A stretch of 64,000 nt of DNA from Candidatus Acidiferrales bacterium. GTDB taxonomy: Bacteria > Acidobacteriota > Terriglobia > Acidiferrales > 2-02-FULL-67-57. This document shows, piece after piece, positions 1 through 64,000 of the stretch (positions are counted from its first letter, which is position 1; the number at the start of each line of letters is the position of its first letter). The position numbers and the translations under genes were made by a program. The DNA lies in contig CBDFHE010000018.1 in the NCBI GenBank assembly GCA_965247455.1, positions 404,566 to 468,565 of the forward strand. Direction: 5' to 3'. The notes under the pieces are model-generated. The model worked only from the letters and a program-made list of their open reading frames with translations. It made no database searches and was not told the DNA's origin.

Positions 1-2
1 CG

Positions 3-158
3 GTGATGGAGGCCTTGCTCTCTGGGGGCGAGGACGAGCTCGACATCCTGGCTGCCATCAAAGCCTTGCGCGATCATGGCGACGTCGAACTGGTTCGGGT
101 GACGGACGGAACCGAAACCGTGCGCGTCTGGATCGATTCGCAGAACACTCCCGAGTAG
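3..158 (+). CDS. C-terminal end of a hypothetical protein (5' end outside window)
   Basis: Frame 3 is open from the window edge to TAG at 156-158 (..ILAAIKALRDHGDVELVRVTDGTETVRVWIDSQNTPE*). Codon usage resembles the neighbours. No family recognised. Confidence 0.35.
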   Translation: MMEALLSGGEDELDILAAIKALRDHGDVELVRVTDGTETVRVWIDSQNTPE

Positions 159-194
159 CTCATCCGCTGAAACGCGACAGGCCAGGAGAAGCAA

Positions 195-677
195 ATGCTG
201 CACCGGGAACGAGGGGCCACCGTCCTGACCGCGCTGCTGGTTCTGCTGGGCAGCTCGGTGGTGCTGGCTGGAGCGCTGATCTACCACACCGGGATCATCA
301 GCGTGCACGTGCAGACGAAAGGTCCTGACGGCAAGAACATCCGGGTGATGGTGCCGGCTTTGATCGTGCCCCTGGGGATGCAGTTCATCCCGGACGACAA
401 GCTGCGCCACGCGGCCAGGCAAATCCAGCCCTGGCTGCCGACCATCAAGGCTGCCGGGGCGGAGCTGGACCGGATTCCGGAAGGCACGCTGGTCGAGGTG
501 CTGAGTGAGCGGGAGACGGTTAGCATCGTCAAGCGGGGCAACTCGCTGGTGATTGATGTCAACTCCCGCGACGAAACTGTGCACGTCTCCTTTCCCGTCA
601 AATTGGTGCTTTCTATTGCAAAGGAGTTCGAGTCGGCCGCCCCACCCGCCGAAACGCCGGAGGAGAGCAAACCCTGA
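195..677 (+). CDS. hypothetical membrane-anchored protein
   Basis: 160-aa ORF with an N-terminal hydrophobic helix (VLTALLVLLGSSVVLAGALIY) and an acidic/Pro-rich tail. Same strand as the preceding ORF, 37 nt downstream. No domain recognised. Confidence 0.5.
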   Translation: MLHRERGATVLTALLVLLGSSVVLAGALIYHTGIISVHVQTKGPDGKNIRVMVPALIVPLGMQFIPDDKLRHAARQIQPWLPTIKAAGAELDRIPEGTLVEVLSERETVSIVKRGNSLVIDVNSRDETVHVSFPVKLVLSIAKEFESAAPPAETPEESKP

Positions 678-894
678 ACGCGTAGCCGTGGGGAAGGGAG
701 GAACCCAATAGTGTCATCGGCGACACCGCCTGGGCGCGCACACGTTCCGTCGGCACAACCAAAGTATTAGAATCGGGCGAGACCCACCCGGAAGGCAATC
801 AGGAACTGTTTATTTTCAAGCGCGACTCTGAGCACGGTTGGAAGATCTTGCGATATATCTTCACGACGACGAACCCCAGAAGTTGAGGTCGGGA

Positions 895-1899
895 ATGCCA
901 TCCACCATGCGAGCCTATGTACTCTATAATCCGGGCGGTCCAGACGCGTTGAAGCTCGTTGAGCTGCCGAGGCCGGAGCCGCGCGCTGGATGGGTCTCCA
1001 TCGCGGTGCGAGCATTTGGGCTCAATCGCTCGGAGTGGTTTACCCGTCGCGGCGATTCGCCCAGCGTCACGTTGCCGCGTGTGTTGGGAATAGAGTGTGT
1101 GGGGGAGGTTATCGCCAATCCAGGTGGCGACCTCAAAGAGGGGCAGCGCGTCGCTGCGATGATGGGGGGCATGGGCCGGCAGTTTGATGGCTCGTACGCC
1201 GAGTTTACCTGCATACCCCGGGAGAACGTTTTTGCGCTCGAAACCACGCTGAACTGGGCCCAACTCGGCGCCCTACCCGAGATGTTACAGACGACACACG
1301 GCTCACTGCATACCGGGCTGGAGATCAAGCGGGCCCAAAACATCCTCATCCGAGGCGGCACCTCCTCAATTGGACTGGCAGCCGCTGCCCTCGCCAAAGC
1401 CGCTGGGCTTCGTGTCGCGTCCACTACCCGCAACCCGGATAAGGACGCGCTGCTTCGCAGAGCCGGTGCGGACGATGTTCTGGTCGACCAGGGGGAACTC
1501 GCAGCCCAAGCCCAACAGGTGCAACCTGGTGGATTTGACCGTGTATTGGAGCTGGTGGGAACCACCACCTTGCTAGACTCGCTTCAATGCGCGCGCCGGG
1601 GCGGCATCGTGTGCATGACGGAAATCCTCGGCGGGAAGTGGGAGCTGGAGACCTTCCGTCCCATGGGGCACATCCCGACCGGCGTGAAGCTCACATCGTA
1701 TGCCGGAGAGTCAGGCGACATTACAACGTCGCAGCTGCAGGAATACGTCAAGCTTGTTGCCACGGGCGATCTCAAGCTGCAGGTGGGCCCGGTGTTTCGC
1801 TTTGAAAAACTCCGCGAAGCGCATGAGCTGATGGACGCAAATCGCGCCAACGGCAAGATCGTGGTTCTGACCCGAGGAGAAGACAACCTGGAGGGTTGA
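895..1899 (+). CDS. zinc-type alcohol dehydrogenase-like / NADPH:quinone oxidoreductase (MDR superfamily)
   Basis: Typical MDR layout: MRAYVL..GGPDALKLVELP..P, GIECVGEV, and a Rossmann segment ILIRGGTSSIGLAAAALAKAAG. The ORF opens at 838, but ATG 895 (or 907) fits family N-termini better. Confidence 0.85.
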   Translation: MPSTMRAYVLYNPGGPDALKLVELPRPEPRAGWVSIAVRAFGLNRSEWFTRRGDSPSVTLPRVLGIECVGEVIANPGGDLKEGQRVAAMMGGMGRQFDGSYAEFTCIPRENVFALETTLNWAQLGALPEMLQTTHGSLHTGLEIKRAQNILIRGGTSSIGLAAAALAKAAGLRVASTTRNPDKDALLRRAGADDVLVDQGELAAQAQQVQPGGFDRVLELVGTTTLLDSLQCARRGGIVCMTEILGGKWELETFRPMGHIPTGVKLTSYAGESGDITTSQLQEYVKLVATGDLKLQVGPVFRFEKLREAHELMDANRANGKIVVLTRGEDNLEG

Positions 1900-2153
1900 G
1901 GCCGGTCTGACGACCCAAGAAAAAGTCGGTCTGATCCACTCCATCAATCGGTCGGTCGGGACCTTCGCACCGGCGATACTGGCGAAAGTGGAGAATGTAT
2001 CCACCATGTGCACGATCTCGTTACTCACCTTGCCAGCCGGGATCTTACCCGGCCAGCGGATGAGGAACGGGGTTCGTAATCCGCCTTCCAAGTGGGTGAA
2101 GTAGGCGCCCCGCCAGGGGCCGCCGGGCGGAAAAGCGGCCCAAGCACCCCGTG
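1900..2153 (-). pseudogene. internal fragment of a sulfatase (arylsulfatase family), truncated at both ends and frameshifted
   Basis: The minus-strand translation ..AFPPGGPWRGAYFTHLEGGLRTPFLIRWPGKIPAGKVSNEIVHMVDTFSTFASIAGAKVPTDR matches the conserved sulfatase C-terminal core (..EGG.R.P.I.RWPG.I..G..S...V...D..PT....AG). The expected continuation PIDGVDQTDFFLGRQ is present only in another frame, so there is a frameshift near 1945-1950. The 5' side ends at a repeat hairpin (2161-2179); the 3' side runs into the convergent dehydrogenase gene. Confidence 0.65.
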
Positions 2154-2474
2154 GCAGGTGCCTGCCTACCGCAGGCAGGCCACGGGGCTCGGCGTGAGCT
2201 TCTCAGTTTCAAAGAGACCCACTGCCGAATTTTTCTCACCATGCCTTGCTGTCCGTTCTCCCCTTCGGTCGTCCAACCTTTTAGACTGAACTTTGAGAAG
2301 TGATAAAAAGATTCAGCCGGGCGGGTAACTCTTTCGCCACTCGCGCATCTAAAGTAGTGAAGAGAAGTTCCGAAAGAACGTTTTGGGGAAACATTTTCTT
2401 CCCCCGGTTCGTACTAGAGAGTGTAAGCGAAACAGTAATAGATGAGAAATTATTCATCATAGGAAAGAAAGAGC

Positions 2475-2729
2475 ATGGTTCCCCGGCGCGAGAAAAATCT
2501 GACCATTGAAGACCTGCGGAACCACCCCGCGGAGACCATCGAGAAGCTGCGCGGGCTGCTGGCCGCCGGGGCGCTGGCACACGCCGACCCCTGCCGCCCA
2601 GACTTCTACGAGCTCGAAAACGGCTCCCAAGTCTTCTACATCCACGTCTCCCCCACCAACGGCAAGGTCTTGCTGCTGGCCACCTGGCCCAAGGAGACGG
2701 TTCCCCACCTGGCCTCCGCCGCCGGTTAG
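2475..2729 (+). CDS. hypothetical small protein (84 aa)
   Basis: ORF with host-like GC-rich codon usage directly after an AT-rich patch; GGAAAGAAAGAG lies upstream of the ATG. No family recognised. Confidence 0.45.
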   Translation: MVPRREKNLTIEDLRNHPAETIEKLRGLLAAGALAHADPCRPDFYELENGSQVFYIHVSPTNGKVLLLATWPKETVPHLASAAG

Positions 2730-2846
2730 CGACAAGCTGAACCCGCGTTAAGCCCTTCCCTGGCACAGAACCTTCTATTCCCCCGCCCGGAATTCTTTCT
2801 TTTCTGGACTGCGCTCCTGCGTTAGGATGGGCGCGCTGCACCTGCC

Positions 2847-5255
2847 ATGAAGCGCCCTCGCAAACTCGTTCTCACCCTTGGCATCATTCTCCTGCTGGTC
2901 GTACTGCTGCCCGGGGGCGCTTTCTACTGGCGCCTGCGCCACGCCCTGCCGGCCTACGACGGTGAGGTCAAGCTGGCCGGCCTGCACCGGCCGGTGCGCA
3001 TCCTCCGCGACCCGCGCGCTGTCCCGCACATCTACGCGCAAGACCTCGACGACTTGCTCTTCGCCCAGGGCTTCGTCCACGCCCAGGAGCGCCTGTGGCA
3101 GATGGATTTCCTCCGGCGCGCCGCGCGCGGGCAACTGGCGGAAATCCTGGGAGCGGCGGCGCTGGAGCTGGACAAGCAGAATCGCCTGCTGGCCCTGGGC
3201 TCGGTGGCCGACCGCGCTTTCGAGGCCCTCAACGAGGAAGACCGCGCCCAACTGGAAGCCTACGCTGGCGGCGTCAACGCCTTCATCCACTCCCGCGCTG
3301 GCCCGCCGCTGACCTCCGGCCTGCCGGCCGAATTTGCCCTGCTCGGCTACCGGCCCGATCCCTGGCAGCCGGCCGACTCGCTGGCGCTGGTGCTGAACAT
3401 GTTCAAGACCCTCACCACCGTCTGGCGGTCGGAGCTGGCCCGCGCGCGCGTCCAGGAAATGCTGGACCCAGAGATGGCCAGCGACCTCTTTGTCACCGCC
3501 TCCGACCACGACCACCCCATCGCTGTCCCCGTGCGGCGCCCGCCCCGACGGCGACGCGAACGGGTCTTCGTGGCCGGGACGTGCCGGCACTCCCTCGACC
3601 AGATTGTTTCCACCACTGCCCTGCCGTTGGGCCTGTGCCGCGAGAACTGCGGGGCCAGCAACAACTGGGTGGTGGCCGGCGCCCATACCGCCTCCGGGGC
3701 GGCCCTGCTGGCCAACGACACCCACCTGCCGCACAGCAATCCCGCGGTCTGGTTCCTCAACCACCTGGTCGCGCCCGACCTGGACGTGGCCGGCTTCAGC
3801 CTGCCGGGCATTCCCTTGGTCATCATGGGCCACAACCGCGACATCGCCTGGGGCGTCACCAACCTGGAGGCTGACCTGCAAGACCTTTTCATCGAGCAGT
3901 TCGACCCCGACGACCCTTCCCGCTACCTCACCCCCAACGGCTGGCAAACCGTCCAGCGCCGGATGGAGCACATCAGCGTTCGCGGCGCCGACGATGTGAA
4001 CTTTGAAGTTCTGGAAACCCGCCACGGGCCCATCGTCCACCAAGACGGCCCGCTGAAGCTGGCATTGCAATGGACCGCCCGCGACACCACCCAGTTTTCC
4101 CTTCCTCTTCTTGCCCTCAGCCAAGCCCGCAACTGGGAGGACTTCCAGGCCGCGCTGGCCGACTGGGGCGCGCCGCCCCAGAACTTTGTCTATGCCGACC
4201 GCGCCGGCCACATCGGCTACCACGCCGCCGGCCGCATCCCGCTGCGCCGCACCGGGCGCGGCCACCTTCCCATGCCCGGGCACACCAACCGCTACGACTG
4301 GATCGACTACCTGCCCTTCGAAGCCCTGCCGCACACCTTCGATCCGCCGGAAGGAATCCTGGCCACCGCCAACAACCGAACCGTCCCCCGGGGCTACCCC
4401 TATCATGTGACCGACCGCTGGATGGCGCCCGCCCGCATCCACCGCATCTACCAAGTCCTGGATGGTGCCGCGGAGGAGGAGCGCAAGCTGACGCCCGACG
4501 ACCTTCTCCGCCTGCAAGGCGACATCCTCTCCCTGCCCGACCGCTTCCTGGCCCAGCAGCTCCGCGCTGCTGCCGAGGCCGCCTCCGACCATCCGCCCCG
4601 CCGCACCGAAGCGCTGGCCATCCTGGCGGAGTGGGACGGCCGGATGCAGGCCGACTCCGCCGCTCCCCTGATTGTCAATGCCACGCGGCGTCGCCTGCTG
4701 GAAGAGTTGCTGCGCCCGCACCTGGACGACGATTGGCGCGCCTACTCCTGGCCCATGGCCCCGGTGTTTCTCGAAGACGTGCTGCGCCAACGCCCGCCGC
4801 GCTGGCTGCCCGAGCAATACGACAGCTACGACGCGCTGCTGCTGGCTGCGCTTGACGCGGCGGTGGAACGCATCTTCCGCCGGACCCGCACCCCGGCGCT
4901 CAACCGCCTGCGCTGGGGCCAGCAAGTGCGGGTGCGCTTTGCCCATCCGGTTTGGGATCGGATTCCTCTACTGCGGAGCTGGTTCTCGGTCGGGGGGGAA
5001 ACCCAATCGGGCGGGCGCTACACCGTCAAGCAGACCCGTCGCACCGCCGGACCCTCGCAGCGGCTGGTGGTGGACTTCGCAAACTTGGACGCGACCCTGA
5101 TGAACATCACCGTGGGGCAATCCGGCCACGTCGCCGGCCCGCACTACCAAGACCAGTACCGAGCCTGGCTGGAGGTGCGCAGCTTCCCTGCCCCCTTCAC
5201 CGAGCTGGCGGTGGAGCGCGCCGCCCGCCATACCCTCCACCTGCTGCCCCGCTGA
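2847..5255 (+). CDS. penicillin acylase family protein (Ntn-hydrolase, peptidase S45; possible acyl-homoserine-lactone/beta-lactam acylase)
   Basis: 802 aa with an N-terminal signal/TM helix. Hallmark beta-subunit start GASNNWVVAGAHTASGAALLANDTHL, plus AQDLDDLLFAQGFVHAQERLWQMD. Confidence 0.9.
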   Translation: MKRPRKLVLTLGIILLLVVLLPGGAFYWRLRHALPAYDGEVKLAGLHRPVRILRDPRAVPHIYAQDLDDLLFAQGFVHAQERLWQMDFLRRAARGQLAEILGAAALELDKQNRLLALGSVADRAFEALNEEDRAQLEAYAGGVNAFIHSRAGPPLTSGLPAEFALLGYRPDPWQPADSLALVLNMFKTLTTVWRSELARARVQEMLDPEMASDLFVTASDHDHPIAVPVRRPPRRRRERVFVAGTCRHSLDQIVSTTALPLGLCRENCGASNNWVVAGAHTASGAALLANDTHLPHSNPAVWFLNHLVAPDLDVAGFSLPGIPLVIMGHNRDIAWGVTNLEADLQDLFIEQFDPDDPSRYLTPNGWQTVQRRMEHISVRGADDVNFEVLETRHGPIVHQDGPLKLALQWTARDTTQFSLPLLALSQARNWEDFQAALADWGAPPQNFVYADRAGHIGYHAAGRIPLRRTGRGHLPMPGHTNRYDWIDYLPFEALPHTFDPPEGILATANNRTVPRGYPYHVTDRWMAPARIHRIYQVLDGAAEEERKLTPDDLLRLQGDILSLPDRFLAQQLRAAAEAASDHPPRRTEALAILAEWDGRMQADSAAPLIVNATRRRLLEELLRPHLDDDWRAYSWPMAPVFLEDVLRQRPPRWLPEQYDSYDALLLAALDAAVERIFRRTRTPALNRLRWGQQVRVRFAHPVWDRIPLLRSWFSVGGETQSGGRYTVKQTRRTAGPSQRLVVDFANLDATLMNITVGQSGHVAGPHYQDQYRAWLEVRSFPAPFTELAVERAARHTLHLLPR

Positions 5256-5604
5256 ACTCCGACTTAGCTCGCGCAGTGGGCCGCGCGTCTCCAGGGAAAG
5301 CCCTTGCCGATTGGGTGGGGCAGACATTCTTGTCTGCCTTTCCGGCGCCGCGCAGACCGCCGCAGGGCGGGGCAGGCAGGAATGTCTGCGCTACTGTAAT
5401 TCTATTCTTGCACACCTCAGATAGCGGTGAAGAAGGCGTTCCTCGAAAAAGCGGATGCCCCTGTACGGAGGCCCCCGCTGTCAGGGTGCGAATTCAATCG
5501 TTCCGGAAAGCGAATCAACAACGGGGGGTTATTCCCAGAACTCAAGGCTCGGCGGGGTGCAAGACCCCGCCCTACCCGGGCCTGTACTGGACGATTTGGG
5601 GAAT

Positions 5605-6408
5605 CTACTCCTGTTCCTGCTGGCCGTACCAGAAGGCCACCCGCCCGATGACGCGGTCCTCCGACCGGAGGGAATGCTTGGGGAAGGCCTCATTGGCCGG
5701 CGTCAGAGCCCATTGCTCACCCAGGCGGTCGAGCCACCGGATTGTGATTGACCGGTCAATCTGCGCGACAACTATCTTCCCTTGGAGCTTGCGCGGGTCG
5801 CTTACAGCCGCATCCACCGCCACCAGGTAGCCTACCCCAATCAGGGGCGCCATCGAGTTGTCGCCCACTCGCATCAGAGTGGTCGTTTCCGGGTGCGGAA
5901 CCCAGGAGCGCGGAAACACGAAGAAATCCTCCACGTCGTCTTCCTCGATCAAGCGTGGCCGCCCGGTCGCCGCCGGATCCATCAGCAGCGGCAGCATGAC
6001 AAAGCCGGACTTGGGCTTGCCGGGGCCGCTGCCCTTGATGCGAGGCCCGGAGACGATGGTGATCTCCGGATAGCGGCCTGCCATGCGCAGGTCCAGCAGC
6101 CGCGCCTCGACCTCCAGCGCCGCGGCGAGCAACTCTTCTTCGCTCAGGCCCGCCCGCGCCCACCAGAACCAGCAGTCCGGGTGCCCGGCCAATTTTCCCA
6201 GCTTGATGCAACTGGCGGCGTCAGGCTGCTTGCGGCCGGTCTCCCAATGGCTGACGGCTGATACAGTTACACCCAACTCGCTTGCCAAGCTGCTTTGTGA
6301 CATCCGCCGCTCTTCGCGCAGCTTACGTAACCTGTTAGGCCAGTCCGCTCGCCTATCAAAACTTTTCTCTTGACTACGGTTATGTGCCTTAGTATATGAC
6401 TTGGGCAT
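5605..6408 (-). CDS. XRE-family HTH / S24 (LexA/cI-like) self-cleaving repressor
   Basis: N-terminal HTH (LRKLREERRMSQSSLASELGVTVSAVSHWETG). C-terminal S24 peptidase signature VGDNSMAPLI (Ser nucleophile) with a downstream GKIVVAQI (Lys). Confidence 0.8.
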   Translation of the reverse strand: MPKSYTKAHNRSQEKSFDRRADWPNRLRKLREERRMSQSSLASELGVTVSAVSHWETGRKQPDAASCIKLGKLAGHPDCWFWWARAGLSEEELLAAALEVEARLLDLRMAGRYPEITIVSGPRIKGSGPGKPKSGFVMLPLLMDPAATGRPRLIEEDDVEDFFVFPRSWVPHPETTTLMRVGDNSMAPLIGVGYLVAVDAAVSDPRKLQGKIVVAQIDRSITIRWLDRLGEQWALTPANEAFPKHSLRSEDRVIGRVAFWYGQQEQE

Positions 6409-6654
6409 ATGAGAGCGAAATTTAGCGCCGCTAAATCTCTACGAAACAGTAGCCGCCCGCCGAGCCTAGGTCAACTGCTTCGCTGGAAGCGCCATTGGGG
6501 CCTCTACAGTCGGGTGGCGCGCCGCCAGAAGCTTTCCCCCCAACACGTACAAAGAGTTGCCAGCGGCGAGCGGAGATCGCGGCGGGTTGAGCACGCTCTT
6601 GCCGAGGAATTGCGAAAACTCGGCACCGCATGGAACCACCGAAGGCTGCATTGA
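6409..6654 (+). CDS. small Nlp/Ner/Cro-like DNA-binding protein (start uncertain)
   Basis: The C-terminal two-thirds reads like a short HTH regulator (LYSRVARRQKLSPQHVQRVASGERRSRRVEHALAEELRKLG). It is divergent and abuts the repressor start codon, so the real start or the promoters must overlap. Confidence 0.4.
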   Translation: MRAKFSAAKSLRNSSRPPSLGQLLRWKRHWGLYSRVARRQKLSPQHVQRVASGERRSRRVEHALAEELRKLGTAWNHRRLH

Positions 6655-6742
6655 GTGTGACGACTACCCTAGCACTGGGAGGTCTCGGCACCGGCGATTC
6701 ACATGAAAGTGCACGGACACCAGCCTCATAAGGAAGCTACCA

Positions 6743-7012
6743 ATGAAAAACTTAAAGAGCAAATCCATCCGCGTCGCTGACCTGGATGTAACCATCGAAA
6801 CCATCCTGAAACGGCAATACGACAGCTCCATTACAGTAACCGTCGCAGGTACATGCGGAAAATCCTCCTACGTTGGCACCACGATGATTCCCCCCAACCC
6901 CAAAGCCACCCAGGAACAAGTCGAAAAGGACGTAGATGACTTCTGCGAGAGCATTGCACGCGAAGCTGCCGGGCGGGAAAAAGTCCGACGGTTGGCAGAG
7001 AAATTGACCTAG
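6743..7012 (+). CDS. hypothetical protein (89 aa), lower GC than surroundings
   Basis: ATG preceded by AAGGAAG. Lys/Glu-rich and noticeably AT-richer than flanking genes. No family recognised. Confidence 0.4.
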   Translation: MKNLKSKSIRVADLDVTIETILKRQYDSSITVTVAGTCGKSSYVGTTMIPPNPKATQEQVEKDVDDFCESIAREAAGREKVRRLAEKLT

Positions 7013-7151
7013 GAACACAGTCGAAAGCAATCCGAGATTCTGTAAGCCATCACCCCTGCCACCCGGTTCTTCGGGCCTGCCTCCCGCCTTACCGCCGATC
7101 AATTGTTTGTCTGTCGGAGTTGCGTTAGAATCGCATTTCACAGGAGGGCGC

Positions 7152-7409
7152 GTGACCAAACCCGTTTTTGAATCCTCGTTGCACCGCCTGGAGCAGATCG
7201 TCAAGAAGCTCGAAGCCGGCGACCTGGCCCTGGACGAGGCGCTGAAACTCTTTGAGGAAGGCATCGGCCTTTCGCGGCAGTGCCAGAAGCAGCTCGAAGA
7301 GGCGGAAAACAAAGTCGAGGTCCTGCTCAAGAAAGCCGACGGCAAGGTGGCCGCCCGCAAGTTCGCGCCCGAAGGCGACGAAACCACGAAAGCCAAAAAA
7401 GACAGCTAG
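7152..7409 (+). CDS. xseB: exodeoxyribonuclease VII small subunit
   Basis: FESSLHRLEQIVKKLEAGDLALDEALKLFEEGIGLSRQCQKQLEEAENKVEVL is the typical XseB helical hairpin. GTG 7152 is preceded by AGGAGG (7143-7148). Confidence 0.85.
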   Translation: MTKPVFESSLHRLEQIVKKLEAGDLALDEALKLFEEGIGLSRQCQKQLEEAENKVEVLLKKADGKVAARKFAPEGDETTKAKKDS

Positions 7410-7444
7410 GCTGCGCCCGGAGCCGCCGCCCTGCTGCACTCCTG

Positions 7445-8329
7445 ATGGTTCTAACTACTCGCCTCCAAAAACACCGCGCCCGGCTGGACAAGCGCTTCCA
7501 GCGCTTGTTGCCACCGGCGCAGGAAGCGCCGCTGACCCTCCATCGGGCGATGCGCTACTCCGTTCTTGGCGGGGGCAAGCGCATCCGGCCCATCCTCTGC
7601 CTGGAAGCGGCCGCCGTCTTCCGCCGCCCGCCGGCCGGAATCGCAGACCTTGCGTGCGCCATCGAGTTCATCCACACCTATTCGCTCATCCACGACGACT
7701 TGCCGGCGCTCGACAACGACGACCTCCGCCGCGGCCGCCCCACCTGCCACAAAAAATTCGGCGAAGCCGCCGCCATCCTGGCCGGCGACGCTCTGCTGAC
7801 GCTGGCCTTTGAAGTCCTGGCCCGGATGCGCCGCCCCGCGCCCAGCCGCCGCGCAGAAATCATCCGCGAACTGGCCGCCGCCGTCGGGACCCGCGGGGGA
7901 ATGATCGCGGGCCAGATGGCCGACCTGGAGGCGGAAGGCCGGCGAGTCTCAGCCCGCCAACTGGAAGCCATCCACCACGGCAAGACCGGCGCGCTCATCC
8001 GCGCCAGCGTCCGCACCGGGGCGCTGTTTGCCGGCGCCGACAGGCCAAGCCTCCAGCGCCTAGGCCGCTTCGGCGCCAAGCTGGGCCTGGCGTTCCAAAT
8101 CGTGGACGACGTTCTCGATGTGCGCAGCTCCACCCACCGCCTCGGCAAAACTACTCACAAGGACGCGGCCCTCGGCAAGGCGACCTATCCTGCTGTCCAC
8201 GGGTTGGAAAAATCGCAACGGATGGCGGGCAAACTGGTGCAGGAAGCCTGCGCTGCGCTGAAGCCGTTTGGCCGCCGCGCCGACACCCTGCGAGAAATTG
8301 CCCGCTACCTCCTCACCCGCGCCGCCTAG
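7445..8329 (+). CDS. ispA: polyprenyl (farnesyl/geranylgeranyl) diphosphate synthase
   Basis: GGKRIRP, a first Asp-rich motif LIHDDLPALDNDDLRRGRPT, a second motif FQIVDDVLD, and classic synteny after xseB. The ATG at 7445 was chosen over the longer ORF from 7280, which overlaps xseB. Confidence 0.9.
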   Translation: MVLTTRLQKHRARLDKRFQRLLPPAQEAPLTLHRAMRYSVLGGGKRIRPILCLEAAAVFRRPPAGIADLACAIEFIHTYSLIHDDLPALDNDDLRRGRPTCHKKFGEAAAILAGDALLTLAFEVLARMRRPAPSRRAEIIRELAAAVGTRGGMIAGQMADLEAEGRRVSARQLEAIHHGKTGALIRASVRTGALFAGADRPSLQRLGRFGAKLGLAFQIVDDVLDVRSSTHRLGKTTHKDAALGKATYPAVHGLEKSQRMAGKLVQEACAALKPFGRRADTLREIARYLLTRAA

Positions 8330-8509
8330 CGTCCTGTAAACATAGAAAGTAACGCGTAAATTCGCTGAAGAGCGGGCGCCCCGCCAATGGCGGGGTAAAC
8401 TCCGCACCTCTTCCAAACTGTCTTGTTGGGCAAGTCAACTCCGCACCCTCCAGGCATTTTTCTCCTCACGTTCCTCAGATGTCACCTATTTCAGTAATGC
8501 AACACTAGC

Positions 8510-9259
8510 TTGTACAATTCCACCGTGGCGCGCACTCGACTGGACAAGCTGGTGCTGGAACGCGGCCTGGCGCCGACGCGCGAGAAAGCCCAGGCGCTCA
8601 TCCTGGCCGGGCAGATTCACCTCAACGGCCGGCGCGCGGACAAAGCCGGGATGCCGGTGCCCGCCGACGCTCGAGTCGAACTGGTGGGCGAGGCGCCTCG
8701 CTACGTCAGCCGCGGCGGCGTCAAACTGGAGGGAGCGCTGGAAGATTTCAGCCTCGACCCGAGCGGCAAAATCTGTCTCGACATCGGCAGCTCCACCGGC
8801 GGCTTCACCGACTGCCTGCTTCAGCACGGGGGGGCGCGCGTCTATGCGGTGGACGTGGGCAAGGGCCAGCTTGACTGGAAGCTCCGGCAAGATGCGCGGG
8901 TGGTGGTCCGCGAAGGCATCAACGCCCGCCACCTCAAACCGGAGGACATCGGCGAGCCGGTGGATTGGGTCACGCTCGACGTGGCCTTCATCTCCGTCGC
9001 CAAGATTCTTCCCGCTGCTCTGGCCTGTGCCCGGCCCGGCGCCACCTTCCTGGTTTTGGTGAAGCCGCAGTTTGAGCTCAGCCAGAAGCAGGTCGGCAAA
9101 GGCGGCATCGTCCGCGACCCGGCCCTGCACCGCCAGGCGGTGGAAAAAGTCTCGCAGGCAGCGGTGGAGGTGGGTCTGGGCGAAATCCAAGTACGTGAGT
9201 CGCACCTGCCCGGCGCCGAAGGCAACCGTGAATTTTTTCTCTGCGCCCGTCGGCGCTAG
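8510..9259 (+). CDS. tlyA: TlyA-family rRNA 2'-O-methyltransferase (hemolysin A-like)
   Basis: N-terminal S4-like RLDKLVLERGLAPTREKAQALILAGQIHLNG followed by an FtsJ-type SAM fold (CLDIGSSTGGFTDCLLQHGA). Confidence 0.85.
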   Translation: MYNSTVARTRLDKLVLERGLAPTREKAQALILAGQIHLNGRRADKAGMPVPADARVELVGEAPRYVSRGGVKLEGALEDFSLDPSGKICLDIGSSTGGFTDCLLQHGGARVYAVDVGKGQLDWKLRQDARVVVREGINARHLKPEDIGEPVDWVTLDVAFISVAKILPAALACARPGATFLVLVKPQFELSQKQVGKGGIVRDPALHRQAVEKVSQAAVEVGLGEIQVRESHLPGAEGNREFFLCARRR

Positions 9260-9280
9260 TCGCGTAGTATTATCCGCGCC

Positions 9281-10141
9281 ATGAAGCTCAGCACGGTCGG
9301 CATCATCTCCAAGCCCAAGAAGGAAGACGTGGCCGCGGTCGCGCCTGGCCTGCTGGACTGGTTTGCCCAGCGCAACATCAAGACTGTCTGCGACCAGGAG
9401 ACCGTGGCCTGCCTGGACGGCAAGGACGGTACCGCGCGGGAGCAAATCCCCCCGCAGGCAGACCTGCTGGTGGTGCTGGGCGGCGACGGAACGCTGCTGG
9501 CCGCCGCCCGCCTGGTGCAGGAGTACTCCGTCCCCATCCTGGCGGTCAACCTGGGCAGCCTGGGCTTTCTGACCGAGATCACCCTGGACGGCGTCTATGG
9601 CGTGCTGGAGGACGTGCTGGCCGACCGCCACCTGCTCGACCGGCGCTCGATGCTCGACGCCCGGGTCGAGCGCAAGGGCCGGGCCATCGCCGGCTACCGC
9701 GCCCTGAACGATGTGGTGCTGCACAAAGCGGCGCTGGCTCGCATCGTGGACTTCGACGTCAGCATCGACGGCCGCTTCGTCTCCCGTATCCGCTCCGACG
9801 GGCTCATCCTGGCCAGCCCCACCGGCTCCACCGCCTACTCGCTTTCAGCTGGCGGGCCGATTGTTCTGCCGAGCGTGGACTCCATGATCGTCACGCCCAT
9901 CGCTCCGCACATGCTGACCAACCGACCGTTAGTTATCCCCGGCGGTGCCCGCATCGAAGTGCACCTCCCCGACACCAGCGAACCCGTTTACGTCACCGTG
10001 GACGGGCAGGTAGGCGAAGAACTACGCAGCGGCGACTGCGTCTCGGTCCAGAAGTCCGAGCGCGTGATTGAACTGGTGCAGTCGCGCACCCGCGACTACT
10101 TCCAGGTGCTCCGCAGCAAGCTGCGCTGGGGGGAACGGTGA
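9281..10141 (+). CDS. nadK: NAD kinase
   Basis: DLLVVLGGDGTLL, NLGSLGFL and STAYSLSAGGPIV motifs. Follows tlyA, as in many bacteria. Confidence 0.9.
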   Translation: MKLSTVGIISKPKKEDVAAVAPGLLDWFAQRNIKTVCDQETVACLDGKDGTAREQIPPQADLLVVLGGDGTLLAAARLVQEYSVPILAVNLGSLGFLTEITLDGVYGVLEDVLADRHLLDRRSMLDARVERKGRAIAGYRALNDVVLHKAALARIVDFDVSIDGRFVSRIRSDGLILASPTGSTAYSLSAGGPIVLPSVDSMIVTPIAPHMLTNRPLVIPGGARIEVHLPDTSEPVYVTVDGQVGEELRSGDCVSVQKSERVIELVQSRTRDYFQVLRSKLRWGER

Positions 10142-11343
10142 GCCGCCGCCCGGGGCTGACCTTTTACATCTTGCTGGCGCTGGCGCTGGGAGCACTGGTG
10201 GGCTGGCTCTGGCCCGCCTTCGGGCGCCAGCTTCAGGTGCTGGCCACCATCTTCATCCGCTTGGTGATGATGATTATTGCCCCGCTGATCTTCTCCACCC
10301 TGGTGGTAGGGATCGCGGGTTCGGGAAAACTGCGCGAACTGGGCGGGCTGGTCGGGAAGGCGCTCGCCTTCTACCTGCTGCTCACAGTGCTGACCATGGC
10401 GCTGGGCTTCGGTATCGGCAATTGGCTCCAACCGGGTCAGGAAATCGTGCCCACAGCCGGGGATACCTCCATTGCTGCGCCGGAAGAATCCTTCTGGGTG
10501 CGACTGTTCCCAAAGAGCGTCGTGGACGCGATGGCGCGCGGCGATGTGCTGCAAATCGTCGTCTTCTCCCTTGTCTTTGCCTTGGCGGTCGGCGCTGTGG
10601 GGGAGCGCGGGAAGCCTGTGCTCGACTTCTGCCGCTCACTGACCGACGTGATGTTCAAGTTTACCGACTACGTGATGCTGGCGGCGCCGGTGGGCGTGTT
10701 CGGCGCGATGGCGGCCATGGTAGGTACGCAGGGCCTGACGGTGGGAGCTAGCTTCCTCCGCCTGACGGTGGCGACCTACCTGGGGTTCGCGCTGATCTTC
10801 TTCGGGCTCTACCCCGCCCTCTTGGTTTTCTTCCGCATTCCCGTGCGCGGGTTCTGGCGAGCCATCCGCGAACCGCTCTCGATTGCTTTCGCCACCACCT
10901 CCAGCGCCGCCGCCCTTCCGCGGGCGATGGAAAACCTGGAGCGCTTCGGGGTGGCGCGCCGGGTCGTCGCCTTCGTCCTGCCGACCGGCACCTTGAACTT
11001 GGCGGGCAGTGGGGTTTTCCTTGGCATCGCAGGACTGTTCGTCCTGCAAGCGTTCCAGATTCCCCTTGCCCCCATGCAACAACTGAGCCTTTTCGGTACC
11101 CTTTACGTCGCGAGCAAAGGCATTGCCAACATCCCGCGCGGATCGCTGGTGGCGCTGGCTGCAGGGCTGGGCGGCTTCGGCGTCCCCCCCGAGGTGGTTG
11201 GGGCCGCATTCGGATTCCTGCTGGCTATCGACCCCATCCTGGACATGCCCCGTACGGTGGTCAACTCAACCGGTATCTACGTGACCGCGAGCCTCGTGGC
11301 CCGCTGGCAGGGCAGCTTCCGCCCGCAGCCTTCGCAAAACTAG
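10138..11343 (+). CDS. dicarboxylate/amino acid:cation symporter (DAACS, GltP/DctA family)
   Basis: Polytopic membrane protein with the family motifs FATTSSAAALPRAMEN and GIANIPRGSLVALA. The GTG start overlaps the nadK stop by 4 nt. Confidence 0.85.
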   Translation: MSRRPGLTFYILLALALGALVGWLWPAFGRQLQVLATIFIRLVMMIIAPLIFSTLVVGIAGSGKLRELGGLVGKALAFYLLLTVLTMALGFGIGNWLQPGQEIVPTAGDTSIAAPEESFWVRLFPKSVVDAMARGDVLQIVVFSLVFALAVGAVGERGKPVLDFCRSLTDVMFKFTDYVMLAAPVGVFGAMAAMVGTQGLTVGASFLRLTVATYLGFALIFFGLYPALLVFFRIPVRGFWRAIREPLSIAFATTSSAAALPRAMENLERFGVARRVVAFVLPTGTLNLAGSGVFLGIAGLFVLQAFQIPLAPMQQLSLFGTLYVASKGIANIPRGSLVALAAGLGGFGVPPEVVGAAFGFLLAIDPILDMPRTVVNSTGIYVTASLVARWQGSFRPQPSQN

Positions 11344-11370
11344 AAGCTATCTCACAAACGCCAAAGCCAG

Positions 11371-11490
11371 CCATTGCGTTTGCAGAGGCATTACCTCAGG
11401 GGCTAAAGCCCCTGTTTTACAGCACATCGTACGGCACGGCTGAAGCCGTGCCCTGACGAAACCTCCACACACCGTTCATAAGATGACTTC
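11371..11490 (+). repeat. double-hairpin intergenic element, copy 1 (family A)
   Basis: Shares about 120 bp with 19258-19380 and, inverted, with 48861-48985. Contains the hairpins AGGGGC-TAAA-GCCCCT and GGCACGGC-TGAA-GCCGTGCC. Confidence 0.85.
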
Positions 11491-11528
11491 TGGCGGGATT
11501 GCTCGCCGCTCCCGGCCAACCGAAGCCG

Positions 11529-11776
11529 CGCAGACAAGAATGCCTGCCTGCGGTAGGCAGGTCTGCGCCACCCGAAAATGAGAAAATCAAACAGTAGGCC
11601 AGACCTGCCTGCGACAGGTGGGCATTCCTGTCTGGCTGAATCCCTCTGCATTCTCTGTGCACTCTACGGTTCAACCAATCCAACCGAAAGAGGAAAACTC
11701 CGCAGACAAGAATGTCTGCGCCACCGGTTTCGCTGCTTGTCGATGGGAAGTAGGGCAGGCATTCCTGTCTGCCGGG
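11529..11776. repeat. cluster of short GC-rich hairpin repeats (families B and C)
   Basis: CGCAGAC-AAGAAT-GTCTGCG hairpins at 11529-11569 (interrupted) and 11701-11720. GGCAGGCATTCCTGTCTGCC at 11754-11773. The 19-nt CCTGCCTGCGGTAGGCAGG at 11543-11561. Confidence 0.8.
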
Positions 11777-11792
11777 AATCGAAAAGACGGAG

Positions 11793-13601
11793 CTACTCGG
11801 TGACTTGCAGGACGACGACGGTGCGGTCGTCGGCGAGCTTGGAGTTGCGGGCGACGTAGCGGTCGGTGGCGCGCAGGAGCCCATCGGCGATGTCGCGGGG
11901 GGAGCTGCCCCGGACCAGTCCGGCAATGATCTCTTCCAGGCGACCCAACCCCAATTGGTGCTGCTCCCTGTCCATGGCCTCGTGGATGCCCTCCGAGCAA
12001 AAGATGACGACATCACCCGGCTGCAGGTCGAGCTTCTCCTGCTCATAGCGGCTCTCGGGCAGCAAGCCCAGCGGCACGCCCCCCACGGGAATCCGTTCCG
12101 CCTTGTCCCCCCGCACCAACCAGGGGTAGGGAAAACCGGCATTGGCCAATGTGAGAGTCCGGCTGGGATTGTCATAGACGGCGAAGACCAGCGCGATGTA
12201 GCGGTTGTCGATGCGGGGCTGGCGCAGGTGCTCGTTCACCTGCTCCAGCATCTCAGCAGGTTCGCAGGGGTGCTGCTGCACCACGTGTCCGCGCACGATA
12301 CCCACTGCCAGCGACCCGTAGAGCGCCGCCGGGGTGGCCTTCCCAGCCACGTCGCCGACAACGATAGCCACGCGCCCTTCGCCGTAGGGGAGGAAGTCGT
12401 AGATGTCGCCCCCCAGTTGGCGGGCCGGTTCGTAGGCGAAGGCGATGTCCAGCCCCGGCACGCGCGGCGGGGCGTCGGGCAGCAGGCCTTTCTGAATTTC
12501 GCGCGCGGTGGCCAGGTCGCGCTCCAGGCGCTGCTCGTCCCGGCGCACGGCTTCGTAGAGCCGGGCGTTTTCGAGAGCGATGGCGATGTTGGAAGCCAGG
12601 GTGGAGAGCATTTGCTCGTGCTGCTCGGTGAAGGCGTTGTACTCGGTGCTTTCCAGGTCCAGCACGCCCACCAAGCGGTCTTTGAAAGCAAGCGGCACCA
12701 CCAGCTCCGACCGAACCTCTATCTCGTAACCGCAGCGGACGTAGCGCAGGTCCAGGTCGACGTTGGGGATGCGCAGCGGCTGGCGCAGCGCCGCCGCCGC
12801 CCCGCAGATGCCGTGGCCGAGGGGGATTCCGCCCTCCTGCTGGATGCGCTCATCATGGCGCAAGATGAAGGTGTGCTCCAGGAGCTGCGACTCCTCGTTC
12901 CAAAGCATGACCGAGAACAATTGGTAGTCGATCAGCCGCTTCACCAGTTGCGCCACCCGACCCAGCAGCTCCTCGCGGTCGAGGATGGAGGACAGCTTGC
13001 GGCTGACTTCGTGCAACAAGGAGAGCGTGCGCGCCTGCTCGCGCAGGTTTTCGTAGAGGCGCGCGTTTTCAATTGTGTTCGCCAGGCGCCCGGCCAGCAG
13101 AGTCAGCAAGCGCTGGTGGTTTTCGGTGAAGTGGTGGCATTGGCGGCTGCCGACGTCCAACACCCCGATGGTGCGGTTTTTGACGGTCAGCGGAATGGCC
13201 ATCTCGGAGCAGACGTCTTCCGCCGCCTTGATGTAGCGGGAATCCGCCTTGACTTCACCCACCCGCAGCGGCTGGCCGGTTTTCGCCACCGTGCCCACCA
13301 GGCCCTGCCCCAAGCCGAAGCGCCAGTGCTGCGCCACATCCTCGGGAAACCCGAGGGTAAAGCGGAAATACAACTCGTGGCCGAGGTCATCCAGCAGCAG
13401 GATGCTGAAGTTGTCGTACTCCACCTCCTCTCTGACCCGCTCAGCCACTTTGCGGAGGACGGCGTCCAGCTCCGGGGTCGAGTTCAGGTCTTCGGCCACC
13501 CGAACCAGGAAGCCCATCGCAGCCGCTTCATCGGTTTGGCTTTCCGGTGTGCGGACGATTTCTTGTGTGCCGGCCAATTTGTCTCTCAACGCCTTTTCCA
13601 T
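11793..13601 (-). CDS. GAF-GAF-PP2C (SpoIIE-family) protein serine phosphatase
   Basis: Two GAF-like segments followed by a SpoIIE/PP2C domain (GGDIYDF.., VAIVVGDVAGKATPAAL.., ADDRTVVVLQV). Confidence 0.85.
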   Translation of the reverse strand: MEKALRDKLAGTQEIVRTPESQTDEAAAMGFLVRVAEDLNSTPELDAVLRKVAERVREEVEYDNFSILLLDDLGHELYFRFTLGFPEDVAQHWRFGLGQGLVGTVAKTGQPLRVGEVKADSRYIKAAEDVCSEMAIPLTVKNRTIGVLDVGSRQCHHFTENHQRLLTLLAGRLANTIENARLYENLREQARTLSLLHEVSRKLSSILDREELLGRVAQLVKRLIDYQLFSVMLWNEESQLLEHTFILRHDERIQQEGGIPLGHGICGAAAALRQPLRIPNVDLDLRYVRCGYEIEVRSELVVPLAFKDRLVGVLDLESTEYNAFTEQHEQMLSTLASNIAIALENARLYEAVRRDEQRLERDLATAREIQKGLLPDAPPRVPGLDIAFAYEPARQLGGDIYDFLPYGEGRVAIVVGDVAGKATPAALYGSLAVGIVRGHVVQQHPCEPAEMLEQVNEHLRQPRIDNRYIALVFAVYDNPSRTLTLANAGFPYPWLVRGDKAERIPVGGVPLGLLPESRYEQEKLDLQPGDVVIFCSEGIHEAMDREQHQLGLGRLEEIIAGLVRGSSPRDIADGLLRATDRYVARNSKLADDRTVVVLQVTE

Positions 13602-13699
13602 GTGTAATTTACCACCTGTTCATTTGATTACATAGGCCGGGCAATGGTTGCGCCGAACAGGCAGAGACCCAGTCACATAGGATACCAAAATCGGGCGCG

Positions 13700-15181
13700 C
13701 TAGTCAGACTGGCAGACCATCCGGGTCAAGGTCTGGAAGTGGTAGCCCATGATGGCCAGGGTAATGGCGGTGTCGAAGGAGTGGCGATAGTGGGTGGCAG
13801 CGTCGAAAAAGAACTTCCAGTAGCTGGTGCGTGCATTCCCCAGCACGCCCTGCTTGAGGATCGAGCGGGCCAAAGCAAAGTAGTCCGACCGCACGCGACG
13901 CGCGTGGTGCGCCGGGCCGCGCTGGGCCAGGAAGCGCCGCACCCGCTCGTAGTAGGCGTCGGGCTGGTAGATGCGCTGGAGGATGGACTTGAAGCCTTCC
14001 AACAGGCGCTGCGGGTTCATCTTGGGAACAAAGTTGAGCCGGCAGTCCATGTTGTCCCCGTGGCCCTCGTCGCGGATGCGGCCTTCCTTCAAGAGCCGCC
14101 GATAGAGCTGCGTGCCGGGCAGCGCCATCAGTAGCCCCACCATCGCCAGCGGAATGCCGCTCTCCTGGATGAACTCCACCTGCCGGTCGAAGACGTCTTC
14201 AGGGTCGCTGTCAAAGCCCACGATGAACCCCGCCATCACTTCGATCCCGTAGCCCTGGATGTGGCGCACGGAGTCGAGCAGATTGCGATGGGTGTTCTGC
14301 AGCTTCTGGGCTTCCTTCAGGCTTTCTTCCATCGGAGTTTCAATGCCCAGAAAGACGCGGATGAAGCCCGCCTCTTTCATCAACCGCAGCAACTCCGAGT
14401 CGTCAGCCAGGTTCACCGAAGCCTCGGTGAAGAAAGTGAAGGGGCGCCGGTGCCGGATGTTCCACTCCGCCAACACCGGCAGCAGCTCCTTGACCTTCCT
14501 CTTGTTGCCGATGAAGTTGTCGTCCACAATGAAGACTGAACCCCGCAACTTGCGCTGGTAGAGCAGCTCCAACTCCGCCACCACCTGCGCGGGCGACTTG
14601 GTGCGCGGCTTGCGCCCGTAAATCTCAATGATGTCGCAGAACTCGCAATTGAAAGGGCAGCCGCGCGAATACTGAATCGCCATGGAGCTGTAGTACCTGG
14701 GCTTGATCAGGCTGAGGTCGGGCAACGGAGTCTTGTCCAGGCTGGGCAGCTCGCGCGCCTGGTAAAGCGGCTTGGCCGTTCCCCTTTCCAGGTCGGCTGC
14801 CAGCCCGGCAATCAGGTCTTCGGCCTCGCCGATCACAACATGGTTGGCGTGCCGGGGAAGCTCCTCCACGCTGCTGGTCACCGGCCCGCCGATCACCGTC
14901 CGCAGGCCGCGGGCGCGGCAGCGCGCCAGGATCGCCAGCAGGTCGCGCTTGTGCACCAGCATCCCGCTCAGCAGGGCCACGTCCGCCCACTTCAGGTCGG
15001 CGTCGGTCAGGCGGCGAATATTGGTGTCCACTAAGCGCTTCTTCCAGTGCGTGGGCAGCAGGGGAGCGATGGTCAGCAGGCCCAGGGGTGGGTAGGCGGA
15101 GCGCTTGCCCTCAAACGGCAGCGCATGCTTGAAACTCCAGTAGGTAGCGGGCCACTCGGGATAAATCAGCAGAGCATTCAT
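13700..15181 (-). CDS. B12-binding domain radical SAM protein (DUF4070-type C-terminus)
   Basis: N-terminal cobalamin-binding-like region, radical SAM cluster motif YSRGCPFNCEFCDI, and the family's typical N-terminus MNALLIYPEWPATYW. Confidence 0.85.
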   Translation of the reverse strand: MNALLIYPEWPATYWSFKHALPFEGKRSAYPPLGLLTIAPLLPTHWKKRLVDTNIRRLTDADLKWADVALLSGMLVHKRDLLAILARCRARGLRTVIGGPVTSSVEELPRHANHVVIGEAEDLIAGLAADLERGTAKPLYQARELPSLDKTPLPDLSLIKPRYYSSMAIQYSRGCPFNCEFCDIIEIYGRKPRTKSPAQVVAELELLYQRKLRGSVFIVDDNFIGNKRKVKELLPVLAEWNIRHRRPFTFFTEASVNLADDSELLRLMKEAGFIRVFLGIETPMEESLKEAQKLQNTHRNLLDSVRHIQGYGIEVMAGFIVGFDSDPEDVFDRQVEFIQESGIPLAMVGLLMALPGTQLYRRLLKEGRIRDEGHGDNMDCRLNFVPKMNPQRLLEGFKSILQRIYQPDAYYERVRRFLAQRGPAHHARRVRSDYFALARSILKQGVLGNARTSYWKFFFDAATHYRHSFDTAITLAIMGYHFQTLTRMVCQSD

Positions 15182-15212
15182 CTAAGTCGCCCCCCGGCCT
15201 GACAGCAACCAT

Positions 15213-16895
15213 CTTAGCCGGGATTTCCGTTTTGCCTGCCCCTGATGGCACGTTTATACACCCGATCGCCGCCGATCGCACAAAAACTTCGATCGTCGCA
15301 CAATCGCTCAGCTTCAAAGGCCTTCATCTGAGCCCGCGCCGACGTGCGACCGACTGGAACCCCTGCTTTTCGGGCATTTCTCAGACACCGCTCCACACGT
15401 GTGCCCCGTGTCATCGCCGGGCGGGCTTCGTTGCACTTCAGGCCGCGCGTCAGCCTGCCGGCACGGGTAGCGCCCAGATCCTCCGCAGCATGTCGCCGAA
15501 CAGCCGCCGCGTGAGATGCCCTTCCGCCAGCAGAAGCCAGTAGTACCGCGCATGCTTCACCAGCCGGCCCCCAGTTTTCACCAGTCGCTGCTGGAGACTC
15601 GTGAGCGACCAGCGCTTGACCCGCAGCGGAAGGACCAGTCTGCGCCACAAGTTGCCCAGATTGTAGGCCAGGACGCTCAGTTGCAGGCGCACCTCGTTCG
15701 CCCGGAAACGATGGCACGACAGCCGCGTCCAGTGGGTGGCCTGCTTGCCTTCCTTGATCCATTGCTCCGCCGTACCGCGCTTGTTGTAAAACCGCACGAC
15801 CGAGCGGCTCGGGAGGGCCATGTTGGTCACGATGAAGCCGACGCGAGGGAACAGCTCACCTTGGTGGTGCTCCACCTTGGCGACGATCCGTCTGGGCGTG
15901 GTCCAGCTCTTGGCCTGATAGCGGAAACTCTGGTAGCGCACCAAGGGCTTGCAGCTCGGCCGTCCCGGCGGACGAAAGAGGATGTCTTCGATTTCCAGCT
16001 CCAAGCTCTTGTTCGCCGGCATGCGAATGGCATAGTCCACGTCGCGCTGCTCGAGCGCGTCGTAGATCTCGGGCTTCGCGAACGCGGCGTCTGCGCGGAA
16101 CGCTACGCGCTTGCCCTCCACCTGCTGCCGGTCAATCTCCGGTACGAGCAGGTCGTCCCAGTCGTCGGCGCTATGCACGTTGCCTGGCCGCAGCGTGGCG
16201 GCGAGGCAGTCCCCATGCTCGGTGAACAGAAACAGCGGGTGGTAGCAGACGGACTCGAAGTGCCCGTTATAGGCGCTCCCTTCCTGCGCCCCATGCACCG
16301 GGCTCTCGCTCGAATCCATGTCGAGCACGATCCGGTCGGCGCGCGTCGCCATCTCGGCCTGTGCAAGCACCTCCCGGTTCACGGCCCTCAACCCGACGAG
16401 ATTCTCCTCGTGGGTCAGCAGCTCTGTCTCGAACCAATGCAGCGTCGATGTCAGCGCCGCACCCCGGTCCCAGCGCTTTGGCGACCCGATGAGACGAAAT
16501 GTTGGGTCTGCCGACACGCGCCCCGCGTCGTTGAGATCTTCGTAGCCCGCGAGGCGACTGTAGACCGACTGCCGCAGGAGATCCACCACGCTGAACTGGG
16601 TGTTCATCCCCTGTCGGGAATCGCTCAGGTGCTCGGCGATGAGTGTCTCCAGCCCCAGACGTTCATCCAACTCGCGCACCAGAATGAGGCCAGCGTCAGA
16701 AGTGACGCGCGATCCCTGGAACGCGACTTTCAAGAAGCCGTTGAACGCGAACTGGAATGGCTCGTGTTGTAATTCACCCACCGGGTGTCACCCTCCGTAG
16801 TGTGGTTCCTTACGTCGGAGCCCCAAAACTCAAGGCGCAGCGACTGGTCCTGGCGATACGGTACCACAGCCAAATCGGAAATCCGGGCTTAGACC
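15213..16895 (-). mobile_element. IS1380-family-like insertion sequence (~1.68 kb)
   Basis: Single DDE transposase ORF bounded by imperfect ~27-bp inverted repeats. 15213-15239 (TCTTAGCCGGGATTTCCGTTTTGCCTG) matches the reverse complement of 16869-16895 (TCTAAGCCCGGATTTCCGATTTGGCTG) at 23/27. Length matches IS1380-type elements. Target duplication not resolved. Confidence 0.75.
15450..16781 (-). CDS. IS1380-family DDE transposase
   Basis: 443 aa. The N-terminus (..VTSDAGLILVRELDERLGLETLIAEHL..) and overall length are typical of IS1380/IS4-like transposases. Confidence 0.8.
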   Translation of the reverse strand: MGELQHEPFQFAFNGFLKVAFQGSRVTSDAGLILVRELDERLGLETLIAEHLSDSRQGMNTQFSVVDLLRQSVYSRLAGYEDLNDAGRVSADPTFRLIGSPKRWDRGAALTSTLHWFETELLTHEENLVGLRAVNREVLAQAEMATRADRIVLDMDSSESPVHGAQEGSAYNGHFESVCYHPLFLFTEHGDCLAATLRPGNVHSADDWDDLLVPEIDRQQVEGKRVAFRADAAFAKPEIYDALEQRDVDYAIRMPANKSLELEIEDILFRPPGRPSCKPLVRYQSFRYQAKSWTTPRRIVAKVEHHQGELFPRVGFIVTNMALPSRSVVRFYNKRGTAEQWIKEGKQATHWTRLSCHRFRANEVRLQLSVLAYNLGNLWRRLVLPLRVKRWSLTSLQQRLVKTGGRLVKHARYYWLLLAEGHLTRRLFGDMLRRIWALPVPAG

Positions 16896-16944
16896 AGGGC
16901 GCGCCGGGCTGACAACGCAAAAAGAGCGAGGGGAAAGAAATTTC

Positions 16945-17092
16945 GGTAGCGTCTTAATTTCACACCGAGCCCCCAGGCCCCTGCCTGGGGGAAGCGAAAA
17001 TCCCTGCGGCCTGCCTGCGGTAGGCAGGCGGGGGCCGCAGGGCTCGGTGTGATTTGGGCCGAGTTCCGAATCGCTCAAATTAAGACACTACC
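16945..17092 (+). mobile_element. MITE-like element copy 1 (148 bp) with 8-bp target-site duplication
   Basis: Terminal inverted repeats GGTAGCGTCTTAATTT / AAATTAAGACACTACC. Flanked on both sides by GAAATTTC (16937-16944 and 17093-17100). About 90% identical to the inverted copy at 18831-18979. Confidence 0.85.
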
Positions 17093-17198
17093 GAAATTTC
17101 GCTTCGACGAGTGCTGCGCGGCGTTGAACGGCAGGGCGAGGCGTTGCCGCAGCACGGGGAAGAATCAATCAGCGAGGAGGCTACTGTGCTCACGTTGC

Positions 17199-18359
17199 TC
17201 ACTGGGGATCAGGCGGTTTGAGTGTTGGGTCGAGCCGCTGCGCTTCTGCAAACGCTCGGCGCGCTTCTTTTTTCTTGCCTGCGTCTTGGAGTGCCAGACC
17301 CAGGTTGTAATGGAAGGATGGGTCGTCGGGTTTGCGCTGCAGAGCTTTGTTAAAGGCAGCGATGGCCGCGTCGAACTGGCCCTTGCCGGCGAGGGCGAGG
17401 CCGAGATTGCTGAGGGCTTCGGGGTCGTCGGGTTTGCGCTGCAGAGCTTTGTTAAAGGCAGCGATGGCCGCGTCGAACTGGCCTTTGCCAACGAGGGCGA
17501 GGCCGAGGTTGCTGAGAGCTTCGGGGTCGTCGGGTTTGAGCTGCAGAGCTTTCTTCAGGGCGGCGATGGCGTCGTCGAGCTGGCCTTTGCCAACGAGGAC
17601 GAGGCCGAGGTTGCTGAGGGCTTCGGGGTCGTCGGGTTTGAGCTGCAGAGCTTTCTTCAGGGCGGCGATGGCATCGTCGAACTGGCCTTTTTTGCCGAGG
17701 GCGAGGCCGAGGTTGTTGAGGGCTTCGGGGTTGTCGGGTTTGAGCTGCAGAGCTTTGTGATAGGCAGCGAGGGCCTCGTCGAACTGGCCTTTGTCGGCGA
17801 GGGCATTGCCGAGGTTGTTGAGGGCTTGGGGGAAGTCGGGTTTGAGCTGCAGAGCTTTCTTCAGGGCGGCGATGGCATCGTCGAACTGGCCTTTGTCGGC
17901 GAGGGCATTGCCGAGGTTGTTGAGGGCCTGGGTGTAGCCGGGCTTGAGCTTCAGAGCTTTATGATAGGCGGCGATAGCCTCGTCGAACTGGCCCTTGTGG
18001 CCGAGAGCGACGCCGAGGTTGTAGAACGAAGTGCCTACTTTCGGAAGGGCCATCGTTGCCAAGCGCGCCTGCTGGAGGGCTTCGTCTAGGTTCTGCGCCG
18101 CGTCGGCTTTCATTTGCCGCCTAGCAAGAGCGTTGCCGATGGCGAACTCGGTGGCAGGGTGCAGGTCGGTTACGGCTCGCACAGCCATCTCTTGCAATGC
18201 TTGGTGTAGTGTAGAGGTATCGCTGCGCTCGGCATGCACTTCCCACGGGCCAACGCCTGATGACCGCCCGACCAGCAGAAGCCCCGATTCGCTCGGAATC
18301 ATGTCGCCACTGATGACAACCTGCCGCTGGAAGAGACGCCGCAAGAACGAATTAAACAC
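17199..18359 (-). CDS. tetratricopeptide (TPR) repeat protein
   Basis: Eight or more consecutive 34-aa TPR units (ALNNLGNALADKGQFDDAIAALKKALQLKPD..). The N-terminal ~110 aa are non-TPR. GTG start at 18359. Confidence 0.85.
   Translation of the reverse strand: MFNSFLRRLFQRQVVISGDMIPSESGLLLVGRSSGVGPWEVHAERSDTSTLHQALQEMAVRAVTDLHPATEFAIGNALARRQMKADAAQNLDEALQQARLATMALPKVGTSFYNLGVALGHKGQFDEAIAAYHKALKLKPGYTQALNNLGNALADKGQFDDAIAALKKALQLKPDFPQALNNLGNALADKGQFDEALAAYHKALQLKPDNPEALNNLGLALGKKGQFDDAIAALKKALQLKPDDPEALSNLGLVLVGKGQLDDAIAALKKALQLKPDDPEALSNLGLALVGKGQFDAAIAAFNKALQRKPDDPEALSNLGLALAGKGQFDAAIAAFNKALQRKPDDPSFHYNLGLALQDAGKKKEARRAFAEAQRLDPTLKPPDPQ
17321..18034. repeat. 7 x 102-bp tandem repeat (coding, TPR units)
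   Basis: The motif GGTCGTCGGG (or a close variant) recurs at 17321, 17423, 17525, 17627, 17729, 17831 and 17933, an exact 102-bp period. Units 17321-17422 and 17423-17524 are nearly identical at the DNA level. Confidence 0.9.
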
Positions 18360-18360
18360 T

Positions 18361-18774
18361 TCAGGAGAGAAGCCGCCGTATTCTACTGTTACCTGTGCAA
18401 TCGACGGGAGTTCGAAATGCGTGGCATAGAAGCTCGCCCCTTCCGTTTTCCCTTCCGGGTGCGACTCGCATCTCTCGTTGCAGCTTGAGCAGCTCGTCGC
18501 CTAGGCGCGCCGCTATTCCTTCGCCGGGATATTGAGGGGGCGAACTGCCCCAGACGCGGAAGGGTGCGATGGAGATGAAACGTCGCTTCCCCACAACCAG
18601 GTATAGCCAATAACAAAGAGCGTAGATGGCAAGCAGAAACAGAACACTCAGGATGGTCTGAATGACGTTCTCTGCTCCCCACAGGGCTTTGAGCAAACCC
18701 ATCAAGAACTGGGCGAAACTAACCACCAGCGAGAGAACTTTCTCAGCTATACCGGGCGGATACGGATGGAGCAT
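18361..18774 (-). CDS. hypothetical membrane protein (possibly the detached N-terminus of the downstream TPR gene)
   Basis: 137 aa with two or three hydrophobic helices, then ISIAPFRVWGSSPPQYPGEGIAARLGDELLKL. That segment resembles the post-TM segment of the kinase gene in this window (IAVLPLDNMMGDAEQDYFVEGMHEALITEL). Stops 1 nt before the TPR start. Confidence 0.5.
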   Translation of the reverse strand: MLHPYPPGIAEKVLSLVVSFAQFLMGLLKALWGAENVIQTILSVLFLLAIYALCYWLYLVVGKRRFISIAPFRVWGSSPPQYPGEGIAARLGDELLKLQREMRVAPGRENGRGELLCHAFRTPVDCTGNSRIRRLLS

Positions 18775-18830
18775 GGCGTTGTCGGTAGGCTAGCAGCGGA
18801 GGCCTTGCAGGGCAAGGGGGAGCAGGGAGG

Positions 18831-18979
18831 GGTAGTGTCTTCGTTTGAGCGATTCCGAACTGGGCGCCAACTCACACCGAGCCCTGCGGCCCCCGCCTGC
18901 CTACCGCAGGCAGGCCGCAGGGTTTTTTTGCTCCCCCAGGCAGGGGCCTGGGGGCTCGGTGTGAAATTAAGACACTACC
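18831..18979 (-). mobile_element. MITE-like element copy 2 (149 bp, inverted relative to copy 1) with 8-bp target-site duplication
   Basis: Same TIRs as copy 1 (GGTAGTGTCTT.. / ..AAGACACTACC). Flanked by the direct repeat CAGGGAGG (18823-18830 and 18980-18987). Confidence 0.85.
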
Positions 18980-19257
18980 CAGGGAGGAAGTGTGAAAGCG
19001 CTCCGGTGCGAACCGCACTCTCCCATTCCACCAGAAGATCAATCGCGAGAAGCTGGCGTTCTCAAGCGGCCTCGGGGGCGAGGACAGCAAAAATACGGTC
19101 GAAAGCCGCCACGAACTTTTCCATCTCCTCCGGCAGGCCGAAGGCGACGAAGAATCCCCTCACGCGCTGACTCACCAAGAGGCGAGTTTCTTCGCTGCCC
19201 CTGCTTGCCCTGCCTGCCGCAGGCAGGCTCTGCACCCACCACGGGAGTAGGGCAAGC

Positions 19258-19380
19258 CCATTGCGTTTGCCAAGGCACTACCTCAGGGGCTAAAGCCCCT
19301 GATCTACGGCGCTTTCTACGGCACGGCTGAAGCCGTGCCCTGACGAAGGATCCACACAAACCACTGATGAGATGATTTTC
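19258..19380 (+). repeat. double-hairpin intergenic element, copy 2 (family A)
   Basis: Aligns with 11371-11490 over its whole length. Its GATGATTTTC end abuts the deoC stop codon (19380-19382). Confidence 0.85.
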
Positions 19381-20336
19381 TAGTAGCGGGTGGCGGTGGC
19401 TGGCGCAGCGGACTCGGTGGGAACGCCGGCGGCCTGTTGCACAATCTTGACGCTGGCGGAAGCGCCGATGCGCGTGGCCCCGGCCTGCACCATCGTCTGC
19501 AAATCTTCGTAGGTACGGATGCCGCCCGCAGCTTTCACACCCATGCCCTGGCCCACCACCATCCGCATCAGCTCCACGTCCTGCGCGGTGGCGCCGCCGG
19601 GGCCGAAGCCGGTGGAGGTCTTGACGAAGTCCGCGCCCGCCAGCAACGCCAACTGGCAGCCACGAACTTTTTCCTGGTCGGTCAGCACGGCGCATTCGAG
19701 GATGACTTTGCAGAGCGCGCCGCCGGCGTGGCTGGCTTCCACCACGCCGCGAATGTCCTGCTCGACCAGATCGTCGTCGCCTGACTTGAGCGCGCCCACG
19801 TTGATGACCATGTCAATTTCCTGCGCGCCCAGCTTGACGGCCTGCTCGGTCTCATAAGCCTTCACCTGCGGCAGCGTGGCGCCAAGCGGAAAGCCCACCA
19901 CGGTGCAGACCTTGACGGCCGTGCCGCGCAGCGAGACGGCGGCCAGCGGCACCCAATAGGGATTGAGGCAGACGCTGGCGAAATCGAATTGCTTGGCTTC
20001 CTCGCAGAGCTTGAGGACCTGCTCGCGCGTGGCTTCGGGCTTGAGCAAGGTGTGGTCAATCAGGGCCGCCACCTCAGGCGGAATTTCTGTGACGCCCAGC
20101 CCGGCGCTCAACCGCGCCGCGCCCGCCGCCATCACCTGACGAGCCTTGGTGGGGCAGGTCTCCACGCAGCGCTGGTCGCAACCGGGGCAGACGACTTCGT
20201 CAATTTCCAGCCCGCGCAGCTCGCACAACTGGCGGTCGCCCAGGTAGCAGAAAATCTGCCGGGTAATCTCCTCGATCAGTTGCTCGAGCTGCTGCTCATT
20301 CAGACCGTCATTCATGGCAATAGAACTGCTCGGCAT
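19380..20336 (-). CDS. deoC: deoxyribose-phosphate aldolase with ~95-aa N-terminal extension
   Basis: C-terminal ~220 aa is canonical DERA ([11 protein letters not shown].., [19 protein letters not shown] with the Schiff-base Lys, VKAAGGIR). The N-terminal extension carries an amphipathic helix and a CxxCxxxCxxxCP motif. An alternative start at Met69 cannot be excluded. Confidence 0.9.
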
Positions 20337-20388
20337 CGCTTAAGCAGTCTGTGTGAAAACGGCATTTTCATGCCCTCAGCAGCTAACA

Positions 20389-20537
20389 GCTTGTTGAAAA
20401 ACTGCTGACCGCTGTCATTCCGAGGGTCGGCGGGTTGGGCCGACCCGAGGAATCTGTTTTGTTTTCAGGGACTGCTGATTCAAAAGCAGATTCCTCGCTG
20501 CGCTCGGAATGACATCCAGACCACTTTTTCAACAAGC
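20389..20537. repeat. ~150-bp palindromic intergenic element
   Basis: Outer inverted repeat GCTTGTTGAAAAA (20389-20401) / TTTTTCAACAAGC (20525-20537). Inner inverted repeat GTCATTCCGAG (20414-20424) / CTCGGAATGAC (20503-20513). Additional internal hairpins. Confidence 0.8.
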
Positions 20538-20657
20538 TCCTAAAGCCGTGTTGACAAGGGCTGACCTTACGGCACGGCTCCTCGCAAAAAGTGCGGGGAC
20601 TCCGCTTCGCTCCGAGAAGCGTGCCCCGCCGAAAACCATTCGTTGTCACACAAACTC

Positions 20658-21278
20658 TCACGAGCGGGCGGCGCGCTCGATGGCGGTGATTTTATCCACG
20701 CGGCGCTGATGGCGTCCACCGGCAAAGTCGGTCTCCAGCCATACGCGAACGATTTCGCGCGCCTGCTCGGGCGTAAGCAGGCGGGCGCCCAGGCTGAGGA
20801 CATTGGCGTCATTGTGCTCGCGGCTGTTGCGCGCCGTAGCCCTATCATAGCACTGCGCCGCGCGCACGCCCGGAACCTTGTTGGCGGCCATGGCCGAGCC
20901 GATGCCGGCGCTGTCAATCACGATGCCGCGCCACGCCGCCCCGCTGGCCACCGCCTGCGCCACCGCACCGGCAAAGTCGGGGTAGTCCACCGAAGCGGTG
21001 GAGCCGGTGCCGAGGTCGCGCGCTTCGTAGCCCGACTCCAGCAGGAACCGCTTGAGGAATTCTTTCAGCTCGTAGCCGCCGTGGTCGGCCCCCAGCACCA
21101 CCGGGCGGTGCCGGCCCGCGCTGGGCGCGTCCACGGATTCTTCGACGCGAATGCGCACGCCGCGCTCGCGGGCGCGCTCGCGGGCCTCGTCGGTGACGAT
21201 GGCGTCGCGGGGCACCACCACCTCAGCGCCTCGCGCCAGGGGTTCGATGTCAGCCGCGGTCAGGATGCGTCGGGCCAT
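20658..21278 (-). CDS. rpiB: ribose-5-phosphate isomerase B with ~58-aa N-terminal extension
   Basis: VVLGADHGGYELKEFLKRFL.., GIVIDSAGIGSAMAANK and NDANVLSLGAR are canonical RpiB/LacAB motifs. The long form starts 3 nt after the hpt stop. A GTG at the core start (about 21101) is an alternative. Confidence 0.9.
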   Translation of the reverse strand: MARRILTAADIEPLARGAEVVVPRDAIVTDEARERARERGVRIRVEESVDAPSAGRHRPVVLGADHGGYELKEFLKRFLLESGYEARDLGTGSTASVDYPDFAGAVAQAVASGAAWRGIVIDSAGIGSAMAANKVPGVRAAQCYDRATARNSREHNDANVLSLGARLLTPEQAREIVRVWLETDFAGGRHQRRVDKITAIERAARS

Positions 21279-21281
21279 GCT

Positions 21282-21833
21282 TTAAGTATCGACAGTGGGC
21301 AGGACGCAGACGTCGGGCAGGTTGCGGTACAGCTCGGCGTAGTCGAGGCCGTAGCCCACCACGAACTCGTCGGGAATCTTGAAGCCGATGTAGTCCACCG
21401 CCACTTCGGTCACGCGACGGTCGGGCTTGTCGAGCAGGACGGCAATCCTGAGCGAACGCGGCCGGCGGGCCTGCAAGAGGCGGTAGAGGTAGTTGAGGGT
21501 GAGCCCGGTATCGAGGATGTCTTCAACGATGATAACGTGCAGGCCCTCGATGGAGCGGTCGAGGTCTTTGGTGATGCGGACTTCCCCCGAAGGCAGGCTG
21601 CCCTTGCCGTAACTGGAGACGGCGATGAAATCGACCGAGACCGGGATGCGGAGCTCGCGCAGCAGATCGGCGAGAAATATGCAGGCGCCTTTGAGGATGC
21701 AGATCAGGTGCACGCTCTCGCCCTTGCAGTCGCGCTCGATCTGCCGGGCGATCGCCCGCACGCGCTTGCGAATCTGCGCCCGGCGCAGCAGCACCTTGAG
21801 CTTTTCCGGTTGGCGCTTCTTGGCCACCCTCAC
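21282..21833 (-). CDS. hpt: hypoxanthine phosphoribosyltransferase
   Basis: PRPP-binding motif VIIVEDILDTGLTL, plus DFIAVSSYG and FVVGYGLDY. The ORF extends to 22031, but the homologous core begins near GTG 21833/21827. Confidence 0.85.
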   Translation of the reverse strand: MRVAKKRQPEKLKVLLRRAQIRKRVRAIARQIERDCKGESVHLICILKGACIFLADLLRELRIPVSVDFIAVSSYGKGSLPSGEVRITKDLDRSIEGLHVIIVEDILDTGLTLNYLYRLLQARRPRSLRIAVLLDKPDRRVTEVAVDYIGFKIPDEFVVGYGLDYAELYRNLPDVCVLPTVDT

Positions 21834-22093
21834 CCCCGCACATGCTTGCTGGACGCCGCTCACTTTACCCTGTGCGGCAAGCGCGAGGCAAGAGGCGCGG
21901 GGTGTGAAATTTTTTGCGGTGTCGCCACGGTGTCTGCTATCAGCATAGGATGCGGGGGCTTGTGCGGAATGCGTGCGGGTTGTGCGTGCGTGGGAATAGG
22001 CATGCCGGCTCACCACCACCGGTACTCCCAAGCCCCCAGTCGGGAGCGGAGTTGGCCGAAGACGCGGCAGGATGTTAGAATGTTTCGATTGGC

Positions 22094-22169
22094 GAGCCCG
22101 TAGCTCAGTCGGTAGAGCATCTGCCTTTTAAGCAGAGGGTCGTGGGTTCGAGCCCCACCGGGCTCACCA
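22094..22169 (+). tRNA. tRNA-Lys (anticodon TTT), CCA encoded
   Basis: Folded by hand. Acceptor GAGCCCG/CGGGCTC, D arm GCTC-AGTCGGT-AGAGC, anticodon arm TCTGC-CTTTTAA-GCAGA, T arm GTGGG-TTCGAGC-CCCAC, discriminator A, then CCA. Confidence 0.92.
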
Positions 22170-22399
22170 GCATCCCAAGGGAGGCTGGGGGAGACGGTCG
22201 CGCGTCACGCGCGCGCCGGGAAGAAGGCCATCGGAGAACCGGAGCGGAAAGAAGCAGAAAAGAACATGAAAATGAAACTAGTTTCTGATTGCGAACGAGA
22301 GCCTTTTCAGCCAGTTAGGGCAGTCTGGAACTTGCCCTACCCCCCCTCCCCCCGGGCGACGGGAAAAACAGAGCAGGCGCAGGGGAATCAGGTGAAAAA

Positions 22400-24013
22400 A
22401 TGAGCGTATTGGGGTGGAATCCGAGCCGATACGGGCTGGAGAAACACGGTCTGGCCGATTGCAAAGTCGCCTACTGGAACCTGCCCGGCCCGCAACTCTA
22501 CGAGCACATCGTCCGGCGCGAGGAAGGCAGGGTCGCGCATCTGGGGCCGCTGGTGGTGCGCACCGGCGACCACACCGGCCGCTCGCCCAACGACAAGTTT
22601 TTGGTGAAAGAGCCTTCGAGCCAAAAAAACGTCTGGTGGGGCGATGTCAACCGTCCCTTTGCGCCAGAGAAGTTCGACGTGCTCTACGCCCGCGTGTGCG
22701 CCCACCTGCAAGGCAAAGAGGTTTTCGTGCAGGACTGCTTTGCCGGCGCCGACCCGGCCTATCGCCTCCCCATCCGCGTCATCGCCGAATACGCCTGGCA
22801 CAGCCTCTTTGCGCGCAACCTGTTCATCCGGCCGGACGGGTCGAAAAGCGCGGAGCACGTGCCGGAGTTCACCGTCCTCTCGGTGCCGGGCTTCCACGCC
22901 CAGCCGGAGCGAGACACCACGCGCTCCTCGACGTTCATCCTGGTGCACTTCGGCAAAAAACTGGTGCTGATCGGCGGCACCGAATACGCCGGCGAGATCA
23001 AGAAATCGGTCTTTACGATTTTGAACTACCTCTTGCCGCTGCGCTCGGTGTTGTCCATGCACTGCTCGGCCAACCTGGGCGCCGGCGGCGACGTGGCGCT
23101 CTTCTTCGGGCTCTCCGGCACCGGCAAGACCACGCTCTCCACCGACCCCGAGCGGCGCATGATCGGCGACGACGAGCACGGCTGGACCGACCGGGGCGTC
23201 TTCAACTTCGAGGGCGGGTGCTACGCCAAGGTCATCCGCCTCTCGCCCGAAGGCGAGCCGCAGATTTGGTCCTGCACGCGCAAGTTCGGCACCGTGCTGG
23301 AAAACGTCGTGATGGATGCGACCACGCGCCGGCTGGACCTCGACGACGACTCGCTCACCGAGAACACCCGCGCCGCCTACCCCATCACCCACCTGGACAA
23401 CATCGAGCCCTCCGGCACCGGCGGCCATCCCAAAAACATTTTCATGCTCACCTGTGATGCCTTCGGCGTGCTGCCGCCCCTCGCGCGGCTGAGCCCAGAG
23501 CAGGCCGCCTACCACTTCCTGGCCGGCTACACCGCCAAAGTGGCGGGCACCGAGCGCGGCATCACCGAGCCGCAAACCACCTTCAGCGCCTGCTTCGGCG
23601 CGCCCTTTATGACGCTCCACCCCGGCGTCTACGCCAAGATGCTGCAAGAGAAAATCGCCCGCCACCAAGTCAAGTGCTGGCTGGTGAACACCGGCTGGAC
23701 CGGCGGGCCCTACGGCGAAGGCAAGCGCATGAAACTGGCTAACACGCGGGCGATGATCCGCGCGGCCCTGACCGGGCAGCTCGACGACGCGCCCACCGTC
23801 ACCGACCCCATCTTTGGCTTGCAAATCCCCACTGCCTGCCCGGAGGTTCCGAGCGAAGTCTTGCAGCCGGAAAAAACCTGGAAGAGCCAGGAAGCCTACC
23901 GCGCCAAGTCGCTGCAACTGGCCGAGCGCTTCGTGAAAAACGCCGAGGGCTTCGCCTCCGATACGCCCGAGGCCGTGCGCAACGCCGGCCCCAAAGTTCC
24001 CATCCCAAAATAG
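22400..24013 (+). CDS. pckA: phosphoenolpyruvate carboxykinase (ATP)
   Basis: 537 aa. Kinase-1a loop FFGLSGTGKTTLS, plus IGDDEHGW and NTGWTGG motifs. Confidence 0.95.
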   Translation: MSVLGWNPSRYGLEKHGLADCKVAYWNLPGPQLYEHIVRREEGRVAHLGPLVVRTGDHTGRSPNDKFLVKEPSSQKNVWWGDVNRPFAPEKFDVLYARVCAHLQGKEVFVQDCFAGADPAYRLPIRVIAEYAWHSLFARNLFIRPDGSKSAEHVPEFTVLSVPGFHAQPERDTTRSSTFILVHFGKKLVLIGGTEYAGEIKKSVFTILNYLLPLRSVLSMHCSANLGAGGDVALFFGLSGTGKTTLSTDPERRMIGDDEHGWTDRGVFNFEGGCYAKVIRLSPEGEPQIWSCTRKFGTVLENVVMDATTRRLDLDDDSLTENTRAAYPITHLDNIEPSGTGGHPKNIFMLTCDAFGVLPPLARLSPEQAAYHFLAGYTAKVAGTERGITEPQTTFSACFGAPFMTLHPGVYAKMLQEKIARHQVKCWLVNTGWTGGPYGEGKRMKLANTRAMIRAALTGQLDDAPTVTDPIFGLQIPTACPEVPSEVLQPEKTWKSQEAYRAKSLQLAERFVKNAEGFASDTPEAVRNAGPKVPIPK

Positions 24014-24034
24014 CTTTCGTGAAAACAGGAAGAG

Positions 24035-24943
24035 ATGGCGGAAGCGGCGGACATTCGCGTCGGGCCGGCGGGCTGGTCGTACGACGACTGGGCGGGCATC
24101 GTGTATCCGGCCAAGCGGGCGCGCGGCTTCCACCAGGCCAGCTACCTGGCCGACTACTTCGATACCATCGAGCTGAACGTCACTTTCTACCGCCCGGTGC
24201 CAGCGGCGACGGCGCAGGCGTGGCTGGAGCGGGTGGCGCACAACCCGCGCTTTGTCTTTACCGCCAAGCTGTGGCAGCCGTTCACGCACGAACGCGAGTT
24301 GAGCGCAGCCAACCAGCGCGCCGTCCGACCGGCGATGGAGCTGCTGCGCGACTCGGGCAAGCTGGGCGCGCTACTGGCACAATTTCCCTGGTCGTTCAAG
24401 AACTTTCCCGAAAACCGAAAATACTTGGAGAAGCTGATTGAACGCCTCCGCGACTTCCCGCTGGTGGTCGAGGTGCGACACGCTTCTTGGAACAAGCCGG
24501 AGTTCTACGCCTGGCTGGCCGAGCGCGGCGTCGGCTTCTGCAACATTGACCAGCCGGTGATCGGCCGCTCGCTCCGGCCCAGCGAGCATGCCACCGCTGC
24601 GGTGGGCTACGTCCGCCTGCACGGCCGCAACTACGAGCAGTGGTTTCAGGAGCGCGAAGAAGGCAAAGGCGCAGAGCAGCGCTACAACTATCTTTACTCG
24701 CTCCAGGAACTGGAACCCTGGGCCGAGCGGATTCGCCGGGTGGCAGCCGGCGCACGGTCAACTTTCGTCGTCACCAATAACCACTTCCGCGGCAAAGCCG
24801 TCACCAATGCCTTGCAACTCCTCCACCTGCTCCGCCGCGCGCCAGTCAAAGTGCCGCCGCCCCTGCTCCAGCTTTACCCGGAAGAGCTAGGCCCCATCGC
24901 CTCCCGCGAAGGCACCACACCCTCACTTTTCCGACTAGGTTAG
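24035..24943 (+). CDS. DUF72 (YecE/UPF0759) family protein
   Basis: IRVGPAGWSYDDWAGIVYP.., YFDTIELNVTFY and VVEVRHASW are characteristic DUF72 segments. Confidence 0.85.
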   Translation: MAEAADIRVGPAGWSYDDWAGIVYPAKRARGFHQASYLADYFDTIELNVTFYRPVPAATAQAWLERVAHNPRFVFTAKLWQPFTHERELSAANQRAVRPAMELLRDSGKLGALLAQFPWSFKNFPENRKYLEKLIERLRDFPLVVEVRHASWNKPEFYAWLAERGVGFCNIDQPVIGRSLRPSEHATAAVGYVRLHGRNYEQWFQEREEGKGAEQRYNYLYSLQELEPWAERIRRVAAGARSTFVVTNNHFRGKAVTNALQLLHLLRRAPVKVPPPLLQLYPEELGPIASREGTTPSLFRLG

Positions 24944-25028
24944 CTCTACTCCCACTCAAGCACTACCTGGCGTCGTTGCGTGAGGGGTTCGTCATATAGG
25001 ACCTTCCCTCAAATAACATGGGAAGAGT

Positions 25029-25108
25029 TGGCGTCCCCGGCGGGATTTGAACCGCGCGTCTCCCCAGAAAAGCTGGGGCGTCCTAGGCCATAACTAGACG
25101 ACGGGGAC
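25029..25108 (-). tRNA. aberrant tRNA-like gene (Glu-like acceptor/D arm; non-canonical anticodon loop and bulged T stem) - possible pseudo-tRNA
   Basis: 80 nt on the minus strand: GTCCCCG-TC-GTCT..AGGAC-G-CCCCA-GCTTTTC-TGGGG-AGAC-GCG(C)GG-TTCAAAT-CCCGC-CGGGGAC-G-CCA. The acceptor, D and T-loop elements are tRNA-like. However, position 33 is C, position 37 is T, and the T stem needs a bulged C. Confidence 0.5.
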
Positions 25109-25180
25109 GTTCCGAAATCTTATCTAAACCGGGCGCGGGGCGGAAGAGGAGAGCGCACTGAACCCAACAGTTTGTCCAAT

Positions 25181-25807
25181 CTATTTTGTTATCACCGTCT
25201 CCGCGAAAAAGCGCTGGCGGATGAAGTCGGCGAGGGCTGCGGGACACATCCGGCTGAGGCCCACCGTGAAGACCGGGCGCTGGGTTAATGGCTTCAGCGA
25301 AACATCATTCCACTGGGGAGTTGTTGCGTTCGATTCCAGTACGACGTAGGCGTCGGCGCGGTCGAGCATCGTGCGCGCCGAGACTTTGAAGTCCGGCTGC
25401 GAAAAGTCGAGCACCGGCAAATAGATCTCCGGCCGCAGGAAATTGAGCACGGTGTTGCTTTCGAGGATGACGTTTTCCGCCCAAGCGATCTCCTCCCGCA
25501 GCAGCGGCATGGCCTCGGCCAAGCGGCCTTGTTTGGCGCGCACCCAGAGCGAGCGTGCGGCGCCGGCCACCAGAAAGCGCGAGGTGTCGGTCTGGCCGCT
25601 GCGGTCGGTCTCTTCCTCGACCGCGAAGCTGTGCTCGTCCACCGCGCAACCGCACGCCTTGCCGTTCACGGAGCAGATACCGTGGCCGTACTGCGTAATC
25701 TTGGCCGCGGTCCAGCGCGCCTGGGGAAAGGCGCGGATGATTTCCACCACCAGTTGCGTCTTGCCGATGTTGCGCGTGTGCCCGCCGACCACCAAGATGC
25801 GCGGCAT
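25181..25807 (-). CDS. hypothetical protein with P-loop-like N-terminus (MobB-like?)
   Basis: MPRILVVGGHTRNIGKTQLVVEII resembles a degenerate Walker A. A Cys cluster HGICSVNGKACGC is present. Downstream of lpxD on the same strand. Confidence 0.5.
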   Translation of the reverse strand: MPRILVVGGHTRNIGKTQLVVEIIRAFPQARWTAAKITQYGHGICSVNGKACGCAVDEHSFAVEEETDRSGQTDTSRFLVAGAARSLWVRAKQGRLAEAMPLLREEIAWAENVILESNTVLNFLRPEIYLPVLDFSQPDFKVSARTMLDRADAYVVLESNATTPQWNDVSLKPLTQRPVFTVGLSRMCPAALADFIRQRFFAETVITK

Positions 25808-25879
25808 AGTCTATTCCTCGGCGCGAATCACCCCTATTATCTCCCCCCACCTGCCCAAGTCACAACCTGCGGCAACCAC

Positions 25880-26893
25880 CTATTTCACCTTGCGCTCCAG
25901 CGCAGCCAGGCGCGCGGCCAGCTCCGGCAGGCGGGCGATGTAAGGATAAGACTTCTTGAACTCGGCCAGCGGGCGCGCCGGCGTGCCCCAGACGGTCTGC
26001 TTCTTGCGGATGATCTTGTGGGTGGGGATGCCCGCCCCAGAACAGAGGACGGCGTCGTCTTCGATGCGGACGTGGTCGCCGAAGCCGACTTGCCCACCGA
26101 TGGTCACACGGTTGCCGATGGCACAACTACCGGAGATGCCGGTCTGGGCGGCGATGACGCAGCCGTGGCCGATGAGTACATTGTGCCCGACGTGGACCAG
26201 GTTGTCGAGCTTGGTGCCGCGCCCGATGCGGGTCTTGTCCAGCGCGCCCCGGTCAATGGTGCAGTTGGCGCCGATTTCCACGTCGTCTTCGATCACCACC
26301 GTGCCGCGCTGCGGAAACTTTTCCCACCCGGCGTCGGTGGGGACGTATCCGAAGCCGTCGGAACCGATCACCGCGCCGCTGTGCACGCGCACACGCGCCC
26401 CCAGGCGGACATTGCGGTACAAGGTGACGCGCGGAAACAAAACGCAGCCCTCGCCCAACTCGACCTCGGCACCCAGGCAGCAGCCGGGCCCGATCTGGCA
26501 GTGGGCGCCGATGCGCGCTCCTTCTTCAATCACGGCGTGGGCGCCCACCGCCACATCTTCCCCCAGTGTGGCGCTGGGATGGATGGCGGCGCTGGGGTGG
26601 ATGCCGGTGACCACGGGCGGCTCCGGCAGCAGCAGCTCGACCGCGCGAGCAAAGACCCGCTTGGGCTGCTGTACGCGGATGAGGGTCTTGCCGGGGGTCG
26701 TAACGCCGCTCGTCACCAGCACCGCACCGGCCGCCGAGGCCAACGCCGCCGACAAATGTTTTTCCGACTCCACGTAGATCAAATCTCCTGCGCGAGCGTT
26801 CTCCAGACTCGCGACCCCGCGCAGAACGGTGGTTGGGTCGCCCATCACTTCCCCGCCCAAGCGGGCGGCCAGTTCGCCGGCGGTGATTGCCAT
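25880..26893 (-). CDS. lpxD: UDP-3-O-acylglucosamine N-acyltransferase
   Basis: N-terminal LpxD domain ([17 protein letters not shown].., [14 protein letters not shown]), then left-handed beta-helix hexapeptide repeats and a C-terminal helix. Confidence 0.9.
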
Positions 26894-26950
26894 GGCTCTC
26901 TCTCCTTCCGGGTGAACACGAAACTGCTACAAGTGCCCGCCACAGTCCCC

Positions 26951-27038
26951 GGTAGTGCTCCAATTTCGCACCGAGCCCCCAGGCCCTTCAGGACGAGCCC
27001 CTGCCTGGGGGATACTGTCTGTACAGCAGGACACTACC
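26951..27038. repeat. short variant of the MITE-like element (~88 bp)
   Basis: GGTAGTGCTCCAATTTCGCACCGAGCCCCCAGGCCC...CCTGCCTGGGGG...GACACTACC shares the TIRs and the CCCCAGG/CCTGGGG hairpin with 16945-17092. It lacks the central module, and no flanking duplication is seen. Confidence 0.7.
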
Positions 27039-27130
27039 AACCCGCGGGCCAACTTGCGCTCGCTGGGGAGTATAACGTAAGCTTGCCCGCTTGCTGAAAG
27101 TCCCGCACTCGCGAAACTAGGCACAACGGT

Positions 27131-27913
27131 ATGACCGCGTCCGAAGGAATCCACCCCAGCGCCATCGTGCACGGCAGCGCCCGCGTGGACCCGACCGCCG
27201 TCATCGGTCCCTACTGTGTGGTGGAAGAAGGCGTCGAGATCGGCGCCGGCACGCGGCTGGACGCGCACGTAGTGGCGCACCGCGGCGTGCGCATCGGGCG
27301 CGACTGCCACATTCACAGCGGCGTAGTGCTGGGCCACACGCCCATGGTGCGCGACGCAGTGACGAAGGAAAGCTTCGTCGAAATCGGCGACCGCTGCAAC
27401 TTCTTCCCCAACATCACGGTGGAGCGCGGGCACGGCGAGGGAACAGTGACGCGCATCGGGCCGGACTGCTTCCTCATGACCGAAGTGCACATCGGGCACA
27501 ACTCGGTGCTGGGGCAACACGTCACGCTGGCCAGCGGGGTAGCGCTGGGCGGTTTTTCGGTGGATGAAGACTACGCCTTCATCGGCAGCGGGGCGGGGCA
27601 GCACCAGCACGTGCGCGTGGGCCGGCTGGCGATGGTGGGCGGCAACGTGCGCATCATCCAAGATGTTCCGCCTTTCCTGCTGGTGGCGGAGTTCGACGTG
27701 GCGGCCAAGGGGCTGAACCTGGTGGGGCTGAAGCGCGCCGGGCTGTCGCCGGAGAAAATCTCCGCCCTCAAGCGCGCCTACCGGCTGCTCTACCGCTCCA
27801 AACTTTCGTTGAAAGCAGCGCTGGCGCGCATCGAGAAAGAAGTGGCGACCGAAGAAGCGCTCTACCTGGTCAACTTCATCCGCCAATCCGAGCGCGGCAT
27901 CTGCCGGGAATAG
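27131..27913 (+). CDS. lpxA: acyl-ACP:UDP-N-acetylglucosamine O-acyltransferase
   Basis: IHPSAIVHGSARV.. hexapeptide beta-helix followed by the LpxA C-terminal helical domain (GLNLVGLKRAGLSPEKISALKRAYRLLYRS). Confidence 0.9.
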   Translation: MTASEGIHPSAIVHGSARVDPTAVIGPYCVVEEGVEIGAGTRLDAHVVAHRGVRIGRDCHIHSGVVLGHTPMVRDAVTKESFVEIGDRCNFFPNITVERGHGEGTVTRIGPDCFLMTEVHIGHNSVLGQHVTLASGVALGGFSVDEDYAFIGSGAGQHQHVRVGRLAMVGGNVRIIQDVPPFLLVAEFDVAAKGLNLVGLKRAGLSPEKISALKRAYRLLYRSKLSLKAALARIEKEVATEEALYLVNFIRQSERGICRE

Positions 27914-27939
27914 TTGATTAGTTAATTGGTTGATTGGGG
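27914..27939. repeat. AT-rich TTGATTGG-type direct-repeat patch
   Basis: TTGATTAGTTAATTGGTTGATTGGGG follows directly after the lpxA TAG. Related to the longer patch at 35701-35757. Confidence 0.7.
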
Positions 27940-27970
27940 TAGAGTGACGCCCGCTGCATATCGTCGATCC

Positions 27971-28960
27971 TCAATCAGGGTAGAGTGAGGGAAGCCCGCG
28001 GGGGCGGGTGCGCCAGCGGCGATGGATCCAAAGCCACTGGTCGGGGTAGCGGCGGATGTAGCTCTCAATCACTTTGGTGAAGCGGGCGGTATTCTCCACC
28101 ACGTCGCGCTCCTGATCGCCGGTGCGGACGAGTTCCAGCGCCGGGTCAAAGCGCAGGCGGTACTTTTTCCGATTCTCGTCCCATAGAACGAAGCCGGGCA
28201 CCACCGCCGCGTCGGTGCGCAGGGCCAAGCGCGCCAGCCCGGCCGAGGTGCTGGCGGGGACGCCGAAGAAGTCCACAAAGACATTGGAGTCGCCTTCCAG
28301 GACGTTCTGATCCATCAGGATGCCGACCACACCGCCACGGCGCAGCTCCTCCAGCACGGCGCGGGCGGCGTTTCGACGGTCGATGGGGCGGTTGCCGGCG
28401 GCGCCGCGGTGGCGGTTGACCAGCGCGTCCACCAACGGATTGTCCAGGGGACGATTGACGTAAACCAGGGGATAGCCGTTGACCGAGTGCGAGAAGGAGC
28501 TCAGCTCCCACGCCCCCACGTGAGCGGTCAGGTAGAGCACGCCTTTGCCGCGGGCGGCGGCCTGCTGATAGTTCTCTAGCCCGTCGTACTCGATCACCTG
28601 CTGGATGGTTTCCGCCGTGTGGCGCGGGAAGCGCGCAAACTCGGCCAGCAGCCAGCCCCACCGGCGAAACGCCTGGCGCAGAATGTGCCGCCGCTCGCGG
28701 CGCGAACGGCCAGGGAAAGCCAGCCGCAAGTTGAACGCCCCGATTCGCCGCCAGCGCCCGTGGAGCCAATAGATCGCCAGCGCCAGAGCTGCTCCCACGG
28801 CGCGCGCCACCGGCCGCGGCAACCCGCGCAGCAGGGCAAACAACACCACCACGGCGGCATACTCCAAGAGGTGCCGCCGGCGCGACTCGTTCCATCTTGT
28901 GGGGGCGGAACGATCCGGCGCTGCTTTGGTTTCCTTTTCGTCCAGCGTCAAGGTTGGCAT
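27971..28960 (-). CDS. lysophospholipid/lipid A biosynthesis acyltransferase (LpxL/HtrB family)
   Basis: N-terminal TM helix, family-typical length and segments (YLTAHVGAWE.., MDQN......V.FFG). The HX4D-type acyltransferase region is recognisable. Confidence 0.75.
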   Translation of the reverse strand: MPTLTLDEKETKAAPDRSAPTRWNESRRRHLLEYAAVVVLFALLRGLPRPVARAVGAALALAIYWLHGRWRRIGAFNLRLAFPGRSRRERRHILRQAFRRWGWLLAEFARFPRHTAETIQQVIEYDGLENYQQAAARGKGVLYLTAHVGAWELSSFSHSVNGYPLVYVNRPLDNPLVDALVNRHRGAAGNRPIDRRNAARAVLEELRRGGVVGILMDQNVLEGDSNVFVDFFGVPASTSAGLARLALRTDAAVVPGFVLWDENRKKYRLRFDPALELVRTGDQERDVVENTARFTKVIESYIRRYPDQWLWIHRRWRTRPRGLPSLYPD

Positions 28961-28969
28961 CTCGACGGC

Positions 28970-29665
28970 TTACTGCGCTTGCGGCTGGGCCGCCGGCTTG
29001 CGGGCAATGACGATCCAGTCCTGCCGGTGGAGAGCAGAAAATCGCTCAGGAGCATGCACGCATACCATGCGCTCAATGTGGAGGTTGTGGTGGCGCAGCA
29101 AGCGCACCAGGGATTCCCGCGAAAAGAAAAACGGGTGAGGCGCCTCCCGGAGGAAGGGCACGGCCCGCTCTATGGTTGAGCGAACCGCGGCAAACAGGCG
29201 CGGGTGCGTATAGACGCCCACCGCGATGATGCTCCCCGGGCGTGTCACCCGAACAAGCTCGCCCACGAAGCGCGAGGGTGAAATCACGTGGTCAATGACG
29301 TTAAAGGAAAAGGCCGCATCGAACACGGTATTTTGAAACGGCAGTTGCTCTCCCAAACAGCCAACAAAATGCCCATCAATCGAATCGGTGCAAAGAGGGC
29401 GATACACGGTCGCTAGGGGGTCCGCAAAGACGTGCGAGACGCTGCGCAGCACCCTGGTAGCACAAGTAGGCCCGCTCCCGACCTCCAGCACGGCCTTTCC
29501 CAACCGGCCTTGCCGCTCCATCTCGGTGAGCAAACCCTCGTAGCGCTCCCTCACGCGCTGCGACTGCGGCGGCACGGCGTTGGGCTTGACCCAGAACCCG
29601 GCCTCGTGCACTTGTGCCTGCCTCCACCGCGTCCTCTTCACATCCCGCAGCGACCACGGAATCAT
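28970..29665 (-). CDS. class I SAM-dependent methyltransferase
   Basis: Motif I VLEVGSGPT and post-I/II segments (FDAAFSFNVIDHV, RPGSIIAV). 9 nt upstream of the acyltransferase gene. Confidence 0.75.
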   Translation of the reverse strand: MIPWSLRDVKRTRWRQAQVHEAGFWVKPNAVPPQSQRVRERYEGLLTEMERQGRLGKAVLEVGSGPTCATRVLRSVSHVFADPLATVYRPLCTDSIDGHFVGCLGEQLPFQNTVFDAAFSFNVIDHVISPSRFVGELVRVTRPGSIIAVGVYTHPRLFAAVRSTIERAVPFLREAPHPFFFSRESLVRLLRHHNLHIERMVCVHAPERFSALHRQDWIVIARKPAAQPQAQ

Positions 29666-29863
29666 AGGTTTCTCCGCATGTCTTTCTTGCTTTCCACTCT
29701 GCGCACCTCGCAGCCCGCGAAAATAATAAATGCAACTTCAGCCTCAACTTTAGTTGTCGCCGAAATGCTACTCCGGCCGGCCTCTTACTTCAAGGTCAGA
29801 GCGCCCTCAGCTCGCTCCCTCTCACAACGCAGGATCAGCAGCAAGGCCTGCCGGGCGGTTAAA

Positions 29864-30904
29864 CTACCGGCGCACCCTCGCAGCGACTAACGGCAGAGTG
29901 CGGAGGAAAAAGGTCACAATCTGATTCTCGTAGTTGCGGCGTTCCATATCCCCCAGCGAAGCCATGTTTGTGCGCGGCAAGGGGAGCAGTTCCTTAGGAC
30001 CCGGAGCTGCGTCGTAGAGTTCCTGGGTGAAGGTGGCCAAGCCGGGCGCATCATTGCCGGAGACAAACAGTTTTGGCATACCGGCGAGGGCATCGAGGGC
30101 AAGGCGAGGGTCGGGGTGATCGTGGTAGAGGTAAGCCAGCAGGCGAAACTGCGATAGGGTGACTTCCCCCAGCCAGGGGATCGACTCAGCTCCCGAGTTG
30201 CCCAACTCCAGTCGCAGCAGATCACTGGGGCTCGCGTACACCGAGTCCAGGACCAGGGCTTTCACTTGCTCGGACTGTTGCGCCACGCTCAGGGCGGCGT
30301 AGGCGCCAAGGGAATAGCCCCAGAGTCCGATGCGGTTGCTGTCCACATCTTTCCGCTGGGCCAGCAGGCGCAGGACCGCCCGCAACTCTTCGCTTTCCTG
30401 GTAGCCGAAGGTGGCGTAGCCCACCGGGCTATCGCCGTGCCCGGCGAAGTTAAAGGCAAAAACATTGTAGCGGTGCTGTTGCAACGAGGTACCCAAGGTG
30501 AGGATTTCCTGGCGGTTGGAACGGTAGCCGTGGCAGATGACAATCACCGGCGCGCCGCGCAAGCCGGGAAAGAACCATCCATTGCGGGTCCGATTGTCGG
30601 GGCCCTGGAATTCCACCCGCTGGGCATTGCCTAGGAATTCGGTGGGATCAATGGTTTCGCTGGAATGGGGCGGGATGAGGACACGCGCCAGCAGGAAACC
30701 GCCCACGGTATATAAGGAGATTAAAGAAAAAACGATGGCCGCCAAGCTCGCGGCTATGACCTTGCCGCGCGAAGTAGTCGGATAGCGGAGCTCGTTCAGC
30801 AAATGGCCAATGGCCACCAAGACGCCCCGCTCGCGTCGGCGACCGTAACGGTGCGCTGCCACAGACGAATCCCGCCCTCTCCCAAAAAATAATGCTGGCG
30901 GCAT
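29864..30904 (-). CDS. membrane-anchored alpha/beta hydrolase
   Basis: TM helix (VIAASLAAIVFSLISLYTVGGFLL), HGY oxyanion region (VIVICHGYRSN) and nucleophile elbow GLWGYSLGA. The ORF opens at 30955; ATG 30904 was chosen. Confidence 0.7.
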   Translation of the reverse strand: MPPALFFGRGRDSSVAAHRYGRRRERGVLVAIGHLLNELRYPTTSRGKVIAASLAAIVFSLISLYTVGGFLLARVLIPPHSSETIDPTEFLGNAQRVEFQGPDNRTRNGWFFPGLRGAPVIVICHGYRSNRQEILTLGTSLQQHRYNVFAFNFAGHGDSPVGYATFGYQESEELRAVLRLLAQRKDVDSNRIGLWGYSLGAYAALSVAQQSEQVKALVLDSVYASPSDLLRLELGNSGAESIPWLGEVTLSQFRLLAYLYHDHPDPRLALDALAGMPKLFVSGNDAPGLATFTQELYDAAPGPKELLPLPRTNMASLGDMERRNYENQIVTFFLRTLPLVAARVRR

Positions 30905-31036
30905 CTTATCACAGCCGGTTGCATTTTCTAGCGCTGCCCGGTGGCCGGGACGCAAGCCCGAAACACCGGCGCGACTTTTTCCTTCCTTTCCCGCCTCTGC
31001 CTATCGTATCCTCGCACCGGACGCTCGGGAGTGGAA

Positions 31037-31636
31037 ATGAGCCTGCGAACCTTTGCCAGAGAAGTTCTGACCGACTTTCAGACCACCGCCGCCATCGCCC
31101 CCAGCTCGAACTCGCTCGTCCAAGCTATGCTGGAACCCCTGCCCCTGCGCGAAGCAAAGCTTGTGGTGGAACTGGGCCCCGGCACCGGTGTAATGACGCG
31201 GGCGCTGCTGGATCGGGTGCCCAAGAACGCTGTCCTGCTCGCTTTCGAAATCAACCCCCGCTTTTTCCGCTATCTGAGCAAAGTCTCGTCCGACCCGCGC
31301 TTCCGTCTGATCAACGCCGGAGCAGAGACCCTGCCAGCAGAGCTCCGCCGCCGGGGCTACCAACGGGTGGACGCGGTGGTTTCCTCGTTGGGTCTGAGCC
31401 TGATGCCCGACCAACAACGGCACGCCATCTTGGGCGGGCTGCTTCCTTTCATGGGCCCGAAGAGCGCCTTTACCCAGTTTCACTACATCCACGCCGCAGC
31501 CTACTACCGGGTGGAGAACGGCCGGCCAAGCCGCTTCAACGGCGAGCAGTTGCTGCGGCGATACTTCAACACCGTCCAGCGCCGCAGCGTCTGGCTGAAC
31601 CTTCCCCCCGCTTTCGCCTTTGCCTGCCGTCCCTAG
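31037..31636 (+). CDS. class I SAM-dependent methyltransferase (phospholipid/rRNA-adenine N-methyltransferase-like)
   Basis: TAAIAPSSNSLVQAM and VVELGPGTGVMTRALL are typical of the COG3963-like methyltransferases. ATG 31037 was chosen over the ORF opening at 30941. Confidence 0.75.
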   Translation: MSLRTFAREVLTDFQTTAAIAPSSNSLVQAMLEPLPLREAKLVVELGPGTGVMTRALLDRVPKNAVLLAFEINPRFFRYLSKVSSDPRFRLINAGAETLPAELRRRGYQRVDAVVSSLGLSLMPDQQRHAILGGLLPFMGPKSAFTQFHYIHAAAYYRVENGRPSRFNGEQLLRRYFNTVQRRSVWLNLPPAFAFACRP

Positions 31637-31654
31637 CCGCGGCCGCTTGGCGGT

Positions 31655-31993
31655 TCATGCGCGGGGGCGGTAGCGCTCACGCTCCTCAAAGAAATCCATC
31701 ACAAAGCAGCGCGTCTTGAAGGTGGCGGAGTGCACCTGACCGGTCGGGATAAAGTAGTGGTCGCCGCGGCGATAGGTGCGCGTTTGCCCGTCGATAGTCA
31801 ACTCCATCTCGCCCTCCAACACCACACCCCACTGGGCGCCGTGGGCGTGCGGAGGCACAACTCCGATGGGCGCAATGTCAAGAAACACCACCGCCCCCAC
31901 CGGGCCTTGCAGCAGCCATCCTCGGACCCCCTGGAAGGAAATGTCGGCTTCCGGTAGGTTGCGAATCTCCGCGGGATAGAAGTGATCGGACAC
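31655..31993 (-). CDS. cupin domain protein
   Basis: 112 aa with a two-His cupin motif region (PPHAHGAQWGVVLEGEMELTIDGQ...GDHYFIPTGQVH). Confidence 0.75.
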   Translation of the reverse strand: MSDHFYPAEIRNLPEADISFQGVRGWLLQGPVGAVVFLDIAPIGVVPPHAHGAQWGVVLEGEMELTIDGQTRTYRRGDHYFIPTGQVHSATFKTRCFVMDFFEERERYRPRA

Positions 31994-32156
31994 GGTACCC
32001 CCCTTTGCCTGGGATGATTTTTCCGCAAGCTCTTCTTCGTCCTGCGGCTCACGCTACCAGGGCCCACGGCCGCCCGACAAGTGCCAAATTGGTTCCTGCC
32101 CAGTCGGTGCCGCCCCCGGCCCGGACCGGTGCTATAATGGCCTCCAAGTCTGCGTC

Positions 32157-33188
32157 ATGGCCGTGGCCCCGCAAATCTCCGCCTTTGACATCATCGACCT
32201 GCGGCTGCTGCGCGCCCGCGCCCTCAACCCGCTCTTCGAGGAACAGCAGCAGGTTTGGCTGGAGCAGTTGCACTGGGACTACCGCCCCTCAGTGGAAATG
32301 ATCCGGCGGAACATTGATTCGCACAGCCTCTCCGGCTACGTCGCCCTGATGCATCAGAAGGTGGTCGGCTACTGTTTCTTTGTTTACGAGGAGCACAAAG
32401 GGCTGGTGGGCGACCTCTACGTGCTGCGCGCCTTCCAAGCCCAGCGGCCCTACGGAACCGCCGCCGGCATCGCCACCCTGCTGCTGGAGCACGCGCTGCG
32501 GTCCCTGGAGAAAGCGCCGATGGTGCGCCGCATCGAAACGCAATTGATCCCCCTGGGCGGGGAGCCGCTCGACCCCGTCTTTCGCTCCTTTGGGTTGCAG
32601 CCCTTCCCACGACTCTTCATGTACAAGCAACTCTCCGGCCGGCCCACCGCTGACCGACCGCAACTGCGGGCAGGCACGCCGCCGATGCGCTCTCGTCCTG
32701 CCAGCGAATCCTGGGAGCTGCGCCGGTGGGAGGACCGCGACTTTGAGGACATGGCCTACCTGATCGTGGATGCCTACAGGGGCCACCTCGACAGCCAGAT
32801 CAATAACCAATACGCGCACTCGGCCGGGGCGATGCGCTTTCTGAAGAACATCGTGGTTTTCCCCGGCTGCGGCGTCTTCCAGCGCGAGACCTCGTTGGTG
32901 GCGGTCGAGCCCGCCGGCCGGAGCATGGTCGGCGCAGCGCTCACCTCTCGGGTGGCGCCACGCGTCGCCCACGTCACCCAAATCTGCGTCCGCCGCTCCT
33001 GGCAGGGGCGCGGCCTCGGCCGGGAGTTGATGCAGGAAACCCTGGGCCTGTTGACGACGCAAGGGTATGAGGGCGTCTCACTCACCGTCACGGCCGAGAA
33101 CCACTCCGCCGTCCACCTCTACCGCGACCTCGATTTCCACGTCATCAAGAAGTTCACCGCCTACGCCCACAATCTCGCTCGCCCGTAG
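32157..33188 (+). CDS. GNAT-family N-acetyltransferase (tandem GNAT-like halves)
   Basis: C-terminal half has the acetyl-CoA motif ICVRRSWQGRGLGRELM. The N-terminal half is a degenerate GNAT fold (GYCFFVYEEHKGLVGDLYV). Confidence 0.7.
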   Translation: MAVAPQISAFDIIDLRLLRARALNPLFEEQQQVWLEQLHWDYRPSVEMIRRNIDSHSLSGYVALMHQKVVGYCFFVYEEHKGLVGDLYVLRAFQAQRPYGTAAGIATLLLEHALRSLEKAPMVRRIETQLIPLGGEPLDPVFRSFGLQPFPRLFMYKQLSGRPTADRPQLRAGTPPMRSRPASESWELRRWEDRDFEDMAYLIVDAYRGHLDSQINNQYAHSAGAMRFLKNIVVFPGCGVFQRETSLVAVEPAGRSMVGAALTSRVAPRVAHVTQICVRRSWQGRGLGRELMQETLGLLTTQGYEGVSLTVTAENHSAVHLYRDLDFHVIKKFTAYAHNLARP

Positions 33189-33320
33189 CGGGCGCTCTCG
33201 CCTCCCGCGCCGGAAGCGAACAACCGAGTGGGCTAAAGCTGCAGCTTCGGACGTCGGCAAGCAATGTTGACGCACAGACGGAATGCAGCCTAAGATGCCC
33301 CCACTAAGGGGGCGCCTTCC

Positions 33321-35700
33321 ATGATTGGCCAGACGCTGAGCCACTACCGCGTGGTGGAGAAGATCGGTGCCGGCGGCATGGGCGAGGTCTACCGAGCCAC
33401 CGACACTCGCCTTGAACGCGAAGTGGCCTTGAAGGTTCTGCCCTCGGGAACCCTGGCTGACGAAGCCGCCCGCAAACGTTTCCGCAAGGAAGCCCTCACC
33501 CTCTCCAAGCTCAGCCATCCGCACATCGCCACGGTGCACGACTTCGACACGCAGCACGGGATCGACTTTCTGGTGATGGAGTATGTGGCCGGTGGAACAC
33601 TAGCGGCAAAGCTCAAGAGCGGGCCTTTACCCGAAAAAGAAGTGGCCCGGCTGAGCCTTCAGATAGTGGAGGCGCTGGAAGAAGCCCATGAGCAGGGCAT
33701 CGTGCACCGGGATATAAAGCCGGGGAACGTGATGGTGACGCCCAAGGGGCAGGTGAAGGTGTTGGACTTCGGGCTGGCGAAACTACTGAGGCCGGTGAGT
33801 GCGACGGCGACTACCGAAAGCTTCACCGAGACGCAAGGGGCAGCGGGAACATTACCGTATATGGCGCCCGAGCAACTCCGCGGCGAACAGGTGGACGCGC
33901 GGACCGATATCCACGCGCTGGGGGCGGTGCTCTACGAGATGGCGACCGGCCAGCGGGCCTTCCCGGACCGGCAACCGGCCCAGTTGACCGCGGCCATCCT
34001 GCAACTGCCGCCGTCCAGCCCGCGGGCGCTCAACCGGCGGGTGTCGGGAGAACTGGAGCGGGTGGTGCTGAAGTGTCTGGAGAAGGAGCCGGAGCGCCGC
34101 TACCAGTCGGCCAAAGAGCTAAGGGTGGACTTGCGCCGAATGTCGAGTCCAACGGTCGCAGCCTTCACACCGAGCCCCCAGGCACCTGCCTGGGGGAAAC
34201 CTGTGTGGCGGCTTGCGGCTGCTGGGTTCGCGGTGGTCGCACTGCTGGCGGTGCTGGTGGGGCTGAACGTCGGCGGCCTGCGCCAACGGCTGCTGGGGGG
34301 AGCGGCGCCAGGTCAGATTCAATCCATCGCCGTGCTGCCACTCGATAACATGATGGGCGACGCTGAGCAGGATTACTTTGTGGAAGGGATGCACGAAGCG
34401 CTGATTACCGAGTTGTCCAAAATCGGCGCCTTGAAGGTCATCTCCCGGACTTCCGCGATGCGGTACAAGGACACGGACAAGTCGGTGCCGGAGATTGCAA
34501 GGGAACTGGGGGTGGACGCGGTAATCGAAGGCTCGGTGTTGCGAGCGGGAAGCACGGTGCGGATCACAGCGCAGTTGATCGAGGCGGCCACCGACCGCAA
34601 CCTCTGAGCTGACAATTTCGACCGGGAACTGCGCAACATTCTGGCCTTGCACAGCGAGGTGGCACGGGCAATTGCCAAGGAGATCAAGATCACACTGACG
34701 CCAGGAGAGGAGGCGCGCCTCGCCAGCGCCCGCCCCGTCGACCCCGAGGCGTACGAGGCCTACCTCATAAGGTCGCTACCACTGGAACAAGCGCACGCCG
34801 GAGGGGTTCCAGAAAGCGGCCGAGCTCTTCCAGCAGGCTATTGACCTCGACCCCACTTACGCGCTGGCCCACGCCGGCCTGGCCGACAATTACGCCGTGC
34901 AACCCTCCTGGGGCACACTCCCACCTCGCGAAGCATACCCCCGTGCCAAGGCCGCCGCCGAGCGCGCCCTGGAGATAGACGACTCCCTAGGAGAGCCCTA
35001 CGCCACGCTGGGCGAGGTCCTGTGGAGCTACGACTGGGACTGGGAGGGAGCGGAGCGAGCTTTCCGGGAGGCGCTGGACCGGAATCCTAGCTACGCCACG
35101 GCGCACCAGTGGCACGCCCAGTATCTGGCGGCCGTGGGGCGGCACGAAGAGGCCATCGCCGAAATCAAACGCGCCCAGGAACTCGATCCTCTTTCCTTCA
35201 TCATCGCTTTCAACGTGGGGTGGAAGTATTACTATGCCCGCCAATACAACGGAGCGGAGGAGGCCACGCGCAAGGCCTTGGAGATGGACCCCAACCATCC
35301 CGGTCCACACTTCACCCTGGGCTGGATTTACCTGGCGACGGGCCGGCCGCAGGAAGCCGTTGCCGCCTTTCATCGCGCCTCGCAGCTTCTCCCTGGCAAG
35401 CCAGTATATCTGGGCGGTCTGGCTGCGGCCTATGTCCGAATGGGCAAGAGAGAAGAAGCCCGGCGGTTGCTGGAGCGATTGGAGAATGAATCAAGAGAAA
35501 GATATGTGGCCGCCGAGGACATAGCGCTTGTCTATGCCCGCCTAGGCGAGAAAGACCGTGCCTTCCTCTGGCTGGAAAGAGCTCTTGAACAGCGCACATG
35601 GGCTGTGGCGTACATGAAAGTTGCACCGCGCTTCGATGTCCTGCGGGATGACCCCCGCTTCCAATCCCTTCTCCGCCGCATGAACTTCCCGGAGGATTAG
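33321..35700 (+). pseudogene. Ser/Thr protein kinase - TM - TolB-N-like - TPR protein, disrupted by an in-frame TGA (34605-34607) and a +1 insertion (about 34768)
   Basis: Hanks kinase motifs (GAGGMGEVY, ALKVL, HRDIKPGNV, DFGLA, PYMAPE). Three consecutive ORFs (33321-34607, 34608/34647-34844, 34897-35700) read as one protein once the two lesions are repaired. Confidence 0.75.
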
Positions 35701-35757
35701 TTGATTGGTTTATTGGTTTAACAGTTACTTGGTTTATCGGTTGATGGGTTGATTGGG
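35701..35757. repeat. AT-rich TTGATTGG-type direct-repeat patch
   Basis: TTGATTGGTTTATTGGTTTAACAGTTACTTGGTTTATCGGTTGATGGGTTGATTGGG follows directly after a TAG stop. It has the same start and end words as 27914-27939. Confidence 0.7.
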
Positions 35758-35905
35758 AGCAGCGGGGGAGCGGGTGCAGAGCCTGCCTGCGCCTGCCTGC
35801 GGTAGGCAGGGCAGACAGGCACCACTTCCAAACTGTCGTACTTGGGCTTCGGCGGGGGTCGCGGGCCTGCCCGCCGCAGCCCGCAGGGCGTAGGCGGGTC
35901 GCTGG

Positions 35906-36370
35906 CTAGGGGCGGGAGCGCTCGCGCAGGAGCTGCTTCAACTCGCCCATGAATTCCTTGACGTCTTTGAAGTCCAAATAGACCGAGGCGAAGCGGACGT
36001 AGGCGACTTTGTCCAGCTTGCGCAGCCGGTTCATGATCACCTCACCCACTTCACTGGAGTTGCGCTCGCGGTTGGGGGAGTCGGCGACGAAGGTTTCCAC
36101 CTCGTCCACCGTCGCTTCCAGCTTCTGCATCGGCACGGGGCGTTTCTCGCACGCCCGCAGCAGCCCCGCCAGCACTTTTTGCCGGTCGAACCGCTCCCGG
36201 CGGCCGTCCTTCTTGATGACCATGTAGGGAATCTCGTCAATGCGCTCGTAGGTGGTGAAGCGGCGGTGGCAGCCGAAGCATTCGCGCCGGCGGCGGATGG
36301 CGTCGCCCCCGCGCGCCTCGCGCGAGTCCACCACCTTATCTTCTCCGTGGCCGCAAAAAGGGCACTTCAT
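35906..36370 (-). CDS. nrdR: transcriptional repressor NrdR
   Basis: [17 protein letters not shown] zinc ribbon plus an ATP-cone (..[20 protein letters not shown]..). Confidence 0.92.
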
Positions 36371-36544
36371 CGCGGGCCTCTCCGCCGAAGAACTTCCGCT
36401 GGTGCGACGGCTCCCATGGATGACTCTACCGGCGGCCCCAGCCTAATACGAAGCCGGCAGGCTGGCAAGAGCAGGCGTTGCTAAGACATAGTTGCGCAGG
36501 GGGTTAGGAGCGACTACCATACCCCCGCCAAGGGTGGTTGGAGG

Positions 36545-36570
36545 GGAACTTTTCGCTGCCCAAATCCGTT
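36545..36570 (+). promoter_or_regulatory. candidate ECF-type promoter (GGAAC-N17-CGTT)
   Basis: GGAAC at 36545-36549 and CGTT at 36567-36570 with a 17-nt spacer, about 45 nt upstream of the sigma-factor start. Matches the generic ECF -35/-10 pattern. By-eye call only. Confidence 0.35.
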
Positions 36571-36614
36571 TCTTGGAATAGGGCCGGTCAACGGAAGTTG
36601 CAGGAGCGGCCTAG

Positions 36615-37199
36615 GTGGATGATGCCGAACTGGTACGACGATGCGTGGCCGGCGACAGCGCGGCCTGGGAAAGCATTGTCCGCACCCATACCCGGCGCAT
36701 CTACAACCTCTGTTACCGCTTTACCGGCCAGCGGCAAGAGGCGGAAGATTTGACGCAGGAGGTTTTTCTGCGCATGTTTCGCACGCTCAAAAGTTACGAC
36801 CCCGCTCAAGGCGCCCTGGGCGTCTGGCTGCACCGGGTGGGCCGCAACCTGCTGATTGACCACTACCGCGCCACCCGCCGCGACCGCCTGACCAGTTCGC
36901 TCGACGACGAGCTGACGCACCTGGGCGAGAAGGAAGCCGCTCCTGCGCAGCAAGACCGGCAGGTGGCCCTGCGCGAGCTGAGCGCCACGCTGCAGTGGGC
37001 GCTGGCGCGGCTCTCGCCCGAGCTGCGCGAAGCGGTGGTGCTGCGCGACCTGCAAGAACTGGAGTACCGCGAGATCAGCCAGACGCTTAACATCCCGGAA
37101 GGCACCGTCAAGTCGCGCATCAACCGCGGCCGCGCCGAGCTGGGCCGAATTTTGAAGCGGCTGCCCGGGTTCGACAACCCGGAGGACGTAGTCCAATGA
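36615..37199 (+). CDS. ECF (sigma-70 family, group 4) RNA polymerase sigma factor
   Basis: Region 2 (IYNLCYRFTGQRQEAEDLTQEVFLRMF) and region 4 (LRDLQELEYREISQTLNIPEGTVKSRINRGRAEL). Confidence 0.9.
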   Translation: MDDAELVRRCVAGDSAAWESIVRTHTRRIYNLCYRFTGQRQEAEDLTQEVFLRMFRTLKSYDPAQGALGVWLHRVGRNLLIDHYRATRRDRLTSSLDDELTHLGEKEAAPAQQDRQVALRELSATLQWALARLSPELREAVVLRDLQELEYREISQTLNIPEGTVKSRINRGRAELGRILKRLPGFDNPEDVVQ

Positions 37200-37846
37200 A
37201 GAAGTGGAACTGCGAACGGCTGGAAGCGCGGCTGGACGACTACCTGGAAGGCCGGCTGGCCGCAGCCGACCTGCGGGCAGCCGACGCCCACGCGCGCTCC
37301 TGCGCGCGTTGCGCTGAGTGGTTCGACGCCCGCCGCGCTGCGCTCTGGCTGCGCCGGCTCGAACCGCTGGAGGCGCCGCCGGGCTTGGAGACCCGCATCC
37401 TCGCCCAGACTGTCGCGCCTCCACCGCGCGAAAGCCTGTGGACCGTGCTGGATCGCGGCTGGACTCTGGTGGTGCAACCCCGCTTCGCCTTCGGCTCGGC
37501 GGCCGCGGTGTTCTCCGCCGCGCTGGCGCTGAGCGCGTTGGATGTCTCGGTGCGGGACGTGCGGGCGGCGGACCTGAATCCCGCCAACATTTACCGCGCC
37601 GTCAACCGCCAGGCCCACCAAACCTATGCGCGCGGGGCTCGCTTCGTCAACGAACTCCGGCTGGTGTACGAAATCCGCACCCGGCTGGAGGCGTTCCGTT
37701 CTGACGCCCAGCCTCCGTCCCCACAGCCGCCGCCCGATTCCGGCCCGGGCGAGCAGCCCAAGCCCGACGACGGGAATTCCGCCTCCGGAACAATCGGTTG
37801 GTTGTATGCGTACCACCAGATGACACTCGTGAGGACGTTGCGATGA
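37196..37846 (+). CDS. anti-sigma factor (zf-HC2 type)
   Basis: N-terminal C..H..C..C zinc motif (WNCERLEARLDDYLEG...HARSCARCAEW). ATGA overlap with the sigma stop. One central hydrophobic helix. Confidence 0.75.
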   Translation: MKKWNCERLEARLDDYLEGRLAAADLRAADAHARSCARCAEWFDARRAALWLRRLEPLEAPPGLETRILAQTVAPPPRESLWTVLDRGWTLVVQPRFAFGSAAAVFSAALALSALDVSVRDVRAADLNPANIYRAVNRQAHQTYARGARFVNELRLVYEIRTRLEAFRSDAQPPSPQPPPDSGPGEQPKPDDGNSASGTIGWLYAYHQMTLVRTLR

Positions 37847-38451
37847 ACGAAGACGCCAAACAACCCGAAGCGGCTGCCGGCTTCTGCCGCCAGTGCGGTA
37901 AGACTCTTACTCCCGAGACCCGCCGGGACGTCCGCGGGGTGTACTACTGTGAAGATTGCCTGGCGGCTGCCACCCTCGGTGGCCAGGCGACTAGCGCTGG
38001 TGGACCCAGTCCCGGCGCCGCTCTGGCCTTGGGCTTCATCCCCGGCGTCGGCGCACTCTACAACGGCGAATACGTGAAGGCCCTGATCCACCTCATCATC
38101 TTCGGAGGCTTAATCAACATTCTGAGCTCCAGCGCCGCCCGGGGCCTCAAGCCCCTGCTGGGTATACTGCTGGCCGCCTTCATTATCTACATGCCGATCG
38201 AAGCCTACCAGACTGCCAAGCGCCGCGCTTCCGGTTTAGTTCCGGCCCCCAGTGGCTGGGAAACGCCGGGAACGAAGGGAGGCAAGGCCACCCCCATCGG
38301 CCCCCTGGTCTTGATCGTTTTGGGTGTACTTTTCCTGCTCAACAACTTTCTCCCCTATCACTTTCACCTGTTGCGCTTCTGGCCGCTGGCTCTGATCGCA
38401 CTCGGCGGCTGGATGCTGTGGAAACGAACCAGCGGCGCGCCCCCCGCCTAG
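37843..38451 (+). CDS. zinc-ribbon membrane protein with C-terminal 'WP-hairpin' (DUF5668/LiaF-TM-like) unit
   Basis: CRQCG..17..YYCEDC ribbon, TM segment LGFIPGVGALYNGEYVKALIHLIIFGG, and C-terminal ..LGVLFLLNNF..LLRFWPLALIALGGWMLWKR. ATGA overlap with the anti-sigma stop. Confidence 0.65.
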   Translation: MNEDAKQPEAAAGFCRQCGKTLTPETRRDVRGVYYCEDCLAAATLGGQATSAGGPSPGAALALGFIPGVGALYNGEYVKALIHLIIFGGLINILSSSAARGLKPLLGILLAAFIIYMPIEAYQTAKRRASGLVPAPSGWETPGTKGGKATPIGPLVLIVLGVLFLLNNFLPYHFHLLRFWPLALIALGGWMLWKRTSGAPPA

Positions 38452-38473
38452 CGGGACAGAAAGGAGAACTGCA

Positions 38474-38755
38474 ATGAAAATGAATACGGGATCTGAACTT
38501 ACTCCGGGACAGACGCCAGCACAAACCCTCCGCCGTAGCAGCGAGGCGGGATTCTGCGGCTGCAACAGCCTGTTCTGCGCGCTCTTCCTGATTGCCTTCG
38601 GCGCCTTCTTCCTGCTCGGCAACCTGGACGTTTTCCCCTGGGGTTTCTACCTCTGGCGCTACTGGCCGGTACTTCTGATCGCGCTGGGAGCGTGGTTGCT
38701 CTGGAAGCGCACCGCCGGCGCGCCCACCAACCGACAACCAGGAGGGCTAGGATGA
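38474..38755 (+). CDS. small membrane protein, 'WP-hairpin' unit only
   Basis: 93 aa: ..FLIAFGAFFLLGNLDVFPWGFYLWRYWPVLLIALGAWLLWKR. AAGGAG lies 8 nt upstream of the ATG. Confidence 0.6.
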   Translation: MKMNTGSELTPGQTPAQTLRRSSEAGFCGCNSLFCALFLIAFGAFFLLGNLDVFPWGFYLWRYWPVLLIALGAWLLWKRTAGAPTNRQPGGLG

Positions 38756-39009
38756 GTCAAGGACCTACTCCAACGCCGCAACCGACCGGAACGCCGCCAC
38801 AACCCTCCGGCAAGTATTGCCCCTGCGCTCGCTGCCGTTGCAGTGGCCTGCTGGGCCCGGCCATCCTGATTACCCTCGGGGTGCTTTTCCTCGTTCCGCA
38901 GTTCGTGCACCGGCTCGATTTCGGCGACCTGTGGCCCATCATCCTGATCGTCATCGGAGCCGTGAAACTGTTCGAATACGGCGCCTCCACCGAGGGACAT
39001 CGAGGGTAG
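38752..39009 (+). CDS. small membrane protein, Pro-rich N-terminus + CPCARCRC cluster + 'WP-hairpin' unit
   Basis: 85 aa. ATGA overlap with the previous stop. ..GPAILITLGVLFLVPQFVHRLDFGDLWPIILIVIGAVKLF. Confidence 0.6.
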   Translation: MSQGPTPTPQPTGTPPQPSGKYCPCARCRCSGLLGPAILITLGVLFLVPQFVHRLDFGDLWPIILIVIGAVKLFEYGASTEGHRG

Positions 39010-39010
39010 C

Positions 39011-40393
39011 ATGGCCAACGGCACCTCTTACCGTCGCGGCTCGGTTTTCGGCGCGTTGTTGCTGATCGCCGTCGGCGGGCTCTTCCTCTACACCAACTTT
39101 AGCCGCGAGTTCAGTCCCTGGCCCCTGATCGCCCTCTACTGGCCGGTGCTCATCATCTTCTGGGGCCTGAGCAAGCTGGTGGACTACTGGATGCTGCGCG
39201 GCCGCCCGGAAGCCGCCGCCGCCACCCGCATCGGTGCCGGCAGCATCGTCGGTCTGATTTTCCTCATCCTCATCGGCACCGCCTTCAGCCGCGCCATGCG
39301 CGGCGGCTGGTGGGAAGGCGCTCCGATTGTCATCGGGGGCGAGGAAATCGGCTGCGTGCTCGGCAACCGGTACGAGTTCACTGAGGAATTGATTGAAGAA
39401 GACATCGCCACCCGTGCCACGTTGCAAGTCCGCAACCCGCGCGGCAACCTCACCCTCACCCCCGGCGACACCAACCAGATCCGTCTGATGGCCCGCAAGT
39501 CCGTCTGTGCCGCCTCGGAAGACCAGGCCCGGCGGGTGGCCAACAGTTACGTGCTGGTGCTGGAAAGCGCCGCCGACGGCTACGAAATCCGCTGGGATAC
39601 CCCTTCCGGGGCCCGCGGCTTCGTAGGAGCTGAGCTCCAACTGCGAGTTCCCGTGGCCCTCAATCTCAAACTCTCCAACCGCCGCGGGGATATCCGCCTC
39701 AGCGGCACCCGGGGCGACGTCGAAATCAACCTCCGTCGCGGCGACGTCTTCGTAGAGAACGTGGACGGTGACGTCCGGGTGGATCTGAGGCGGGGCGATG
39801 TACGAATCGCCGACGTCACCGGCAAAGTGAACGTTGAGGGCCGGGGAGATGAAGTTCAAATCCGCGACATCGGCGGCGCCGCCAGCGTGGAAGGCTCCTT
39901 CTATGGGCCCATCCGGTTGGCTGCTATTGCCGGCCCGGCTCGGTTCGTCTCCCGCCGTTCCACCTTCGAGGCGCCCCGCATTGACGGCAGCCTGGAGTTT
40001 GCCAGCGGCGAAGTGATCCTGCGCGGCGTCCCCGGCGACGTGACCCTGCTCACCCGCGACAAGGAAATCGAAATCGAAGGTGTCAGCGGAAAAGTCCGAG
40101 TCGAGAACCGCAACGGCCGCATTGTGCTTCGCGCCCCCGCCTCTCCCACCCAGCCGATTGATATCCAGAACCGCTCCGGTAACATCGAGCTCGTCCTGCC
40201 CACGGCCAGCGGCTTCGAGATTTCCGCCCGCGTCCGCAATGGCGAGATCGAGTCCGACTTCACCGGCCCCGGCTTGACCCTTGAGCGCGAAGAGCGCGGC
40301 ACCCAGACCCTCCGGGGCACCTACGGCGCCCGCCGGACTTCCATCCGCCTCTCCACCACCCACGGCACCATTTACCTCCGCCGCGAGTCCTAG
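39011..40393 (+). CDS. 'WP-hairpin' membrane anchor fused to a DUF4097 (LiaG-like beta-helix, 'putative adhesin') domain
   Basis: N-terminus ..LLIAVGGLFLYTNF..ALYWPVLIIFWGLSKLV plus a further TM. The C-terminal ~330 aa has repeated GDI/V-R/E-V/I rungs (RRGDIRLSGTRGDVEINLRRGDVFVENVDGDVRVDLRRGDVRIADVTGKVNVEG..). Starts 1 nt after the previous stop. Confidence 0.75.
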   Translation: MANGTSYRRGSVFGALLLIAVGGLFLYTNFSREFSPWPLIALYWPVLIIFWGLSKLVDYWMLRGRPEAAAATRIGAGSIVGLIFLILIGTAFSRAMRGGWWEGAPIVIGGEEIGCVLGNRYEFTEELIEEDIATRATLQVRNPRGNLTLTPGDTNQIRLMARKSVCAASEDQARRVANSYVLVLESAADGYEIRWDTPSGARGFVGAELQLRVPVALNLKLSNRRGDIRLSGTRGDVEINLRRGDVFVENVDGDVRVDLRRGDVRIADVTGKVNVEGRGDEVQIRDIGGAASVEGSFYGPIRLAAIAGPARFVSRRSTFEAPRIDGSLEFASGEVILRGVPGDVTLLTRDKEIEIEGVSGKVRVENRNGRIVLRAPASPTQPIDIQNRSGNIELVLPTASGFEISARVRNGEIESDFTGPGLTLEREERGTQTLRGTYGARRTSIRLSTTHGTIYLRRES

Positions 40394-40529
40394 CAACACG
40401 CACACCGCTGGGCTGCTGCTCCCGGTCGCACGGAAAAATTCTCCCCAAAACGCTTGACAAGCCTGTGGCTAATTCCCTAAGACAAAGGCGATTTTTCTTG
40501 TCCGTCTTCAGGTTGGCCACAGGGGACAC

Positions 40530-43214
40530 TTGGCGATTACCCGTACGCCTCAATCAGCGTTCCGGCGTCGCAGCCAACGGATTCCGTTGGCGGTGCCTCT
40601 TTTTGTCTCCAGCCTTGACCCGAACTTCAAATTCTCCGAACGGTGCGAAACCGTGTCCGTAAGCAGCCACGGGTGTCGCCTCCGGGCCCCCTGCTCCTTG
40701 GAAAAAGGCATGCAGGTACGCCTCGATATTCTGCACACCGACCGCACCACCAATGCTCACGTCGTCGGCTCGGAAGCGCTCGGGGCCGATATCAAAACCT
40801 GGGAAGTCTCGCTGGAACTCGACAACCCAGAGAATTTCTGGGGCATCCAATTCCCACCCGAAGACTGGGCCGCGCAAACCCGCGCTCGCGGTCGGGGACA
40901 AGCAGAAGCCAAAGCTTCGAGTGCTGCTCCTCCCGCAGCGGCAACTCCAAAAGCTTCCACGGCGGCCAAGCCTGCGGCTCCGCCTGCTCCCTCGGCTCCG
41001 GAGAAAGCGGCCCCGGTACCGCCCAAGGCTCCCGTAGCTCAGCGACCAGCCGCTTCCGCTCCGCCGCCTGCACCATCACAAGCCGCTGCGCCCGCGCCCC
41101 CGAAAGCCCCGGCACCACCGCCCGCGCCCGCTCCCGTGGCCGCGCTGCCCGACGTCGGCAAAGTGGTGAAAGAATTTGAGCGGATCCTGCAGGGCAAGGC
41201 CAAGGACATCTCCAGTGAGTTTGAAAACTCCTACCGCGAAAGCCTGGGCGACCTGCTGGTGCGCCTCCGCGCTGACTTCGAGGAGCGCGCCTCCTCCGAT
41301 TGGGAGCGCCTCCAAAAACAGGCCCAAGGAGGGTTGCAGGAGATCGCCCAGCAAGTTCGCCAGTCCGTGGACCAAGACCTGGAACGCCGCCGTCAAGACT
41401 CCACCGACGCAGAATCCAAGCTCCAGGCCGTGCGGAAGCTCAGCGAAGAGGCGGAAGCACTCCTTTTCGGCGTCGGGAAGACCTTCCGTAAGCAGGTCGC
41501 CCAGGAGCGCGAGCTCTTGCTGGCCAACTCGCGCGAGCAACTTCAGGCCGTGGTCGAGCAGACCCGCACGCAAGTCCGGCAGGATTTGGCCCGGCGCGAG
41601 AAATCCACCACCGACCTCCAAGCCCACCTCGATGAGATGCGCCAGGCCCGCGACTACGTCGAGTCGCTCGTCCGCCTGCTCCCGCAAACCGTGGACGACC
41701 GCGTCAAGGAAGGAGTCAGCGGCACCCTGGAGCGCATCCGCGCCCTGATCGAAGAGGAGTTCTCCGCCCAGCGCGAAGCTCAGCGGGGGCAACTCGAGCA
41801 GCACCTGCTCGGCCTCACCGAAAACGTCGGCCAGGACCTGCGGCAAAAGCTACTCGAAGACTTCGACCGCAGCGAGCGTGAATTCCTCGACCGCATCAAC
41901 GTGCGCCTGAAAGAAGCGCGCGCCATCGAAGGCAGCTTGCAGCAGTACGCCGGCCAGATGAACTCCCAGCTCACGCAGCAGGCCGAAGAACTGCTGGCCC
42001 GGATGCAGGCTCAGCTCAACGTACTGCTCCAGCGCCGCCAGGACGAGCTGACTGCAAGCCTCGACCAGCGCAGCACCCAGCTCCAGCAGCAGTTGCACGA
42101 CTGGCAACAGTCCGTGGACAAGACCCGGGAAACCCACCTGGATGGTTTGCAGGCCGAGTCAGACCGGCTCAACGCCCTGCTGGGAGAAGCGCAAGCGGCC
42201 GAGAAAAGCCTGCACCGTTATGCGCAGCAGGTCGGTACCGACCTGGCTCAACAGACTGACCAAATGCTGGCCGCCATGCGCACCCAGCTTGAGAACCTGA
42301 TAAAGCAAAGCCAGGGTGAGATCACCACCCACCTCGAACAGCAAAACGCTCAATTCAGCCAGCGGGCGGAAAAAGCCCTGCGCAGCCTGGGCGAGCAGGC
42401 GTGGAATTCCGTCCAGCAGCGTCTGCGGACCGACTTCGGCCAGCGCCAGCAGGAGCTGAAGGAAACTCTGGAAAAAACCCAGGCCGAGTCCACTCGCCTG
42501 GGAGCACGCGCCGAAGCATTGGCGGCCCAGCTGGACGAAGGACTAGAAGCACGGCTGGAAAAAGCTGTGACCGACACCGTCAACCACACCCGCGAACAGC
42601 TCGAACAAGCAGCCGAAACCGTGCGGCAGACCCACCTGCCGCAGTTGCAAGAAGAGCTCGACCAGACGCTGGCTCCCCTGGTCAGCCGCAGCGAAGCCAC
42701 CGCGGTTGACCTGCACGCTCTGCTCGACTCCCTCAAAAAAGAGGGTGGTCAGTTGGAAACCCAAGTAGGGGAATTCCGCCAGGAGGCCGAGCAAGCGCGC
42801 ACTTGGCTGACGGACGAGACCAAGAATTTCCAGAAGCAAGTCCACGAAGCCCTGGTCGAGGCCAGCGGCCAGATCAAAGACCGCATCCACCTGGCCATCG
42901 AAATGGCCCAGGAGCCCATGGAGCACCGCGCCCGCGAGCTGCGCGCGCAGTTGGAGGAGTTGAGCACCAACACCAGCCAGGAGCTGGCGCAACAGTTGAA
43001 CGAAGTCCACGAGCATCTGCGCGCCAGCCAGAGCAAAGCGGAAACGTCGGTCGATTCCATGCTGGACGCCCGCTTGACCGAGGCGCTCGACCGCTTCCGG
43101 CAACAAGCCGAAGAGATGGCGCAGGATTCCGCCGCTCAGGTGCAGGCCACCCTCAACGACACCTTGGAGTCCGTCTCCCGCCTGTTGCGTGAGAAGCTCG
43201 GCCCCAAGCGCTAG
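40530..43214 (+). CDS. PilZ domain - Pro/Ala-rich linker - ~690-aa coiled-coil protein
   Basis: N-terminal PilZ-like motifs RRRSQRIPL (RxxxR) and TVSVSSHGCRL (xxSxxG). Residues ~120-205 are a PAPA low-complexity linker. The rest is heptad-rich with internal ~70-aa repeats. The TTG start at 40530 is uncertain. Confidence 0.7.
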   Translation: MAITRTPQSAFRRRSQRIPLAVPLFVSSLDPNFKFSERCETVSVSSHGCRLRAPCSLEKGMQVRLDILHTDRTTNAHVVGSEALGADIKTWEVSLELDNPENFWGIQFPPEDWAAQTRARGRGQAEAKASSAAPPAAATPKASTAAKPAAPPAPSAPEKAAPVPPKAPVAQRPAASAPPPAPSQAAAPAPPKAPAPPPAPAPVAALPDVGKVVKEFERILQGKAKDISSEFENSYRESLGDLLVRLRADFEERASSDWERLQKQAQGGLQEIAQQVRQSVDQDLERRRQDSTDAESKLQAVRKLSEEAEALLFGVGKTFRKQVAQERELLLANSREQLQAVVEQTRTQVRQDLARREKSTTDLQAHLDEMRQARDYVESLVRLLPQTVDDRVKEGVSGTLERIRALIEEEFSAQREAQRGQLEQHLLGLTENVGQDLRQKLLEDFDRSEREFLDRINVRLKEARAIEGSLQQYAGQMNSQLTQQAEELLARMQAQLNVLLQRRQDELTASLDQRSTQLQQQLHDWQQSVDKTRETHLDGLQAESDRLNALLGEAQAAEKSLHRYAQQVGTDLAQQTDQMLAAMRTQLENLIKQSQGEITTHLEQQNAQFSQRAEKALRSLGEQAWNSVQQRLRTDFGQRQQELKETLEKTQAESTRLGARAEALAAQLDEGLEARLEKAVTDTVNHTREQLEQAAETVRQTHLPQLQEELDQTLAPLVSRSEATAVDLHALLDSLKKEGGQLETQVGEFRQEAEQARTWLTDETKNFQKQVHEALVEASGQIKDRIHLAIEMAQEPMEHRARELRAQLEELSTNTSQELAQQLNEVHEHLRASQSKAETSVDSMLDARLTEALDRFRQQAEEMAQDSAAQVQATLNDTLESVSRLLREKLGPKR

Positions 43215-43224
43215 TCCCCGCCTC

Positions 43225-44556
43225 CTACTCGCGCAGCGCTTCCAGTACCTCGAAGAACCCCGGAAAGGAAATCTCCACGCACTCTGCGCCTCGCAACCGA
43301 GTCTCCCCCTCCGCCACCAACCCCGCCACCGCCAGCGCCATCGCAATCCGGTGATCGCCGAAGCTGTCCACCACCGCCCCGCGCAGCTTCTGCCGTCCGG
43401 CTACCTCCAGACCGTCCGGGTATTCCTGCACCGACGCACCCAGCCGCCGCAGGTTCTCCGCCAGCGTCCCGACGCGGTCGCTCTCCTTCAAGCGCAGCTC
43501 GGCCGCATCGCGAATGCGCAACCCCTCCTCGGTCTGCGTCCCCAGCACCGCCAGCACCGGTAATTCGTCGATCAGCTTCGCCGTCAAGGCCCCTTCGATC
43601 GTCCCACCCTGCAAGCGCCCCCCGCCCCGCACGTGCAGGTTGCCGCGCAACTCCCCGTTGGCTTCCTGCACCTCAAGGATTTTGATCGCGGCCCCCTGCG
43701 GAACCAGGAAATCCAGCAGCGCAGTCCGGGTCGGATTCAGCCCCACCTGCGGCAACACCAGGTTGGTTTTCTTCAGGAGCAACCCCGCCACCAGCAGGAA
43801 CGCCGCCGCGCTGAAGTCGTTGGGAATCGCAAACGGTTTGCCCTGCAAGCGCGGGCGCCCTGCCAGCGTCACCCGCCGGCGGCGCCGCTCCACCGTCGCG
43901 CCCAACTCCGCCAGCGCAATTTCGGTGTGGTCGCGCGTGCGCGTGGGTTCTTCCACTGCGGTTGTCCCTTCGGCGTGCAGCCCGGCCAGCAGGACGGCCG
44001 TTTTTACCTGCGCGCTCGCCACCGGCAAGGTGTAATCAATGGCCCGCAGCGCCGCCCCCTGGATGCGCAGCGGCGGGAAATCGCCTTCCCGTCCGTTGAT
44101 GGTTGCGCCCATCTGCCGCAGCGGCTCCGCCACCCGCCCCATCGGTCGTCGCCGCAGGGAGCCGTCGCCGGTCAGTACCGCCTCGAACCGCTGCGCCGCC
44201 AGCACCCCTGCCAACATGCGCAGGGTCGAGCCGGAATTCCCCGCGTCCAGTTCCACTGCCGGGGCCCGCAAGCCGCCCAGCCCCCGCCCTTGCACGCACA
44301 CCCGCAAATCCTGGTTCTCGCTTTCAGAAACTTCAACCTCCACCCCCAGGTGCCGCAAACACTCCAGCGTTCGCCGACAATCGTCCCCGGAGGAATAGTT
44401 GGCCAGCTCGGTCGTGCCTTCCGCCAACGCGCCCAGAATCGCCAGCCGGTGAGAAATCGACTTGTCGCCCGGCAGGCGCGCGGTCCCCACCAGCCCCCGA
44501 ACCGGACGCAACTTTTGCTCGCTCATAGCCTCCAACCGAAAAGGCGATTCTAGCAC
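43225..44556 (-). CDS. aroA: 3-phosphoshikimate 1-carboxyvinyltransferase (EPSP synthase)
   Basis: LPGDKSISHR, GNSGSTLRMLAG and DHRIAMA motifs. Confidence 0.92.
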   Translation of the reverse strand: MLESPFRLEAMSEQKLRPVRGLVGTARLPGDKSISHRLAILGALAEGTTELANYSSGDDCRRTLECLRHLGVEVEVSESENQDLRVCVQGRGLGGLRAPAVELDAGNSGSTLRMLAGVLAAQRFEAVLTGDGSLRRRPMGRVAEPLRQMGATINGREGDFPPLRIQGAALRAIDYTLPVASAQVKTAVLLAGLHAEGTTAVEEPTRTRDHTEIALAELGATVERRRRRVTLAGRPRLQGKPFAIPNDFSAAAFLLVAGLLLKKTNLVLPQVGLNPTRTALLDFLVPQGAAIKILEVQEANGELRGNLHVRGGGRLQGGTIEGALTAKLIDELPVLAVLGTQTEEGLRIRDAAELRLKESDRVGTLAENLRRLGASVQEYPDGLEVAGRQKLRGAVVDSFGDHRIAMALAVAGLVAEGETRLRGAECVEISFPGFFEVLEALRE

Positions 44557-44802
44557 GCGGCAGGCAACCTCTTCTTGCCGTCAGTAGTGGGTCAATTTAG
44601 TCTAGCCCAGCGGCCCCAGCCGCTGGGAAAGGGACTCCAACCCGGTGGCAGGGGCCACCGGGTTGGACATAAGAGGAAAGAGTGCCTGAATCGAAAAGCT
44701 GATGTGAAATTGGCCCACTACTTGTCGCTCACCTCATTGATTTTCTCAGGGAATCGGGACTATGATGAAAGATTGTCAGTTCGGACGAAGCGGAGCTAGA
44801 GC

Positions 44803-46599
44803 GTGACCCACCCACTACGACGCGCGGTTCTTCCCCTTGCGCTGCTGGCGCTGGCTGTGCTGGCCATTCGCCCTGCGCGTGCCGCAGAAATCTTCCCCCT
44901 CGACCAGATCAAGCCCGGCATGAAAGGTACGGCCCGCACCATCTTCGCCGGCAAAGAAATCGAAAGCTTCGAGTTGGAAGTCATCGGCGTGCTCCGCAAC
45001 CTCATCGGGCCCAAGCAGGACGTCATTCTGGTGCGCCTGCTGGGCGAGAAGCCCGCCTACACCGGAGTGGTAGCCGGCATGAGCGGCAGCCCGGTCTTCA
45101 TTGAGGGCAAGCTGGTAGGAGCCCTCGCCTTCCGCTTCGGCGCCTTCACCCGCGAACCCATCGCCGGCGTCACCCCCATCGAAAGCATGCTCCGCGCCGC
45201 TCAGGAGCCAACGCCCCCGCAGAGCGCCGCCGCTCTCGGCCGCTACCCACTGCCCGAAGAAACCTCCACCGCCCTGGGTCTCGGCCAGCTTCCCGACCGG
45301 TACCTGGTTCCGATCGAAACCCCCGTGAGCTTTGTCGGCATTCATCCCCAGGTGGTCTCTCGGTTTTTCGAGGAGTTGGGCCGCTTGGGCCTGCTGGCCG
45401 TGCAGGGTGGCGGCACGGCGGTGCCCGAGAACACCAGCGAACTTCTGCCCGGAGGCGCTGTCTCCGCCGCCCTGGTCACCGGCGACATGGGGATTGCGGG
45501 CACCTGCACCATCACCCACCGCATCGGTGATCAACTGTTTGCCTGCGGCCACCCACTGCTTTCCTATGGCGATGTGCAACTCCCCATGGCGCGCGCCGAA
45601 ATTGTGACTACCGTAGCCTCCGAGTTGAACTCCTTCAAAATTGCTAACCTGGGAGAGCTGGTGGGTACTTTCCGCCAGGACCGCCGCAGCGCCATCGTGG
45701 GTGAAGTCGGCCCGATCCCGGCGATGATCCCGGTTGACCTCACCGTCGCTCATCGCGGCCGCGAGCGCCAATACCACTACCAGATCTTCCAGCATCCCAA
45801 GCTTTCTCCCACTCTCCTCAACCTGACTCTGTTCAACGGACTGTTCACCCTGATCGAGTCGGGCGAGGGACTCACCTATCGCGTCAGTGGCCAAATGTCT
45901 CTGCGCGGCCACGACAGTATTGCCCTGGATGACATGTTCGGCCCCACGGAAAGCGCTTTCCCCGATGCTCTCCTGGTGGCCGGCAGCGTCGGCCAAACTT
46001 TCCAGCGCATTTTTTCCAACCCCTTCGAATCCCCTGAAATTGAGCGCATTACGCTGCGGGTAGAACTCCTCCCGGAGCGCCGCGCCGTCAGCATTGAAAA
46101 CGCCTGGGTCGATAAAAACGACGTGCGCCCCGGCGAAACCATCCGTGTCAAGGTCGTTCTGCGGCCCTACCGGGGCCCGCGCTTGGTGCGCGAGATTCCC
46201 ATTGAAGTTCCCCCGCAAGCCGCCAAGGGAAGCCTGCGGGTGCTGGTCAGTGATGCCCTGCTCCTGAATCGCATCACCCGCACCATGCAACTCAGCTTCG
46301 GCCTCCGGCTCGGCCGCCAACTCGCGCCCCGCGTCAGCAGCCTGGAGCAGCTCATCGCCCTGATTAACCGCGAGCGCCGCAACGACCGTCTCTACGTTTC
46401 CTTGTTCCAGCGCACGCCCACTCTGCTGGTGGAAGACAAGGTTCTGCCCAGCATCCCGCTCTCCCAGATGAATGTGCTCAATCCCCGGCAGACCCCCGGC
46501 GGAACCATCGTCTCCTACCAATCCATTGTGAACGAATCTTCCCAGCCACTGGGGCAGGTCATCACCGGCAGCCGGTGGTTGCAAGTTACCGTGCGCTGA
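44803..46599 (+). CDS. secreted SpoIVB-like (peptidase S55) serine protease family protein
   Basis: Signal peptide (LPLALLALAVLAIRPARA) and S55-like core GVVAGMSGSPVFIEGKLVGALAF. GTG start. Confidence 0.7.
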   Translation: MTHPLRRAVLPLALLALAVLAIRPARAAEIFPLDQIKPGMKGTARTIFAGKEIESFELEVIGVLRNLIGPKQDVILVRLLGEKPAYTGVVAGMSGSPVFIEGKLVGALAFRFGAFTREPIAGVTPIESMLRAAQEPTPPQSAAALGRYPLPEETSTALGLGQLPDRYLVPIETPVSFVGIHPQVVSRFFEELGRLGLLAVQGGGTAVPENTSELLPGGAVSAALVTGDMGIAGTCTITHRIGDQLFACGHPLLSYGDVQLPMARAEIVTTVASELNSFKIANLGELVGTFRQDRRSAIVGEVGPIPAMIPVDLTVAHRGRERQYHYQIFQHPKLSPTLLNLTLFNGLFTLIESGEGLTYRVSGQMSLRGHDSIALDDMFGPTESAFPDALLVAGSVGQTFQRIFSNPFESPEIERITLRVELLPERRAVSIENAWVDKNDVRPGETIRVKVVLRPYRGPRLVREIPIEVPPQAAKGSLRVLVSDALLLNRITRTMQLSFGLRLGRQLAPRVSSLEQLIALINRERRNDRLYVSLFQRTPTLLVEDKVLPSIPLSQMNVLNPRQTPGGTIVSYQSIVNESSQPLGQVITGSRWLQVTVR

Positions 46600-46619
46600 C
46601 ACCAAAGGAAGTGAAAACA

Positions 46620-48860
46620 ATGCGCAAAATACTTCTCGTGCTGTGGGTGACGCTGCTGGCCTTCTCGGCCGCCGCCGAAGACACCCGCTTCTGGCACCAG
46701 AACAAGTACGCCCAGTTCAGCAAAGGCACCCCCCGGGGCGTTGCCTTGCGCAGCGACGGTGAAATTTTGCTTGCGCCCGAGTTCCGTGAATTGGCCGACC
46801 CCAATCTGGAATACGTCTGGGACGTGGTGGAAGACCCCCGCGGTAATCTCTACCTCGCCGGCGGCAGCCCCGCCAAAGTCATCAAGCTCGGCGCCGACGG
46901 CCAGGTGACGACTGTCTTTGAATCAAGGGACTTGGAGGTGCACGCGCTGGCGCTCGATCCCCGCGACGCCTCCCTCTATATCGCCACCTCCCCCGACGGC
47001 TGCGTGCACAAGATCACCCCTGCGGGCGAGGCCAGCGTCTTCTTCGAGCCCGGCACCAAGTACCTGTGGGACATCGTGCTGCGCGCGGACGGGACTCTCT
47101 ACCTGGCTACCGGCGACAAAGGCGAAATCCACCGCATCGCCCCCGACGGCACCGGCGAGCTCTTCTTCAAGAGCGACGAGACCCACATCCGCTCCCTCGC
47201 GCTCGCGCCCGACGGCCAGCTCTATGCCGGAACCGAGCCCAACGGTTTGGTCCTCCGCCTCGTCCCCGACGGCCAGGCTTTTGTGCTCTACGAAATGGAC
47301 CGCAAGGAGGTCACCGATCTTCGGTTCGACTCCGCCGGCAACCTCTACGTCGCGGCCATCGGGCGAAAAGCTCCCACACCTGCCTTCCCGCGCGCGCCCA
47401 CTCCCGCTGCTCCCGCGCAGCCGCCCACCACTACCGCCCAGGGCGTCACCCCCAGTGTGGTCGTCACCGCCACCGCCACTCCCACTCAGGCGGCTGCTCG
47501 CAGGCCCGGCTTTCCGCGCTTCCCCACCGGAGGCAGCACGATCATTCGCACCGCCCCCGATGGCTCCCCCGAGAAGCTGTGGGGCTCCCGAACCGAGTTG
47601 GTTTATTCCCTCTCCTTCGCCACCGACGGGCGGCTCTTGGCTGGCACCGGCAACAAAGGCAAGCTGCTGGCCATCGATTCGGCCACCCTCTTTACTCACC
47701 TGGCCAAAGCCTCCGGTCAACAGATCACCGCCGTGGTGCGCGGCCGGCGGGGAAACATCTTCGCTGCCACCGCCAACCCGGGCAAAGTTTATCGTCTCGG
47801 GCCTGACTTGGCTTCGGAAGGCATCTTCGAGTCCGATGTCTTCGACGCCGAACTCTTCTCCCAATGGGGCCGCGTCCGCTGGCAGACCCGCTCGCCCGGC
47901 AACCCTACCGTCCGGCTCTTCACCCGCACCGGCAACACCTCCGACCCCCAGAAGCACTGGAGCCCCTGGTCCGAGGCCTACACCGAGGCCGCCGGCTCCG
48001 TCATCACCAGCCCGCAAGCGCGCTTCATCCAGTGGAAGACCGTGCTGAAGGCCACCGACGGGCGCACGCCCAGCCTCTCCGAGGTTTCCATCGCCTACCT
48101 GCGCCGCAACCTGCCGCCCCGGGTAACCAAAATCATCGTGCAGACTCCCGGCATCGCCCTCCGCACACTCTCTACCCCACAGTCAGCGCAGCCGGTTCGG
48201 TTGGAGCTTCCCTCGGCGTCCAACGCGCGCGCCCGCGCCGCTGCTCCCGCCTCCGCCTCCAACTCTTCCAAGACCGCCCCGCGCACCGCGCCCGCACCGC
48301 ATGGCGTGGCGCAGACCGGTGCCCGCAGCGTCATCTGGAGCACCGAGGACCCCAATCAGGACGAGTTGATCTTCTCCGTTTATTACCGGGGCGAAGAGGA
48401 AACCCGCTGGAAACTACTGAAGGACAACCTGAGCAGCCCGTTCCACTCCTGGGACGCCGCCACCCTGCCGGACGGGGCCTACCACATCAAAGTGGTGGCT
48501 TCCGACGCCCCCTCCAACCCCCCCGACCTGTCGCTCAGCGGAGAAAACGTCAGCGACCGCTTCGAAGTGGACAACACGCCCCCGCGCATTGACAACCTCA
48601 CCGCCGCCCCGCGCAGCCGCACGGTGGAGGTCCGCTTCCGGGCGCAGGACTCCTACAGCCCGTTGCAAAAGGCGGAGTACTCGCTCGACGCCGGAGAGTG
48701 GAAGTCCATCTTCCCCGCCAGCCGCACCACCGACGCCCGCCAGCACTCCTACACCGTCCACCTGGAGAACCTGGAACCTGGCGAACACACGGTGGTGGTG
48801 CGCGTGTACGACCAATTCGACAACCCCGTCCTCGCCAAGACCACCTTTCTCGTCCGCTAG
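46620..48860 (+). CDS. secreted beta-propeller repeat protein with Pro/Thr linker and C-terminal Ig-like region
   Basis: Signal peptide. Repeated ~40-aa blades (..DPRGNLYLAGG.., ..DASLYIATSPDG.., ..DGTLYLATGDKG.., ..DGQLYAGTEPNG.., ..AGNLYVAAIG..). AAGGAAG RBS. Starts 21 nt after the S55 gene. Confidence 0.65.
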   Translation: MRKILLVLWVTLLAFSAAAEDTRFWHQNKYAQFSKGTPRGVALRSDGEILLAPEFRELADPNLEYVWDVVEDPRGNLYLAGGSPAKVIKLGADGQVTTVFESRDLEVHALALDPRDASLYIATSPDGCVHKITPAGEASVFFEPGTKYLWDIVLRADGTLYLATGDKGEIHRIAPDGTGELFFKSDETHIRSLALAPDGQLYAGTEPNGLVLRLVPDGQAFVLYEMDRKEVTDLRFDSAGNLYVAAIGRKAPTPAFPRAPTPAAPAQPPTTTAQGVTPSVVVTATATPTQAAARRPGFPRFPTGGSTIIRTAPDGSPEKLWGSRTELVYSLSFATDGRLLAGTGNKGKLLAIDSATLFTHLAKASGQQITAVVRGRRGNIFAATANPGKVYRLGPDLASEGIFESDVFDAELFSQWGRVRWQTRSPGNPTVRLFTRTGNTSDPQKHWSPWSEAYTEAAGSVITSPQARFIQWKTVLKATDGRTPSLSEVSIAYLRRNLPPRVTKIIVQTPGIALRTLSTPQSAQPVRLELPSASNARARAAAPASASNSSKTAPRTAPAPHGVAQTGARSVIWSTEDPNQDELIFSVYYRGEEETRWKLLKDNLSSPFHSWDAATLPDGAYHIKVVASDAPSNPPDLSLSGENVSDRFEVDNTPPRIDNLTAAPRSRTVEVRFRAQDSYSPLQKAEYSLDAGEWKSIFPASRTTDARQHSYTVHLENLEPGEHTVVVRVYDQFDNPVLAKTTFLVR

Positions 48861-48985
48861 AAATCATCCCACAAACGGTCTCTGTGGAGTCTTCGGCAGG
48901 GCACGGCTTCAGCCGTGCCGTAGAACGCCCCACAAAACAGGGGCTTTAGCCCCTGAGGTAGTGCTTCTGCAAAGGTAAGGGTGGC
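48861..48985 (-). repeat. double-hairpin intergenic element, copy 3 (family A, inverted)
   Basis: Its reverse complement aligns with 11371-11490 and 19258-19380. It begins directly after the TAG of the 46620-48860 gene and fills the convergent gap. Confidence 0.85.
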
Positions 48986-48991
48986 GGAGAT

Positions 48992-51900
48992 TTACCGCTT
49001 GTCTTTCCGCCGATAGTTGAAGCGGAAAGAAGGCGCAGCCCGGCCCGAAACCGGGCGGGTGTTGTAGTCCAATTGATACTTCAGATGCGCCTCGCCCGGT
49101 GGATAGCCTTTCGTAGATGGATAGGGGTAGCGGCCCATGTCATGGAACGGCAGCGGATCGACGGTGAGCGCGTGCGCCTCGTAGAAGTCCATGTCCTTCA
49201 CGAAGCCATCGGCAAAAAAGAAGTAGTCGCGCGCCCACCCCGCCGGCAGCGGCGGCAAGCGCGACGGGTCAAACTCCAACGCCACCTCCTCGCCCGTGCC
49301 GAAAATGGCAAACCGGTCCTCGGCCTCCGCCAGCAGCGCGCGTACGTCGCCCGTGCGGGTGTAGTTTCCGATGTGCTGCGCGAAAGGACCGGTCGGGCTG
49401 ACCTCTTCATAAACGTAATCGAGATCGCCGGGCGGATTCCCCTCCACTTGCCGCGGATAGCCCAGAAAGCGGAGCGTGGCTTCGGCCAGTGGAACCTCCG
49501 TCAGCCGCACGGGAGCGCCGTCGGCGGTGTTGTCCACCAAAATCTGATCCCAATAAATCTGCAAGTTGGTCACCAGGCGGATGCGCCGCGTGCCCGCCGG
49601 CAAGCGGCCCGTCAGGTCGGCCACCATCGTGCGCGCCAGCCCGGCCGGGAAGCCCATGTCGTCCACCACCCGCACCCAGCGTCCCTCGCCGTCGAGCGCT
49701 TCGACATAGGGCACGATCACCTGCACGCCCGCCTGGTGCGCCGCGTACATCGAGTTGGCACTGAAATACTCAGTGAAGCCGTGCAGCAGAAGCCGCAAAG
49801 GCCGGGAGGCATCCCACCTGCCCAGGCCCAACTCCAGGCTGTGCAGCTCTGCGAAGCCGGCGAAGGAAAGCAGCTCAAAGCCGGTGACGTAGCGACGGTC
49901 GCGGTGCAGCAACTCTTCCCGCACGTCGCGCCCGCGCTCGTCCCACGCGCCCACCGGCGCATGCGCCCCCCGGCTGGCAATGACCTTGAAGGCCGGAAAG
50001 GGCGGCTGGCTGGCGAAATACTCGTTGGGATAGACAGCCACGTCCGCCGGATGGTCCACAGCCAGCAGCCGAACCTGATCGAGATAGATCAACTCCTCCA
50101 TCGGTTCAAGAAAGCGGAAGCTCAGCCGGCCCTGGCGCGGCTGCACGCGCGCGCCCTCCACCTTGACGTACTCGTCCGGGTCGGAAATGTTGCGTTCGCC
50201 GGGAGCCACCCAGTGGCCCACCACCGCCGATCCGATGACGTCGCTCACCAGTTCGTAGCGGCTACCGTTCCAGACGAACAGAACCGGGCAAGAACTTCCG
50301 CGGCGGTCAATTTCATCGATGGCGTGGCGTCCGCGCGCGGCCAACTCCAACTCATCCTGCAACACTCCCGTGGGCCAGCGCAGCCGCAGGATGTCGGCTG
50401 CCGATGCGCGGCCGAGCCCGGCGGTCACTTCCATCGCGCTCTGCCCCAGGTAGCCGGAGGCCGCCTGCACTTCCCACTTCTGCCAGAGAGCGCCGGCGAA
50501 GACTTCCACCTTGGTCCCGATGGCGCTCTTGTTGTCGGCCAAACCTTTCAGCGCCACGCGCAGCCAGGCGTTGCGGTTGCCGCCCTCGTTGCGCAACAAG
50601 CGCACCGGCCCGCCGTTCTGCGTCACCAACAGGTCGGTGTCGCCGTCGCCATCGTAGTCGGCGGTGATCAGCGCCCGTGGACGTTGGAGCTCTACGTCGG
50701 CCAGCGCCACCTCCGAGGTTACATCCTCAAAACCTTTCGGCCCCAGGTTGCGCAGCAGGCGAATCTCCGATTTCTCGCCCGCCTCACCCACCGCAACCAA
50801 GTCCAGCCAACCATCGTTGTCGTAGTCAAGCGCGGCCACACCCCAGCCGCGCACCCAGCCCACAGACGGCAAAGCCACCACATCAAATCGCCTGCCCTCG
50901 ACGTTGCGCCACAAGCTCAATCCCGGCTTGCCCCAATGAGTGAAGGCCAAGTCCATCCAGCCGTCTTTATTGAAGTCGAACACCGCTACGCCGGCCGTAG
51001 GCGCCGGCATGGGCGCCGCCCAGAGTTCGAGCGCCGGGAATTCACCCTCGCGCGGGTTGGCAAAGATGGTGGGAGCGTTTCCCAGGCCGGTCAGCAGCAA
51101 GTCAATCGCGCGATCGTTGTTGAAGTCGGTGCCCACAGCGGCCACACTCGGGGCCGCGCTGGCCAACCCGGTCGGCTTCGTCCAGTCGGTGAAAGTCCCG
51201 TTGCCGTTGTTGCGCCACAACACGTTGCCAGCCGAAATAACATCCACAGGAAGTTCAAACGGTTGGCGGCCGCCGGGCCAGGAAAAGTTGACGAAGCGCG
51301 TCACGTAGAGGTCGAGGTCGCCGTCGTGGTCGTAGTCCAGGAAAGTTAAACCCAGCGGCAGCCCATCGGTGCGAATGCCGACCTCGGGCGCGATATCAAC
51401 AAAGGTGCCATCCCCTCGATTGCGAAACAGAGCGACACGACCGAGAAAGCTGACCGCCAGGTCAGTCCAGCCATCGTTGTCGTAGTCGGCGGCCGTGCAG
51501 CCCATCCCGGTGCCAACCGCGTCCAGGCGCGCCTTGCGCGTGACCTCCGCGAAACGTCCACCGCCGCCATTCCGGTAGAGCGCGCCGGCAGCCTCCTTGC
51601 CGCTATTGACCAGAAACAAATCGGTGCGCCCGTCGCCGTCGTAGTCAAAGAAGCAAGCGCCCGAACCGAGAAAAGATGCGATGGTTCCTTGCGCTGGATG
51701 ACTCGCGCTGGCTTCGCTCTCGGAAAAAGGCGCGCCACCGTGCCGGAAGCCCAGCCCGGCCTCCTCGGCCGCGGGCACGAAACGCACCCGGATCGCCGCC
51801 GCCACCGCCTCCGGAGCACGGGTGACCTGCTCGGCCCGGGAGTGCTTTCCCTGGTCGCCGTAGGCCAAACTCATGGGCGCGCCCAGGTTCTCCTGCGTCA

Positions 51901-52492
51901 GGTGTTGAAAACGTGCCAGGTGCTGTCGAGCTTGCGCCGAATCTCCCAGGCGCTGGTAGGCGCGCGCCAGTCCGAACTCGGCTGAGACGTGAAAGGGGTT
52001 CAGCGCCAGGGTGGCTTGGAAAGCGGCGATGGCCGGCTCATACCGCTGAAGCTGCGCGCGCAGCAGCCCCAGGAAATAATGGGTATCGGCATCCTTCGCG
52101 TCAAGTTGCGCGACCCGCTGGAAAGCTTCCAGCGCCGCCTCGGTTTCGCCCAGGTTTTTATAGAGCAAGCCCAGGTTGTACCAGGCCCGCGCGTTTCCCG
52201 GCTCTTGCTTGCCTGCCTCAAGCAAAGCCACGCGCGCGGCGTCGAAGCGCTGCAAGTTGAGCAAGGCAATGCCCTGGTTGAGCCGCGCGGTGTGGAGTTC
52301 GGGATTCACCTCGTAAGCCTGCTCGAACTGCTCCAGCGCTTGCGCAAAGCGCTGCTGGTTCATATAGGCCACGCCCAGGTTGTTGAGCCGGATGGCTTCC
52401 TCAGCGGGCCGGGATTCCGGCATACGGGCCGAGGCAATGAGTCCCAGCCCCAGAACCGCCAGGACCGCATACCGCCACCAGAAAAGACGCAT
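48992..52492 (-). CDS. TPR + FG-GAP/VCBS beta-propeller + ASPIC/UnbV (CRTAC1-family) protein with ~440-aa C-terminal extension
   Basis: Signal/TM, about 5 TPRs, FG-GAP repeats (FFDYDGDGRTDLFLVNSG, ADYDNDGWTDLAV, LDYDHDGDLDLYV, DFNNDRAIDLLL, ALDYDNDGWLDLV, ADYDGDGDTDLLV) and an UnbV_ASPIC segment (NAWLRVALKG..SAIGTKVEV.....ASGYLGQS). Confidence 0.85.
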   Translation of the reverse strand: MRLFWWRYAVLAVLGLGLIASARMPESRPAEEAIRLNNLGVAYMNQQRFAQALEQFEQAYEVNPELHTARLNQGIALLNLQRFDAARVALLEAGKQEPGNARAWYNLGLLYKNLGETEAALEAFQRVAQLDAKDADTHYFLGLLRAQLQRYEPAIAAFQATLALNPFHVSAEFGLARAYQRLGDSAQARQHLARFQHLTQENLGAPMSLAYGDQGKHSRAEQVTRAPEAVAAAIRVRFVPAAEEAGLGFRHGGAPFSESEASASHPAQGTIASFLGSGACFFDYDGDGRTDLFLVNSGKEAAGALYRNGGGGRFAEVTRKARLDAVGTGMGCTAADYDNDGWTDLAVSFLGRVALFRNRGDGTFVDIAPEVGIRTDGLPLGLTFLDYDHDGDLDLYVTRFVNFSWPGGRQPFELPVDVISAGNVLWRNNGNGTFTDWTKPTGLASAAPSVAAVGTDFNNDRAIDLLLTGLGNAPTIFANPREGEFPALELWAAPMPAPTAGVAVFDFNKDGWMDLAFTHWGKPGLSLWRNVEGRRFDVVALPSVGWVRGWGVAALDYDNDGWLDLVAVGEAGEKSEIRLLRNLGPKGFEDVTSEVALADVELQRPRALITADYDGDGDTDLLVTQNGGPVRLLRNEGGNRNAWLRVALKGLADNKSAIGTKVEVFAGALWQKWEVQAASGYLGQSAMEVTAGLGRASAADILRLRWPTGVLQDELELAARGRHAIDEIDRRGSSCPVLFVWNGSRYELVSDVIGSAVVGHWVAPGERNISDPDEYVKVEGARVQPRQGRLSFRFLEPMEELIYLDQVRLLAVDHPADVAVYPNEYFASQPPFPAFKVIASRGAHAPVGAWDERGRDVREELLHRDRRYVTGFELLSFAGFAELHSLELGLGRWDASRPLRLLLHGFTEYFSANSMYAAHQAGVQVIVPYVEALDGEGRWVRVVDDMGFPAGLARTMVADLTGRLPAGTRRIRLVTNLQIYWDQILVDNTADGAPVRLTEVPLAEATLRFLGYPRQVEGNPPGDLDYVYEEVSPTGPFAQHIGNYTRTGDVRALLAEAEDRFAIFGTGEEVALEFDPSRLPPLPAGWARDYFFFADGFVKDMDFYEAHALTVDPLPFHDMGRYPYPSTKGYPPGEAHLKYQLDYNTRPVSGRAAPSFRFNYRRKDKR

Positions 52493-52514
52493 TGATTCCC
52501 CCTTTGCGTTCTGC

Positions 52515-54206
52515 CTACTTCTTGCGGAATGGCTGGGCGCTCAGCAAGCCTTCGCCTTCCTTGACGGTAATCATCTGGCCGGCGGCTACGTTAGCCAGGC
52601 GGTCCACCCGGCCGCTCGGCCAGCGCACTTCCACCGCCTCCGCCTTGGCCTGCGATCCCAGGCCGAAAGTGAGCACCAACTCGCTCTGCGAAAGATAGCT
52701 TGACCCGCTCCGCAACATCCGCCACTGCTGCTCCCCGCCCGCACTCACCCGTACCACCGCGCCCAACCCGTTGCGGTTGGACTGCGTCCCTACCAAGCGA
52801 ACGCGCAGGCTGCGGTTCGTGCCCCCGTCGTTGCGGAACAAGAGGGCGCGCCCGCCGTTGGTCGTGACCAGCAGGTCGAGGTCGCCGTCGTTGTCAATGT
52901 CGGCGTAGGCGGTGCCGCGGGCCACGCGGGCGGCGGCGAACGCTCGGCCCAGCGAAGCGGTTACCTCCTCGAATTTCCCCTCCCCCAGGTTGCGGAACAG
53001 GTGCGCCGGCTGCTTGTACTTCACCCGCGTCTGCACCTGCTCAATCCCAACTTCGATGTGCCCGTTGGCGACATAGATGTCCAGCCAGCCGTCCAGGTCG
53101 TAGTCGAAGAAAAAGCAGCCGAACCCGAGCGTGAGCAGGCTGGCGCGGCCCACCTCCGAGCGCGGCGCCTCGTCCACAAACAGTCCCGTGCCTTCGTTGT
53201 GGTAAAGAGCCAGCATCTGGTTGGAGAAGTTGCTGACCAGGAGGCTGGGATAGCCGGAGCGGTCGTAGTCCGCCGCGTCCACTCCCATCCCCGCCCGCGC
53301 TACGCCGTCTTCACTGAAAGCGATGCCGGCCAGCATCCCTTTCTCGGTAAAGGTGCCATCGCTGTTGTTGCGGTAGAGCTTGTCGGGCTCAGTGTCATTG
53401 GCAACCAGCACGTCGGGCCAATCGTCCTGGTCGTAATCGAGGATGGTGACACCCAGTCCTTTCGCGGTGGAATCCAACAGCCCCGCCGTGCGCGTGATGT
53501 CCTCAAAGGTTCCGTCGCCGCGGTTGCGCCACAGCCGAGGGGAAACTCCCTTGTAGGACTCCGGCGTGCAGTACGACTTGCTTTTCCCGTCCAGGGTGCA
53601 AAACAAATCATTTTCGGGCGACCACTGCACGTAGTTGGCGACCAACAGGTCCAGGTGGCCGTCGCGGTCGTAGTCGAGCCAAGCGGCGCTGCTGCTGAAC
53701 TCCTCCCGGCCCCACAGGCCGGCCGCGCGCGTAACGTCTTCGAAGGTGCCGTCACCCTGGTTGCGGAACAAGCGGTTCCGGCCCAGCGCGCTCACAAACA
53801 AGTCGTCGTTGCCGTCGTTGTCGTAATCGCCCACCGCGACGCCCATGCCGTAGATCACAATCGCCAAACCGGCCCGGCGGGTGACGTCCGTAAAGGTGCC
53901 GTCGCCCTGGTTACGGTAGAGCTTGGGAGTCGAGCGCCGCCGAGGCTGGCCCGGCCAGCTTTTTCCATTCACCAGGAAAATGTCCTGCCAGCCGTCGTGG
54001 TCAAAGTCAATGAAGGCGCAGCCCGGCCCCATGGTTTCCGGCAGGTACTTCTTTCCGGTGGCGCCGCTGTTGTGCACGAAGCGCAGCCCAGCGGCCTGCG
54101 TAACGTCGCGGAAGTTCGCAGAAGCAGGCGGGGCGGCAGCCACTCCCCACGCCGCCATGCCAAGGGCGGCACCCAGCAGCAGTCCTGAGCCAAGGATCGA
54201 GCGCAT
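52515..54206 (-). CDS. FG-GAP beta-propeller + ASPIC/UnbV (CRTAC1-family) protein
   Basis: Signal peptide, seven FG-GAP repeats (FIDFDHDGWQDIFLVNG ... ADIDNDGDLDLLVTTNGG) and UnbV_ASPIC (NRSLRVRLVGTQSNRNGLGAVVRV..SGSSYLSQSE). The start overlaps the upstream stop by 1 nt. Confidence 0.85.
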   Translation of the reverse strand: MRSILGSGLLLGAALGMAAWGVAAAPPASANFRDVTQAAGLRFVHNSGATGKKYLPETMGPGCAFIDFDHDGWQDIFLVNGKSWPGQPRRRSTPKLYRNQGDGTFTDVTRRAGLAIVIYGMGVAVGDYDNDGNDDLFVSALGRNRLFRNQGDGTFEDVTRAAGLWGREEFSSSAAWLDYDRDGHLDLLVANYVQWSPENDLFCTLDGKSKSYCTPESYKGVSPRLWRNRGDGTFEDITRTAGLLDSTAKGLGVTILDYDQDDWPDVLVANDTEPDKLYRNNSDGTFTEKGMLAGIAFSEDGVARAGMGVDAADYDRSGYPSLLVSNFSNQMLALYHNEGTGLFVDEAPRSEVGRASLLTLGFGCFFFDYDLDGWLDIYVANGHIEVGIEQVQTRVKYKQPAHLFRNLGEGKFEEVTASLGRAFAAARVARGTAYADIDNDGDLDLLVTTNGGRALLFRNDGGTNRSLRVRLVGTQSNRNGLGAVVRVSAGGEQQWRMLRSGSSYLSQSELVLTFGLGSQAKAEAVEVRWPSGRVDRLANVAAGQMITVKEGEGLLSAQPFRKK

Positions 54207-57031
54207 CAGTCGTCGGCCCCGCTTCGGGCCGACGCGGGGCTGCCCGCTCGATAGGGTAGCCGCAGGCCGCGCAATTTGTCGAGCGGAACCGACACGTGCT
54301 CGTGGATGGGCTGGCGCTCGTTGTTGTCTTCGGGATGCTGCCGGCGGTAGGGCCCGGTGATGGCCTGGGCCGACTCGTCGGCTTTGAAGCGCAGGTAGCG
54401 CTGCTGGTGCTCCAGAGCGCGCTCCTCCTTTCCCAGCCCGTTGTAGCAGAGCATCAAGTTGTAGTGCGCCTGCAAGTTTTCCGGGTCAATGGTGAGCACG
54501 TACTCAAACTCCTTGACCGCCTGAGCGTAGTTCCGTTGGAGGAAAAGAATCCGACCGATTCCATTCCGCACCACCCGGTCACGGGGATATTGCTCCGCGA
54601 CTCGGCGCAGGTGGCTGAGCGCATCGTCGTAGCGCCCTTCGGCGCGCAGGACTTTGGCAAAAAAGAACTGTGCCCTCGCCAGCTCCGGGCGCAAGGCCAG
54701 CGCCCGCTCCAGCACCTCCCGCGCCCCCTCCACACTCCCTTCCTGGACGCGGGCCCGGCCGATGTTGACCCAACCGTCCGGGTTGTCGGGATCAATTTCG
54801 GTGGCTTGCAAGAATGCGGCTTCGGCGCCCTTCAGGTCGCCCTGCAACAATAAACCGATGCCGTAGTCGTTCCAGCGCTCCCAATCTTCCGAGCTCAGCA
54901 CTGTGCGCGGCTCCGGCGCACTGGTCGCGCGTGGCACAACCCGCAGCGTCACTTCGTCCTCGGCCAGCGTCACAATAGGCAGGTCGGGAATGCCTTTGAC
55001 CACACCGGACACCGCCGACGTATCACCGGTAAACACCCAAGCACCATCGTCGTAATCGGCTGTCACGTCCGGATTGGGCCGGCTTGGGTCGCGCACGCCG
55101 GCAAAAGCGAACTGCGTGTTCCACCAAGCGAACTTCCGGTAGTGCAGGCGCGCCTGCAACTTGATCTCATCCCCCGCCTGGTCTGGAATGCGCAATCGAA
55201 AGTGGACGGTGTCGGCCGCGCCGGGCGGAATCAGGCGAACGTACACCAGCGCCCGCGTGGCCCAGGCGTTGCGCTTGTTGATGGGATTTCCGTGCGCGTC
55301 CACCATCAGGGAACGGTAGAAGTGCGCACCCTGTTCCACCGGACCCTTTCCGCCGTCTTCAACCATTCCGCTCCAGAAAAGCACCCGGCCTCTCTCGTCG
55401 GTGGCCACCAGTTCCAGCCACAAGTCGTAGGCGTCCACCGTTCCGCCGGGAAAAAAGTGGCCGACGGTGCGGGTGCGGACGACCACATCAATGCGTACGG
55501 TGTCGCCGCGCCGGACCACAGGCTCGGCCCGGTCGAGCGGCGCCGTCACCGGGGCGGCCGGAGCAATTTGGCTGGGCGCCGCTGCTTCGGCTTCTTCGCC
55601 GACAGCAAAGGTAGTGGCAAGTTGGCCGCGCACCTCAGCGACCGCCTCGACCACCGGCCCAGCCGGACTGAGCGCGAAGATATCCACACTGACGATGTTG
55701 CTCTGAAGAAAATTCTTCGTGACCTCCAATTGAGCAGCGTCCCGGTTGGCCACCGGCAGGGCGGTGTTGGCGGCCGGAAAACGGTGGGAATGGACCAAGC
55801 CGTTGACGTTGCCGTCGTCGCCGGAGGGCACCAGCGGCATGTGGCAGTCCGTGCACTTCTGCGGTTGGGGCGGATAGTAAAACGACCGTGCGCCCTGCCC
55901 GGAAACGCCGCTGGCCTGCCAGTTGTCGTACTCGTTGAAGCCGCGAATCCAACGGTAGTGGTTGACCGGCACGTCTAGGTGGACTTTGTGGCAGGTGGAG
56001 CAATACTCCGCCGTCTGCTCGCGCATGAACGGCTTCATGAAAACGCGGCGATGCGGTTCCGGATTGACCTTGACCAGGAAGTCGTGCAGGGTGCGCACGA
56101 CCGGATTCTCGCTCGTCACAAAATCATGCAGGGCCGGATATTCCAGCACGTAGTCGCCCTGCCCGGTGGTGCTCTTCACCGCCACTATCGCGTGGCAGGC
56201 CACACAGCCGAGGCCGGCATGCGCTTCCGGCCGGTCAATGTTCTCGCGGATGGGCGTGTCCATCATCCCGCTGAAGAGCAGCGCCGGGTCGTGGCAGCCG
56301 CCGCACCACTTCGAGGGCTGCGGGCCTACCACGTCCTGCATGTACTCGACGCTCTTGCGGTACCACTGGTTGTTGAAGGAGGCAAAGCGGTGCGCGGAGC
56401 TGGCCCACTGCTGGTAGATATCGGCGTGGCAGCGCTGACAACCCTCCGACTCCAGGAAGAACCGGGCGGGGATAAGTCCTCCGTGGGCGGTCTGAGCCGA
56501 ACTGGGAAAGAAAGGGCCCTCGGGGCCGTCGCCCTCGCCTTCCATCGAAGCAGGCGGCATGGGGGAATTTTTAATTTGGTAGCTGCGCTGCCAACGCAGT
56601 TCGCGCAAGGCCCAAGCCGAACCGGCCAGCGCGACGGTGGCTGCCAGCAGCGCCGCCACGGCAACCACTCGATTCGAGCGGAACCAACCTCGACCACAGG
56701 CCCATTCTGCGGCCAGGACAATCAGGCCGGCGAGACTCAAGGCAATGTGAGCGTAGAGCCAGGGCTGATAGGGACGTAGGGTGCCGGTGAAAACCAGTGC
56801 CACGCCCAGCGCCGCGCCCACCGCCAGCATCCCCCAACCGAAGCGCACCGGAGGGGAAGCTTGCCGGAGCAGACGCAGCAGCTCGCGCACCAACACCGCT
56901 GCCAGAACAACACCGGCAGCGAGATGCAGAAGGACGCCCAAGGCGTAGGGCACCGTGGCCGACGGAAAGGCATAGAGATAGCCGCCCGAGAAAAACAGCA
57001 GAGCCAGCAGGATGGTATGAGACCTCTTCAT
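54206..57031 (-). CDS. membrane-anchored pentaheme c-type cytochrome fused to C-terminal TPR repeats
   Basis: About five N-terminal TM helices. Five CxxCH motifs (CQRCH, CGGCH, CVACH, CSTCH, CTDCH). C-terminal TPRs (..GWVNIGRARVQEGSVEGAREVLERALALRPE..). ATG 57031 was chosen; the ORF opens at 57088. Confidence 0.8.
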   Translation of the reverse strand: MKRSHTILLALLFFSGGYLYAFPSATVPYALGVLLHLAAGVVLAAVLVRELLRLLRQASPPVRFGWGMLAVGAALGVALVFTGTLRPYQPWLYAHIALSLAGLIVLAAEWACGRGWFRSNRVVAVAALLAATVALAGSAWALRELRWQRSYQIKNSPMPPASMEGEGDGPEGPFFPSSAQTAHGGLIPARFFLESEGCQRCHADIYQQWASSAHRFASFNNQWYRKSVEYMQDVVGPQPSKWCGGCHDPALLFSGMMDTPIRENIDRPEAHAGLGCVACHAIVAVKSTTGQGDYVLEYPALHDFVTSENPVVRTLHDFLVKVNPEPHRRVFMKPFMREQTAEYCSTCHKVHLDVPVNHYRWIRGFNEYDNWQASGVSGQGARSFYYPPQPQKCTDCHMPLVPSGDDGNVNGLVHSHRFPAANTALPVANRDAAQLEVTKNFLQSNIVSVDIFALSPAGPVVEAVAEVRGQLATTFAVGEEAEAAAPSQIAPAAPVTAPLDRAEPVVRRGDTVRIDVVVRTRTVGHFFPGGTVDAYDLWLELVATDERGRVLFWSGMVEDGGKGPVEQGAHFYRSLMVDAHGNPINKRNAWATRALVYVRLIPPGAADTVHFRLRIPDQAGDEIKLQARLHYRKFAWWNTQFAFAGVRDPSRPNPDVTADYDDGAWVFTGDTSAVSGVVKGIPDLPIVTLAEDEVTLRVVPRATSAPEPRTVLSSEDWERWNDYGIGLLLQGDLKGAEAAFLQATEIDPDNPDGWVNIGRARVQEGSVEGAREVLERALALRPELARAQFFFAKVLRAEGRYDDALSHLRRVAEQYPRDRVVRNGIGRILFLQRNYAQAVKEFEYVLTIDPENLQAHYNLMLCYNGLGKEERALEHQQRYLRFKADESAQAITGPYRRQHPEDNNERQPIHEHVSVPLDKLRGLRLPYRAGSPASARSGADD

Positions 57032-57168
57032 CAGAGCGACCTGTGCTGAGGCAAGGGACTGACTGCCGTGCGCCCGACGCAGCCCCACAGAAAAATAGTC
57101 TTGCCTCTGGGACGGCGAGAAGTCAAGGCGAAGGCTCCCTGGCCACCTCTTTCGAGCCGTTCACCATT

Positions 57169-58593
57169 CTATGCGGGACTGACGCTGTTGCCGAGGGGCG
57201 GCGCCTGCCGGCCTCCACACTGCTGTTCAATCTTGGCTGCGATCGCCAGCACGACTTCTTCCTCGTAGGGCCGGCCGACGACTTGCACTCCGATGGGCAG
57301 GCCCTCGGGCGAACGGCCCACCGGAACCACAACGCCGGGATTGCCCAACAGGTTAAACCAGGGCGTGTAGCTCATTGCGTCCAGATAGGAAATTGACTGG
57401 CTGTTGATTGTCCAGGCGCGTTCGCCGTGGCGGAAAGCCGGAACCGCACAGACCGGGCAGAGCAGCACGGGGAATTTCTCCATCTGCTCGGCCAGGCCAA
57501 TCACCAGTTGGTCGCGTTCTATCCAGGCATTGAGCAGCTCCTCAGCCGTGAGCAGGGGCGCTTGAAGCGCATACTGCATCAGGGTAGGAACCTGGTTCGA
57601 TGCGCGCCCCTCAAACTCCTGCCCCAAAAGCGTCCTAGCCCCGAAACCAAGGAACAGCCACAACAACTGTCGCGCCCGCTCCAGTCCCTCCGGCCGGAAA
57701 GGCACCACCTCGAAGCCCTGCTGCTTCAGCGTCTCGGCTGCTGTGCGGACAGCCGCCCGCGTTTCCGGCGTGACCGGCGTGCGGCCGTCGTCCTCGAAGT
57801 AGCCGATGCGAATCTTGTGCACCTCTGCATCGCTCAAACGGCGCAGCGGCACGGGCGCGGCGCAGGCGTCACCTTTATCGGGCCCGGCCATCGCTTCGAA
57901 AAGGAGATGAAGATCGGCGACGGTGCGGGCCAGAGGGCCGACTACTCCCAGCAAGGCGAAGGGCCCCAGGGAAGGAGGGTAATGGCCGGTGGCCGGGATG
58001 CGGCCCGGCGTCGGCTTCAGGCCGCAGACGCCGCTGAAATGGGCGGGAACTCGGATGGAGCCAGCCCCGTCGCTGCCAACTCCTCCGGCGGAGCAGCCGG
58101 CGGCGATTGCCGCCGCCTCGCCCCCGCTCGAACCGCCCGGCGTGCGTTCCAGGTCCCACGGACTATTGGTTCTTCCGTAGAGGAGATTATCGGTCTCGAA
58201 GGCCATGAGCATCTCGGGGACGTTGGTGTTGCCAAGCACGATTGCCCCCGCCGCCTTGAGCCGCGCCACCACGGGAGCGTCGGTTTCCGCCACATAGCCG
58301 GCGCGGAGCTTGCTGCCGGTCTCGCAGCGCAGGCCGGCGACGTCGATCGAACTCTTGATGGTTACGGGAACTCCGTGCAGCGGCCCCACGGTGGCGCCCT
58401 GCAGAACATCCACCTCCGCTTTGCGCGCGGCTTCGAGCGCGCGAGCGGAATCCACGGAAACAAAGGCATTCAGTTGCGGGTTGAACCGCTCGATCCGATC
58501 GAGGTGCGCTTGCACCAACTCAACTGGAGAGATTTTCTTGTCCCGAATCATCCGCGCCATTTCACGGGCGGAGCGATGCTTGAGAGAATCCAT
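57169..58593 (-). CDS. amidase (amidase-signature family)
   Basis: AS signature GGSSGGEAAAIAAG, catalytic-Lys region (GVPVTIKSSIDV). ATG 58593 is preceded by GGAGGGGAGGG; the ORF opens at 58761. Confidence 0.85.
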   Translation of the reverse strand: MDSLKHRSAREMARMIRDKKISPVELVQAHLDRIERFNPQLNAFVSVDSARALEAARKAEVDVLQGATVGPLHGVPVTIKSSIDVAGLRCETGSKLRAGYVAETDAPVVARLKAAGAIVLGNTNVPEMLMAFETDNLLYGRTNSPWDLERTPGGSSGGEAAAIAAGCSAGGVGSDGAGSIRVPAHFSGVCGLKPTPGRIPATGHYPPSLGPFALLGVVGPLARTVADLHLLFEAMAGPDKGDACAAPVPLRRLSDAEVHKIRIGYFEDDGRTPVTPETRAAVRTAAETLKQQGFEVVPFRPEGLERARQLLWLFLGFGARTLLGQEFEGRASNQVPTLMQYALQAPLLTAEELLNAWIERDQLVIGLAEQMEKFPVLLCPVCAVPAFRHGERAWTINSQSISYLDAMSYTPWFNLLGNPGVVVPVGRSPEGLPIGVQVVGRPYEEEVVLAIAAKIEQQCGGRQAPPLGNSVSPA

Positions 58594-59125
58594 ACCCTCC
58601 CCTCCAATCGCGATAGGACGCGAGTGTATCACGCGGTGGAGGCTTTTTCGGATCGCACACCGGCGAACAACGATGGAATCCGCAGCGGTTAAAGTACGAT
58701 TCTGGGGACAGCAGAAGAGAAAGTGGCGGGTGGGCCTATAAGCCGGATTCTGTCCAGGCAAGATCAGCTAAGTTGTTGCCAGCCCGCCAGTTCCTTCTAA
58801 TCTTCTTAGTTTTAACTGGTTATCAGTCTTTCTCCCCAATCTCTCTATTCTTTCGAGTCTACCTGGTTCCGCACATTCTGGACGCTAAATGGACGCTAAG
58901 CCTGCTCGCCCATTCGCTGCCTCGACTGTCTCAAAACCTGTGGTTTGGGACAGCCCGCCGTGTTGACTTGCCACGGGATGGGACAGAGGTGATCGGGGAT
59001 TTCTGTGTCGCAACGCTTCCGTCAGCAATCCTTACAACTTCAACATACGCAACCCCAGTGCTGTGATTCTTGAAGGAGAGAGCAGCGCAAAGTTGTAGGT
59101 GGAAAAACGGTTGTCCTACGAGCGC

Positions 59126-60106
59126 TTACTCTGCAGCCAAACGAACTAGTTCATGATAGAGCGCTTCGTCAATTGAGACAAAACCGGCGCGCCGGTACTC
59201 TCGAGCTTTCTTGTCGCCGCGTTCACCGGGGAGATAGATCTCATCGACTCCTCTTTGCTTCTCTGCGGACTTGATCCATTTGGCAAATCGAGAGATTCTC
59301 TGCAAGAAGGTCTCTTGCTTGCCAAATATCGCCGGATCGAGCACGATCAGAAAGTGTCCCCAATTATTTTTGTCACCGGGATTCTCGAAGGCGCCCACCA
59401 ATAGACCGGCAACCAACTGAACCGCAACACCCAAGCCCCAGCCGAACACACCTTTGGGCAGGATGGTGCCTTCTAAAGCCTCCTTTGCGTCGGTCGTGGG
59501 TTCGCCCTGGCTATTAAGAGCCACACCGAGCGGAATCGTCTTGTTCTGCCTTGCGGCCTCAACGAGCGCGTAATAGGCCCACTGGGCAGTGGTGGCATCA
59601 AAGACAAGTGGATCGCTTTCGGATGGAAAGGCGATCGAGATAGGATTTGTGCCGATCCGGGCTTCTTTGCCACCATACGGTGCCACCATTGCCGGGGTCG
59701 CGGCAGTTAGCAAAGCAATCAGTCGGTGCTCGCGCGCGATCTTGCCTGTAAAGTAGCCGATCGCACCGCTAGAGGAGTTGGTGTGGTTTATGCCGACCAT
59801 GCCGACGCCATATGTCTTTGCTTTCTTTACGGCGAACTCAGATGCTTTGGCAAGCACAACCTTTGCATTATTGTAGTTCGCGTTGAGCAGGCACGCGGTC
59901 TCGGTTTCAGAAACAACTTCAATCGATCCTTTTGGTGCATAGGCGATGTCTTTGAGCGTCTGAAGATCTTGATTGTTATCTCGAAGCTCTGCATACATCA
60001 GGCATTCCCGGATGATGCTAGCTTCCTCACTGGGAAAGCCTTGAGATCGCAGGATGGATGATGCCAGGTTCCTGAGTTCGTCGATTTTCACTTGCAAGCT
60101 GGCCAT
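59126..60106 (-). CDS. Ldh2-family (malate/L-lactate/imino-acid) NAD(P)H-dependent oxidoreductase
   Basis: 326 aa. Family segments GMVGINHTNSSSGAIGYF, GTNPISIAFP and HFLIVLDP. Confidence 0.8.
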   Translation of the reverse strand: MASLQVKIDELRNLASSILRSQGFPSEEASIIRECLMYAELRDNNQDLQTLKDIAYAPKGSIEVVSETETACLLNANYNNAKVVLAKASEFAVKKAKTYGVGMVGINHTNSSSGAIGYFTGKIAREHRLIALLTAATPAMVAPYGGKEARIGTNPISIAFPSESDPLVFDATTAQWAYYALVEAARQNKTIPLGVALNSQGEPTTDAKEALEGTILPKGVFGWGLGVAVQLVAGLLVGAFENPGDKNNWGHFLIVLDPAIFGKQETFLQRISRFAKWIKSAEKQRGVDEIYLPGERGDKKAREYRRAGFVSIDEALYHELVRLAAE

Positions 60107-60180
60107 GATCTAGGCTCCGTTCACTTCGATGAAATTTGGCTCAGTGACTGCCCGCTGCTTTCTGTTCCGACAAACATCGC

Positions 60181-61488
60181 CTAATAAGAGAAATTTCTAA
60201 CGGATGATGAACAGAATCTATCCAGACTCAAACAGGACAAGTTAATTGATGAAGTACCCCCACAGACCAACTGTGCTATGAGCTGGCCCGTTACCGGAGC
60301 CAAGGACATTCCGAGCATTCCGTGTCCAGTTGCAAGTAAGAGGTTTTCGAATTCCCTCGGCCGGCCCACAACTGGCAATCCGTCGGGCGTTAGGGGGCGC
60401 AGTCCTGACCAAACCTCATGAACGCGAAGACCCTTAAAATGCGCTAGGTACCTGCCAGCAGCGCGCAAGATTACATTCACCCGACGCTGGGAAATAGACA
60501 AGTCCACGCCAGCCAGTTCCAGTATCCCTGTTATCCTAAGCTTGCCATTCATGGGAGAGGCAAGCGTCTTTGCCTCTCTAAATGAGAGAGGAATTTGTGG
60601 GGATTCCGCTTGTCCTTCCACGGTTACGCTGTAGCCTTTGCCGGCCTGAATTGGGAGGTTGAGTGCAAGTTTTCTAGTTAGAGCAGGAGACCATGCTCCC
60701 GCAGCCAACACCACTTCATCGGGTTGGAAATTACCCTTGTTCGTTTTGACCCTTGAGATTCGTCTACCATGGATCTCCAGCTCCTCTATCTCCGTTGACG
60801 TCTTGACCTTCACACCCAGTCCCTCGACGACCCCAGCCAGGCCGCGAACAAACTCGGCCGGCAACAATTGGGCATCCTCAGGGAAGAGGATCCCTCCACA
60901 TAGTGAAGGTAATAGAGTTGGTTCTAGTTTGTGCACCTCCGCTGGATCCAATCCCTTTGAGTCGATTCCGTACTCTTTCAGCAGGTCGGCTTCTTTTTTC
61001 ATCTCTTCAAGTCCGTGCCGACTCCTTGCCACGACCAGCAAACCGTTGCGCTGGTAGCCGAATTCAAACCCGTCAATGGCACTCAATTGCTCATACAGCG
61101 AGAGGCTGGCGCGAATCAAATCGCGCAGTACCGGTATGGCCTTTCGGACAATTGCCTCCTTGGACGAGCGTTGAAACCACCACAACCATCTGATGAGTTC
61201 GGAATCGAAGCGAGGCCTGATATAGAAAGGGCTATCCTTGCCCAACATGTATCTTATCGCTTCTGCTATTACTCCTGGTGCAGCAAGGGGAATACTGTAA
61301 CTGGGAACCACCAGTCCGGCATTCCCATAGGAACAGCCTGAAGAGATTTCACTCTTCTCAACAAGCGTGACATCCCTACCTGCCATGGCAAGGTAGTAGG
61401 CGCAGCATACCCCAATCACGCCTCCACCGATTACGAGTACGTCTGTACGATTCAAGCTGCTATGCATCTCCCCTGTGAAGCCATTCAC
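60181..61488 (-). CDS. FAD-dependent oxidoreductase (DAO family, D-amino-acid dehydrogenase-like)
   Basis: N-terminal dinucleotide fold DVLVIGGGVIGVCCAYYLAMAGRDVTLVEK. DadA-like length and C-terminal GHGMLGMSLAP. Confidence 0.85.
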   Translation of the reverse strand: MNGFTGEMHSSLNRTDVLVIGGGVIGVCCAYYLAMAGRDVTLVEKSEISSGCSYGNAGLVVPSYSIPLAAPGVIAEAIRYMLGKDSPFYIRPRFDSELIRWLWWFQRSSKEAIVRKAIPVLRDLIRASLSLYEQLSAIDGFEFGYQRNGLLVVARSRHGLEEMKKEADLLKEYGIDSKGLDPAEVHKLEPTLLPSLCGGILFPEDAQLLPAEFVRGLAGVVEGLGVKVKTSTEIEELEIHGRRISRVKTNKGNFQPDEVVLAAGAWSPALTRKLALNLPIQAGKGYSVTVEGQAESPQIPLSFREAKTLASPMNGKLRITGILELAGVDLSISQRRVNVILRAAGRYLAHFKGLRVHEVWSGLRPLTPDGLPVVGRPREFENLLLATGHGMLGMSLAPVTGQLIAQLVCGGTSSINLSCLSLDRFCSSSVRNFSY

Positions 61489-62405
61489 CGTTCATTCCGA
61501 AGTGCCCAGGGCTTGAGCAATGCGTACACTGTCTGGGTCATTGGAACCTTCAGGCCATGGCGTGTTGCGCGGCGTAGGACCGTTCCATGCAAGGTCTCCA
61601 ACTCCATCCGCTTGCCCTGACTCTTGTCATATTGCAGCGACGACAGAAAAGTTGGATCCAAGTTCTGCGCAAAGGTGGAAAGTTTCTCAACCGTGTCTTT
61701 CGGCAGAGCAACACCTTCCGCGACGGCTAGCCTGCACACTTCAGCGACGAGATCTTGGAACAATTCCCACGTCTCAGGAACGGAGCGGAGTTCGCCAATG
61801 GGAAGGTCCGCGGCAGCCGTTATGCCTGACTGCGCACAAATGAGAGCAAACTTGCTCCACAGCACCACGCGAATGTTCTCGGATAACTCGGTCTCAATAC
61901 CGGCACGCTGAAGATGGCCCAGAAGCCGTTTCGCCCGCGCGCTCTGGGATCCATCCAATTCACCAAAAATTACTCTGGCAAGTTTCCCGACATGCCGTAC
62001 CACTCCAGGCTCAGAAATCGTGGAAAAGATAAAGGCTGCTCCACCGAGAACGCATGAACCGTGGATTATCTCCGCAAGTATGTCTTCGTTGTCCACACCG
62101 TTCTGCAATGACACAACCACCGTTTCTTGGTGAAGTAAGGCCGGCAAACGGGCTGCGGCCTTCTCTGTATCGTTGGATTTGACGCAGAACAGAACGAGAT
62201 CACAAGGTCCAATCTCTCGCGGGTCCTCGGTTGCCGGGAGTCGTACATCAAGGTCCCCAAGGACGCTTTGGATCTTTAGCCCTCTGGTTTGCAGAGCTTC
62301 AAGGTGCCGGCCTCGTGCAATGAGATGTACAGAGAACCCTGCTTGGGCAAGCCGTCCTCCAAAGTAACCGCCGACACCGCCCGCCCCGTAGACAGCAATC
62401 TTCAC
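61485..62405 (-). CDS. 2-dehydropantoate 2-reductase family (ApbA/PanE-like) oxidoreductase
   Basis: MKIAVYGAGGVGGYFGGRLA Rossmann start. The family's central Lys region (LWSKFALI) and C-terminal S..D...GK..E (SSLQYDKSQGKRMELE). 4-nt overlap with the downstream gene. Confidence 0.8.
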   Translation of the reverse strand: MKIAVYGAGGVGGYFGGRLAQAGFSVHLIARGRHLEALQTRGLKIQSVLGDLDVRLPATEDPREIGPCDLVLFCVKSNDTEKAAARLPALLHQETVVVSLQNGVDNEDILAEIIHGSCVLGGAAFIFSTISEPGVVRHVGKLARVIFGELDGSQSARAKRLLGHLQRAGIETELSENIRVVLWSKFALICAQSGITAAADLPIGELRSVPETWELFQDLVAEVCRLAVAEGVALPKDTVEKLSTFAQNLDPTFLSSLQYDKSQGKRMELETLHGTVLRRATRHGLKVPMTQTVYALLKPWALRNER

Positions 62406-62415
62406 AGCAACTTCC

Positions 62416-63342
62416 CTATTGGTCTCGCAAGCCGACCGGATGCCATTTCTGGCCTGCGCGAACAGCTATGGGAAGGTGGTTTTGCCGTCTCGGGGAAGGA
62501 CAGTTGAAAACCGGACTGTAGCAGCAGGGTGGATTGTAAGCTTGATTGAAGTCCACGATGATCCGGCCACTCATTTTTCCTTCCACACGAAGAAACCGGC
62601 CTCCGAGATAGCTCTCCTGCCCACCGGTGCCATCGGTGAACATCAACATGAATCCATCCTGACTAATCTTATTCTGGTCAATGGAACGGGTATAGAGCTC
62701 CAATTGACACTGTACACCCTTCAAGGAGAAGACCAGCCGACCGTATACCCACCAGGGGAGTTCGTCTTGGTGGCTGTAGACTAGACCGATACGCCTTGGT
62801 TTCTCGTGTGGGATTATTTCTGCTTCAACGTAGTAGTCGGGATCGACGGGAAAACAGTCCAGGCCCTTGAAGTCCATTAGGCTGGGATGTTTGGTGTCAT
62901 ACACCTCAATCATTCGTCCCCAGGTCGAGTGTGAGATGTAGCGTAGATTGAATTGCCCGATGCGGAACCCCGTGGTGTCCAGCAGATTGAGCACGGTCAC
63001 ATTGACTGTGGGCTTTCCAAGCCTAGCCACAACAGCCTTCTCTACCGCCCTCAGGGCTTGATCGGTCTTGGTGACTTCAATGCCCGCATGAGCAGGCAGA
63101 ATTTCTGCTCCCTCAAGCCGTATATCTGATTCAGGGCTCGATCCAATTGTTATTTTACTGTTTTCCTTCAGGTATTCACGGTGTATAAGCGCCAGTTCGG
63201 AAAACGGATCTGTACGGAGCGTCGCATCGCGTGTCCTGCGCAACTCTTCGATTCGGCTAACATAAACCTTCTCAAACTGTTGTTGGGTGTCCAACCGTTC
63301 CTCGTTAAATTCCAGCGTCTGGTACAAACTTTCCTTTTTCAA
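62416..63342 (-). CDS. DUF1684 domain protein
   Basis: C-terminal hallmark DFNQAYNPPCCYSPVFNCPSPRRQNHLPIAVRAGQK. Confidence 0.8.
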   Translation of the reverse strand: MKKESLYQTLEFNEERLDTQQQFEKVYVSRIEELRRTRDATLRTDPFSELALIHREYLKENSKITIGSSPESDIRLEGAEILPAHAGIEVTKTDQALRAVEKAVVARLGKPTVNVTVLNLLDTTGFRIGQFNLRYISHSTWGRMIEVYDTKHPSLMDFKGLDCFPVDPDYYVEAEIIPHEKPRRIGLVYSHQDELPWWVYGRLVFSLKGVQCQLELYTRSIDQNKISQDGFMLMFTDGTGGQESYLGGRFLRVEGKMSGRIIVDFNQAYNPPCCYSPVFNCPSPRRQNHLPIAVRAGQKWHPVGLRDQ

Positions 63343-64000
63343 TCAACAACTTGTCATCTACGTAGAAATTGTGGTCAAAGAGAATAATATCGGTGTGACT
63401 CGGCGCCTTGCTGTCCCCCGCCAAGAACCGAAACATGTTCGAACCAAAAGCAATGTTGATGGCTGCCTTCTTGCTTTCGGGGCCACCCGGATCGGCAGCA
63501 CTGAACGAGCGAATGCGCTCGTCCAATCCGAATCCTGTATGTGCGATGACGTATGCCCCTGGATGATTCCACTCCTTGAGCCACGAGGAAAAATATTCTG
63601 CCTGAGCCGTATTGCCTTCAATCTTGGTCAGCTTTCCACCTTTGACTTCCAGCCTGAACGGCTCATCAACGATCATGAGTTCGGGATGGACGTGGACTGT
63701 CCCCTTGACCACGACCACCCCGTCGGCCTGATCTTCAGGAGAGGCAAAGGCGGCCAAGCTGATTCCGTAGCTGTCCCAGGAACCGGAAGTCGACACACTC
63801 CCCCCTTGGGTGTGGATGGGACGATCTCCGCGTTTCAGCACGATGTCTGTCCCCTCCTCGGAGGTGATCCGTACGGACTTGCAGTTATCCAACCACTTGT
63901 GCGCCACTTTCTCCCGCCTGAGGATTTCCGTTGTCGGGGGCCTATCCACGACAGCTTCCGGCGAGCGAGACACCATGACCTGAAGCATCCGGGTGCCTGA
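63305..64000 (-). CDS. M29-aminopeptidase-fold / NicX-like (2,5-dihydroxypyridine dioxygenase-like) protein, 5' end probably outside window
   Basis: The segments HTGFGLDERI.. and INIAFGSNMF....KAPSHTDIILFDHNFYVDDKLLIEKGKFV parallel, from memory, the NicX/aminopeptidase T C-terminal metal-site region (H.G.GL ... H.D......Y.D....). Confidence 0.65.
   Translation of the reverse strand, partial: SGTRMLQVMVSRSPEAVVDRPPTTEILRREKVAHKWLDNCKSVRITSEEGTDIVLKRGDRPIHTQGGSVSTSGSWDSYGISLAAFASPEDQADGVVVVKGTVHVHPELMIVDEPFRLEVKGGKLTKIEGNTAQAEYFSSWLKEWNHPGAYVIAHTGFGLDERIRSFSAADPGGPESKKAAINIAFGSNMFRFLAGDSKAPSHTDIILFDHNFYVDDKLLIEKGKFVPDAGI

What the first reader, a model, noticed from the sequence alone, without database searches (positions are those of the whole stretch)
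19380..21278. deoC and rpiB both carry N-terminal extensions; the DeoC extension resembles a microcompartment encapsulation peptide plus a Cys4 motif
Seen: in the longest ORFs, DeoC has ~95 extra N-terminal residues and RpiB ~58. The DeoC extension starts with an amphipathic helix, [17 protein letters not shown]. It continues with [14 protein letters not shown], a CxxCxxxCxxxCP motif that varies the ferredoxin CxxCxxCxxxCP. The RpiB extension (ILTAADIEPLARGAEVVVPRDAIVTDEARERARERGVRI) looks like a folded small domain. The long form is favoured because it starts 3 nt after the hpt stop. Established: bacterial microcompartment cargo is targeted by short N-terminal amphipathic helices (e.g. PduP MNTSELETLIRTILSEQL, PduD MEINEKLLRQIIEDVL). 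The 'sugar-phosphate utilising' (SPU) microcompartment class is defined by DERA (DeoC) and RpiB. Inference: this may be a satellite cargo locus of an SPU-type metabolosome, or a metal/Fe-S-regulated DERA. No shell genes are present in this window.
Basis: partly seen in the sequence, partly recalled or inferred. Interest (0 to 1): 0.6.

Follow-up and report, generated by a model that had tools for sequence, protein, structure and literature searches.

The report
Microcompartment-type DERA and RpiB without shell genes
Two sugar-phosphate enzymes in this soil acidobacterium carry the add-on pieces that normally mark cargo of a bacterial protein organelle, but they sit in a nucleotide-salvage operon with no organelle shell genes nearby, so it is open whether the shell is encoded elsewhere or has been lost.

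Summary
On the minus strand, hpt, rpiB and deoC form an operon. DeoC (318 aa) has 88 extra N-terminal residues and RpiB (206 aa) has 59. Both extensions are under purifying selection (dN/dS 0.04-0.3) in 57 species-level Acidobacteriota genomes, nearly all labelled Acidobacteriota, Terriglobia or Candidatus Acidiferrales.

The DeoC extension has three parts: a strongly amphipathic helix (res 14-33), [13 protein letters not shown] (res 50-62), and a conserved K.R.V..AGA.R.SAG element. It is homologous to the extension of DERAs encoded inside genuine sugar-phosphate-utilising (SPU) microcompartment loci.

RpiB has Asp in place of the catalytic Cys66, which is the published SPU RPI hallmark. Its extension is a confidently folded 47-aa domain (pLDDT 90). 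It matches only microcompartment proteins (PduM C-terminus, EutQ N-terminus) and also occurs in the RPI of a shell-containing SPU locus.

No shell gene lies in the window or within 10 kb in any of the 57 related loci. The same search finds shell genes in 39 of 41 control loci of a sister DERA clade.

The Cys4 cluster is widespread in this DERA family and is not discussed in the SPU papers I read. It is not a ferredoxin domain.

Verdict: SPU-type cargo proteins at a shell-less locus. I could not test whether a shell is encoded elsewhere in the genome.

The parts
21282..22031 (-). hpt (hypoxanthine phosphoribosyltransferase), longest ORF. The real start is probably GTG at about nt 21827 (codon 69), which follows a GGGGGTGAGG Shine-Dalgarno-like run.
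   Evidence: TIGR01203 E 1.5e-64 over residues 80-244. Homologues in 55 loci mostly align from residue about 44-76. Start candidates are listed.
20658..21278 (-). SPU-type RpiB-like protein (RPI), 206 aa. Its ATG lies 3 nt after the hpt stop.
   Evidence: PF02502 E 1.5e-54 over residues 60-197. Conserved from residue 1 or 3 in 55 of 57 related loci.
21138..21278 (-). RPI N-terminal 47-aa beta-alpha-beta-beta-alpha-beta domain of the PduM C-terminal / EutQ N-terminal type.
   Evidence: 23 of 25 family members hit TIGR04493 PduM positions about 113-152 (best E 5e-5). 21 of 25 hit PF15953, 9 of 25 hit the EutQ N-terminus and 12 of 25 hit eut_hyp. AlphaFold2 pLDDT 90.3. The same domain occurs in the RPI of shell locus L063, hmmsearch E 4e-9. 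No solved structure matches.
20913..20915 (-). Asp122 codon, at the position of the E. coli RpiB catalytic Cys66. Thr68 is also replaced, by Ala.
   Evidence: Alignment with E. coli RpiB and with two shell-locus RPIs. D9, H10, H99, N100, R133, H134 and R137 are invariant. The hallmark is described in PMC11585597.
20337..20657 (.). 321-bp nested-palindrome (MITE/REP-like) insert between rpiB and deoC. It is specific to this genome and is not part of the protein feature.
   Evidence: Absent in L002, where the spacer is 6 nt. Terminal inverted repeats at 20346-20361 and 20641-20656 plus four nested pairs. RNA fold -151.8 kcal/mol, z = -9.1. No Rfam match.
19380..20336 (-). deoC, an SPU-type deoxyribose-phosphate aldolase (DERA) of 318 aa with an 88-aa N-terminal extension.
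   Evidence: TIGR00126 E 4.7e-85 over residues 89-300. D175, K210, K239 and the C-terminal Tyr are conserved.
20238..20297 (-). Amphipathic, encapsulation-peptide-type helix, residues 14-33 ([20 protein letters not shown]).
   Evidence: AlphaFold2 helix at 14-33. Hydrophobic moment 0.59, reached by 0.25% of shuffles. Conserved in 57 genomes and in shell-locus DERAs.
20151..20189 (-). Cys4 motif [13 protein letters not shown], residues 50-62 (C50, C53, C57, C61).
   Evidence: The four Cys are conserved in every readable Acidiferrales sequence. 68 of the 77 representative extended DERAs that could be scored have at least 4 Cys here. 72 of 80 shell-locus clade members keep C-x3-C-x4-C-x3-C. Fer4 hits are below cut-off.
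20094..20147 (-). Conserved element [18 protein letters not shown], residues 64-81. A71, G72, A73 and R75 are invariant across the family.
   Evidence: Alignment A5. It resembles DERA's own C-terminal helix-strand segment at residues 274-296 (hhalign probability 72-95%).
19380..20072 (-). DERA catalytic TIM barrel, residues 89-318, plus the stop codon.
   Evidence: phmmer against the PDB: best hit 8qps, E 2.9e-85, query residues 88-304. AlphaFold2 block-mean pLDDT mostly 87-98 across this domain.

Best explanation
The hpt-rpiB-deoC operon encodes the signature enzyme pair of the sugar-phosphate-utilising (SPU) bacterial microcompartment, relocated into a purine and deoxynucleoside salvage operon.

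Shown:
- Its 88-aa extension is homologous to the extension of DERAs encoded in shell-containing SPU loci. It consists of an amphipathic encapsulation-peptide-type helix, a four-cysteine cluster and a conserved linker element.
- The RpiB-like protein has the SPU RPI hallmark, Asp in place of the catalytic Cys.
- It also has a 47-aa domain otherwise matched only in the microcompartment proteins PduM, EutQ, EutT and eut_hyp.

Inferred from published work on SPU6 and archaeal SPU systems:
- The RPI is a poorly active or inactive partner that binds DERA about 1:1.
- The helix drives self-association of the cargo and docks it to shell proteins.
- Acetaldehyde is then consumed inside a shell that must be encoded elsewhere in the genome, together with an acylating aldehyde dehydrogenase.

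Inferred, weakly:
- The four cysteines form a small metal site (Zn or Fe-S), or a redox-active site, that stiffens or cross-links the segment between helix and barrel.
For: Homology of the DERA extension.
- An extension-only profile finds 131 representative proteins.
- Among them, P0095 lies in a locus with four EutN genes, Aldedh, BMC-H and a CsoS1D-type BMC-T. P0113 lies in a GntR-RPI-DERA-T-H-P-AldDH-T-P-P-TIM locus.
- The pairwise extension alignment gives E 7e-8. hmmsearch E-values are 3.5e-10 and 2.2e-9.
- 39 of 41 metagenome loci of at least 4 kb from the P0095 clade carry shell genes.

RPI.
- Cys66 is replaced by Asp, with the phosphate-binding residues kept. This matches 'all SPU RPIs' in PMC11585597.
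- The N-domain matches PduM, EutQ, eut_hyp and EutT only. It is also present in the RPI of shell locus L063.

Selection and structure.
- dN/dS on both extensions is as low as on the catalytic domains.
- The helix is amphipathic.

Precedents.
- HO-type genomes carry a distal pfam01791 gene with an EP-like extension, and in SPU7 the DERA sits in a satellite location.
- The SPU6 extension makes DERA insoluble, and DERA and RPI co-purify.
- EP-containing core enzymes, a set that includes the Flav+DERA fusion, are recruited into archaeal SPU shells.
Against: No shell gene, BMC-type aldehyde dehydrogenase or PduL lies in the 64-kb window or within 10 kb in any of the 57 related genomes. Sister lineages show the same picture (L060/L061, L066, L067 and the P0054 contig). 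A shell elsewhere is therefore assumed, not seen.

The RPI lacks the amphipathic helix that shell-locus RPIs have.

The catalogue of Sutter et al. 2021 describes Acidobacteria only for the ACI and SPU3 locus types, and its shell-protein trees also tag single acidobacterial genomes as PDU1D and PVM. None of these is noted for this order. The stored supplement files are truncated, so this is weak evidence.

The linker is not 'poorly conserved' as in textbook encapsulation peptides.
Confidence: 0.5

Rival explanations
1. Shell-less relic or repurposing. The order lost, or never had, shell genes. The SPU-derived DERA-RPI pair works in the cytosol as a housekeeping deoxyribose-phosphate catabolic complex coupled to purine salvage. 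The helix, the Cys4 cluster and the PduM-like domain are kept because they hold the DERA-RPI complex or a higher-order enzyme body together, or because they regulate it.
For: - 0 of 57 loci have shell genes nearby, against 39 of 41 in the control clade with the same queries.
- hpt-rpiB-deoC synteny is strict, and the only other conserved neighbours are ordinary genes such as a GAF-GAF-PP2C phosphatase, penicillin amidase and polyprenyl synthase.
- At least four further lineages have the pair, or a fusion, without shells in the available flanks.
- The RPI has lost the EP helix.
- Encapsulation peptides are known to drive cargo-cargo aggregation as well as shell binding (PMC11585597).
Against: Two independent modules otherwise matched only in microcompartment proteins are both kept under strong purifying selection across an entire order. 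This is easier to explain if the shell partner exists. Free acetaldehyde production without a compartment or an adjacent aldehyde dehydrogenase would be unusual for this enzyme subtype. Flanks of 10 kb say nothing about the rest of a 4-5 Mb genome.
Confidence: 0.35
2. Metal- or Fe-S-regulated DERA unrelated to microcompartments. The extension is a ferredoxin-like or redox-sensing domain that controls aldolase activity, and the amphipathic helix is incidental.
For: - Weak Fer4_6 and Fer4_7 hits at residues 43-65, E 0.02-0.05.
- The four Cys are conserved in every readable sequence of the 57 genomes, and the motif ends in CP in this window.
- The Cys segment is poorly modelled without a ligand.
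Against: The scores are about 10 bits below the Pfam cut-offs. The spacing is 2-3-3, not 2-2-3, and there is no partner motif. Family members in shell loci have different spacings (3-4-3, and 1-3-3 or 1-4-3 elsewhere) or no Cys at all, yet keep the helix. The extension as a whole is homologous to that of shell-locus DERAs.
Confidence: 0.07
3. Annotation artefact. The long ORFs over-extend, and translation starts at internal codons (DeoC near Met69, RpiB at an internal GTG).
For: - No clear Shine-Dalgarno sequence lies upstream of either ATG.
- High-GC genomes produce long spurious upstream ORF extensions. The hpt ORF in this same operon is probably over-extended.
Against: In-frame conservation without stops or frameshifts across 57 species, with dN/dS of 0.04-0.3. 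Position 69 is not Met in most relatives. The RpiB N-domain folds with pLDDT 90. rpiB starts 3 nt after the hpt stop and deoC in relatives starts 6 nt after, or overlapping, the rpiB stop, which fits translational coupling. Dwyer et al. report that automated annotation routinely misses exactly these extensions.
Confidence: 0.02

Closest known systems
SPU6 microcompartment DERA and RPI of Chloroflexi (Dwyer, Sutter and Kerfeld 2024, PMC11585597)
   Same: - DERA with an N-terminal extension of about 70 aa that begins with a long amphipathic helix.
- RPI adjacent and upstream, with Cys66 replaced by Asp and an N-terminal extension.
- The SPU6-like locus L063 recovered here has an RPI that carries the same PduM/EutQ-like domain.
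   Different: - SPU6 genes lie among shell and aldehyde dehydrogenase genes. Here they follow hpt with no shell genes nearby.
- The SPU6-type extension (P0113) has no cysteines, whereas the window has four.
- The SPU6 RPI has an EP helix before the small domain, and the window RPI does not.
SPU3 loci, including fused RPI-DERA proteins (Sutter et al. 2021, Supplementary Data 2)
   Same: - SPU3 is the only SPU subtype reported in Acidobacteria.
- The gene order is RPI then DERA.
- The fusion P0052 found here has the same N-domain, the Asp, an internal helix, a Cys cluster and the AGA.R element.
   Different: - SPU3 pairs are described inside shell loci.
- P0052 and the window pair are not within 10 kb of shell genes.
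- The window genes are separate, not fused.
Distal pfam01791 aldolases with EP-like extensions in HO-type microcompartment genomes, and the SPU7 satellite DERA (Sutter et al. 2021)
   Same: The cargo-type DERA is encoded away from the main shell locus.
   Different: - Those genomes are known to contain shell loci. For this genome that is unknown.
- The SPU7 satellite location also holds shell genes.
Flavoprotein-DERA fusions of Hodarchaeales archaeal microcompartments (preprint PMC12747264)
   Same: DERA preceded by an EP-type helix. The relatives P0081 and P0116 found here have helix, flavoprotein-like domain, Cys motif and DERA. Recruitment of EP-containing core enzymes into shells was shown experimentally.
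   Different: The window DERA has no flavoprotein domain. It is bacterial and has no adjacent shell operon.
Classical encapsulation peptides of PduP and PduD (recalled from memory, not retrieved)
   Same: An N-terminal amphipathic helix of about 18 residues with an L..LI..I...L-type hydrophobic face.
   Different: The window helix is longer (about 20 residues). It is followed by a conserved Cys-rich segment rather than a poorly conserved linker.
2x[4Fe-4S] ferredoxin motif CxxCxxCxxxCP (PF12837, PF12838)
   Same: Four Cys in a short run ending in CP.
   Different: There is one extra residue between the second and third Cys, only one motif is present, and the scores are below the family cut-offs. 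It is not a member.

Membership tests
SPU microcompartment DERA (signature enzyme) | PF01791 / TIGR00126 catalytic domain with the Schiff-base Lys, the second Lys, the Asp and the C-terminal Tyr | tested here: met
   TIGR00126 284 bits against a cut-off of 117. D175, K210 and K239 are invariant, and the protein ends in Tyr.
SPU microcompartment DERA (signature enzyme) | N-terminal extension of about 70 aa that begins with an amphipathic helix and is absent from ordinary DERAs | tested here: met
   88-aa extension. Helix at 14-33. Hydrophobic moment 0.59. All solved DERAs align only from about residue 72-92.
SPU microcompartment DERA (signature enzyme) | Extension homologous to that of DERAs encoded in shell-containing loci | tested here: met
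   Control clade: 39 of 41 loci with shell genes.
SPU microcompartment DERA (signature enzyme) | Encoded in a locus with BMC-H and BMC-P shell genes and an aldehyde dehydrogenase | tested here: not met
   None in the 64-kb window and none in the 57 related loci. The conserved neighbours are unrelated.
SPU microcompartment DERA (signature enzyme) | Shell genes somewhere in the same genome | not testable with these tools
The BMC-H protein search returned only Chloroflexi-like top hits.
SPU-type RPI | PF02502 domain with the catalytic Cys66 replaced by Asp and His99 kept | tested here: met
   Alignment with E. coli RpiB: Asp122, with H99, N100, R133, H134 and R137 invariant. Criterion taken from PMC11585597.
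SPU-type RPI | N-terminal amphipathic EP helix followed by a long linker | tested here: not met
   There is no amphipathic helix in residues 1-45 (hydrophobic moment 0.05-0.17). A folded 47-aa domain is present instead. That domain is itself part of the 'linker' of the RPI in shell locus L063.
SPU-type RPI | Forms a roughly 1:1 complex with DERA | not testable with these tools
   Only indirect support: adjacency in 55 of 57 loci, and natural fusions (P0052; L056).
Encapsulation peptide | Terminal amphipathic alpha-helix of about 15-20 residues | tested here: met
Encapsulation peptide | [quoted passage not shown] | tested here: inconclusive
   The segment 34-88 has low pLDDT (42-67). However, it is well conserved and contains the Cys4 and AGA.R elements.
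Encapsulation peptide | Necessary and sufficient for packaging into a shell | not testable with these tools
   This needs an experiment.
PduM C-terminal / EutQ N-terminal small domain | Sequence match to PF15953 / TIGR04493 positions about 113-152 | tested here: met
   21-23 of 25 family members match, best E 1e-5 to 5e-5. Whole-protein cut-offs are not reached, because only about 40 of 153 profile positions are present.
4Fe-4S ferredoxin-type domain (PF12837 / PF12838) | A CxxCxxCxxxCP motif scoring above the Pfam gathering threshold | tested here: not met
   15.1 and 14.6 bits against cut-offs of 25 and 27. The spacing is 2-3-3.

The most novel reading that the evidence does not exclude
An entire order of soil Acidobacteriota (Candidatus Acidiferrales), and several other lineages, may keep microcompartment cargo modules with no shell at all. 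The modules are the EP helix, the Cys4 cluster and the PduM-like domain. In that case they would act as a shell-independent assembly or redox-switch system for a DERA-RPI enzyme body. The Cys4 cluster would then be an undescribed metal or disulfide site that cross-links or gates SPU-type DERAs. It is present in 68 of the 77 scorable representative family members and is lost in nested pairs.
Probability: 0.3. Interest if true: 0.65.

Novelty: new variant of a known kind. Interest (0 to 1): 0.45.

Why it matters
SPU microcompartments are among the most widespread bacterial organelles, and their enzymology is still poorly understood. This work adds three points to the published picture.

1. The 'BMC-specific' DERA extension also occurs, under strong selection, in DERAs encoded far from any shell gene. 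These DERAs sit in a conserved hpt-rpiB-deoC operon across 57 acidobacterial species. This either reveals a large class of distal cargo loci that locus-based catalogues miss, or it shows that cargo modules can outlive the shell.

2. Most SPU-type DERAs outside the SPU6 model system carry a conserved four-cysteine cluster between the helix and the barrel. The SPU papers I read do not discuss it. It could be a metal or redox element relevant to cargo assembly.

3. The 'linker' of some SPU RPIs contains a folded PduM/EutQ-type domain. This gives a handle on what that orphan domain binds.

All three points can be tested directly with one genome search and a few protein experiments.

Tried and rejected
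Searches that gave little or nothing.
- The look-up of encoding contigs with the window DeoC found no exact match on record.
- The search for related loci with the six-sequence extension alignment had no stretch conserved enough to search with. It was repeated with four sequences.
- The profile search with the RpiB N-domain in the 5.8-billion-protein set returned only short fragments of the same RPIs and a few Gemmatimonadota proteins. It gave no EutQ or PduM hits. The family link rests on NCBIfam and Pfam scans instead.
- The BMC-H search meant to reveal Acidiferrales shell proteins returned only Chloroflexi and Anaerolineales-like top hits. None of its 'longest contig' lengths matched the Acidiferrales contigs.
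- The last context look-ups gave no record or contigs of about 1 kb.

- The afdb50 fold library was not available.

Literature.
- The supplement files of Sutter 2021 are truncated at 400 kb. The absence of Sulfotelmatobacter shell entries there is therefore not conclusive. The stored part of the EP HMM file holds no DeoC model.
- A literature search for microcompartments in Acidiferrales, Acidoferrum, Sulfotelmatobacter or UBA7541 found nothing relevant.

Negative results.
- PDB sequence and fold searches with the two extensions gave nothing significant.
- Rfam has no match in the 321-bp insert.

Rejected readings: a ferredoxin domain, over-extended ORFs, and a link between the neighbouring radical SAM, TPR or transposase genes and the DERA-RPI pair. 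These genes are found in few relatives or only in this genome.
Full report
**What is there**

The region lies on the minus strand and reads hpt (21282-22031), rpiB (20658-21278), a 321-bp spacer, then deoC (19380-20336). deoC encodes 318 aa. The DERA equivalog TIGR00126 covers residues 89-300 (E 4.7e-85). rpiB encodes 206 aa, and PF02502 covers residues 60-197.

Every solved DERA structure aligns only with residues about 72-92 onward. The first 88 residues of DeoC and the first 59 of RpiB are therefore extensions.

rpiB starts 3 nt after the hpt stop.

In this window deoC is separated from rpiB by a nested-palindrome insert with terminal inverted repeats. The closest relative, L002, lacks it and has a 6-nt spacer there.

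**The extensions are coding**

One scan of species-representative genomes with the extension alone returned 57 loci. Nearly all are labelled Acidobacteriota, Terriglobia or Candidatus Acidiferrales; three carry other phylum labels. In 55 to 57 of them the same hpt-rpiB-deoC order is kept, and both proteins align from their first residues.

dN/dS for the DERA extension is 0.04-0.18, the same as for its catalytic domain. For the RpiB N-terminal domain it is 0.12-0.30. Over-extended ORFs can be excluded. The hpt ORF, by contrast, probably is over-extended.

**What the DeoC extension is**

AlphaFold2, run with a 51-sequence alignment, gives these results:

- residues 14-33 form a helix (block-mean pLDDT about 75-84)
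- residues 34-56 form a low-confidence coil
- residues 57-70 form short helices
- residues 72-83 are disordered
- the catalytic barrel is confident (block-mean pLDDT mostly 87-98)

The helix is strongly amphipathic. Its hydrophobic moment is 0.59, and 0.25% of shuffles reach that value.

An HMM built from the extension only, searched against 1.84 billion representative proteins, found 131 proteins. Nearly all of them matched a full-length DERA profile. All 16 longer ones I read in full are DERAs. They include:

- an RPI-DERA fusion (P0052), of the kind described for SPU3 loci
- proteins with helix, flavoprotein-like domain, Cys motif and DERA (P0081, P0116), of the kind described in Hodarchaeales

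Two members could be placed in their genomic context, and both are in genuine microcompartment loci:

- P0095 is followed by two EutN genes, an aldehyde dehydrogenase, BMC-H, a CsoS1D-type BMC-T and two more EutN genes.
- P0113 lies in a locus with GntR, RPI, DERA, BMC-T, BMC-H, BMC-P, AldDH, BMC-T, BMC-P, BMC-P and TIM. Its BMC-H is closest to Chloroflexi sequences, so this locus is SPU6-like.

The window extension aligns with that of P0095 at E 7e-8.

A metagenome scan for the P0095 clade gave 80 loci. 39 of the 41 loci of at least 4 kb contain shell genes.

The extension is therefore the SPU DERA extension described by Dwyer et al. 2024. They report a helix of about 25-30 residues followed by low-confidence strands. 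They also report that the extension makes the protein insoluble and that annotation pipelines often miss it.

**The cysteines**

The four Cys (C50, C53, C57, C61) are conserved in every readable Acidiferrales sequence. The two other Cys of the window protein are not.

Of 89 representative extended DERAs, 77 could be scored by my motif anchor. Of these, 56 have exactly four Cys in this segment and 12 have five or six. Nine have three or fewer, including five with none. The SPU6-type P0113 has none.

The spacing falls into classes: 2-3-3 (the window), 3-4-3, 1-3-3 and 1-4-3. The last pair is almost always C-x3-C.

In the shell-locus clade, 72 of 80 members keep C-x3-C-x4-C-x3-C. The exceptions lose Cys in nested pairs. 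Some lose the first and fourth, with one intermediate that lost only the fourth. Others lose the second and third. This hints at two coupled pairs rather than one indivisible site.

The Pfam Fer4 hits (15 bits) are well below the cut-offs, and the spacing is not that of ferredoxin. The main text of Dwyer et al. mentions cysteine only in connection with RPI Cys66. Their sequence logo is for SPU6, whose extension lacks the motif.

Sutter et al. note several unexplained Cys-rich mini-domains on other microcompartment cargo. These are in the MIC3, MIC6, MUF2 and ACI locus types.

I infer a small metal or redox site. Which of the two cannot be decided from sequence.

**A further conserved element**

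K.R.V..AGA.R.SAG (residues 64-81) is invariant at A71, G72, A73 and R75 across the whole family. It resembles the DERA's own C-terminal helix-strand segment (hhalign probability 72-95%). I record this as a lead only.

**What the RpiB extension is**

Aligned with E. coli RpiB, the window protein has Asp122 at the position of the catalytic Cys66, and Ala at the position of Thr68. D9, H10, H99, N100, R133, H134 and R137 are all kept. Dwyer et al. report this Cys-to-Asp change in all SPU RPIs. They found negligible ribose 5-phosphate isomerase activity and a roughly 1:1 complex with DERA.

The first 47 residues fold with pLDDT 90 as a small beta-alpha-beta-beta-alpha-beta domain. They are not an amphipathic helix.

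Scanned one by one, the family members gave these hits:

- 23 of 25 hit the C-terminal 40 positions of PduM
- 21 of 25 hit PF15953
- 12 of 25 hit eut_hyp
- 9 of 25 hit the EutQ N-terminus
- 8 of 25 hit EutT

No other family was hit by more than one member.

The same domain sits between the EP helix and the isomerase domain in the RPI of shell locus L063, with hmmsearch E 4e-9. No solved structure resembles it.

It is a microcompartment-associated module, but the window RPI lacks the canonical EP helix seen in L059 and L063.

**Genomic context**

Six canonical shell protein queries find nothing in the window (best E 0.5). They also find nothing below E 0.04 in the 1 Mb of related loci. A larger query set, which added nine shell proteins from L059 and L063, readily finds shells in the control clade.

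The conserved neighbours are a GAF-GAF-PP2C phosphatase (52 of 57 loci), a penicillin amidase, a polyprenyl synthase and an unannotated gene.

Between deoC and the phosphatase gene, this window holds three further genes:

- a TPR protein
- a DDE transposase
- a radical SAM/DUF4070 gene, which is shared with the closest relatives

Other lineages show the same shell-less context in the flanks available:

- the fusion P0052, on an 81-kb contig
- the CPGC-type sister clade (L066, and L067 with the same GAF-PP2C neighbour)
- P0054, which follows hpt directly

**Interpretation**

By homology these are SPU-type cargo proteins. I am confident of that (about 0.9).

Whether they are encapsulated in this organism depends on shell genes elsewhere in the genome, which I could not search.

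Points in favour of a distal shell:

- Two independent microcompartment-specific modules are kept under strong selection.
- There are published precedents for distal DERA genes, in HO genomes and in SPU7.

Points against a distal shell:

- There is a complete contrast with the control clade.
- The operon has a housekeeping character.
- The RPI has lost its helix.
- No microcompartment type is reported for this order.

I put the distal-cargo reading at about 0.5 and the shell-less reading at about 0.35. A closed-genome HMM search would settle it.

**Novelty**

SPU DERA and RPI with extensions are known. What this work adds, relative to the papers I could read:

- an order-wide placement in a salvage operon without shell genes
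- the prevalence of the Cys4 cluster
- the PduM/EutQ-type domain in RPIs

I rate this a new variant of a known kind, of moderate interest.

Noticed in passing
window 20337-20657: A 321-bp insert lies between rpiB and deoC, with terminal inverted repeats and four nested palindromes. Its predicted RNA fold is -151.8 kcal/mol (z = -9.1). It is absent in the closest relative. A core of about 25 nt (ATGTCATTCCGAGCGCAGCGAGGAATC) recurs in other acidobacterial loci (L053, L057, L058). It looks like a MITE/REP-type element sitting inside the operon, and it could uncouple deoC from rpiB translation.
   Followed up: partly
window 11793-13601 (-); also L009:3911-5737 and L067:11241-12632: A GAF-GAF-SpoIIE (PP2C phosphatase) gene is conserved downstream of deoC in 52 of 57 Acidiferrales loci and also in a sister lineage. 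No functional link to DERA is evident.
   Followed up: partly
window 15450-16781 (-): An intact DDE_Tnp_1_4 transposase (E 7e-118). It is an IS element found in none of the 57 related loci, inserted between deoC and its conserved neighbours.
   Followed up: partly
window 17199-18359 (-): A TPR protein with very regular 34-aa repeats (at least seven units). The repeats generate long spurious ORFs on the opposite strand (17049-18089 +). It is present in only 2 related loci.
   Followed up: no
window 13700-15181 (-): A radical SAM plus DUF4070 protein; the L009 homologue also has a weak B12-binding-domain hit. It is shared only with the closest relatives, for example L009:1031-2512.
   Followed up: partly
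window 22094-22169 (+): A tRNA-Lys(UUU) gene lies between the divergent hpt and pckA genes. It is the only tRNA in the window.
   Followed up: yes
window 21282-22031 (-): The longest hpt ORF (TTG start, 249 aa) is probably over-extended by about 68 codons. Homologues align from residue about 44-76. A GTG at codon 69 follows a GGGGGTGAGG run.
   Followed up: partly
L056:9758-10930: In one Terriglobia MAG the RpiB catalytic domain is missing, and the PduM-like N-domain is fused in frame to the extended DERA. This is either a natural deletion or fusion, or an assembly artefact.
   Followed up: no
window residues 64-81 of DeoC (nt 20094-20147) compared with residues 274-296: The conserved K.R.V..AGA.R.SAG element of the extension resembles the DERA's own last helix-strand unit (hhalign probability 72-95%). 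This may be a partial internal duplication or a strand mimic.
   Followed up: partly
L080-L083, L089, L109, L141 (shell-locus DERA clade): The few members that lack the full C-x3-C-x4-C-x3-C motif have lost cysteines in nested pairs (first with fourth, or second with third). This suggests two coupled Cys pairs around a conserved DG turn.
   Followed up: partly
window 58000-64000: G+C drops from about 0.64 to 0.53-0.57 over the last 6 kb of the window. This may be foreign DNA.
   Followed up: no
P0151, P0153, P0156 (Gemmatimonadota): These are short proteins or fragments with the same PduM/EutQ-type domain. It is followed by Pro/Ala-rich linkers and EP-like helices (for example DPDDVERIVERVRARM). 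They may be further cargo or assembly proteins that use this module.
   Followed up: no

What the first reader, a model, noticed from the sequence alone, without database searches (positions are those of the whole stretch)
36545..40393. Six-gene, translationally coupled ECF sigma / anti-sigma operon encoding four paralogous 'WP-hairpin' membrane proteins ending in a DUF4097 beta-helix
Seen: sigma (36615-37199), a zf-HC2 anti-sigma (37196-37846) and four further ORFs are chained by ATGA overlaps (37196/37199, 37843/37846, 38752/38755), a 1-nt gap (39009/39011) or a 22-nt RBS spacer. All four downstream proteins contain the same two-helix unit: a helix ending G..F(L/F)(L/V/Y), a short loop, then (W/Y/L)WP(L/V/I)x(L/I)I(A/V/F)xG. 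The four instances are LGVLFLLNNF..RFWPLALIALGGW, FGAFFLLGNL..RYWPVLLIALGAW, LGVLFLVPQF..DLWPIILIVIGAV and VGGLFLYTNF..LYWPVLIIFWGLS. Each unit is fused to a different partner: a CxxC..CxxC zinc ribbon, nothing, a CPCARCRC cluster, or a ~330-aa DUF4097/LiaG-like beta-helix. Established: LiaF/LiaG-type membrane proteins belong to the LiaFSR envelope-stress module of Firmicutes. Inference: similar building blocks here are wired to an ECF sigma/anti-sigma pair, and the fourfold paralogy with tight coupling suggests a hetero-oligomeric membrane sensor or effector with no described mechanism. A GGAAC-N17-CGTT motif (36545-36570) could be the autoregulated promoter.
Basis: partly seen in the sequence, partly recalled or inferred. 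Interest (0 to 1): 0.6.

Follow-up and report, generated by a model that had tools for sequence, protein, structure and literature searches.

The report
ECF sigma operon with Lia-like proteins
This is a real, conserved six-gene stress-response operon of an uncultured acidobacterium, in which an alternative sigma factor and its membrane-bound inhibitor are made together with four related small membrane proteins, one of them carrying a large beta-helix domain. Operons of this kind have already been catalogued by comparative genomics, so it is a solid but fairly ordinary find.

Summary
Six tightly packed + strand genes (36615-40393) encode an ECF sigma factor, a zinc-binding (ZAS-type) single-pass anti-sigma factor and four proteins that share a two-helix unit. 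The unit is Pfam PF18917 (LiaI-LiaF-like_TM1). The last protein ends in a Toastrack/DUF4097 beta-helix: AF2 pLDDT 86, best PDB match 4QRK. Profile-profile tests confirm that the four units are paralogues (97-99% probability).

The predicted promoter is strongly supported. GAACTT-N15-CGT lies upstream of the sigma gene in 10 of 11 related loci, against 0.007 expected per upstream region.

The interpretation needs three corrections.
1. Wiring of LiaI-LiaF-TM and Toastrack proteins to an ECF sigma/anti-sigma pair in Acidobacteria is already described (Ravi et al. 2024, mSystems, Suppl. Text 2.4 and Table S4).
2. The conserved core has three hairpin classes, not four. Gene 4 derives from the class of gene 3 and was found only in this sublineage. 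In Terriglobales, classes A and B are fused in one protein.
3. The 'zinc ribbon' is a B-box that has lost one complete zinc site.

New details from this work:
- The Toastrack is predicted to face the periplasm.
- Gene 5 carries a conserved CxCxxC...His signature.

Verdict: a new member of a known kind. The mechanism is untested.

The parts
36545..36570 (+). Predicted ECF-type autoregulated promoter: -35 GGAACTT (36545-36551) and -10 CGTT (36567-36570)
   Evidence: GAACTT-N15-CGT occurs once in the 64-kb window. The same motif with the same spacing lies upstream of the sigma gene in L001 and L003-L010, so 10 of 11 loci counting the window. The expectation is 0.0067 per 160 nt. No transcript data are available.
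36615..37199 (+). g1: ECF (group IV) sigma factor, 194 aa, GTG start preceded by AGGAG
   Evidence: Sigma70_r2 2.7e-21, Sigma70_r4_2 2.3e-16, TIGR02937 sigma70-ECF 109 bits against a cut-off of 42.9. Nearest solved relatives are M. tuberculosis SigE (1e-33) and B. subtilis SigW (4e-27).
37196..37846 (+). g2: class I (ZAS) anti-sigma factor, 216 aa. It has an N-terminal zinc-binding anti-sigma domain (C6, H32, C36, C39), one TM helix (about residues 97-117, nt 37484-37546), a conserved ~55-aa post-TM segment (DLNP...VYEIRTR) and a Pro-rich tail.
   Evidence: zf-HC2 E 6.7e-4, 20.2 bits, just under the cut-off. Orthologues in L022 and L024 are annotated PF13490. The motif and the post-TM segment are conserved in 10 loci. 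Hydropathy peak of 1.87.
37843..38451 (+). g3 (hairpin class A), 202 aa. Parts: degenerate B-box retaining one Zn site (C15, C18, C36, C39; nt 37885-37959), a 2-TM module with the GFIPGVGAxYNGEY motif (about nt 38014-38217), a basic linker, and a LiaI-LiaF-like hairpin (residues 152-192, nt 38296-38418).
   Evidence: PF18917 E 2.3e-9. There are 1891 homologues, several named 'B-box zinc finger protein'. 45 of 47 aligned homologues hit PF00643. The window protein and P0123 do not, and both lack C4, H7, C23 and C26. AF2 pLDDT 78, with helices 77-95, 103-129, 152-169 and 176-196.
38474..38755 (+). g4: stand-alone hairpin protein, 93 aa, derived from class A. It has a juxtamembrane CxC...C motif and its own AAAGGAG ribosome-binding site. 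It is a lineage-specific addition.
   Evidence: PF18917 E 5.9e-12. hhalign against the class A profile: 99.4%, 3.8e-21. Present only in the window, L001, L019, L020 and L021. Absent from L017 (g6 61% identical), L003 and L005-L010. dN/dS 0.35 against L019.
38752..39009 (+). g5 (hairpin class B), 85 aa. Parts: Pro-rich N-terminus, CxCxxC cluster (nt 38818-38841), hairpin (nt 38851-38970), and a conserved ASTEGH tail (His83 at nt 38998-39000).
   Evidence: PF18917 E 4e-7. In an alignment of 28 homologues, C25, C28 and H83 are invariant and C23 is at least 90% conserved. An orthologous hairpin is found in every related locus, fused to class A in L004-L010.
39011..40393 (+). g6 (hairpin class C), 460 aa. 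Parts: hairpin (residues 12-56, nt 39044-39178), third TM helix (residues 76-97, nt 39236-39301), and a ~340-aa Toastrack/DUF4097 beta-helix (residues 119-458, nt 39365-40384) predicted to face the periplasm.
   Evidence: DUF4097 E 4.6e-14. AF2 pLDDT 86.4, all-beta from residue 119 to 458. Foldseek top PDB hit is 4QRK at E 1.1e-7, followed by 3PET, 3LYC and 4OPW. Charge bias over 62 homologues: N-terminus K+R 2.2, loop 2 K+R 1.9, and after TM3 K+R 1.4 against D+E 3.2. C115 and C166 are either both present (33 sequences) or both absent (29).

Best explanation
This is an autoregulated envelope/membrane-stress module of an uncultured member of Acidobacteriota (class Terriglobia, probably Candidatus Acidiferrales). 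It belongs to the already catalogued type 'ECF sigma -> ZAS anti-sigma -> LiaI/LiaF-TM protein(s) -> LiaI/LiaF-TM+TM+Toastrack'.

Shown here:
- The six genes, their domains and the hairpin paralogy.
- Conservation of the gene order across Terriglobia at one chromosomal position.
- A conserved ECF-type promoter upstream of the sigma gene.

Inferred mechanism:
1. In unstressed cells the single-pass anti-sigma factor holds the sigma factor at the membrane.
2. The hairpin proteins (B-box class A, Cys/His class B, Toastrack class C, plus the extra class-A-derived g4) are made from the same transcript. Overlapping or closely spaced reading frames (4-nt overlaps, a 1-nt gap, one 22-nt spacer) would favour coupled translation.
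3. They assemble by pairing hairpins into LiaF-like four-helix units around or next to the anti-sigma TM helix.
4. Their zinc and cysteine modules face the cytoplasm. The Toastrack beta-helix faces the periplasm, beside the conserved post-TM segment of the anti-sigma factor.
5. Membrane or envelope perturbation changes this complex and the anti-sigma factor is inactivated. The likely route is regulated proteolysis, as for the nearest sigma relatives SigE, SigW and RpoE.
6. The freed sigma factor transcribes its own operon from GGAACTT-N15-CGTT. This replenishes the anti-sigma factor and the Lia-like proteins as negative feedback, in analogy to LiaF in liaIH-GFSR.
For: Identity and domains. Paralogy.

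Conserved order sigma, anti-sigma, class A, class B, class C:
- L001-L010.
- L017 and L018 (in L018 the upstream end, including the sigma gene, is cut off by the contig end).
- L019.
- L020 and L021.
- L022-L025.
Every locus with enough upstream sequence has the order.

Same chromosomal position: nrdR lies upstream and EPSP synthase downstream.

Promoter: conserved in 10 of 11 loci against 0.0067 expected per 160 nt.

Physical association of hairpin proteins:
- Classes A and B share one 342-aa ORF in L005, and likewise in L006-L010. This is a Rosetta-stone fusion.
- LiaI and LiaG interact strongly in a bacterial two-hybrid assay in B. subtilis (PMC9239133).

Topology:
- The cytoplasmic zinc finger and basic linker of g3 fix the hairpin termini inside.
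- g6 has three TM helices, with the positive-inside pattern holding over 62 homologues and a strictly co-occurring Cys pair in the beta domain.

Prior proposal of the same general function: Ravi et al. 2024. All five genes tested against L019 are under purifying selection.
Against: - There is no expression, interaction or topology experiment for any member of this operon type.
- Deleting LiaG has no phenotype in B. subtilis (PMC9239133), so a Toastrack protein may not be a regulator.
- Ravi et al. argue that Toastrack is generally intracellular. This conflicts with the periplasmic orientation I infer. That inference rests on charge bias and a Cys pair confined to one clade, so it reflects few independent events.
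- No protease gene, PspA/LiaH homologue or other recognisable effector lies next to the operon.
- No intrinsic terminator follows g6, so the 3' end of the transcript is unknown.
- L002 lacks the promoter motif.
Confidence: 0.6

Rival explanations
1. Pure effector model. The anti-sigma factor alone senses the signal. The four membrane proteins are only the output of the sigma factor. They would stabilise or remodel the membrane, like LiaI and PspC-type proteins, and would not feed back on signalling.
For: All four genes lie downstream of the sigma-dependent promoter and so belong to its regulon. LiaI acts as an effector/anchor in B. subtilis, and a LiaG deletion has no regulatory phenotype (PMC9239133). 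The slot between classes A and B holds different small membrane proteins in different lineages: g4 here, and 4-5 TM+coiled-coil paralogues in L002 and L022. Such variability is typical of accessory effectors.
Against: No PspA/LiaH-type partner for an anchor is encoded nearby. Frame overlaps between the anti-sigma gene and class A are conserved in the loci with gene calls, which is more typical of stoichiometric partners. The best-studied relatives of these domains, LiaF and VraT, are regulators according to Ravi et al.. I also recall LiaX as a regulator, but I did not read those papers; only listed them.
Confidence: 0.28
2. Cytoplasmic thiol or zinc sensor. The ZAS anti-sigma factor, with the half B-box of g3, the CxC...C of g4 and the CxCxxC...His of g5, would respond to oxidants, electrophiles or zinc status at the inner face of the membrane, in the manner of RsrA. 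The Toastrack would be structural.
For: g2 has the complete H-x3-C-x2-C motif, and its best NCBIfam hit is RsrA, though very weak (E 0.002, 18 bits against a cut-off of 62.5). In the g5 family, C25, C28 and H83 are invariant. The B-box ligands are at least 90% conserved in the g3 family.
Against: Many ZAS anti-sigma factors, such as RsiW, bind zinc structurally and are not redox switches (own knowledge). The Cys cluster of class B is missing in L002 and in the fused Terriglobales proteins. The window lineage has lost a whole B-box zinc site and the operon is still under purifying selection. The nearest sigma relatives are envelope-stress factors.
Confidence: 0.1
3. The resemblance among the four hairpins is a composition artefact of hydrophobic helices, and the genes are unrelated neighbours.
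For: Transmembrane helices share biased composition. The PF18917 score of g6 is just under the Pfam cut-off (25.5 against 27).
Against: Profile-profile probabilities are 97-99% with E values from 1e-10 to 4e-21, and the G..FL and WP..LI..G motifs align in register. Each class has orthologues in every related locus. A small HMM built from the four units finds exactly three or four hits per locus and none elsewhere in those loci.
Confidence: 0.02

Closest known systems
ECF sigma / anti-sigma-ZF+TM / LiaI-LiaF-TM / LiaI-LiaF-TM+TM+Toastrack gene context of Ravi et al. 2024 (mSystems; PMC11237479, Suppl. Text 2.4 and Table S4). Examples: Granulicella mallensis AEU34960.1 (Acix8_0610), and the B-box+LiaI-LiaF-TM variant ACO33311.1 of Acidobacterium capsulatum.
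   Same: Same phylum, same gene order, same domain set: sigma, zf-HC2 anti-sigma with a TM helix, B-box/TM+LiaI-LiaF-TM, and LiaI-LiaF-TM+TM+Toastrack. The proposed role is also the same, namely Lia-like transduction of a membrane signal to a sigma factor. The Terriglobales loci L005-L010 reproduce the four-gene form.
   Different: Here the LiaI-LiaF-TM part is split into separate class A and class B genes. An extra class-A-derived hairpin gene (g4) is inserted. The B-box has lost one of its two zinc sites. The paper gives no promoter, no hairpin classes and no experiments, and it regards Toastrack as intracellular.
liaIH-liaGFSR of Bacillus subtilis (LiaI, LiaF, LiaG)
   Same: The building blocks are the same: the LiaI/LiaF transmembrane hairpin (PF18917/PF22570) and a membrane-anchored DUF4097 protein like LiaG. 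The locus is autoregulated and encodes its own negative regulator. LiaI and LiaG interact (PMC9239133).
   Different: The regulator there is a two-component system (LiaSR), not an ECF sigma/anti-sigma pair. This locus has no PspA homologue (LiaH) and gives no DUF2154 (PF09922, the LiaF C-terminal domain) hit. g6 scores 49 bits on NCBIfam LiaG against a cut-off of 285. The hairpins occur singly rather than as a 4-TM unit.
Envelope-stress ECF pairs regulated by intramembrane proteolysis: SigW-RsiW (B. subtilis), SigE-RseA (M. tuberculosis), RpoE-RseA-RseB (E. coli)
   Same: These are the closest sigma factors by sequence. All have a single-pass anti-sigma factor encoded directly downstream and an autoregulated promoter of the AAC...CGT type. 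RseB is a precedent for an operon-encoded periplasmic partner that guards the anti-sigma factor (own knowledge).
   Different: None of these operons encodes LiaI/LiaF hairpins or a Toastrack. Proteolytic control is only inferred here. No NCBIfam equivalog cut-off is reached: SigE 163 bits against 265, SigW 124 against 209.
LiaX of enterococci and YvlB of B. subtilis (Toastrack proteins in envelope-stress circuits)
   Same: Both have a C-terminal DUF4097/Toastrack domain. g6 gives a weak NCBIfam LiaX hit, E 1.8e-9, 37 bits against a cut-off of 350. An abstract listed (PMC9752123) says that LiaX recognises daptomycin in the extracellular medium, which is a precedent for a Toastrack outside the cytoplasm. 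From my own knowledge, yvlABCD belongs to an ECF (SigW) regulon.
   Different: LiaX and YvlB lack the LiaI/LiaF hairpin anchor. They have helical or SHOCT-like N-termini instead. They are not encoded next to their sigma factor or regulator in this arrangement.

Membership tests
ECF (group IV) sigma-70 factors | Regions 2 and 4 only, about 190 aa | tested here: met
   Sigma70_r2 75.6 bits, Sigma70_r4_2 59.6 bits, TIGR02937 109 bits against a cut-off of 42.9.
ECF (group IV) sigma-70 factors | Cognate promoter of the AAC (-35) / CGT (-10) type upstream of its own gene | tested here: met
   GGAACTT-N15-CGTT at 36545-36570. The motif is conserved in 10 of 11 loci. Use of the promoter by the sigma factor is not tested.
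Named ECF equivalogs (SigE, SigW, RpoE) | Score above the NCBIfam equivalog cut-off | tested here: not met
   SigE 163 bits against 265, SigW 124 against 209, RpoE 100 against 236.
Class I / ZAS anti-sigma factors (zf-HC2, PF13490) | N-terminal (C/H)-x23-27-H-x3-C-x2-C motif, encoded directly downstream of the sigma gene | tested here: met
   C6, H32, C36 and C39 are read from the sequence. H-x3-C-x2-C is invariant in 10 orthologues. There is a 4-nt overlap with the sigma gene.
Class I / ZAS anti-sigma factors (zf-HC2, PF13490) | Pfam gathering score | tested here: inconclusive
   20.2 bits against 22.2 for the window protein. The orthologue in L022/L023 carries an unmarked PF13490 hit, and the one in L024/L025 a weak one.
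LiaI-LiaF-like_TM1 (PF18917, formerly DUF5668) | Two-helix unit scoring above the Pfam gathering score | tested here: met
   g3 37.6, g4 45.9 and g5 30.5 bits against a cut-off of 27. g6 scores 25.5 bits, just under it. However, nearly all listed g6 homologues carry a precomputed PF18917 and/or PF22570 hit, and hhalign links g6 to classes A and B at 97%.
Toastrack / DUF4097 (PF13349) | [quoted passage not shown] | tested here: met
   52.8 bits against 22.9. The AF2 model is all-beta from residue 119 to 458 with pLDDT above 90 over most of it. Foldseek top hit is 4QRK at E 1.1e-7, probability 1.00. A sequence profile search of the PDB finds nothing.
LiaG (NCBIfam NF049997 equivalog) | Full-length score above the cut-off | tested here: not met
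   49.2 bits against 285, and only residues 352-454 match.
LiaF / VraT | 4-TM LiaF-TM domain plus a C-terminal DUF2154 domain, encoded next to a LiaS/LiaR-type two-component system | tested here: not met
   No PF09922 hit. Each protein has a single hairpin. No histidine kinase or response regulator lies among the flanking genes: nrdR, a TPR protein and a kinase upstream, a PilZ protein downstream.
B-box zinc finger (PF00643) + LiaI-LiaF-TM proteins | Eight zinc ligands (C-H-C-C-C-C-C-C) forming two sites, plus a PF00643 hit | tested here: not met
   Window g3 keeps only C15, C18, C36 and C39, and has no PF00643 hit at E<=0.1. 45 of 47 homologues do hit PF00643. g3 is therefore an orthologue with a degenerate domain.
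Sigma / anti-sigma / LiaI-LiaF-TM / Toastrack operon type (Ravi et al. 2024) | Co-directional order: sigma, zf-HC2+TM anti-sigma, LiaI-LiaF-TM protein(s), LiaI-LiaF-TM(+TM)+Toastrack | tested here: met
   for the window, for the definition, and for relatives.
Classical PSP system | PspA/LiaH (ESCRT-III-like) protein in the operon | tested here: not met
   None of the six genes and none of the immediate neighbours has a PspA hit. The rest of the genome was not examined.

The most novel reading that the evidence does not exclude
The three conserved hairpin classes, plus g4 in this lineage, may not be interchangeable anchors. They could be obligate subunits of one hetero-oligomeric intramembrane sensor that is built around the anti-sigma TM helix and reads two compartments at once.

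Single hairpins would pair in trans to rebuild LiaF-like four-helix units. The cytoplasmic face would carry a set of zinc/thiol modules: the ZAS domain, the half B-box, and a C3H 'clasp' formed by CxCxxC and the C-terminal His of class B. The periplasmic face would carry a Toastrack beta-helix that docks on the conserved post-TM segment of the anti-sigma factor and gates its proteolysis.

This would be a way of controlling an ECF sigma factor that has not been described. It would also show that Toastrack can act outside the cytoplasm in a didermic bacterium.
Probability: 0.12. Interest if true: 0.6.

Novelty: new member of a known kind. Interest (0 to 1): 0.3.

Why it matters
LiaI/LiaF hairpins and Toastrack domains sit at the centre of clinically important envelope-stress circuits (LiaFSR, VraTSR, LiaX). 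How they work at the molecular level is still unclear. The acidobacterial operon offers a minimal, sigma-coupled version.

Its parts are now well defined:
- Three orthologous hairpin classes.
- A natural A+B fusion that predicts which subunits touch.
- A promoter that can serve as a reporter.
- A testable topology, with the Toastrack outside.

If studied in a cultured relative, it could show what these domains sense and how they talk to a regulator. As a discovery it is incremental, because the gene context was already published and nothing here contradicts what a specialist would expect.

Tried and rejected
1. Sigma-70 promoter and intrinsic-terminator scan of 36300-40700. It found nothing meaningful: one weak promoter-like site inside g6, and terminator-like sites at chance level. 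Folding the 81 nt after g6 gave no stable hairpin, z = +1.35.
2. Searching the ECF reclassification paper (PMC7826278) for DUF4097, LiaF or an acidobacterial group. There was no mention, and its supplements are not held.
3. A sequence-profile search of the g6 family against PDB chains gave no hit. Only the fold search worked.
4. A Foldseek search with the g3 model gave no significant match (best E 0.55). There were only short local matches of about 30 residues to LIM/GATA-type zinc knuckles, so the 2-TM GFIPGVGAxYNGEY module stays unassigned. Four of 47 homologues weakly hit DUF5683 and one hit TM2.
5. I hoped the g5 homologue search would return the fused A+B proteins of Terriglobales for structure modelling. 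It returned only small stand-alone proteins and a few PspC+hairpin proteins, so the fusion could not be modelled under the tool's restrictions.
6. Rfam and tRNA scans found nothing in or near the operon.
7. I considered and rejected the idea that g4 is a very recent copy of the window's own g3. Its hairpin is only 51% identical to that of g3, whereas g3 orthologues at 61% g6 identity reach 57%. It also keeps the longer ancestral class A loop. It is therefore an older or fast-evolving duplicate.
8. I considered the downstream PilZ/helical-repeat gene as a seventh member and rejected it. It is absent from L017, L022 and L024, where EPSP synthase follows g6 directly.

Full report
**1. What is in the sequence**

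- Three junctions are 4-nt ATGA overlaps: 37196/37199, 37843/37846 and 38752/38755.
- One junction is a 1-nt gap (39009/39011).
- One is a 22-nt spacer containing AAAGGAG, 7 nt before the ATG of gene 4.
- Gene callers working on 99.5%-identical metagenome contigs (L020, L021) gave gene lengths and junctions that map onto the same six boundaries.
- GC3 is 0.72-0.83 in all six frames. dN/dS against a relative (L019) is 0.08-0.35 for the five genes compared (g5 not included), and 0.35 for the smallest one, g4.

These are real genes. Exact-sequence look-up places them on a 769-kb contig. Close relatives are labelled Acidobacteriota / Candidatus Acidiferrales, class Terriglobia.

**2. Domains**

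- **g1** is an ECF sigma factor (Sigma70_r2, Sigma70_r4_2, TIGR02937). Its nearest solved relatives are the envelope-stress factors SigE of M. tuberculosis (1e-33), SigW of B. subtilis (4e-27), AlgU and RpoE. No NCBIfam equivalog cut-off is reached.
- **g2** scores just under the zf-HC2 cut-off (20.2 against 22.2 bits) but has the complete ZAS motif C6...H32-x3-C36-x2-C39. It also has one TM helix (residues 97-117), a conserved ~55-residue segment after the helix (DLNP...VYEI(R/E)(T/S)R), and a proline-rich tail.
- **g3, g4, g5** pass the Pfam cut-off for PF18917 (LiaI-LiaF-like_TM1, formerly DUF5668). **g6** is just below it (25.5 against 27 bits) and passes Toastrack/DUF4097 (52.8 against 22.9 bits).
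- The AlphaFold2 model of g6, built on 62 homologues, has pLDDT 86.4. It shows helices 12-30 and 36-61 (the hairpin), a third TM helix at 76-97, and an all-beta domain at 119-458.
- The best PDB match of that model is 4QRK, which Ravi et al. use to define Toastrack (E 1.1e-7). Other DUF4097/DUF2807 'putative adhesins' follow.

**3. Paralogy of the hairpins**

The test was run and the similarity is significant.
- Class A (g3 family, 47 sequences) vs class C (g6 family, 62 sequences): 97.0%, E 1.1e-10.
- Class B (g5 family, 28 sequences) vs class A: 98.3%, E 1.4e-14.
- Class B vs class C: 97.4%, E 1.1e-11.
- g4 vs the class A profile: 99.4%, E 3.8e-21.

The alignments put the G..FL and WP..LI..G motifs in register.

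**4. Conservation and what is specific to this lineage**

A scan of one genome per species with g6 returned 16 loci. Further loci came from exact-protein look-ups.
- Every Acidobacteriota locus with enough upstream sequence has the co-directional order sigma, anti-sigma, class A, class B, class C.
- nrdR often lies divergently upstream and EPSP synthase downstream. The operon is therefore a vertically inherited chromosomal feature.
- An HMM built from the four window units finds three units per locus, not four, in L002-L010 and L017. It finds four only in the window, L001 and L019; L020 and L021, which were not scanned with this HMM, carry the same six genes.
- Each class is orthologous across loci. 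The g4 hairpin is nearest to class A (51-55% identity) and shares the C-terminal LWKRT(A/S)GAP tail of g3.
- In the Terriglobales loci L004-L010, class A and class B lie in one ORF. In L005 this is a 342-aa protein: B-box, 2-TM module, hairpin, hairpin. This matches the four-gene Granulicella example in the literature. It is also Rosetta-stone evidence that the separate g3 and g5 products associate.
- In another lineage (L002, L022), the position held here by g4 is filled by four or five tandem small TM+coiled-coil paralogues.

The operon therefore has a fixed core and a variable slot for small membrane proteins.

**5. Details of the individual proteins**

- The g3 family has an eight-ligand B-box at the N-terminus (C4, H7, C15, C18, C23, C26, C36, C39), and 45 of 47 aligned members hit PF00643.
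- The window protein and its close relatives (P0123/L019, L001) have replaced C4, H7, C23 and C26 by D/N, Q, T and T. That removes one complete zinc site of the cross-brace and keeps the other. These two aligned sequences are exactly the members that fail PF00643.
- The g5 family is a distinct small-protein family. C25, C28 and H83 are invariant, C23 is at least 90% conserved, and the tail is ASTEGH. Three Cys before the first helix and a His after the second could form one zinc site that clasps the two ends of the hairpin. This is an inference only. The cluster is absent in L002 and in the fused forms.

**6. Topology (inferred)**

- The zinc finger and the basic linker of g3 place the ends of its hairpin in the cytoplasm. 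The N-terminal and C-terminal flanks of g4 and g5 are also basic.
- In the g6 family, mean K+R is 2.2 before helix 1, 0.35 in the hairpin loop and 1.9 between helices 2 and 3. After helix 3 the segment is net acidic (K+R 1.4, D+E 3.2).
- With three TM helices, this puts the Toastrack domain in the periplasm, on the same side as the conserved post-TM segment of the anti-sigma factor.
- Two cysteines of the beta domain (C115, C166) are either both present (33 sequences) or both absent (29), never alone. This fits a disulfide, but the pattern follows one clade, so it is weak evidence.
- Ravi et al. regard Toastrack as generally intracellular. Popp et al. describe the DUF4097 domain of LiaG as extracellular.

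**7. Promoter**

- GGAAC-N17-CGTT is at 36545-36570. That is 45 nt upstream of the GTG start when measured from the end of CGTT.
- A single match in the window is not significant (0.36 expected).
- GAACTT-N15-CGT with identical spacing is present upstream of the sigma gene in L001 and L003-L010, at -69 to -190 nt from the start codon. The expectation is 0.0067 per 160 nt, and these sites account for about half of the 20 matches in 478 kb of scanned sequence (both strands counted).
- Only L002 lacks it.
- The consensus (G/A)GAACTTT-N14-CGT(A/T) is of the AAC/CGT type usual for ECF sigma factors (own knowledge).

This is good phylogenetic-footprint support for an autoregulated promoter. No transcript data exist.

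**8. Comparison with what is known**

- Ravi et al. 2024 (PMC11237479) defined the LiaI-LiaF-TM and Toastrack domains.
- In Suppl. Text 2.4 and Table S4 they describe conserved contexts with a sigma factor, a zf-HC2 anti-sigma factor and membrane-anchored Toastrack proteins.
- They propose that these systems work like the lia operon, but through the sigma factor.

I found no experimental study of this operon type.

The locus is not a LiaFSR system: it has no DUF2154 domain, no two-component system and no PspA homologue. g6 is not a LiaG equivalog.

**9. Most likely mechanism**

The steps and their status are in the Best explanation section. The regulatory role of the hairpin and Toastrack proteins is the weakest step, and I put it only somewhat above the pure-effector rival.

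**10. Verdict**

This is a new member of a known kind with small lineage-specific features: split A and B genes, the extra g4, and a half B-box. It provides useful anatomy for future experiments but would not surprise a specialist. Interest 0.3.

Noticed in passing
window 34605-34607 (ORFs 33321-34607 and 34647-34844, + strand): An in-frame TGA splits a Ser/Thr protein kinase gene into two ORFs in the same frame. The 99.5%-identical contigs L020 and L021 have TGG (Trp) at this codon and a single 507-aa gene call. This is a nonsense mutation or a sequence error in the window.
   Followed up: partly
window 40530-43214 (+): An 894-aa ORF lies directly downstream of the operon. It has an N-terminal PilZ domain (29.8 bits) followed by about 700 residues of helical repeats with sub-threshold apolipoprotein-like matches. 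It is present in L019, called as two genes in L020 and L021, and absent from L017, L022 and L024. No terminator separates it from g6, and a TTGACA lies at about 40455.
   Followed up: partly
L022 5306-6562; L002 about 3590-4778: In another acidobacterial lineage, the slot between the class A and class B hairpin genes holds a Gly-rich small membrane protein and four tandem paralogues of about 70 aa. Each paralogue has one TM helix and a REKELxxHQxLRxxEMEHxxKMKELE coiled coil. None has a Pfam hit.
   Followed up: partly
L022 about 6600-6830; L024 about 6620-6800: The class B hairpin gene (g5 orthologue) is present in the DNA but was not called by the gene finders on these contigs. Counts of this small-protein family from annotation alone will therefore be too low.
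   Followed up: yes
window 37843-38451 compared with L019 6001-6609: g3 is much more diverged from L019 (85% nt identity, dS 0.36) than its neighbours g1, g2, g4 and g6 (93-96%, dS 0.10-0.16). This suggests faster evolution or recombination at this gene in the lineage that also lost a B-box zinc site.
   Followed up: no
window 36391-36401 and 36589-36599: An 11-nt inverted repeat (AACTTCCGCTG / CAACGGAAGTT, 91% complementary, arms 187 nt apart) brackets the nrdR-sigma intergenic region. The second arm lies between the predicted promoter and the sigma start codon.
   Followed up: no
window 39353-39355 and 39506-39508 (g6 C115 and C166): Two cysteines in the Toastrack domain co-occur strictly across 62 homologues: 33 sequences have both, 29 have neither and none has only one. 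This could be a disulfide, but the pattern is confined to one clade.
   Followed up: partly

What the first reader, a model, noticed from the sequence alone, without database searches (positions are those of the whole stretch)
58770..64000. Lower-GC five-gene island: NicX/M29-like, DUF1684, PanE-like reductase, DAO-type FAD dehydrogenase, Ldh2-family reductase
Seen: from about 58770 to the window end the composition drops. Two 60-nt lines counted by hand give 50% and 55% GC, against 77% for a sampled line at 47401. All five genes are on the minus strand and tightly packed (a 4-nt overlap at 61485-61488, a 38-nt overlap at 63305-63342, and 10-75-nt gaps). A 360-bp AT-rich, gene-free stretch separates the island from the amidase gene. 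Established: the Ldh2 family includes delta1-piperideine-2-carboxylate/pyrroline-2-carboxylate reductases (DpkA/LhpD type). These act after FAD-dependent D-amino-acid or D-hydroxyproline dehydrogenases (DAO family). NicX-type proteins with the M29 fold open hydroxypyridine rings. Inference: this looks like a horizontally acquired catabolic cassette for a D-amino acid, cyclic imino acid or N-heterocycle. This combination, including DUF1684, is not a described pathway that I recognise.
Basis: partly seen in the sequence, partly recalled or inferred. Interest (0 to 1): 0.6.

Follow-up and report, generated by a model that had tools for sequence, protein, structure and literature searches.

The report
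Genomic island inserted into rnpB
The low-GC stretch at the window's end is the last fifth of a 25.5-kb piece of foreign DNA that inserted into the RNase P RNA gene of an uncultured soil acidobacterium, bringing one long operon of uptake and breakdown genes for an unidentified peptide-like or cyclic-amide nitrogen compound; it is a clear but fairly ordinary horizontal transfer.

Summary
GC falls from 64.0% to 53.0% at window 58756. Tetranucleotide and codon-position statistics put this tract far outside the host range.

It is not a five-gene island. Near-identical contigs from other samples show a 25,455-bp island bounded by a perfect 38-nt direct repeat. The left copy is the 3' end of an intact RNase P RNA gene (rnpB). 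The right copy is window 58718-58755, just upstream of the host amidase.

The island's left end holds mobile-element debris: PRiA4_ORF3, two IS3 copies, lysin fragments and an IS1595 fragment. No integrase is present. The rest is one 13-gene co-directional operon: TonB receptor, two M24, HyuA/HyuB lactamase, M19, MFS, M20, NicX-like, DUF1684, PanE, DAO, Ldh2.

The junction occurs in three sequences from different samples, so a chimeric assembly is rejected. Horizontal acquisition is strongly supported.

The functional labels are only partly supported. The NicX-like protein lacks NicX's Ser302 ligand and its substrate residues, and no nic genes are nearby. The Ldh2 protein is closer to sulfolactate/malate dehydrogenases than to DpkA. 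A related cluster carries a proline-racemase-type gene where this island has DAO and Ldh2, which favours a D-/L-proline-type end step. rnpB as a target has a published precedent.

The parts
57169..58593 (-). Host flank: amidase gene (474 aa), first gene of a conserved Terriglobia gene run (amidase, cytochrome/TPR, FG-GAP, TPR/FG-GAP). It is not part of the island.
   Evidence: Pfam Amidase E 9e-110. GC 64.9%, GC3 0.76. An amidase lies directly upstream of the cytochrome/TPR gene in 48 of 80 Terriglobia genomes.
58718..58755 (-). attR-like copy of the 38-nt direct repeat. It is the displaced 3'-terminal fragment of the RNase P RNA gene and marks the right border of the island. Read on the minus strand: GGACAGAATCCGGCTTATAGGCCCACCCGCCACTTTCT.
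   Evidence: It is identical to L096 2227-2264, which overlaps the last 33 nt of a full-length rnpB. Similarity stops sharply at both ends (blastn E 3e-18). There are exactly two copies and no degenerate third copy. A partial RF00010 match lies at 58723-58786 (27.4 bits, E 1e-5), and nhmmer also finds the fragment.
58756..59125 (.). Island-side non-coding spacer between the att repeat and the last cargo gene, 51.4% GC.
   Evidence: It contains no supported ORF. Promoter and terminator pattern scans of 58400-64000, which includes this spacer, give no more hits than shuffled sequence.
59126..60106 (-). Ldh_2-family NAD(P)-dependent oxidoreductase (326 aa), the last gene of the operon.
   Evidence: Pfam Ldh_2 E 6e-73. 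No NCBIfam equivalog cutoff is reached. Nearest solved structure: L-sulfolactate dehydrogenase 2x06, E 5e-42; DpkA 1wtj, E 1e-18. No relative above 28% identity in the JGI metagenomes.
60181..61488 (-). FAD-dependent amine or D-amino-acid oxidoreductase, DadA-like (435 aa).
   Evidence: Pfam DAO E 1e-77, covering residues 16-407. NCBIfam D-amino-acid dehydrogenase PRK00711 scores 299 bits, below the cutoff of 383. Nearest solved structures are glycine and sarcosine oxidases. The 355-aa gene call on the 209-kb contig cuts off the FAD-binding N-terminus; the 55.9-kb contig is called at 435 aa.
61485..62405 (-). PanE/ApbA-family 2-oxoacid (2-dehydropantoate-type) reductase (306 aa).
   Evidence: Pfam ApbA and ApbA_C. 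TIGR00745 subfamily scores 259 bits, above its cutoff of 141. The best equivalog scores 243.8 against a cutoff of 252. Nearest PDB entry 3hwr, E 1e-53.
62416..63327 (-). DUF1684 protein (303 aa; the longest ORF reaches 63342). Function unknown.
   Evidence: Pfam DUF1684 E 1e-37. Only uncharacterised PDB entries match (2lnu, 2lok). The roughly 300-aa two-part architecture is the common form of a large family with 4,192 representatives.
63305..64000 (-). C-terminal two thirds of a NicX-fold (M29-like) metalloprotein. The full gene encodes 331 aa and starts about 300 nt beyond the window end.
   Evidence: 7cn3 NicX E 5e-19 for the partial protein and 6e-22 for the full-length one. The precomputed Pfam family is PF26233. 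H254, H302 and D304 are conserved. Ser302 is Gly, His105 is Tyr, Glu177 is Gln and His189 is Ser.

Best explanation
SHOWN. The window's last 5.2 kb is the right-hand end of a 25,455-bp genomic island in an uncultured Terriglobia (Acidobacteriota) chromosome. The island lies between the 3' end of the RNase P RNA gene (rnpB) and an amidase operon. It is bounded by a perfect 38-nt direct repeat. The left copy completes an intact rnpB. The right copy (window 58718-58755) is an orphan 3' fragment of rnpB.

Inside, from left to right, are a PRiA4_ORF3 gene, two 99.7%-identical IS3-family copies bracketing lysin (Amidase_2) fragments and a truncated IS1595 transposase, a PG_binding_1 fragment, and a truncated HTH_22 regulator. 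After these comes a 13-gene co-directional operon with gaps of 155 nt or less: TonB-dependent receptor, M24 x2, HyuA/HyuB, M19, MFS, M20, NicX-like, DUF1684, PanE, DAO, Ldh2.

INFERRED (mechanism of arrival). An integrative element carrying an attP identical to the conserved 3' end of rnpB recombined site-specifically with the chromosomal rnpB. This rebuilt the gene and left the old 3' end as attR. The integrase was later lost, probably during the IS-driven decay seen at the left end, so the island is now fixed. The donor was a lower-GC lineage. The closest related clusters sit in uniformly 50-55% GC DNA.

INFERRED (cargo function, lower confidence, about 0.35). The operon imports and dismantles a small peptide-like or cyclic-amide nitrogen compound. 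The receptor and the MFS transporter take it up. The ATP-dependent HyuAB lactamase would open a cyclic amide. The M24, M19, M20 and NicX-fold metallohydrolases would cleave the resulting (Xaa-Pro or L-D) peptide bonds. The window's four-gene tail would process the released D- or imino acid: DAO oxidises it to the 2-oxo/imino acid, and the Ldh2 and PanE reductases reduce that to the L-imino or hydroxy acid.
For: Island and horizontal transfer:
- Composition statistics.
- A 38-nt perfect direct repeat exactly at both composition shifts, with no similarity outside it.
- The left copy lies in a full-length rnpB (RF00010, 168.5 bits, E 4e-53). The right copy is a partial rnpB match in the window.
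- Mobile-element genes at the left end.
- Host-like DNA on the far side: LigA C-terminus and rnpB, 62.6% GC.
- None of 80 Terriglobia relatives carries island genes next to the conserved amidase operon.
- The junction is present in the window, in the 209-kb contig (sample ERZ25067264) and in the 55.9-kb contig (sample ERZ25072076). These differ by natural-looking SNPs, with 21 transitions to 10 transversions. The 55.9-kb contig spans both junctions.
- Published precedent: a 21.3-kb element in the M. avium 104 RNase P RNA gene, whose repeat starts at the same conserved motif (PMC7192596 supplement).

Cargo:
- Family assignments.
- Operon spacing.
- Related clusters conserve the block from the TonB receptor to NicX at 66-69% identity.
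- More distant NicX-like genes always sit with M24, M20, a creatininase-type cyclic amidase and a transporter.
- The relative L003 has a Cys/Cys proline-racemase-type enzyme plus an OCD/mu-crystallin protein where this island has DAO and Ldh2. Both enzyme pairs have characterised members that interconvert D-proline or hydroxyproline and L-proline via pyrroline-2-carboxylate (PMC3958920).
- DUF1684 on two Paracoccaceae plasmids is the last gene of a five-gene ABC-transporter operon whose layout I read as Opp/Dpp peptide type.
Against: Island:
- No integrase or excisionase gene is present, so site-specific recombination is inferred only from the geometry and the precedent.
- No strain with an empty rnpB-amidase site was found. 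In the 80 reference relatives, rnpB and ligA are not near the amidase operon at all, so ancestral adjacency is unproven.
- The left border was seen on a single 3x-coverage contig that contains frameshift errors.
- The left 5.7 kb of debris and the 19-kb operon could be two elements that arrived separately.

Cargo:
- No NCBIfam equivalog cutoff is reached by any gene of the operon.
- The Ldh2 protein resembles 2-hydroxyacid dehydrogenases more than the imine reductase DpkA.
- The DAO protein's nearest solved relatives are glycine and sarcosine oxidases.
- The substrate is unknown, and nothing was tested biochemically.
Confidence: 0.8

Rival explanations
1. Assembly chimera. The composition switch is a false join between contigs of a 64% GC and a 54% GC organism in a low-coverage metagenome assembly.
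For: On the 209-kb contig the low-GC tract runs to the contig end, so only one border is visible there. Coverage is low, judging from the contig names (7x and 3x).
Against: The same junction is present in the window and in assemblies of two different samples that differ by 0.1-0.26% in SNPs. One contig spans host, island and host. The two borders share a 38-nt repeat that is the 3' end of rnpB, which is a biological signature and not an assembler artefact. The 209-kb contig ends inside a duplicated IS, an ordinary cause of assembly breaks.
Confidence: 0.03
2. Native, vertically inherited locus whose composition is atypical for reasons of expression or selection. No transfer took place.
For: All strains seen (at least 99.7% identical) carry it. 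No mobility enzyme for the island as a whole is present. GC among Terriglobia loci ranges from 53% to 64%.
Against: Flanking att-like repeats lie in an RNA gene. IS, plasmid-type and lysin debris sits at one end. GC3 and GC-normalised tetranucleotide usage both deviate sharply. The cluster is absent from the equivalent locus in 80 relatives. The nearest homologous clusters lie in uniformly low-GC DNA.
Confidence: 0.04
3. Two elements in tandem. A decayed prophage or plasmid-like element (PRiA4_ORF3, lysin fragments, IS copies) integrated at rnpB, and the catabolic operon arrived separately, for example by recombination or IS-mediated capture next to it.
For: The lysin, PRiA4 and IS genes are functionally unrelated to the operon. 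The regulator is truncated and inverted relative to L003 and L004. The last four genes have lower GC3 (0.54-0.58) than the upstream block (0.61-0.69), which hints at a mosaic.
Against: Only two copies of the att repeat exist, with no internal degenerate copy at up to 8 mismatches. Low GC is continuous from one repeat to the other.
Confidence: 0.15
4. Cargo alternative A. The cassette degrades an N-heterocycle such as a hydroxypyridine, with the NicX-like protein as the ring-cleaving dioxygenase.
For: The only solved homologue is NicX (E 6e-22), and the His-His-Asp triad is conserved.
Against: Ser302 is an invariant Gly. His105, Glu177 and His189 are replaced. According to PMC7910607, the Ser302Ala and His105Ala variants are inactive. 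No NicC, NicD, NicF or NicE-type genes occur in any of five contexts. The partners are peptidases and cyclic amidases.
Confidence: 0.05
5. Cargo alternative B. This is a hydantoin or creatinine-type pathway. HyuAB opens an N-substituted hydantoin, M20 acts as an N-carbamoyl-amino-acid amidohydrolase, the M24 proteins act as creatinase-like amidinohydrolases, and DAO acts as a sarcosine or glycine oxidase feeding glyoxylate to the two reductases.
For: The JGI annotation of HyuB homologues is N-methylhydantoinase B. The M24 proteins carry the Creatinase_N domain. Creatininase genes accompany NicX-like genes elsewhere. The DAO protein's nearest solved relatives are glycine and sarcosine oxidases. 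The HyuA/HyuB/HyuC (M20) trio is a known hydantoin-utilisation set (my own knowledge; not checked here).
Against: The best NCBIfam matches for HyuA and HyuB are caprolactamase, and for M24 they are PepQ and ectoine hydrolase, all below cutoff. A proline-racemase-type gene in the relative points to proline and not sarcosine. The M19 dipeptidase and the TonB receptor fit peptides better.
Confidence: 0.2

Closest known systems
Integrative genetic element 'Mav1.21.RNaseP_RNA' of Mycobacterium avium 104 (TIGER survey, PMC7192596, supplementary file 6)
   Same: Size is similar (21.3 kb against 25.5 kb). The target is the RNase P RNA gene. The direct repeat (42 nt against 38 nt) begins at the same conserved motif (GGAACAGAATCCGGCTTA... 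against GGACAGAATCCGGCTTA...) and runs through the 3' end, so the gene is restored.
   Different: The host phylum differs. I did not examine that element's gene content or integrase. The present island has no integrase and has a decayed left end.
tRNA/tmRNA-targeting genomic islands (Islander/TIGER type)
   Same: Integration is into the 3' part of a conserved structured-RNA gene, with a duplicated 3' fragment as the distal repeat. Composition is atypical, cargo genes are metabolic, and IS elements have accumulated (PMC7192596).
   Different: The target is rnpB, not a tRNA or tmRNA gene. The survey text names ssrS as a new RNA target, and rnpB appears only in its supplement. The integrase normally found next to the intact RNA gene is missing.
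[quoted passage not shown]
   Same: An FAD oxidoreductase of the DAO family sits next to an Ldh_2-family reductase. A related cluster has a Pro_racemase-family gene and an OCD-family gene in the same position.
   Different: The Ldh2 protein is only distantly related to DpkA (E 1e-18) and is closer to sulfolactate and malate dehydrogenases. The DAO protein is below the DadA cutoff. The known pathways have no counterpart for PanE, DUF1684, NicX-like, HyuAB or the M19/M20/M24 genes.
NicX, 2,5-dihydroxypyridine 5,6-dioxygenase of Pseudomonas putida (PDB 7cn3; PMC7910607)
   Same: The fold family is the same (PF26233; E 6e-22 over residues 71-326). His265, His318 and Asp320 are conserved.
   Different: The Ser302 ligand is Gly. 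The substrate residues His105, Glu177 and His189 are Tyr, Gln and Ser. There is no nic gene context. Homologues on plasmids are annotated either as leucyl aminopeptidase or as 2,5-dihydroxypyridine dioxygenase.
ATP-dependent hydantoinase / oxoprolinase / caprolactamase systems (HyuA/HyuB, CapA/CapB)
   Same: Two adjacent genes have the full Hydantoinase_A and Hydantoinase_B architecture. The best NCBIfam matches are caprolactamase alpha and beta.
   Different: Scores are far below the equivalog cutoffs (562 and 222 bits against 1000). The genes are embedded among four metallopeptidase-family genes and a TonB receptor, an arrangement that I do not recognise from described Hyu or Cap clusters (my own knowledge; not checked here).

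Membership tests
Integrative genomic island (IGE) in a structured-RNA gene | Direct repeats at both ends, one of them inside the target gene and restoring it | tested here: met
   A 38-nt perfect repeat. The left copy overlaps the last 33 nt of a full-length rnpB (model positions 1-367, 168.5 bits). The right copy is an orphan fragment at window 58718-58755.
Integrative genomic island (IGE) in a structured-RNA gene | Composition distinct from the host chromosome on both sides | tested here: met
   53-55% GC inside, against 64.0% on the right flank and 62.6% on the left flank. Tetranucleotide usage and GC3 also deviate.
Integrative genomic island (IGE) in a structured-RNA gene | Integrase (tyrosine or serine recombinase) encoded within the element | tested here: not met
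   No recombinase appears among the called genes or ORFs of L096 2265-8030 or the rest of the island. Only IS3 DDE transposases and an IS1595 fragment are present. I interpret this as decay, so membership is as a degenerate island.
Integrative genomic island (IGE) in a structured-RNA gene | Absent (empty attB) in some related genomes | tested here: inconclusive
   0 of 80 Terriglobia relatives has island genes beside the amidase operon. In those relatives neither rnpB nor ligA is near that operon either. No close strain lacking the island was retrievable.
NicX (2,5-dihydroxypyridine 5,6-dioxygenase) | Fe(II) ligands His265, Ser302, His318, Asp320 | tested here: not met
   His, His and Asp are present (H254, H302, D304), but Ser302 aligns to an invariant Gly286.
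NicX (2,5-dihydroxypyridine 5,6-dioxygenase) | Substrate-positioning residues Leu104, His105, Glu177, His189 | tested here: not met
   Leu is kept (L90). His105 is Y91, Glu177 is Q165 and His189 is S177, consistently across 15 subfamily members.
NicX (2,5-dihydroxypyridine 5,6-dioxygenase) | Genomic association with nicotinate or hydroxypyridine pathway genes | tested here: not met
   Five independent contexts show M24, M20, creatininase or HyuAB, and transporters. None shows nic-type genes.
DpkA/LhpD-type Pyr2C/Pip2C reductase (Ldh_2 family) | Membership of the Ldh_2 (type-2 malate/lactate dehydrogenase) fold family | tested here: met
   PF02615 E 6e-73, covering the full length.
DpkA/LhpD-type Pyr2C/Pip2C reductase (Ldh_2 family) | Closest characterised relatives are the imine reductases rather than the 2-hydroxyacid dehydrogenases | tested here: not met
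   2x06 sulfolactate dehydrogenase 5e-42, malate dehydrogenase 2e-31 and ureidoglycolate dehydrogenase 1e-30, against DpkA 1wtj at 1e-18.
DpkA/LhpD-type Pyr2C/Pip2C reductase (Ldh_2 family) | NADPH-dependent reduction of Pyr2C/Pip2C | not testable with these tools
   An enzyme assay is needed.
DadA-type D-amino-acid dehydrogenase | Score above NCBIfam PRK00711 cutoff | tested here: not met
   299 bits against a cutoff of 383. This is the best-scoring NCBIfam model, and the protein is a full-length DAO-family member.
PanE/ApbA 2-dehydropantoate 2-reductase family | Score above family cutoff | tested here: met
   TIGR00745 (subfamily) 259 bits against a cutoff of 141. The best equivalog scores 243.8 against 252, just below, so family membership is met but the specific substrate is not established.
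DUF1684 | Pfam PF07920 domain above the gathering score | tested here: met
   129.5 bits against a cutoff of 25. The architecture is typical of the family.

The most novel reading that the evidence does not exclude
The recurring gene set (a NicX-fold protein with Gly in place of Ser302, two or three M24 'creatinase/prolidase' genes, an M20 peptidase, a cyclic amidase that is either HyuAB or creatininase, and a dedicated transporter) defines an undescribed catabolic pathway for a cyclic peptide-like nitrogen compound, for example proline-containing diketopiperazines or D-Pro peptides. In this reading the NicX-fold protein is a hydrolase and not a dioxygenase. The last step, D-to-L conversion of a proline-type imino acid, is carried out by interchangeable non-homologous modules: a proline-racemase-type enzyme in one lineage, and DAO with Ldh2 (plus PanE and DUF1684) in this island. 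The whole pathway moves between acidobacteria on rnpB-targeting elements.
Probability: 0.2. Interest if true: 0.6.

Novelty: new member of a known kind. Interest (0 to 1): 0.4.

Why it matters
This is a cleanly delimited example of recent gene flow in uncultured soil Acidobacteriota, a phylum for which I know of few precisely mapped islands (my own knowledge; not checked here). It uses an unusual target, the RNase P RNA gene, for which I found only one catalogued precedent.

Practically, it corrects several automatic labels. The '2,5-dihydroxypyridine dioxygenase' annotation on this protein subfamily is probably wrong. The long amidase ORF is an artefact that reads through attR.

The cargo points to a conserved, uncharacterised hydrolase-rich gene set for organic-nitrogen scavenging that may be common in soil, although its substrate is still unknown.

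Tried and rejected
- **Exact-protein look-ups for the window's own strain.** The DUF1684 protein in two start variants, and the cluster representative P0113, are listed on 769-kb and 589-kb contigs but were 'not on record'. Those longer contigs could not be inspected.
- **Look-up of a non-window protein.** I spent the last homology search on the 78-aa HTH_22 fragment only to unlock the walk to the left border.
- **Empty-site search.** In 80 Terriglobia loci the flank upstream of the amidase is variable. ligA and rnpB are not there.
- **JGI metagenome scan with Ldh2.** It returned only homologues of 28% identity or less, so it gave no independent junction.
- **att 38-mer in IMG/VR viral contigs.** No match.
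- **IS3 in the window.** The IS DNA and its inverted repeats were searched in the window, including the right junction. Nothing was found.
- **Promoter and terminator scans of 58400-64000.** No more hits than in shuffled sequence.
- **SNP density.** Lower in the island than in the flank (6/5140 against 22/7376, p = 0.035; p = 0.089 over the longer flank). This is too weak to date the transfer.
- **Single-sequence AlphaFold model of DUF1684.** pLDDT 32, unusable, so no fold search was run.
- **'Unusual N-terminal extension' of DUF1684.** Rejected. It is the common architecture of the family.
- **Plasmid searches.** Only 25-36% identical homologues were found.

Full report
**1. The observation**

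A 1-kb GC profile shows 59-69% GC across window 1-58000 and 52-54% from 59001 to the end. On a composite of the window plus its extension, island DNA is 54.3% GC and the host is 64.0%. Host 5-kb segments have an SD of 0.8 points. The tetranucleotide distance of island segments from the host mean is 0.029-0.037, against 0.0118 +/- 0.0018 for host segments. After GC normalisation, tetranucleotide usage correlates 0.74 with the host, whereas host segments of equal size give 0.90-0.96. Mean GC3 is 0.62 for island genes and 0.79 for the neighbouring host genes.

Their families are confirmed: Ldh_2, DAO, ApbA/PanE and DUF1684 by Pfam, and the partial fifth ORF by its match to the NicX structure 7cn3.

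**2. The tract extends far beyond the window**

An exact-protein look-up with the Ldh2 protein retrieved a 209-kb ENA metagenome contig. It matches the window at 99.79% identity, with 31 substitutions (21 transitions and 10 transversions) and no indels. It is therefore a closely related strain and not a copy.

Upstream of the NicX-like gene the same strand carries M20, MFS, M19, HyuB, HyuA, two M24 genes, a TonB-dependent receptor and a truncated HTH_22 regulator. All of it is 50-59% GC. The low-GC tract runs to the end of that contig. The contig ends inside a transposase gene (rve_3, E 4e-17). Because only one border was visible there, I treated a chimeric join as a serious rival.

**3. The junction is real and the far border exists**

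The window's PanE protein is also encoded on a 55.9-kb contig from a different sample, which has the same Ldh2-to-amidase junction. Cluster listings show the same proteins on further contigs of 769 kb, 589 kb, 23 kb and 6.9 kb.

Walking left on the 55.9-kb contig gives the following order:
- the C-terminus of NAD-dependent DNA ligase and a hypothetical gene, at 62.6% GC;
- a PRiA4_ORF3 gene (E 2e-60);
- an IS3-family element (OrfA HTH_Tnp_1, OrfB rve);
- Amidase_2 fragments;
- an IS1595-type zinc-ribbon fragment, cut off by a second copy of the same IS that is 99.7% identical and in direct orientation;
- a PG_binding_1 fragment;
- the truncated regulator and the operon.

This single contig spans host, island and host.

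**4. att repeats in rnpB**

A k-mer comparison of the two borders found one shared sequence. It is a perfect 38-mer, GGACAGAATCCGGCTTATAGGCCCACCCGCCACTTTCT. It lies at L096 2227-2264 and at window 58718-58755 (minus strand), and similarity stops abruptly at both ends. There are exactly two copies and no degenerate third copy. The distance between them is 25,455 bp.

Rfam places a full-length bacterial RNase P RNA gene at L096 1749-2259 (168.5 bits, E 4e-53). The left repeat is therefore the 3' end of rnpB. In the window only the 3' fragment is present. At the left copy, high-GC DNA gives way to AT-richer DNA. At the right copy the order is reversed. This is attL/attR geometry, and 38 nt is far longer than a transposition target duplication.

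The supplement of the TIGER survey lists a 21.3-kb element in the RNase P RNA gene of M. avium 104. Its 42-nt repeat starts at the same conserved motif. The target is therefore rare but documented.

No integrase is present in the island. I infer that it was lost during the IS-associated decay of the left end.

**5. Host and relatives**

The flanking cytochrome/TPR gene finds only Terriglobia and other Acidobacteriota genomes, at 77% identity or less. The order amidase, cytochrome/TPR, FG-GAP, TPR/FG-GAP is conserved, with the amidase present in 48 of 80 loci. None of the 80 has island genes upstream of the amidase. However, that flank is variable, and neither ligA nor rnpB lies there in the relatives. 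An exact empty site could therefore not be shown.

The nearest related clusters (HyuB 68-69% identical, NicX-like 66%) sit in uniformly 50-55% GC DNA. This is consistent with a lower-GC donor lineage.

**6. Cargo function**

The 13 genes are co-directional, with gaps from -23 to 155 nt. No gene of the operon reaches an NCBIfam equivalog cutoff.

The NicX-like protein keeps His265, His318 and Asp320. Ser302 is an invariant Gly in the subfamily. His105, Glu177 and His189 are replaced by Tyr, Gln and Ser. Homologues at 42-47% identity sit with M24, M20, creatininase and transporter genes, and never with nic genes. The hydroxypyridine reading is therefore not supported.

The Ldh2 protein is nearer to sulfolactate, malate and ureidoglycolate dehydrogenases than to DpkA. 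The DAO protein is DadA-like by NCBIfam but below the cutoff, and its nearest solved relatives are glycine and sarcosine oxidases. PanE passes the family cutoff but not the equivalog cutoff. DUF1684 is a large family of unknown function with its usual architecture. On two plasmids it ends five-gene ABC-transporter operons whose layout I read as Opp/Dpp peptide type.

The most informative clue is comparative. In the relative L003, the block from the TonB receptor to NicX is conserved. It is followed by a Cys/Cys proline-racemase-type gene (7pb3, E 3e-75) and an OCD/mu-crystallin gene instead of DUF1684-PanE-DAO-Ldh2. Both enzyme pairs have characterised members that interconvert D-proline or hydroxyproline and L-proline through pyrroline-2-carboxylate.

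I therefore favour, at about 0.35, uptake and hydrolysis of a peptide-like or cyclic-amide compound that ends in D-to-L conversion of a proline-type imino acid. A hydantoin or creatinine-type route is the main functional rival, at about 0.2.

**7. Verdict**

The composition shift is real and has a clear explanation. It is the right end of a decayed integrative genomic island in the 3' end of rnpB of an uncultured Terriglobia bacterium.

Its extent was underestimated about five-fold. Two of its specific enzyme readings (NicX and DpkA) do not survive testing.

This is a new member of a known kind. The integration target is unusual but has a precedent, and the cargo is uncharacterised. Interest is moderate.

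Noticed in passing
window 57358-57360 (minus strand); L001 12747-12749: The host amidase has TGG (Trp) in the window strain. The 209-kb and 55.9-kb contig strains have TAG there, which truncates the protein by 63 residues (411 aa against 474 aa). The amidase next to the island appears to be a pseudogene in some strains of this population.
   Followed up: yes
window 58594-58761: The longest amidase ORF (530 aa, TTG at 58761) reads through the att repeat. The same peptide (GQNPAYRPTRHFLF) appears in an ORF at the left border (L096 2182-2451). This N-terminal extension is an artefact of translating the rnpB 3' fragment.
   Followed up: yes
L096 3033-4258 and 5927-7153: Two 99.7%-identical copies of a roughly 1.23-kb IS3-family element lie in direct orientation, each with 25-nt terminal inverted repeats. 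They bracket 1.65 kb that contains lysin fragments and a truncated IS1595 transposase. The IS is absent from the 64-kb window.
   Followed up: partly
L100 7624-10975 (GCA_028282285.1, JANQIG010000029.1): Three tandem NicX-fold paralogues, the first of which also matches Peptidase_M29, sit beside a GntR regulator, an ECF transporter and a creatininase gene. They are divergent from a cyanophycin synthetase / cyanophycinase pair. This may hint that the family acts on unusual dipeptides.
   Followed up: no
L003 8210-11902: The related cluster carries two consecutive HyuB genes (594 and 633 aa) after HyuA. It also has a CMD-family gene and an O-methyltransferase gene between the proline-racemase-type gene and the OCD-type gene.
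   Followed up: no
window 17001-18400: There is a strong local strand asymmetry (GC skew +0.25, AT skew -0.23). The region gives repeated matches to an FG-GAP/TPR-type protein of a relative, which suggests an internally repetitive gene.
   Followed up: no
window 42001-43000: This 1-kb bin has the highest AT skew of the window (+0.37), inside a long plus-strand ORF (40530-43214). Not examined.
   Followed up: no
window 22094-22169: This is the only tRNA gene in the window (tRNA-Lys, anticodon TTT). No composition shift or repeat was noticed around it.
   Followed up: partly
L002 16221-20422 versus 1394-16243: The last four cargo genes (DUF1684, PanE, DAO, Ldh2) have lower GC3 (0.54-0.58) than the nine upstream genes (0.61-0.69). 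They are exactly the part replaced in the relative L003, which suggests a mosaic operon.
   Followed up: partly
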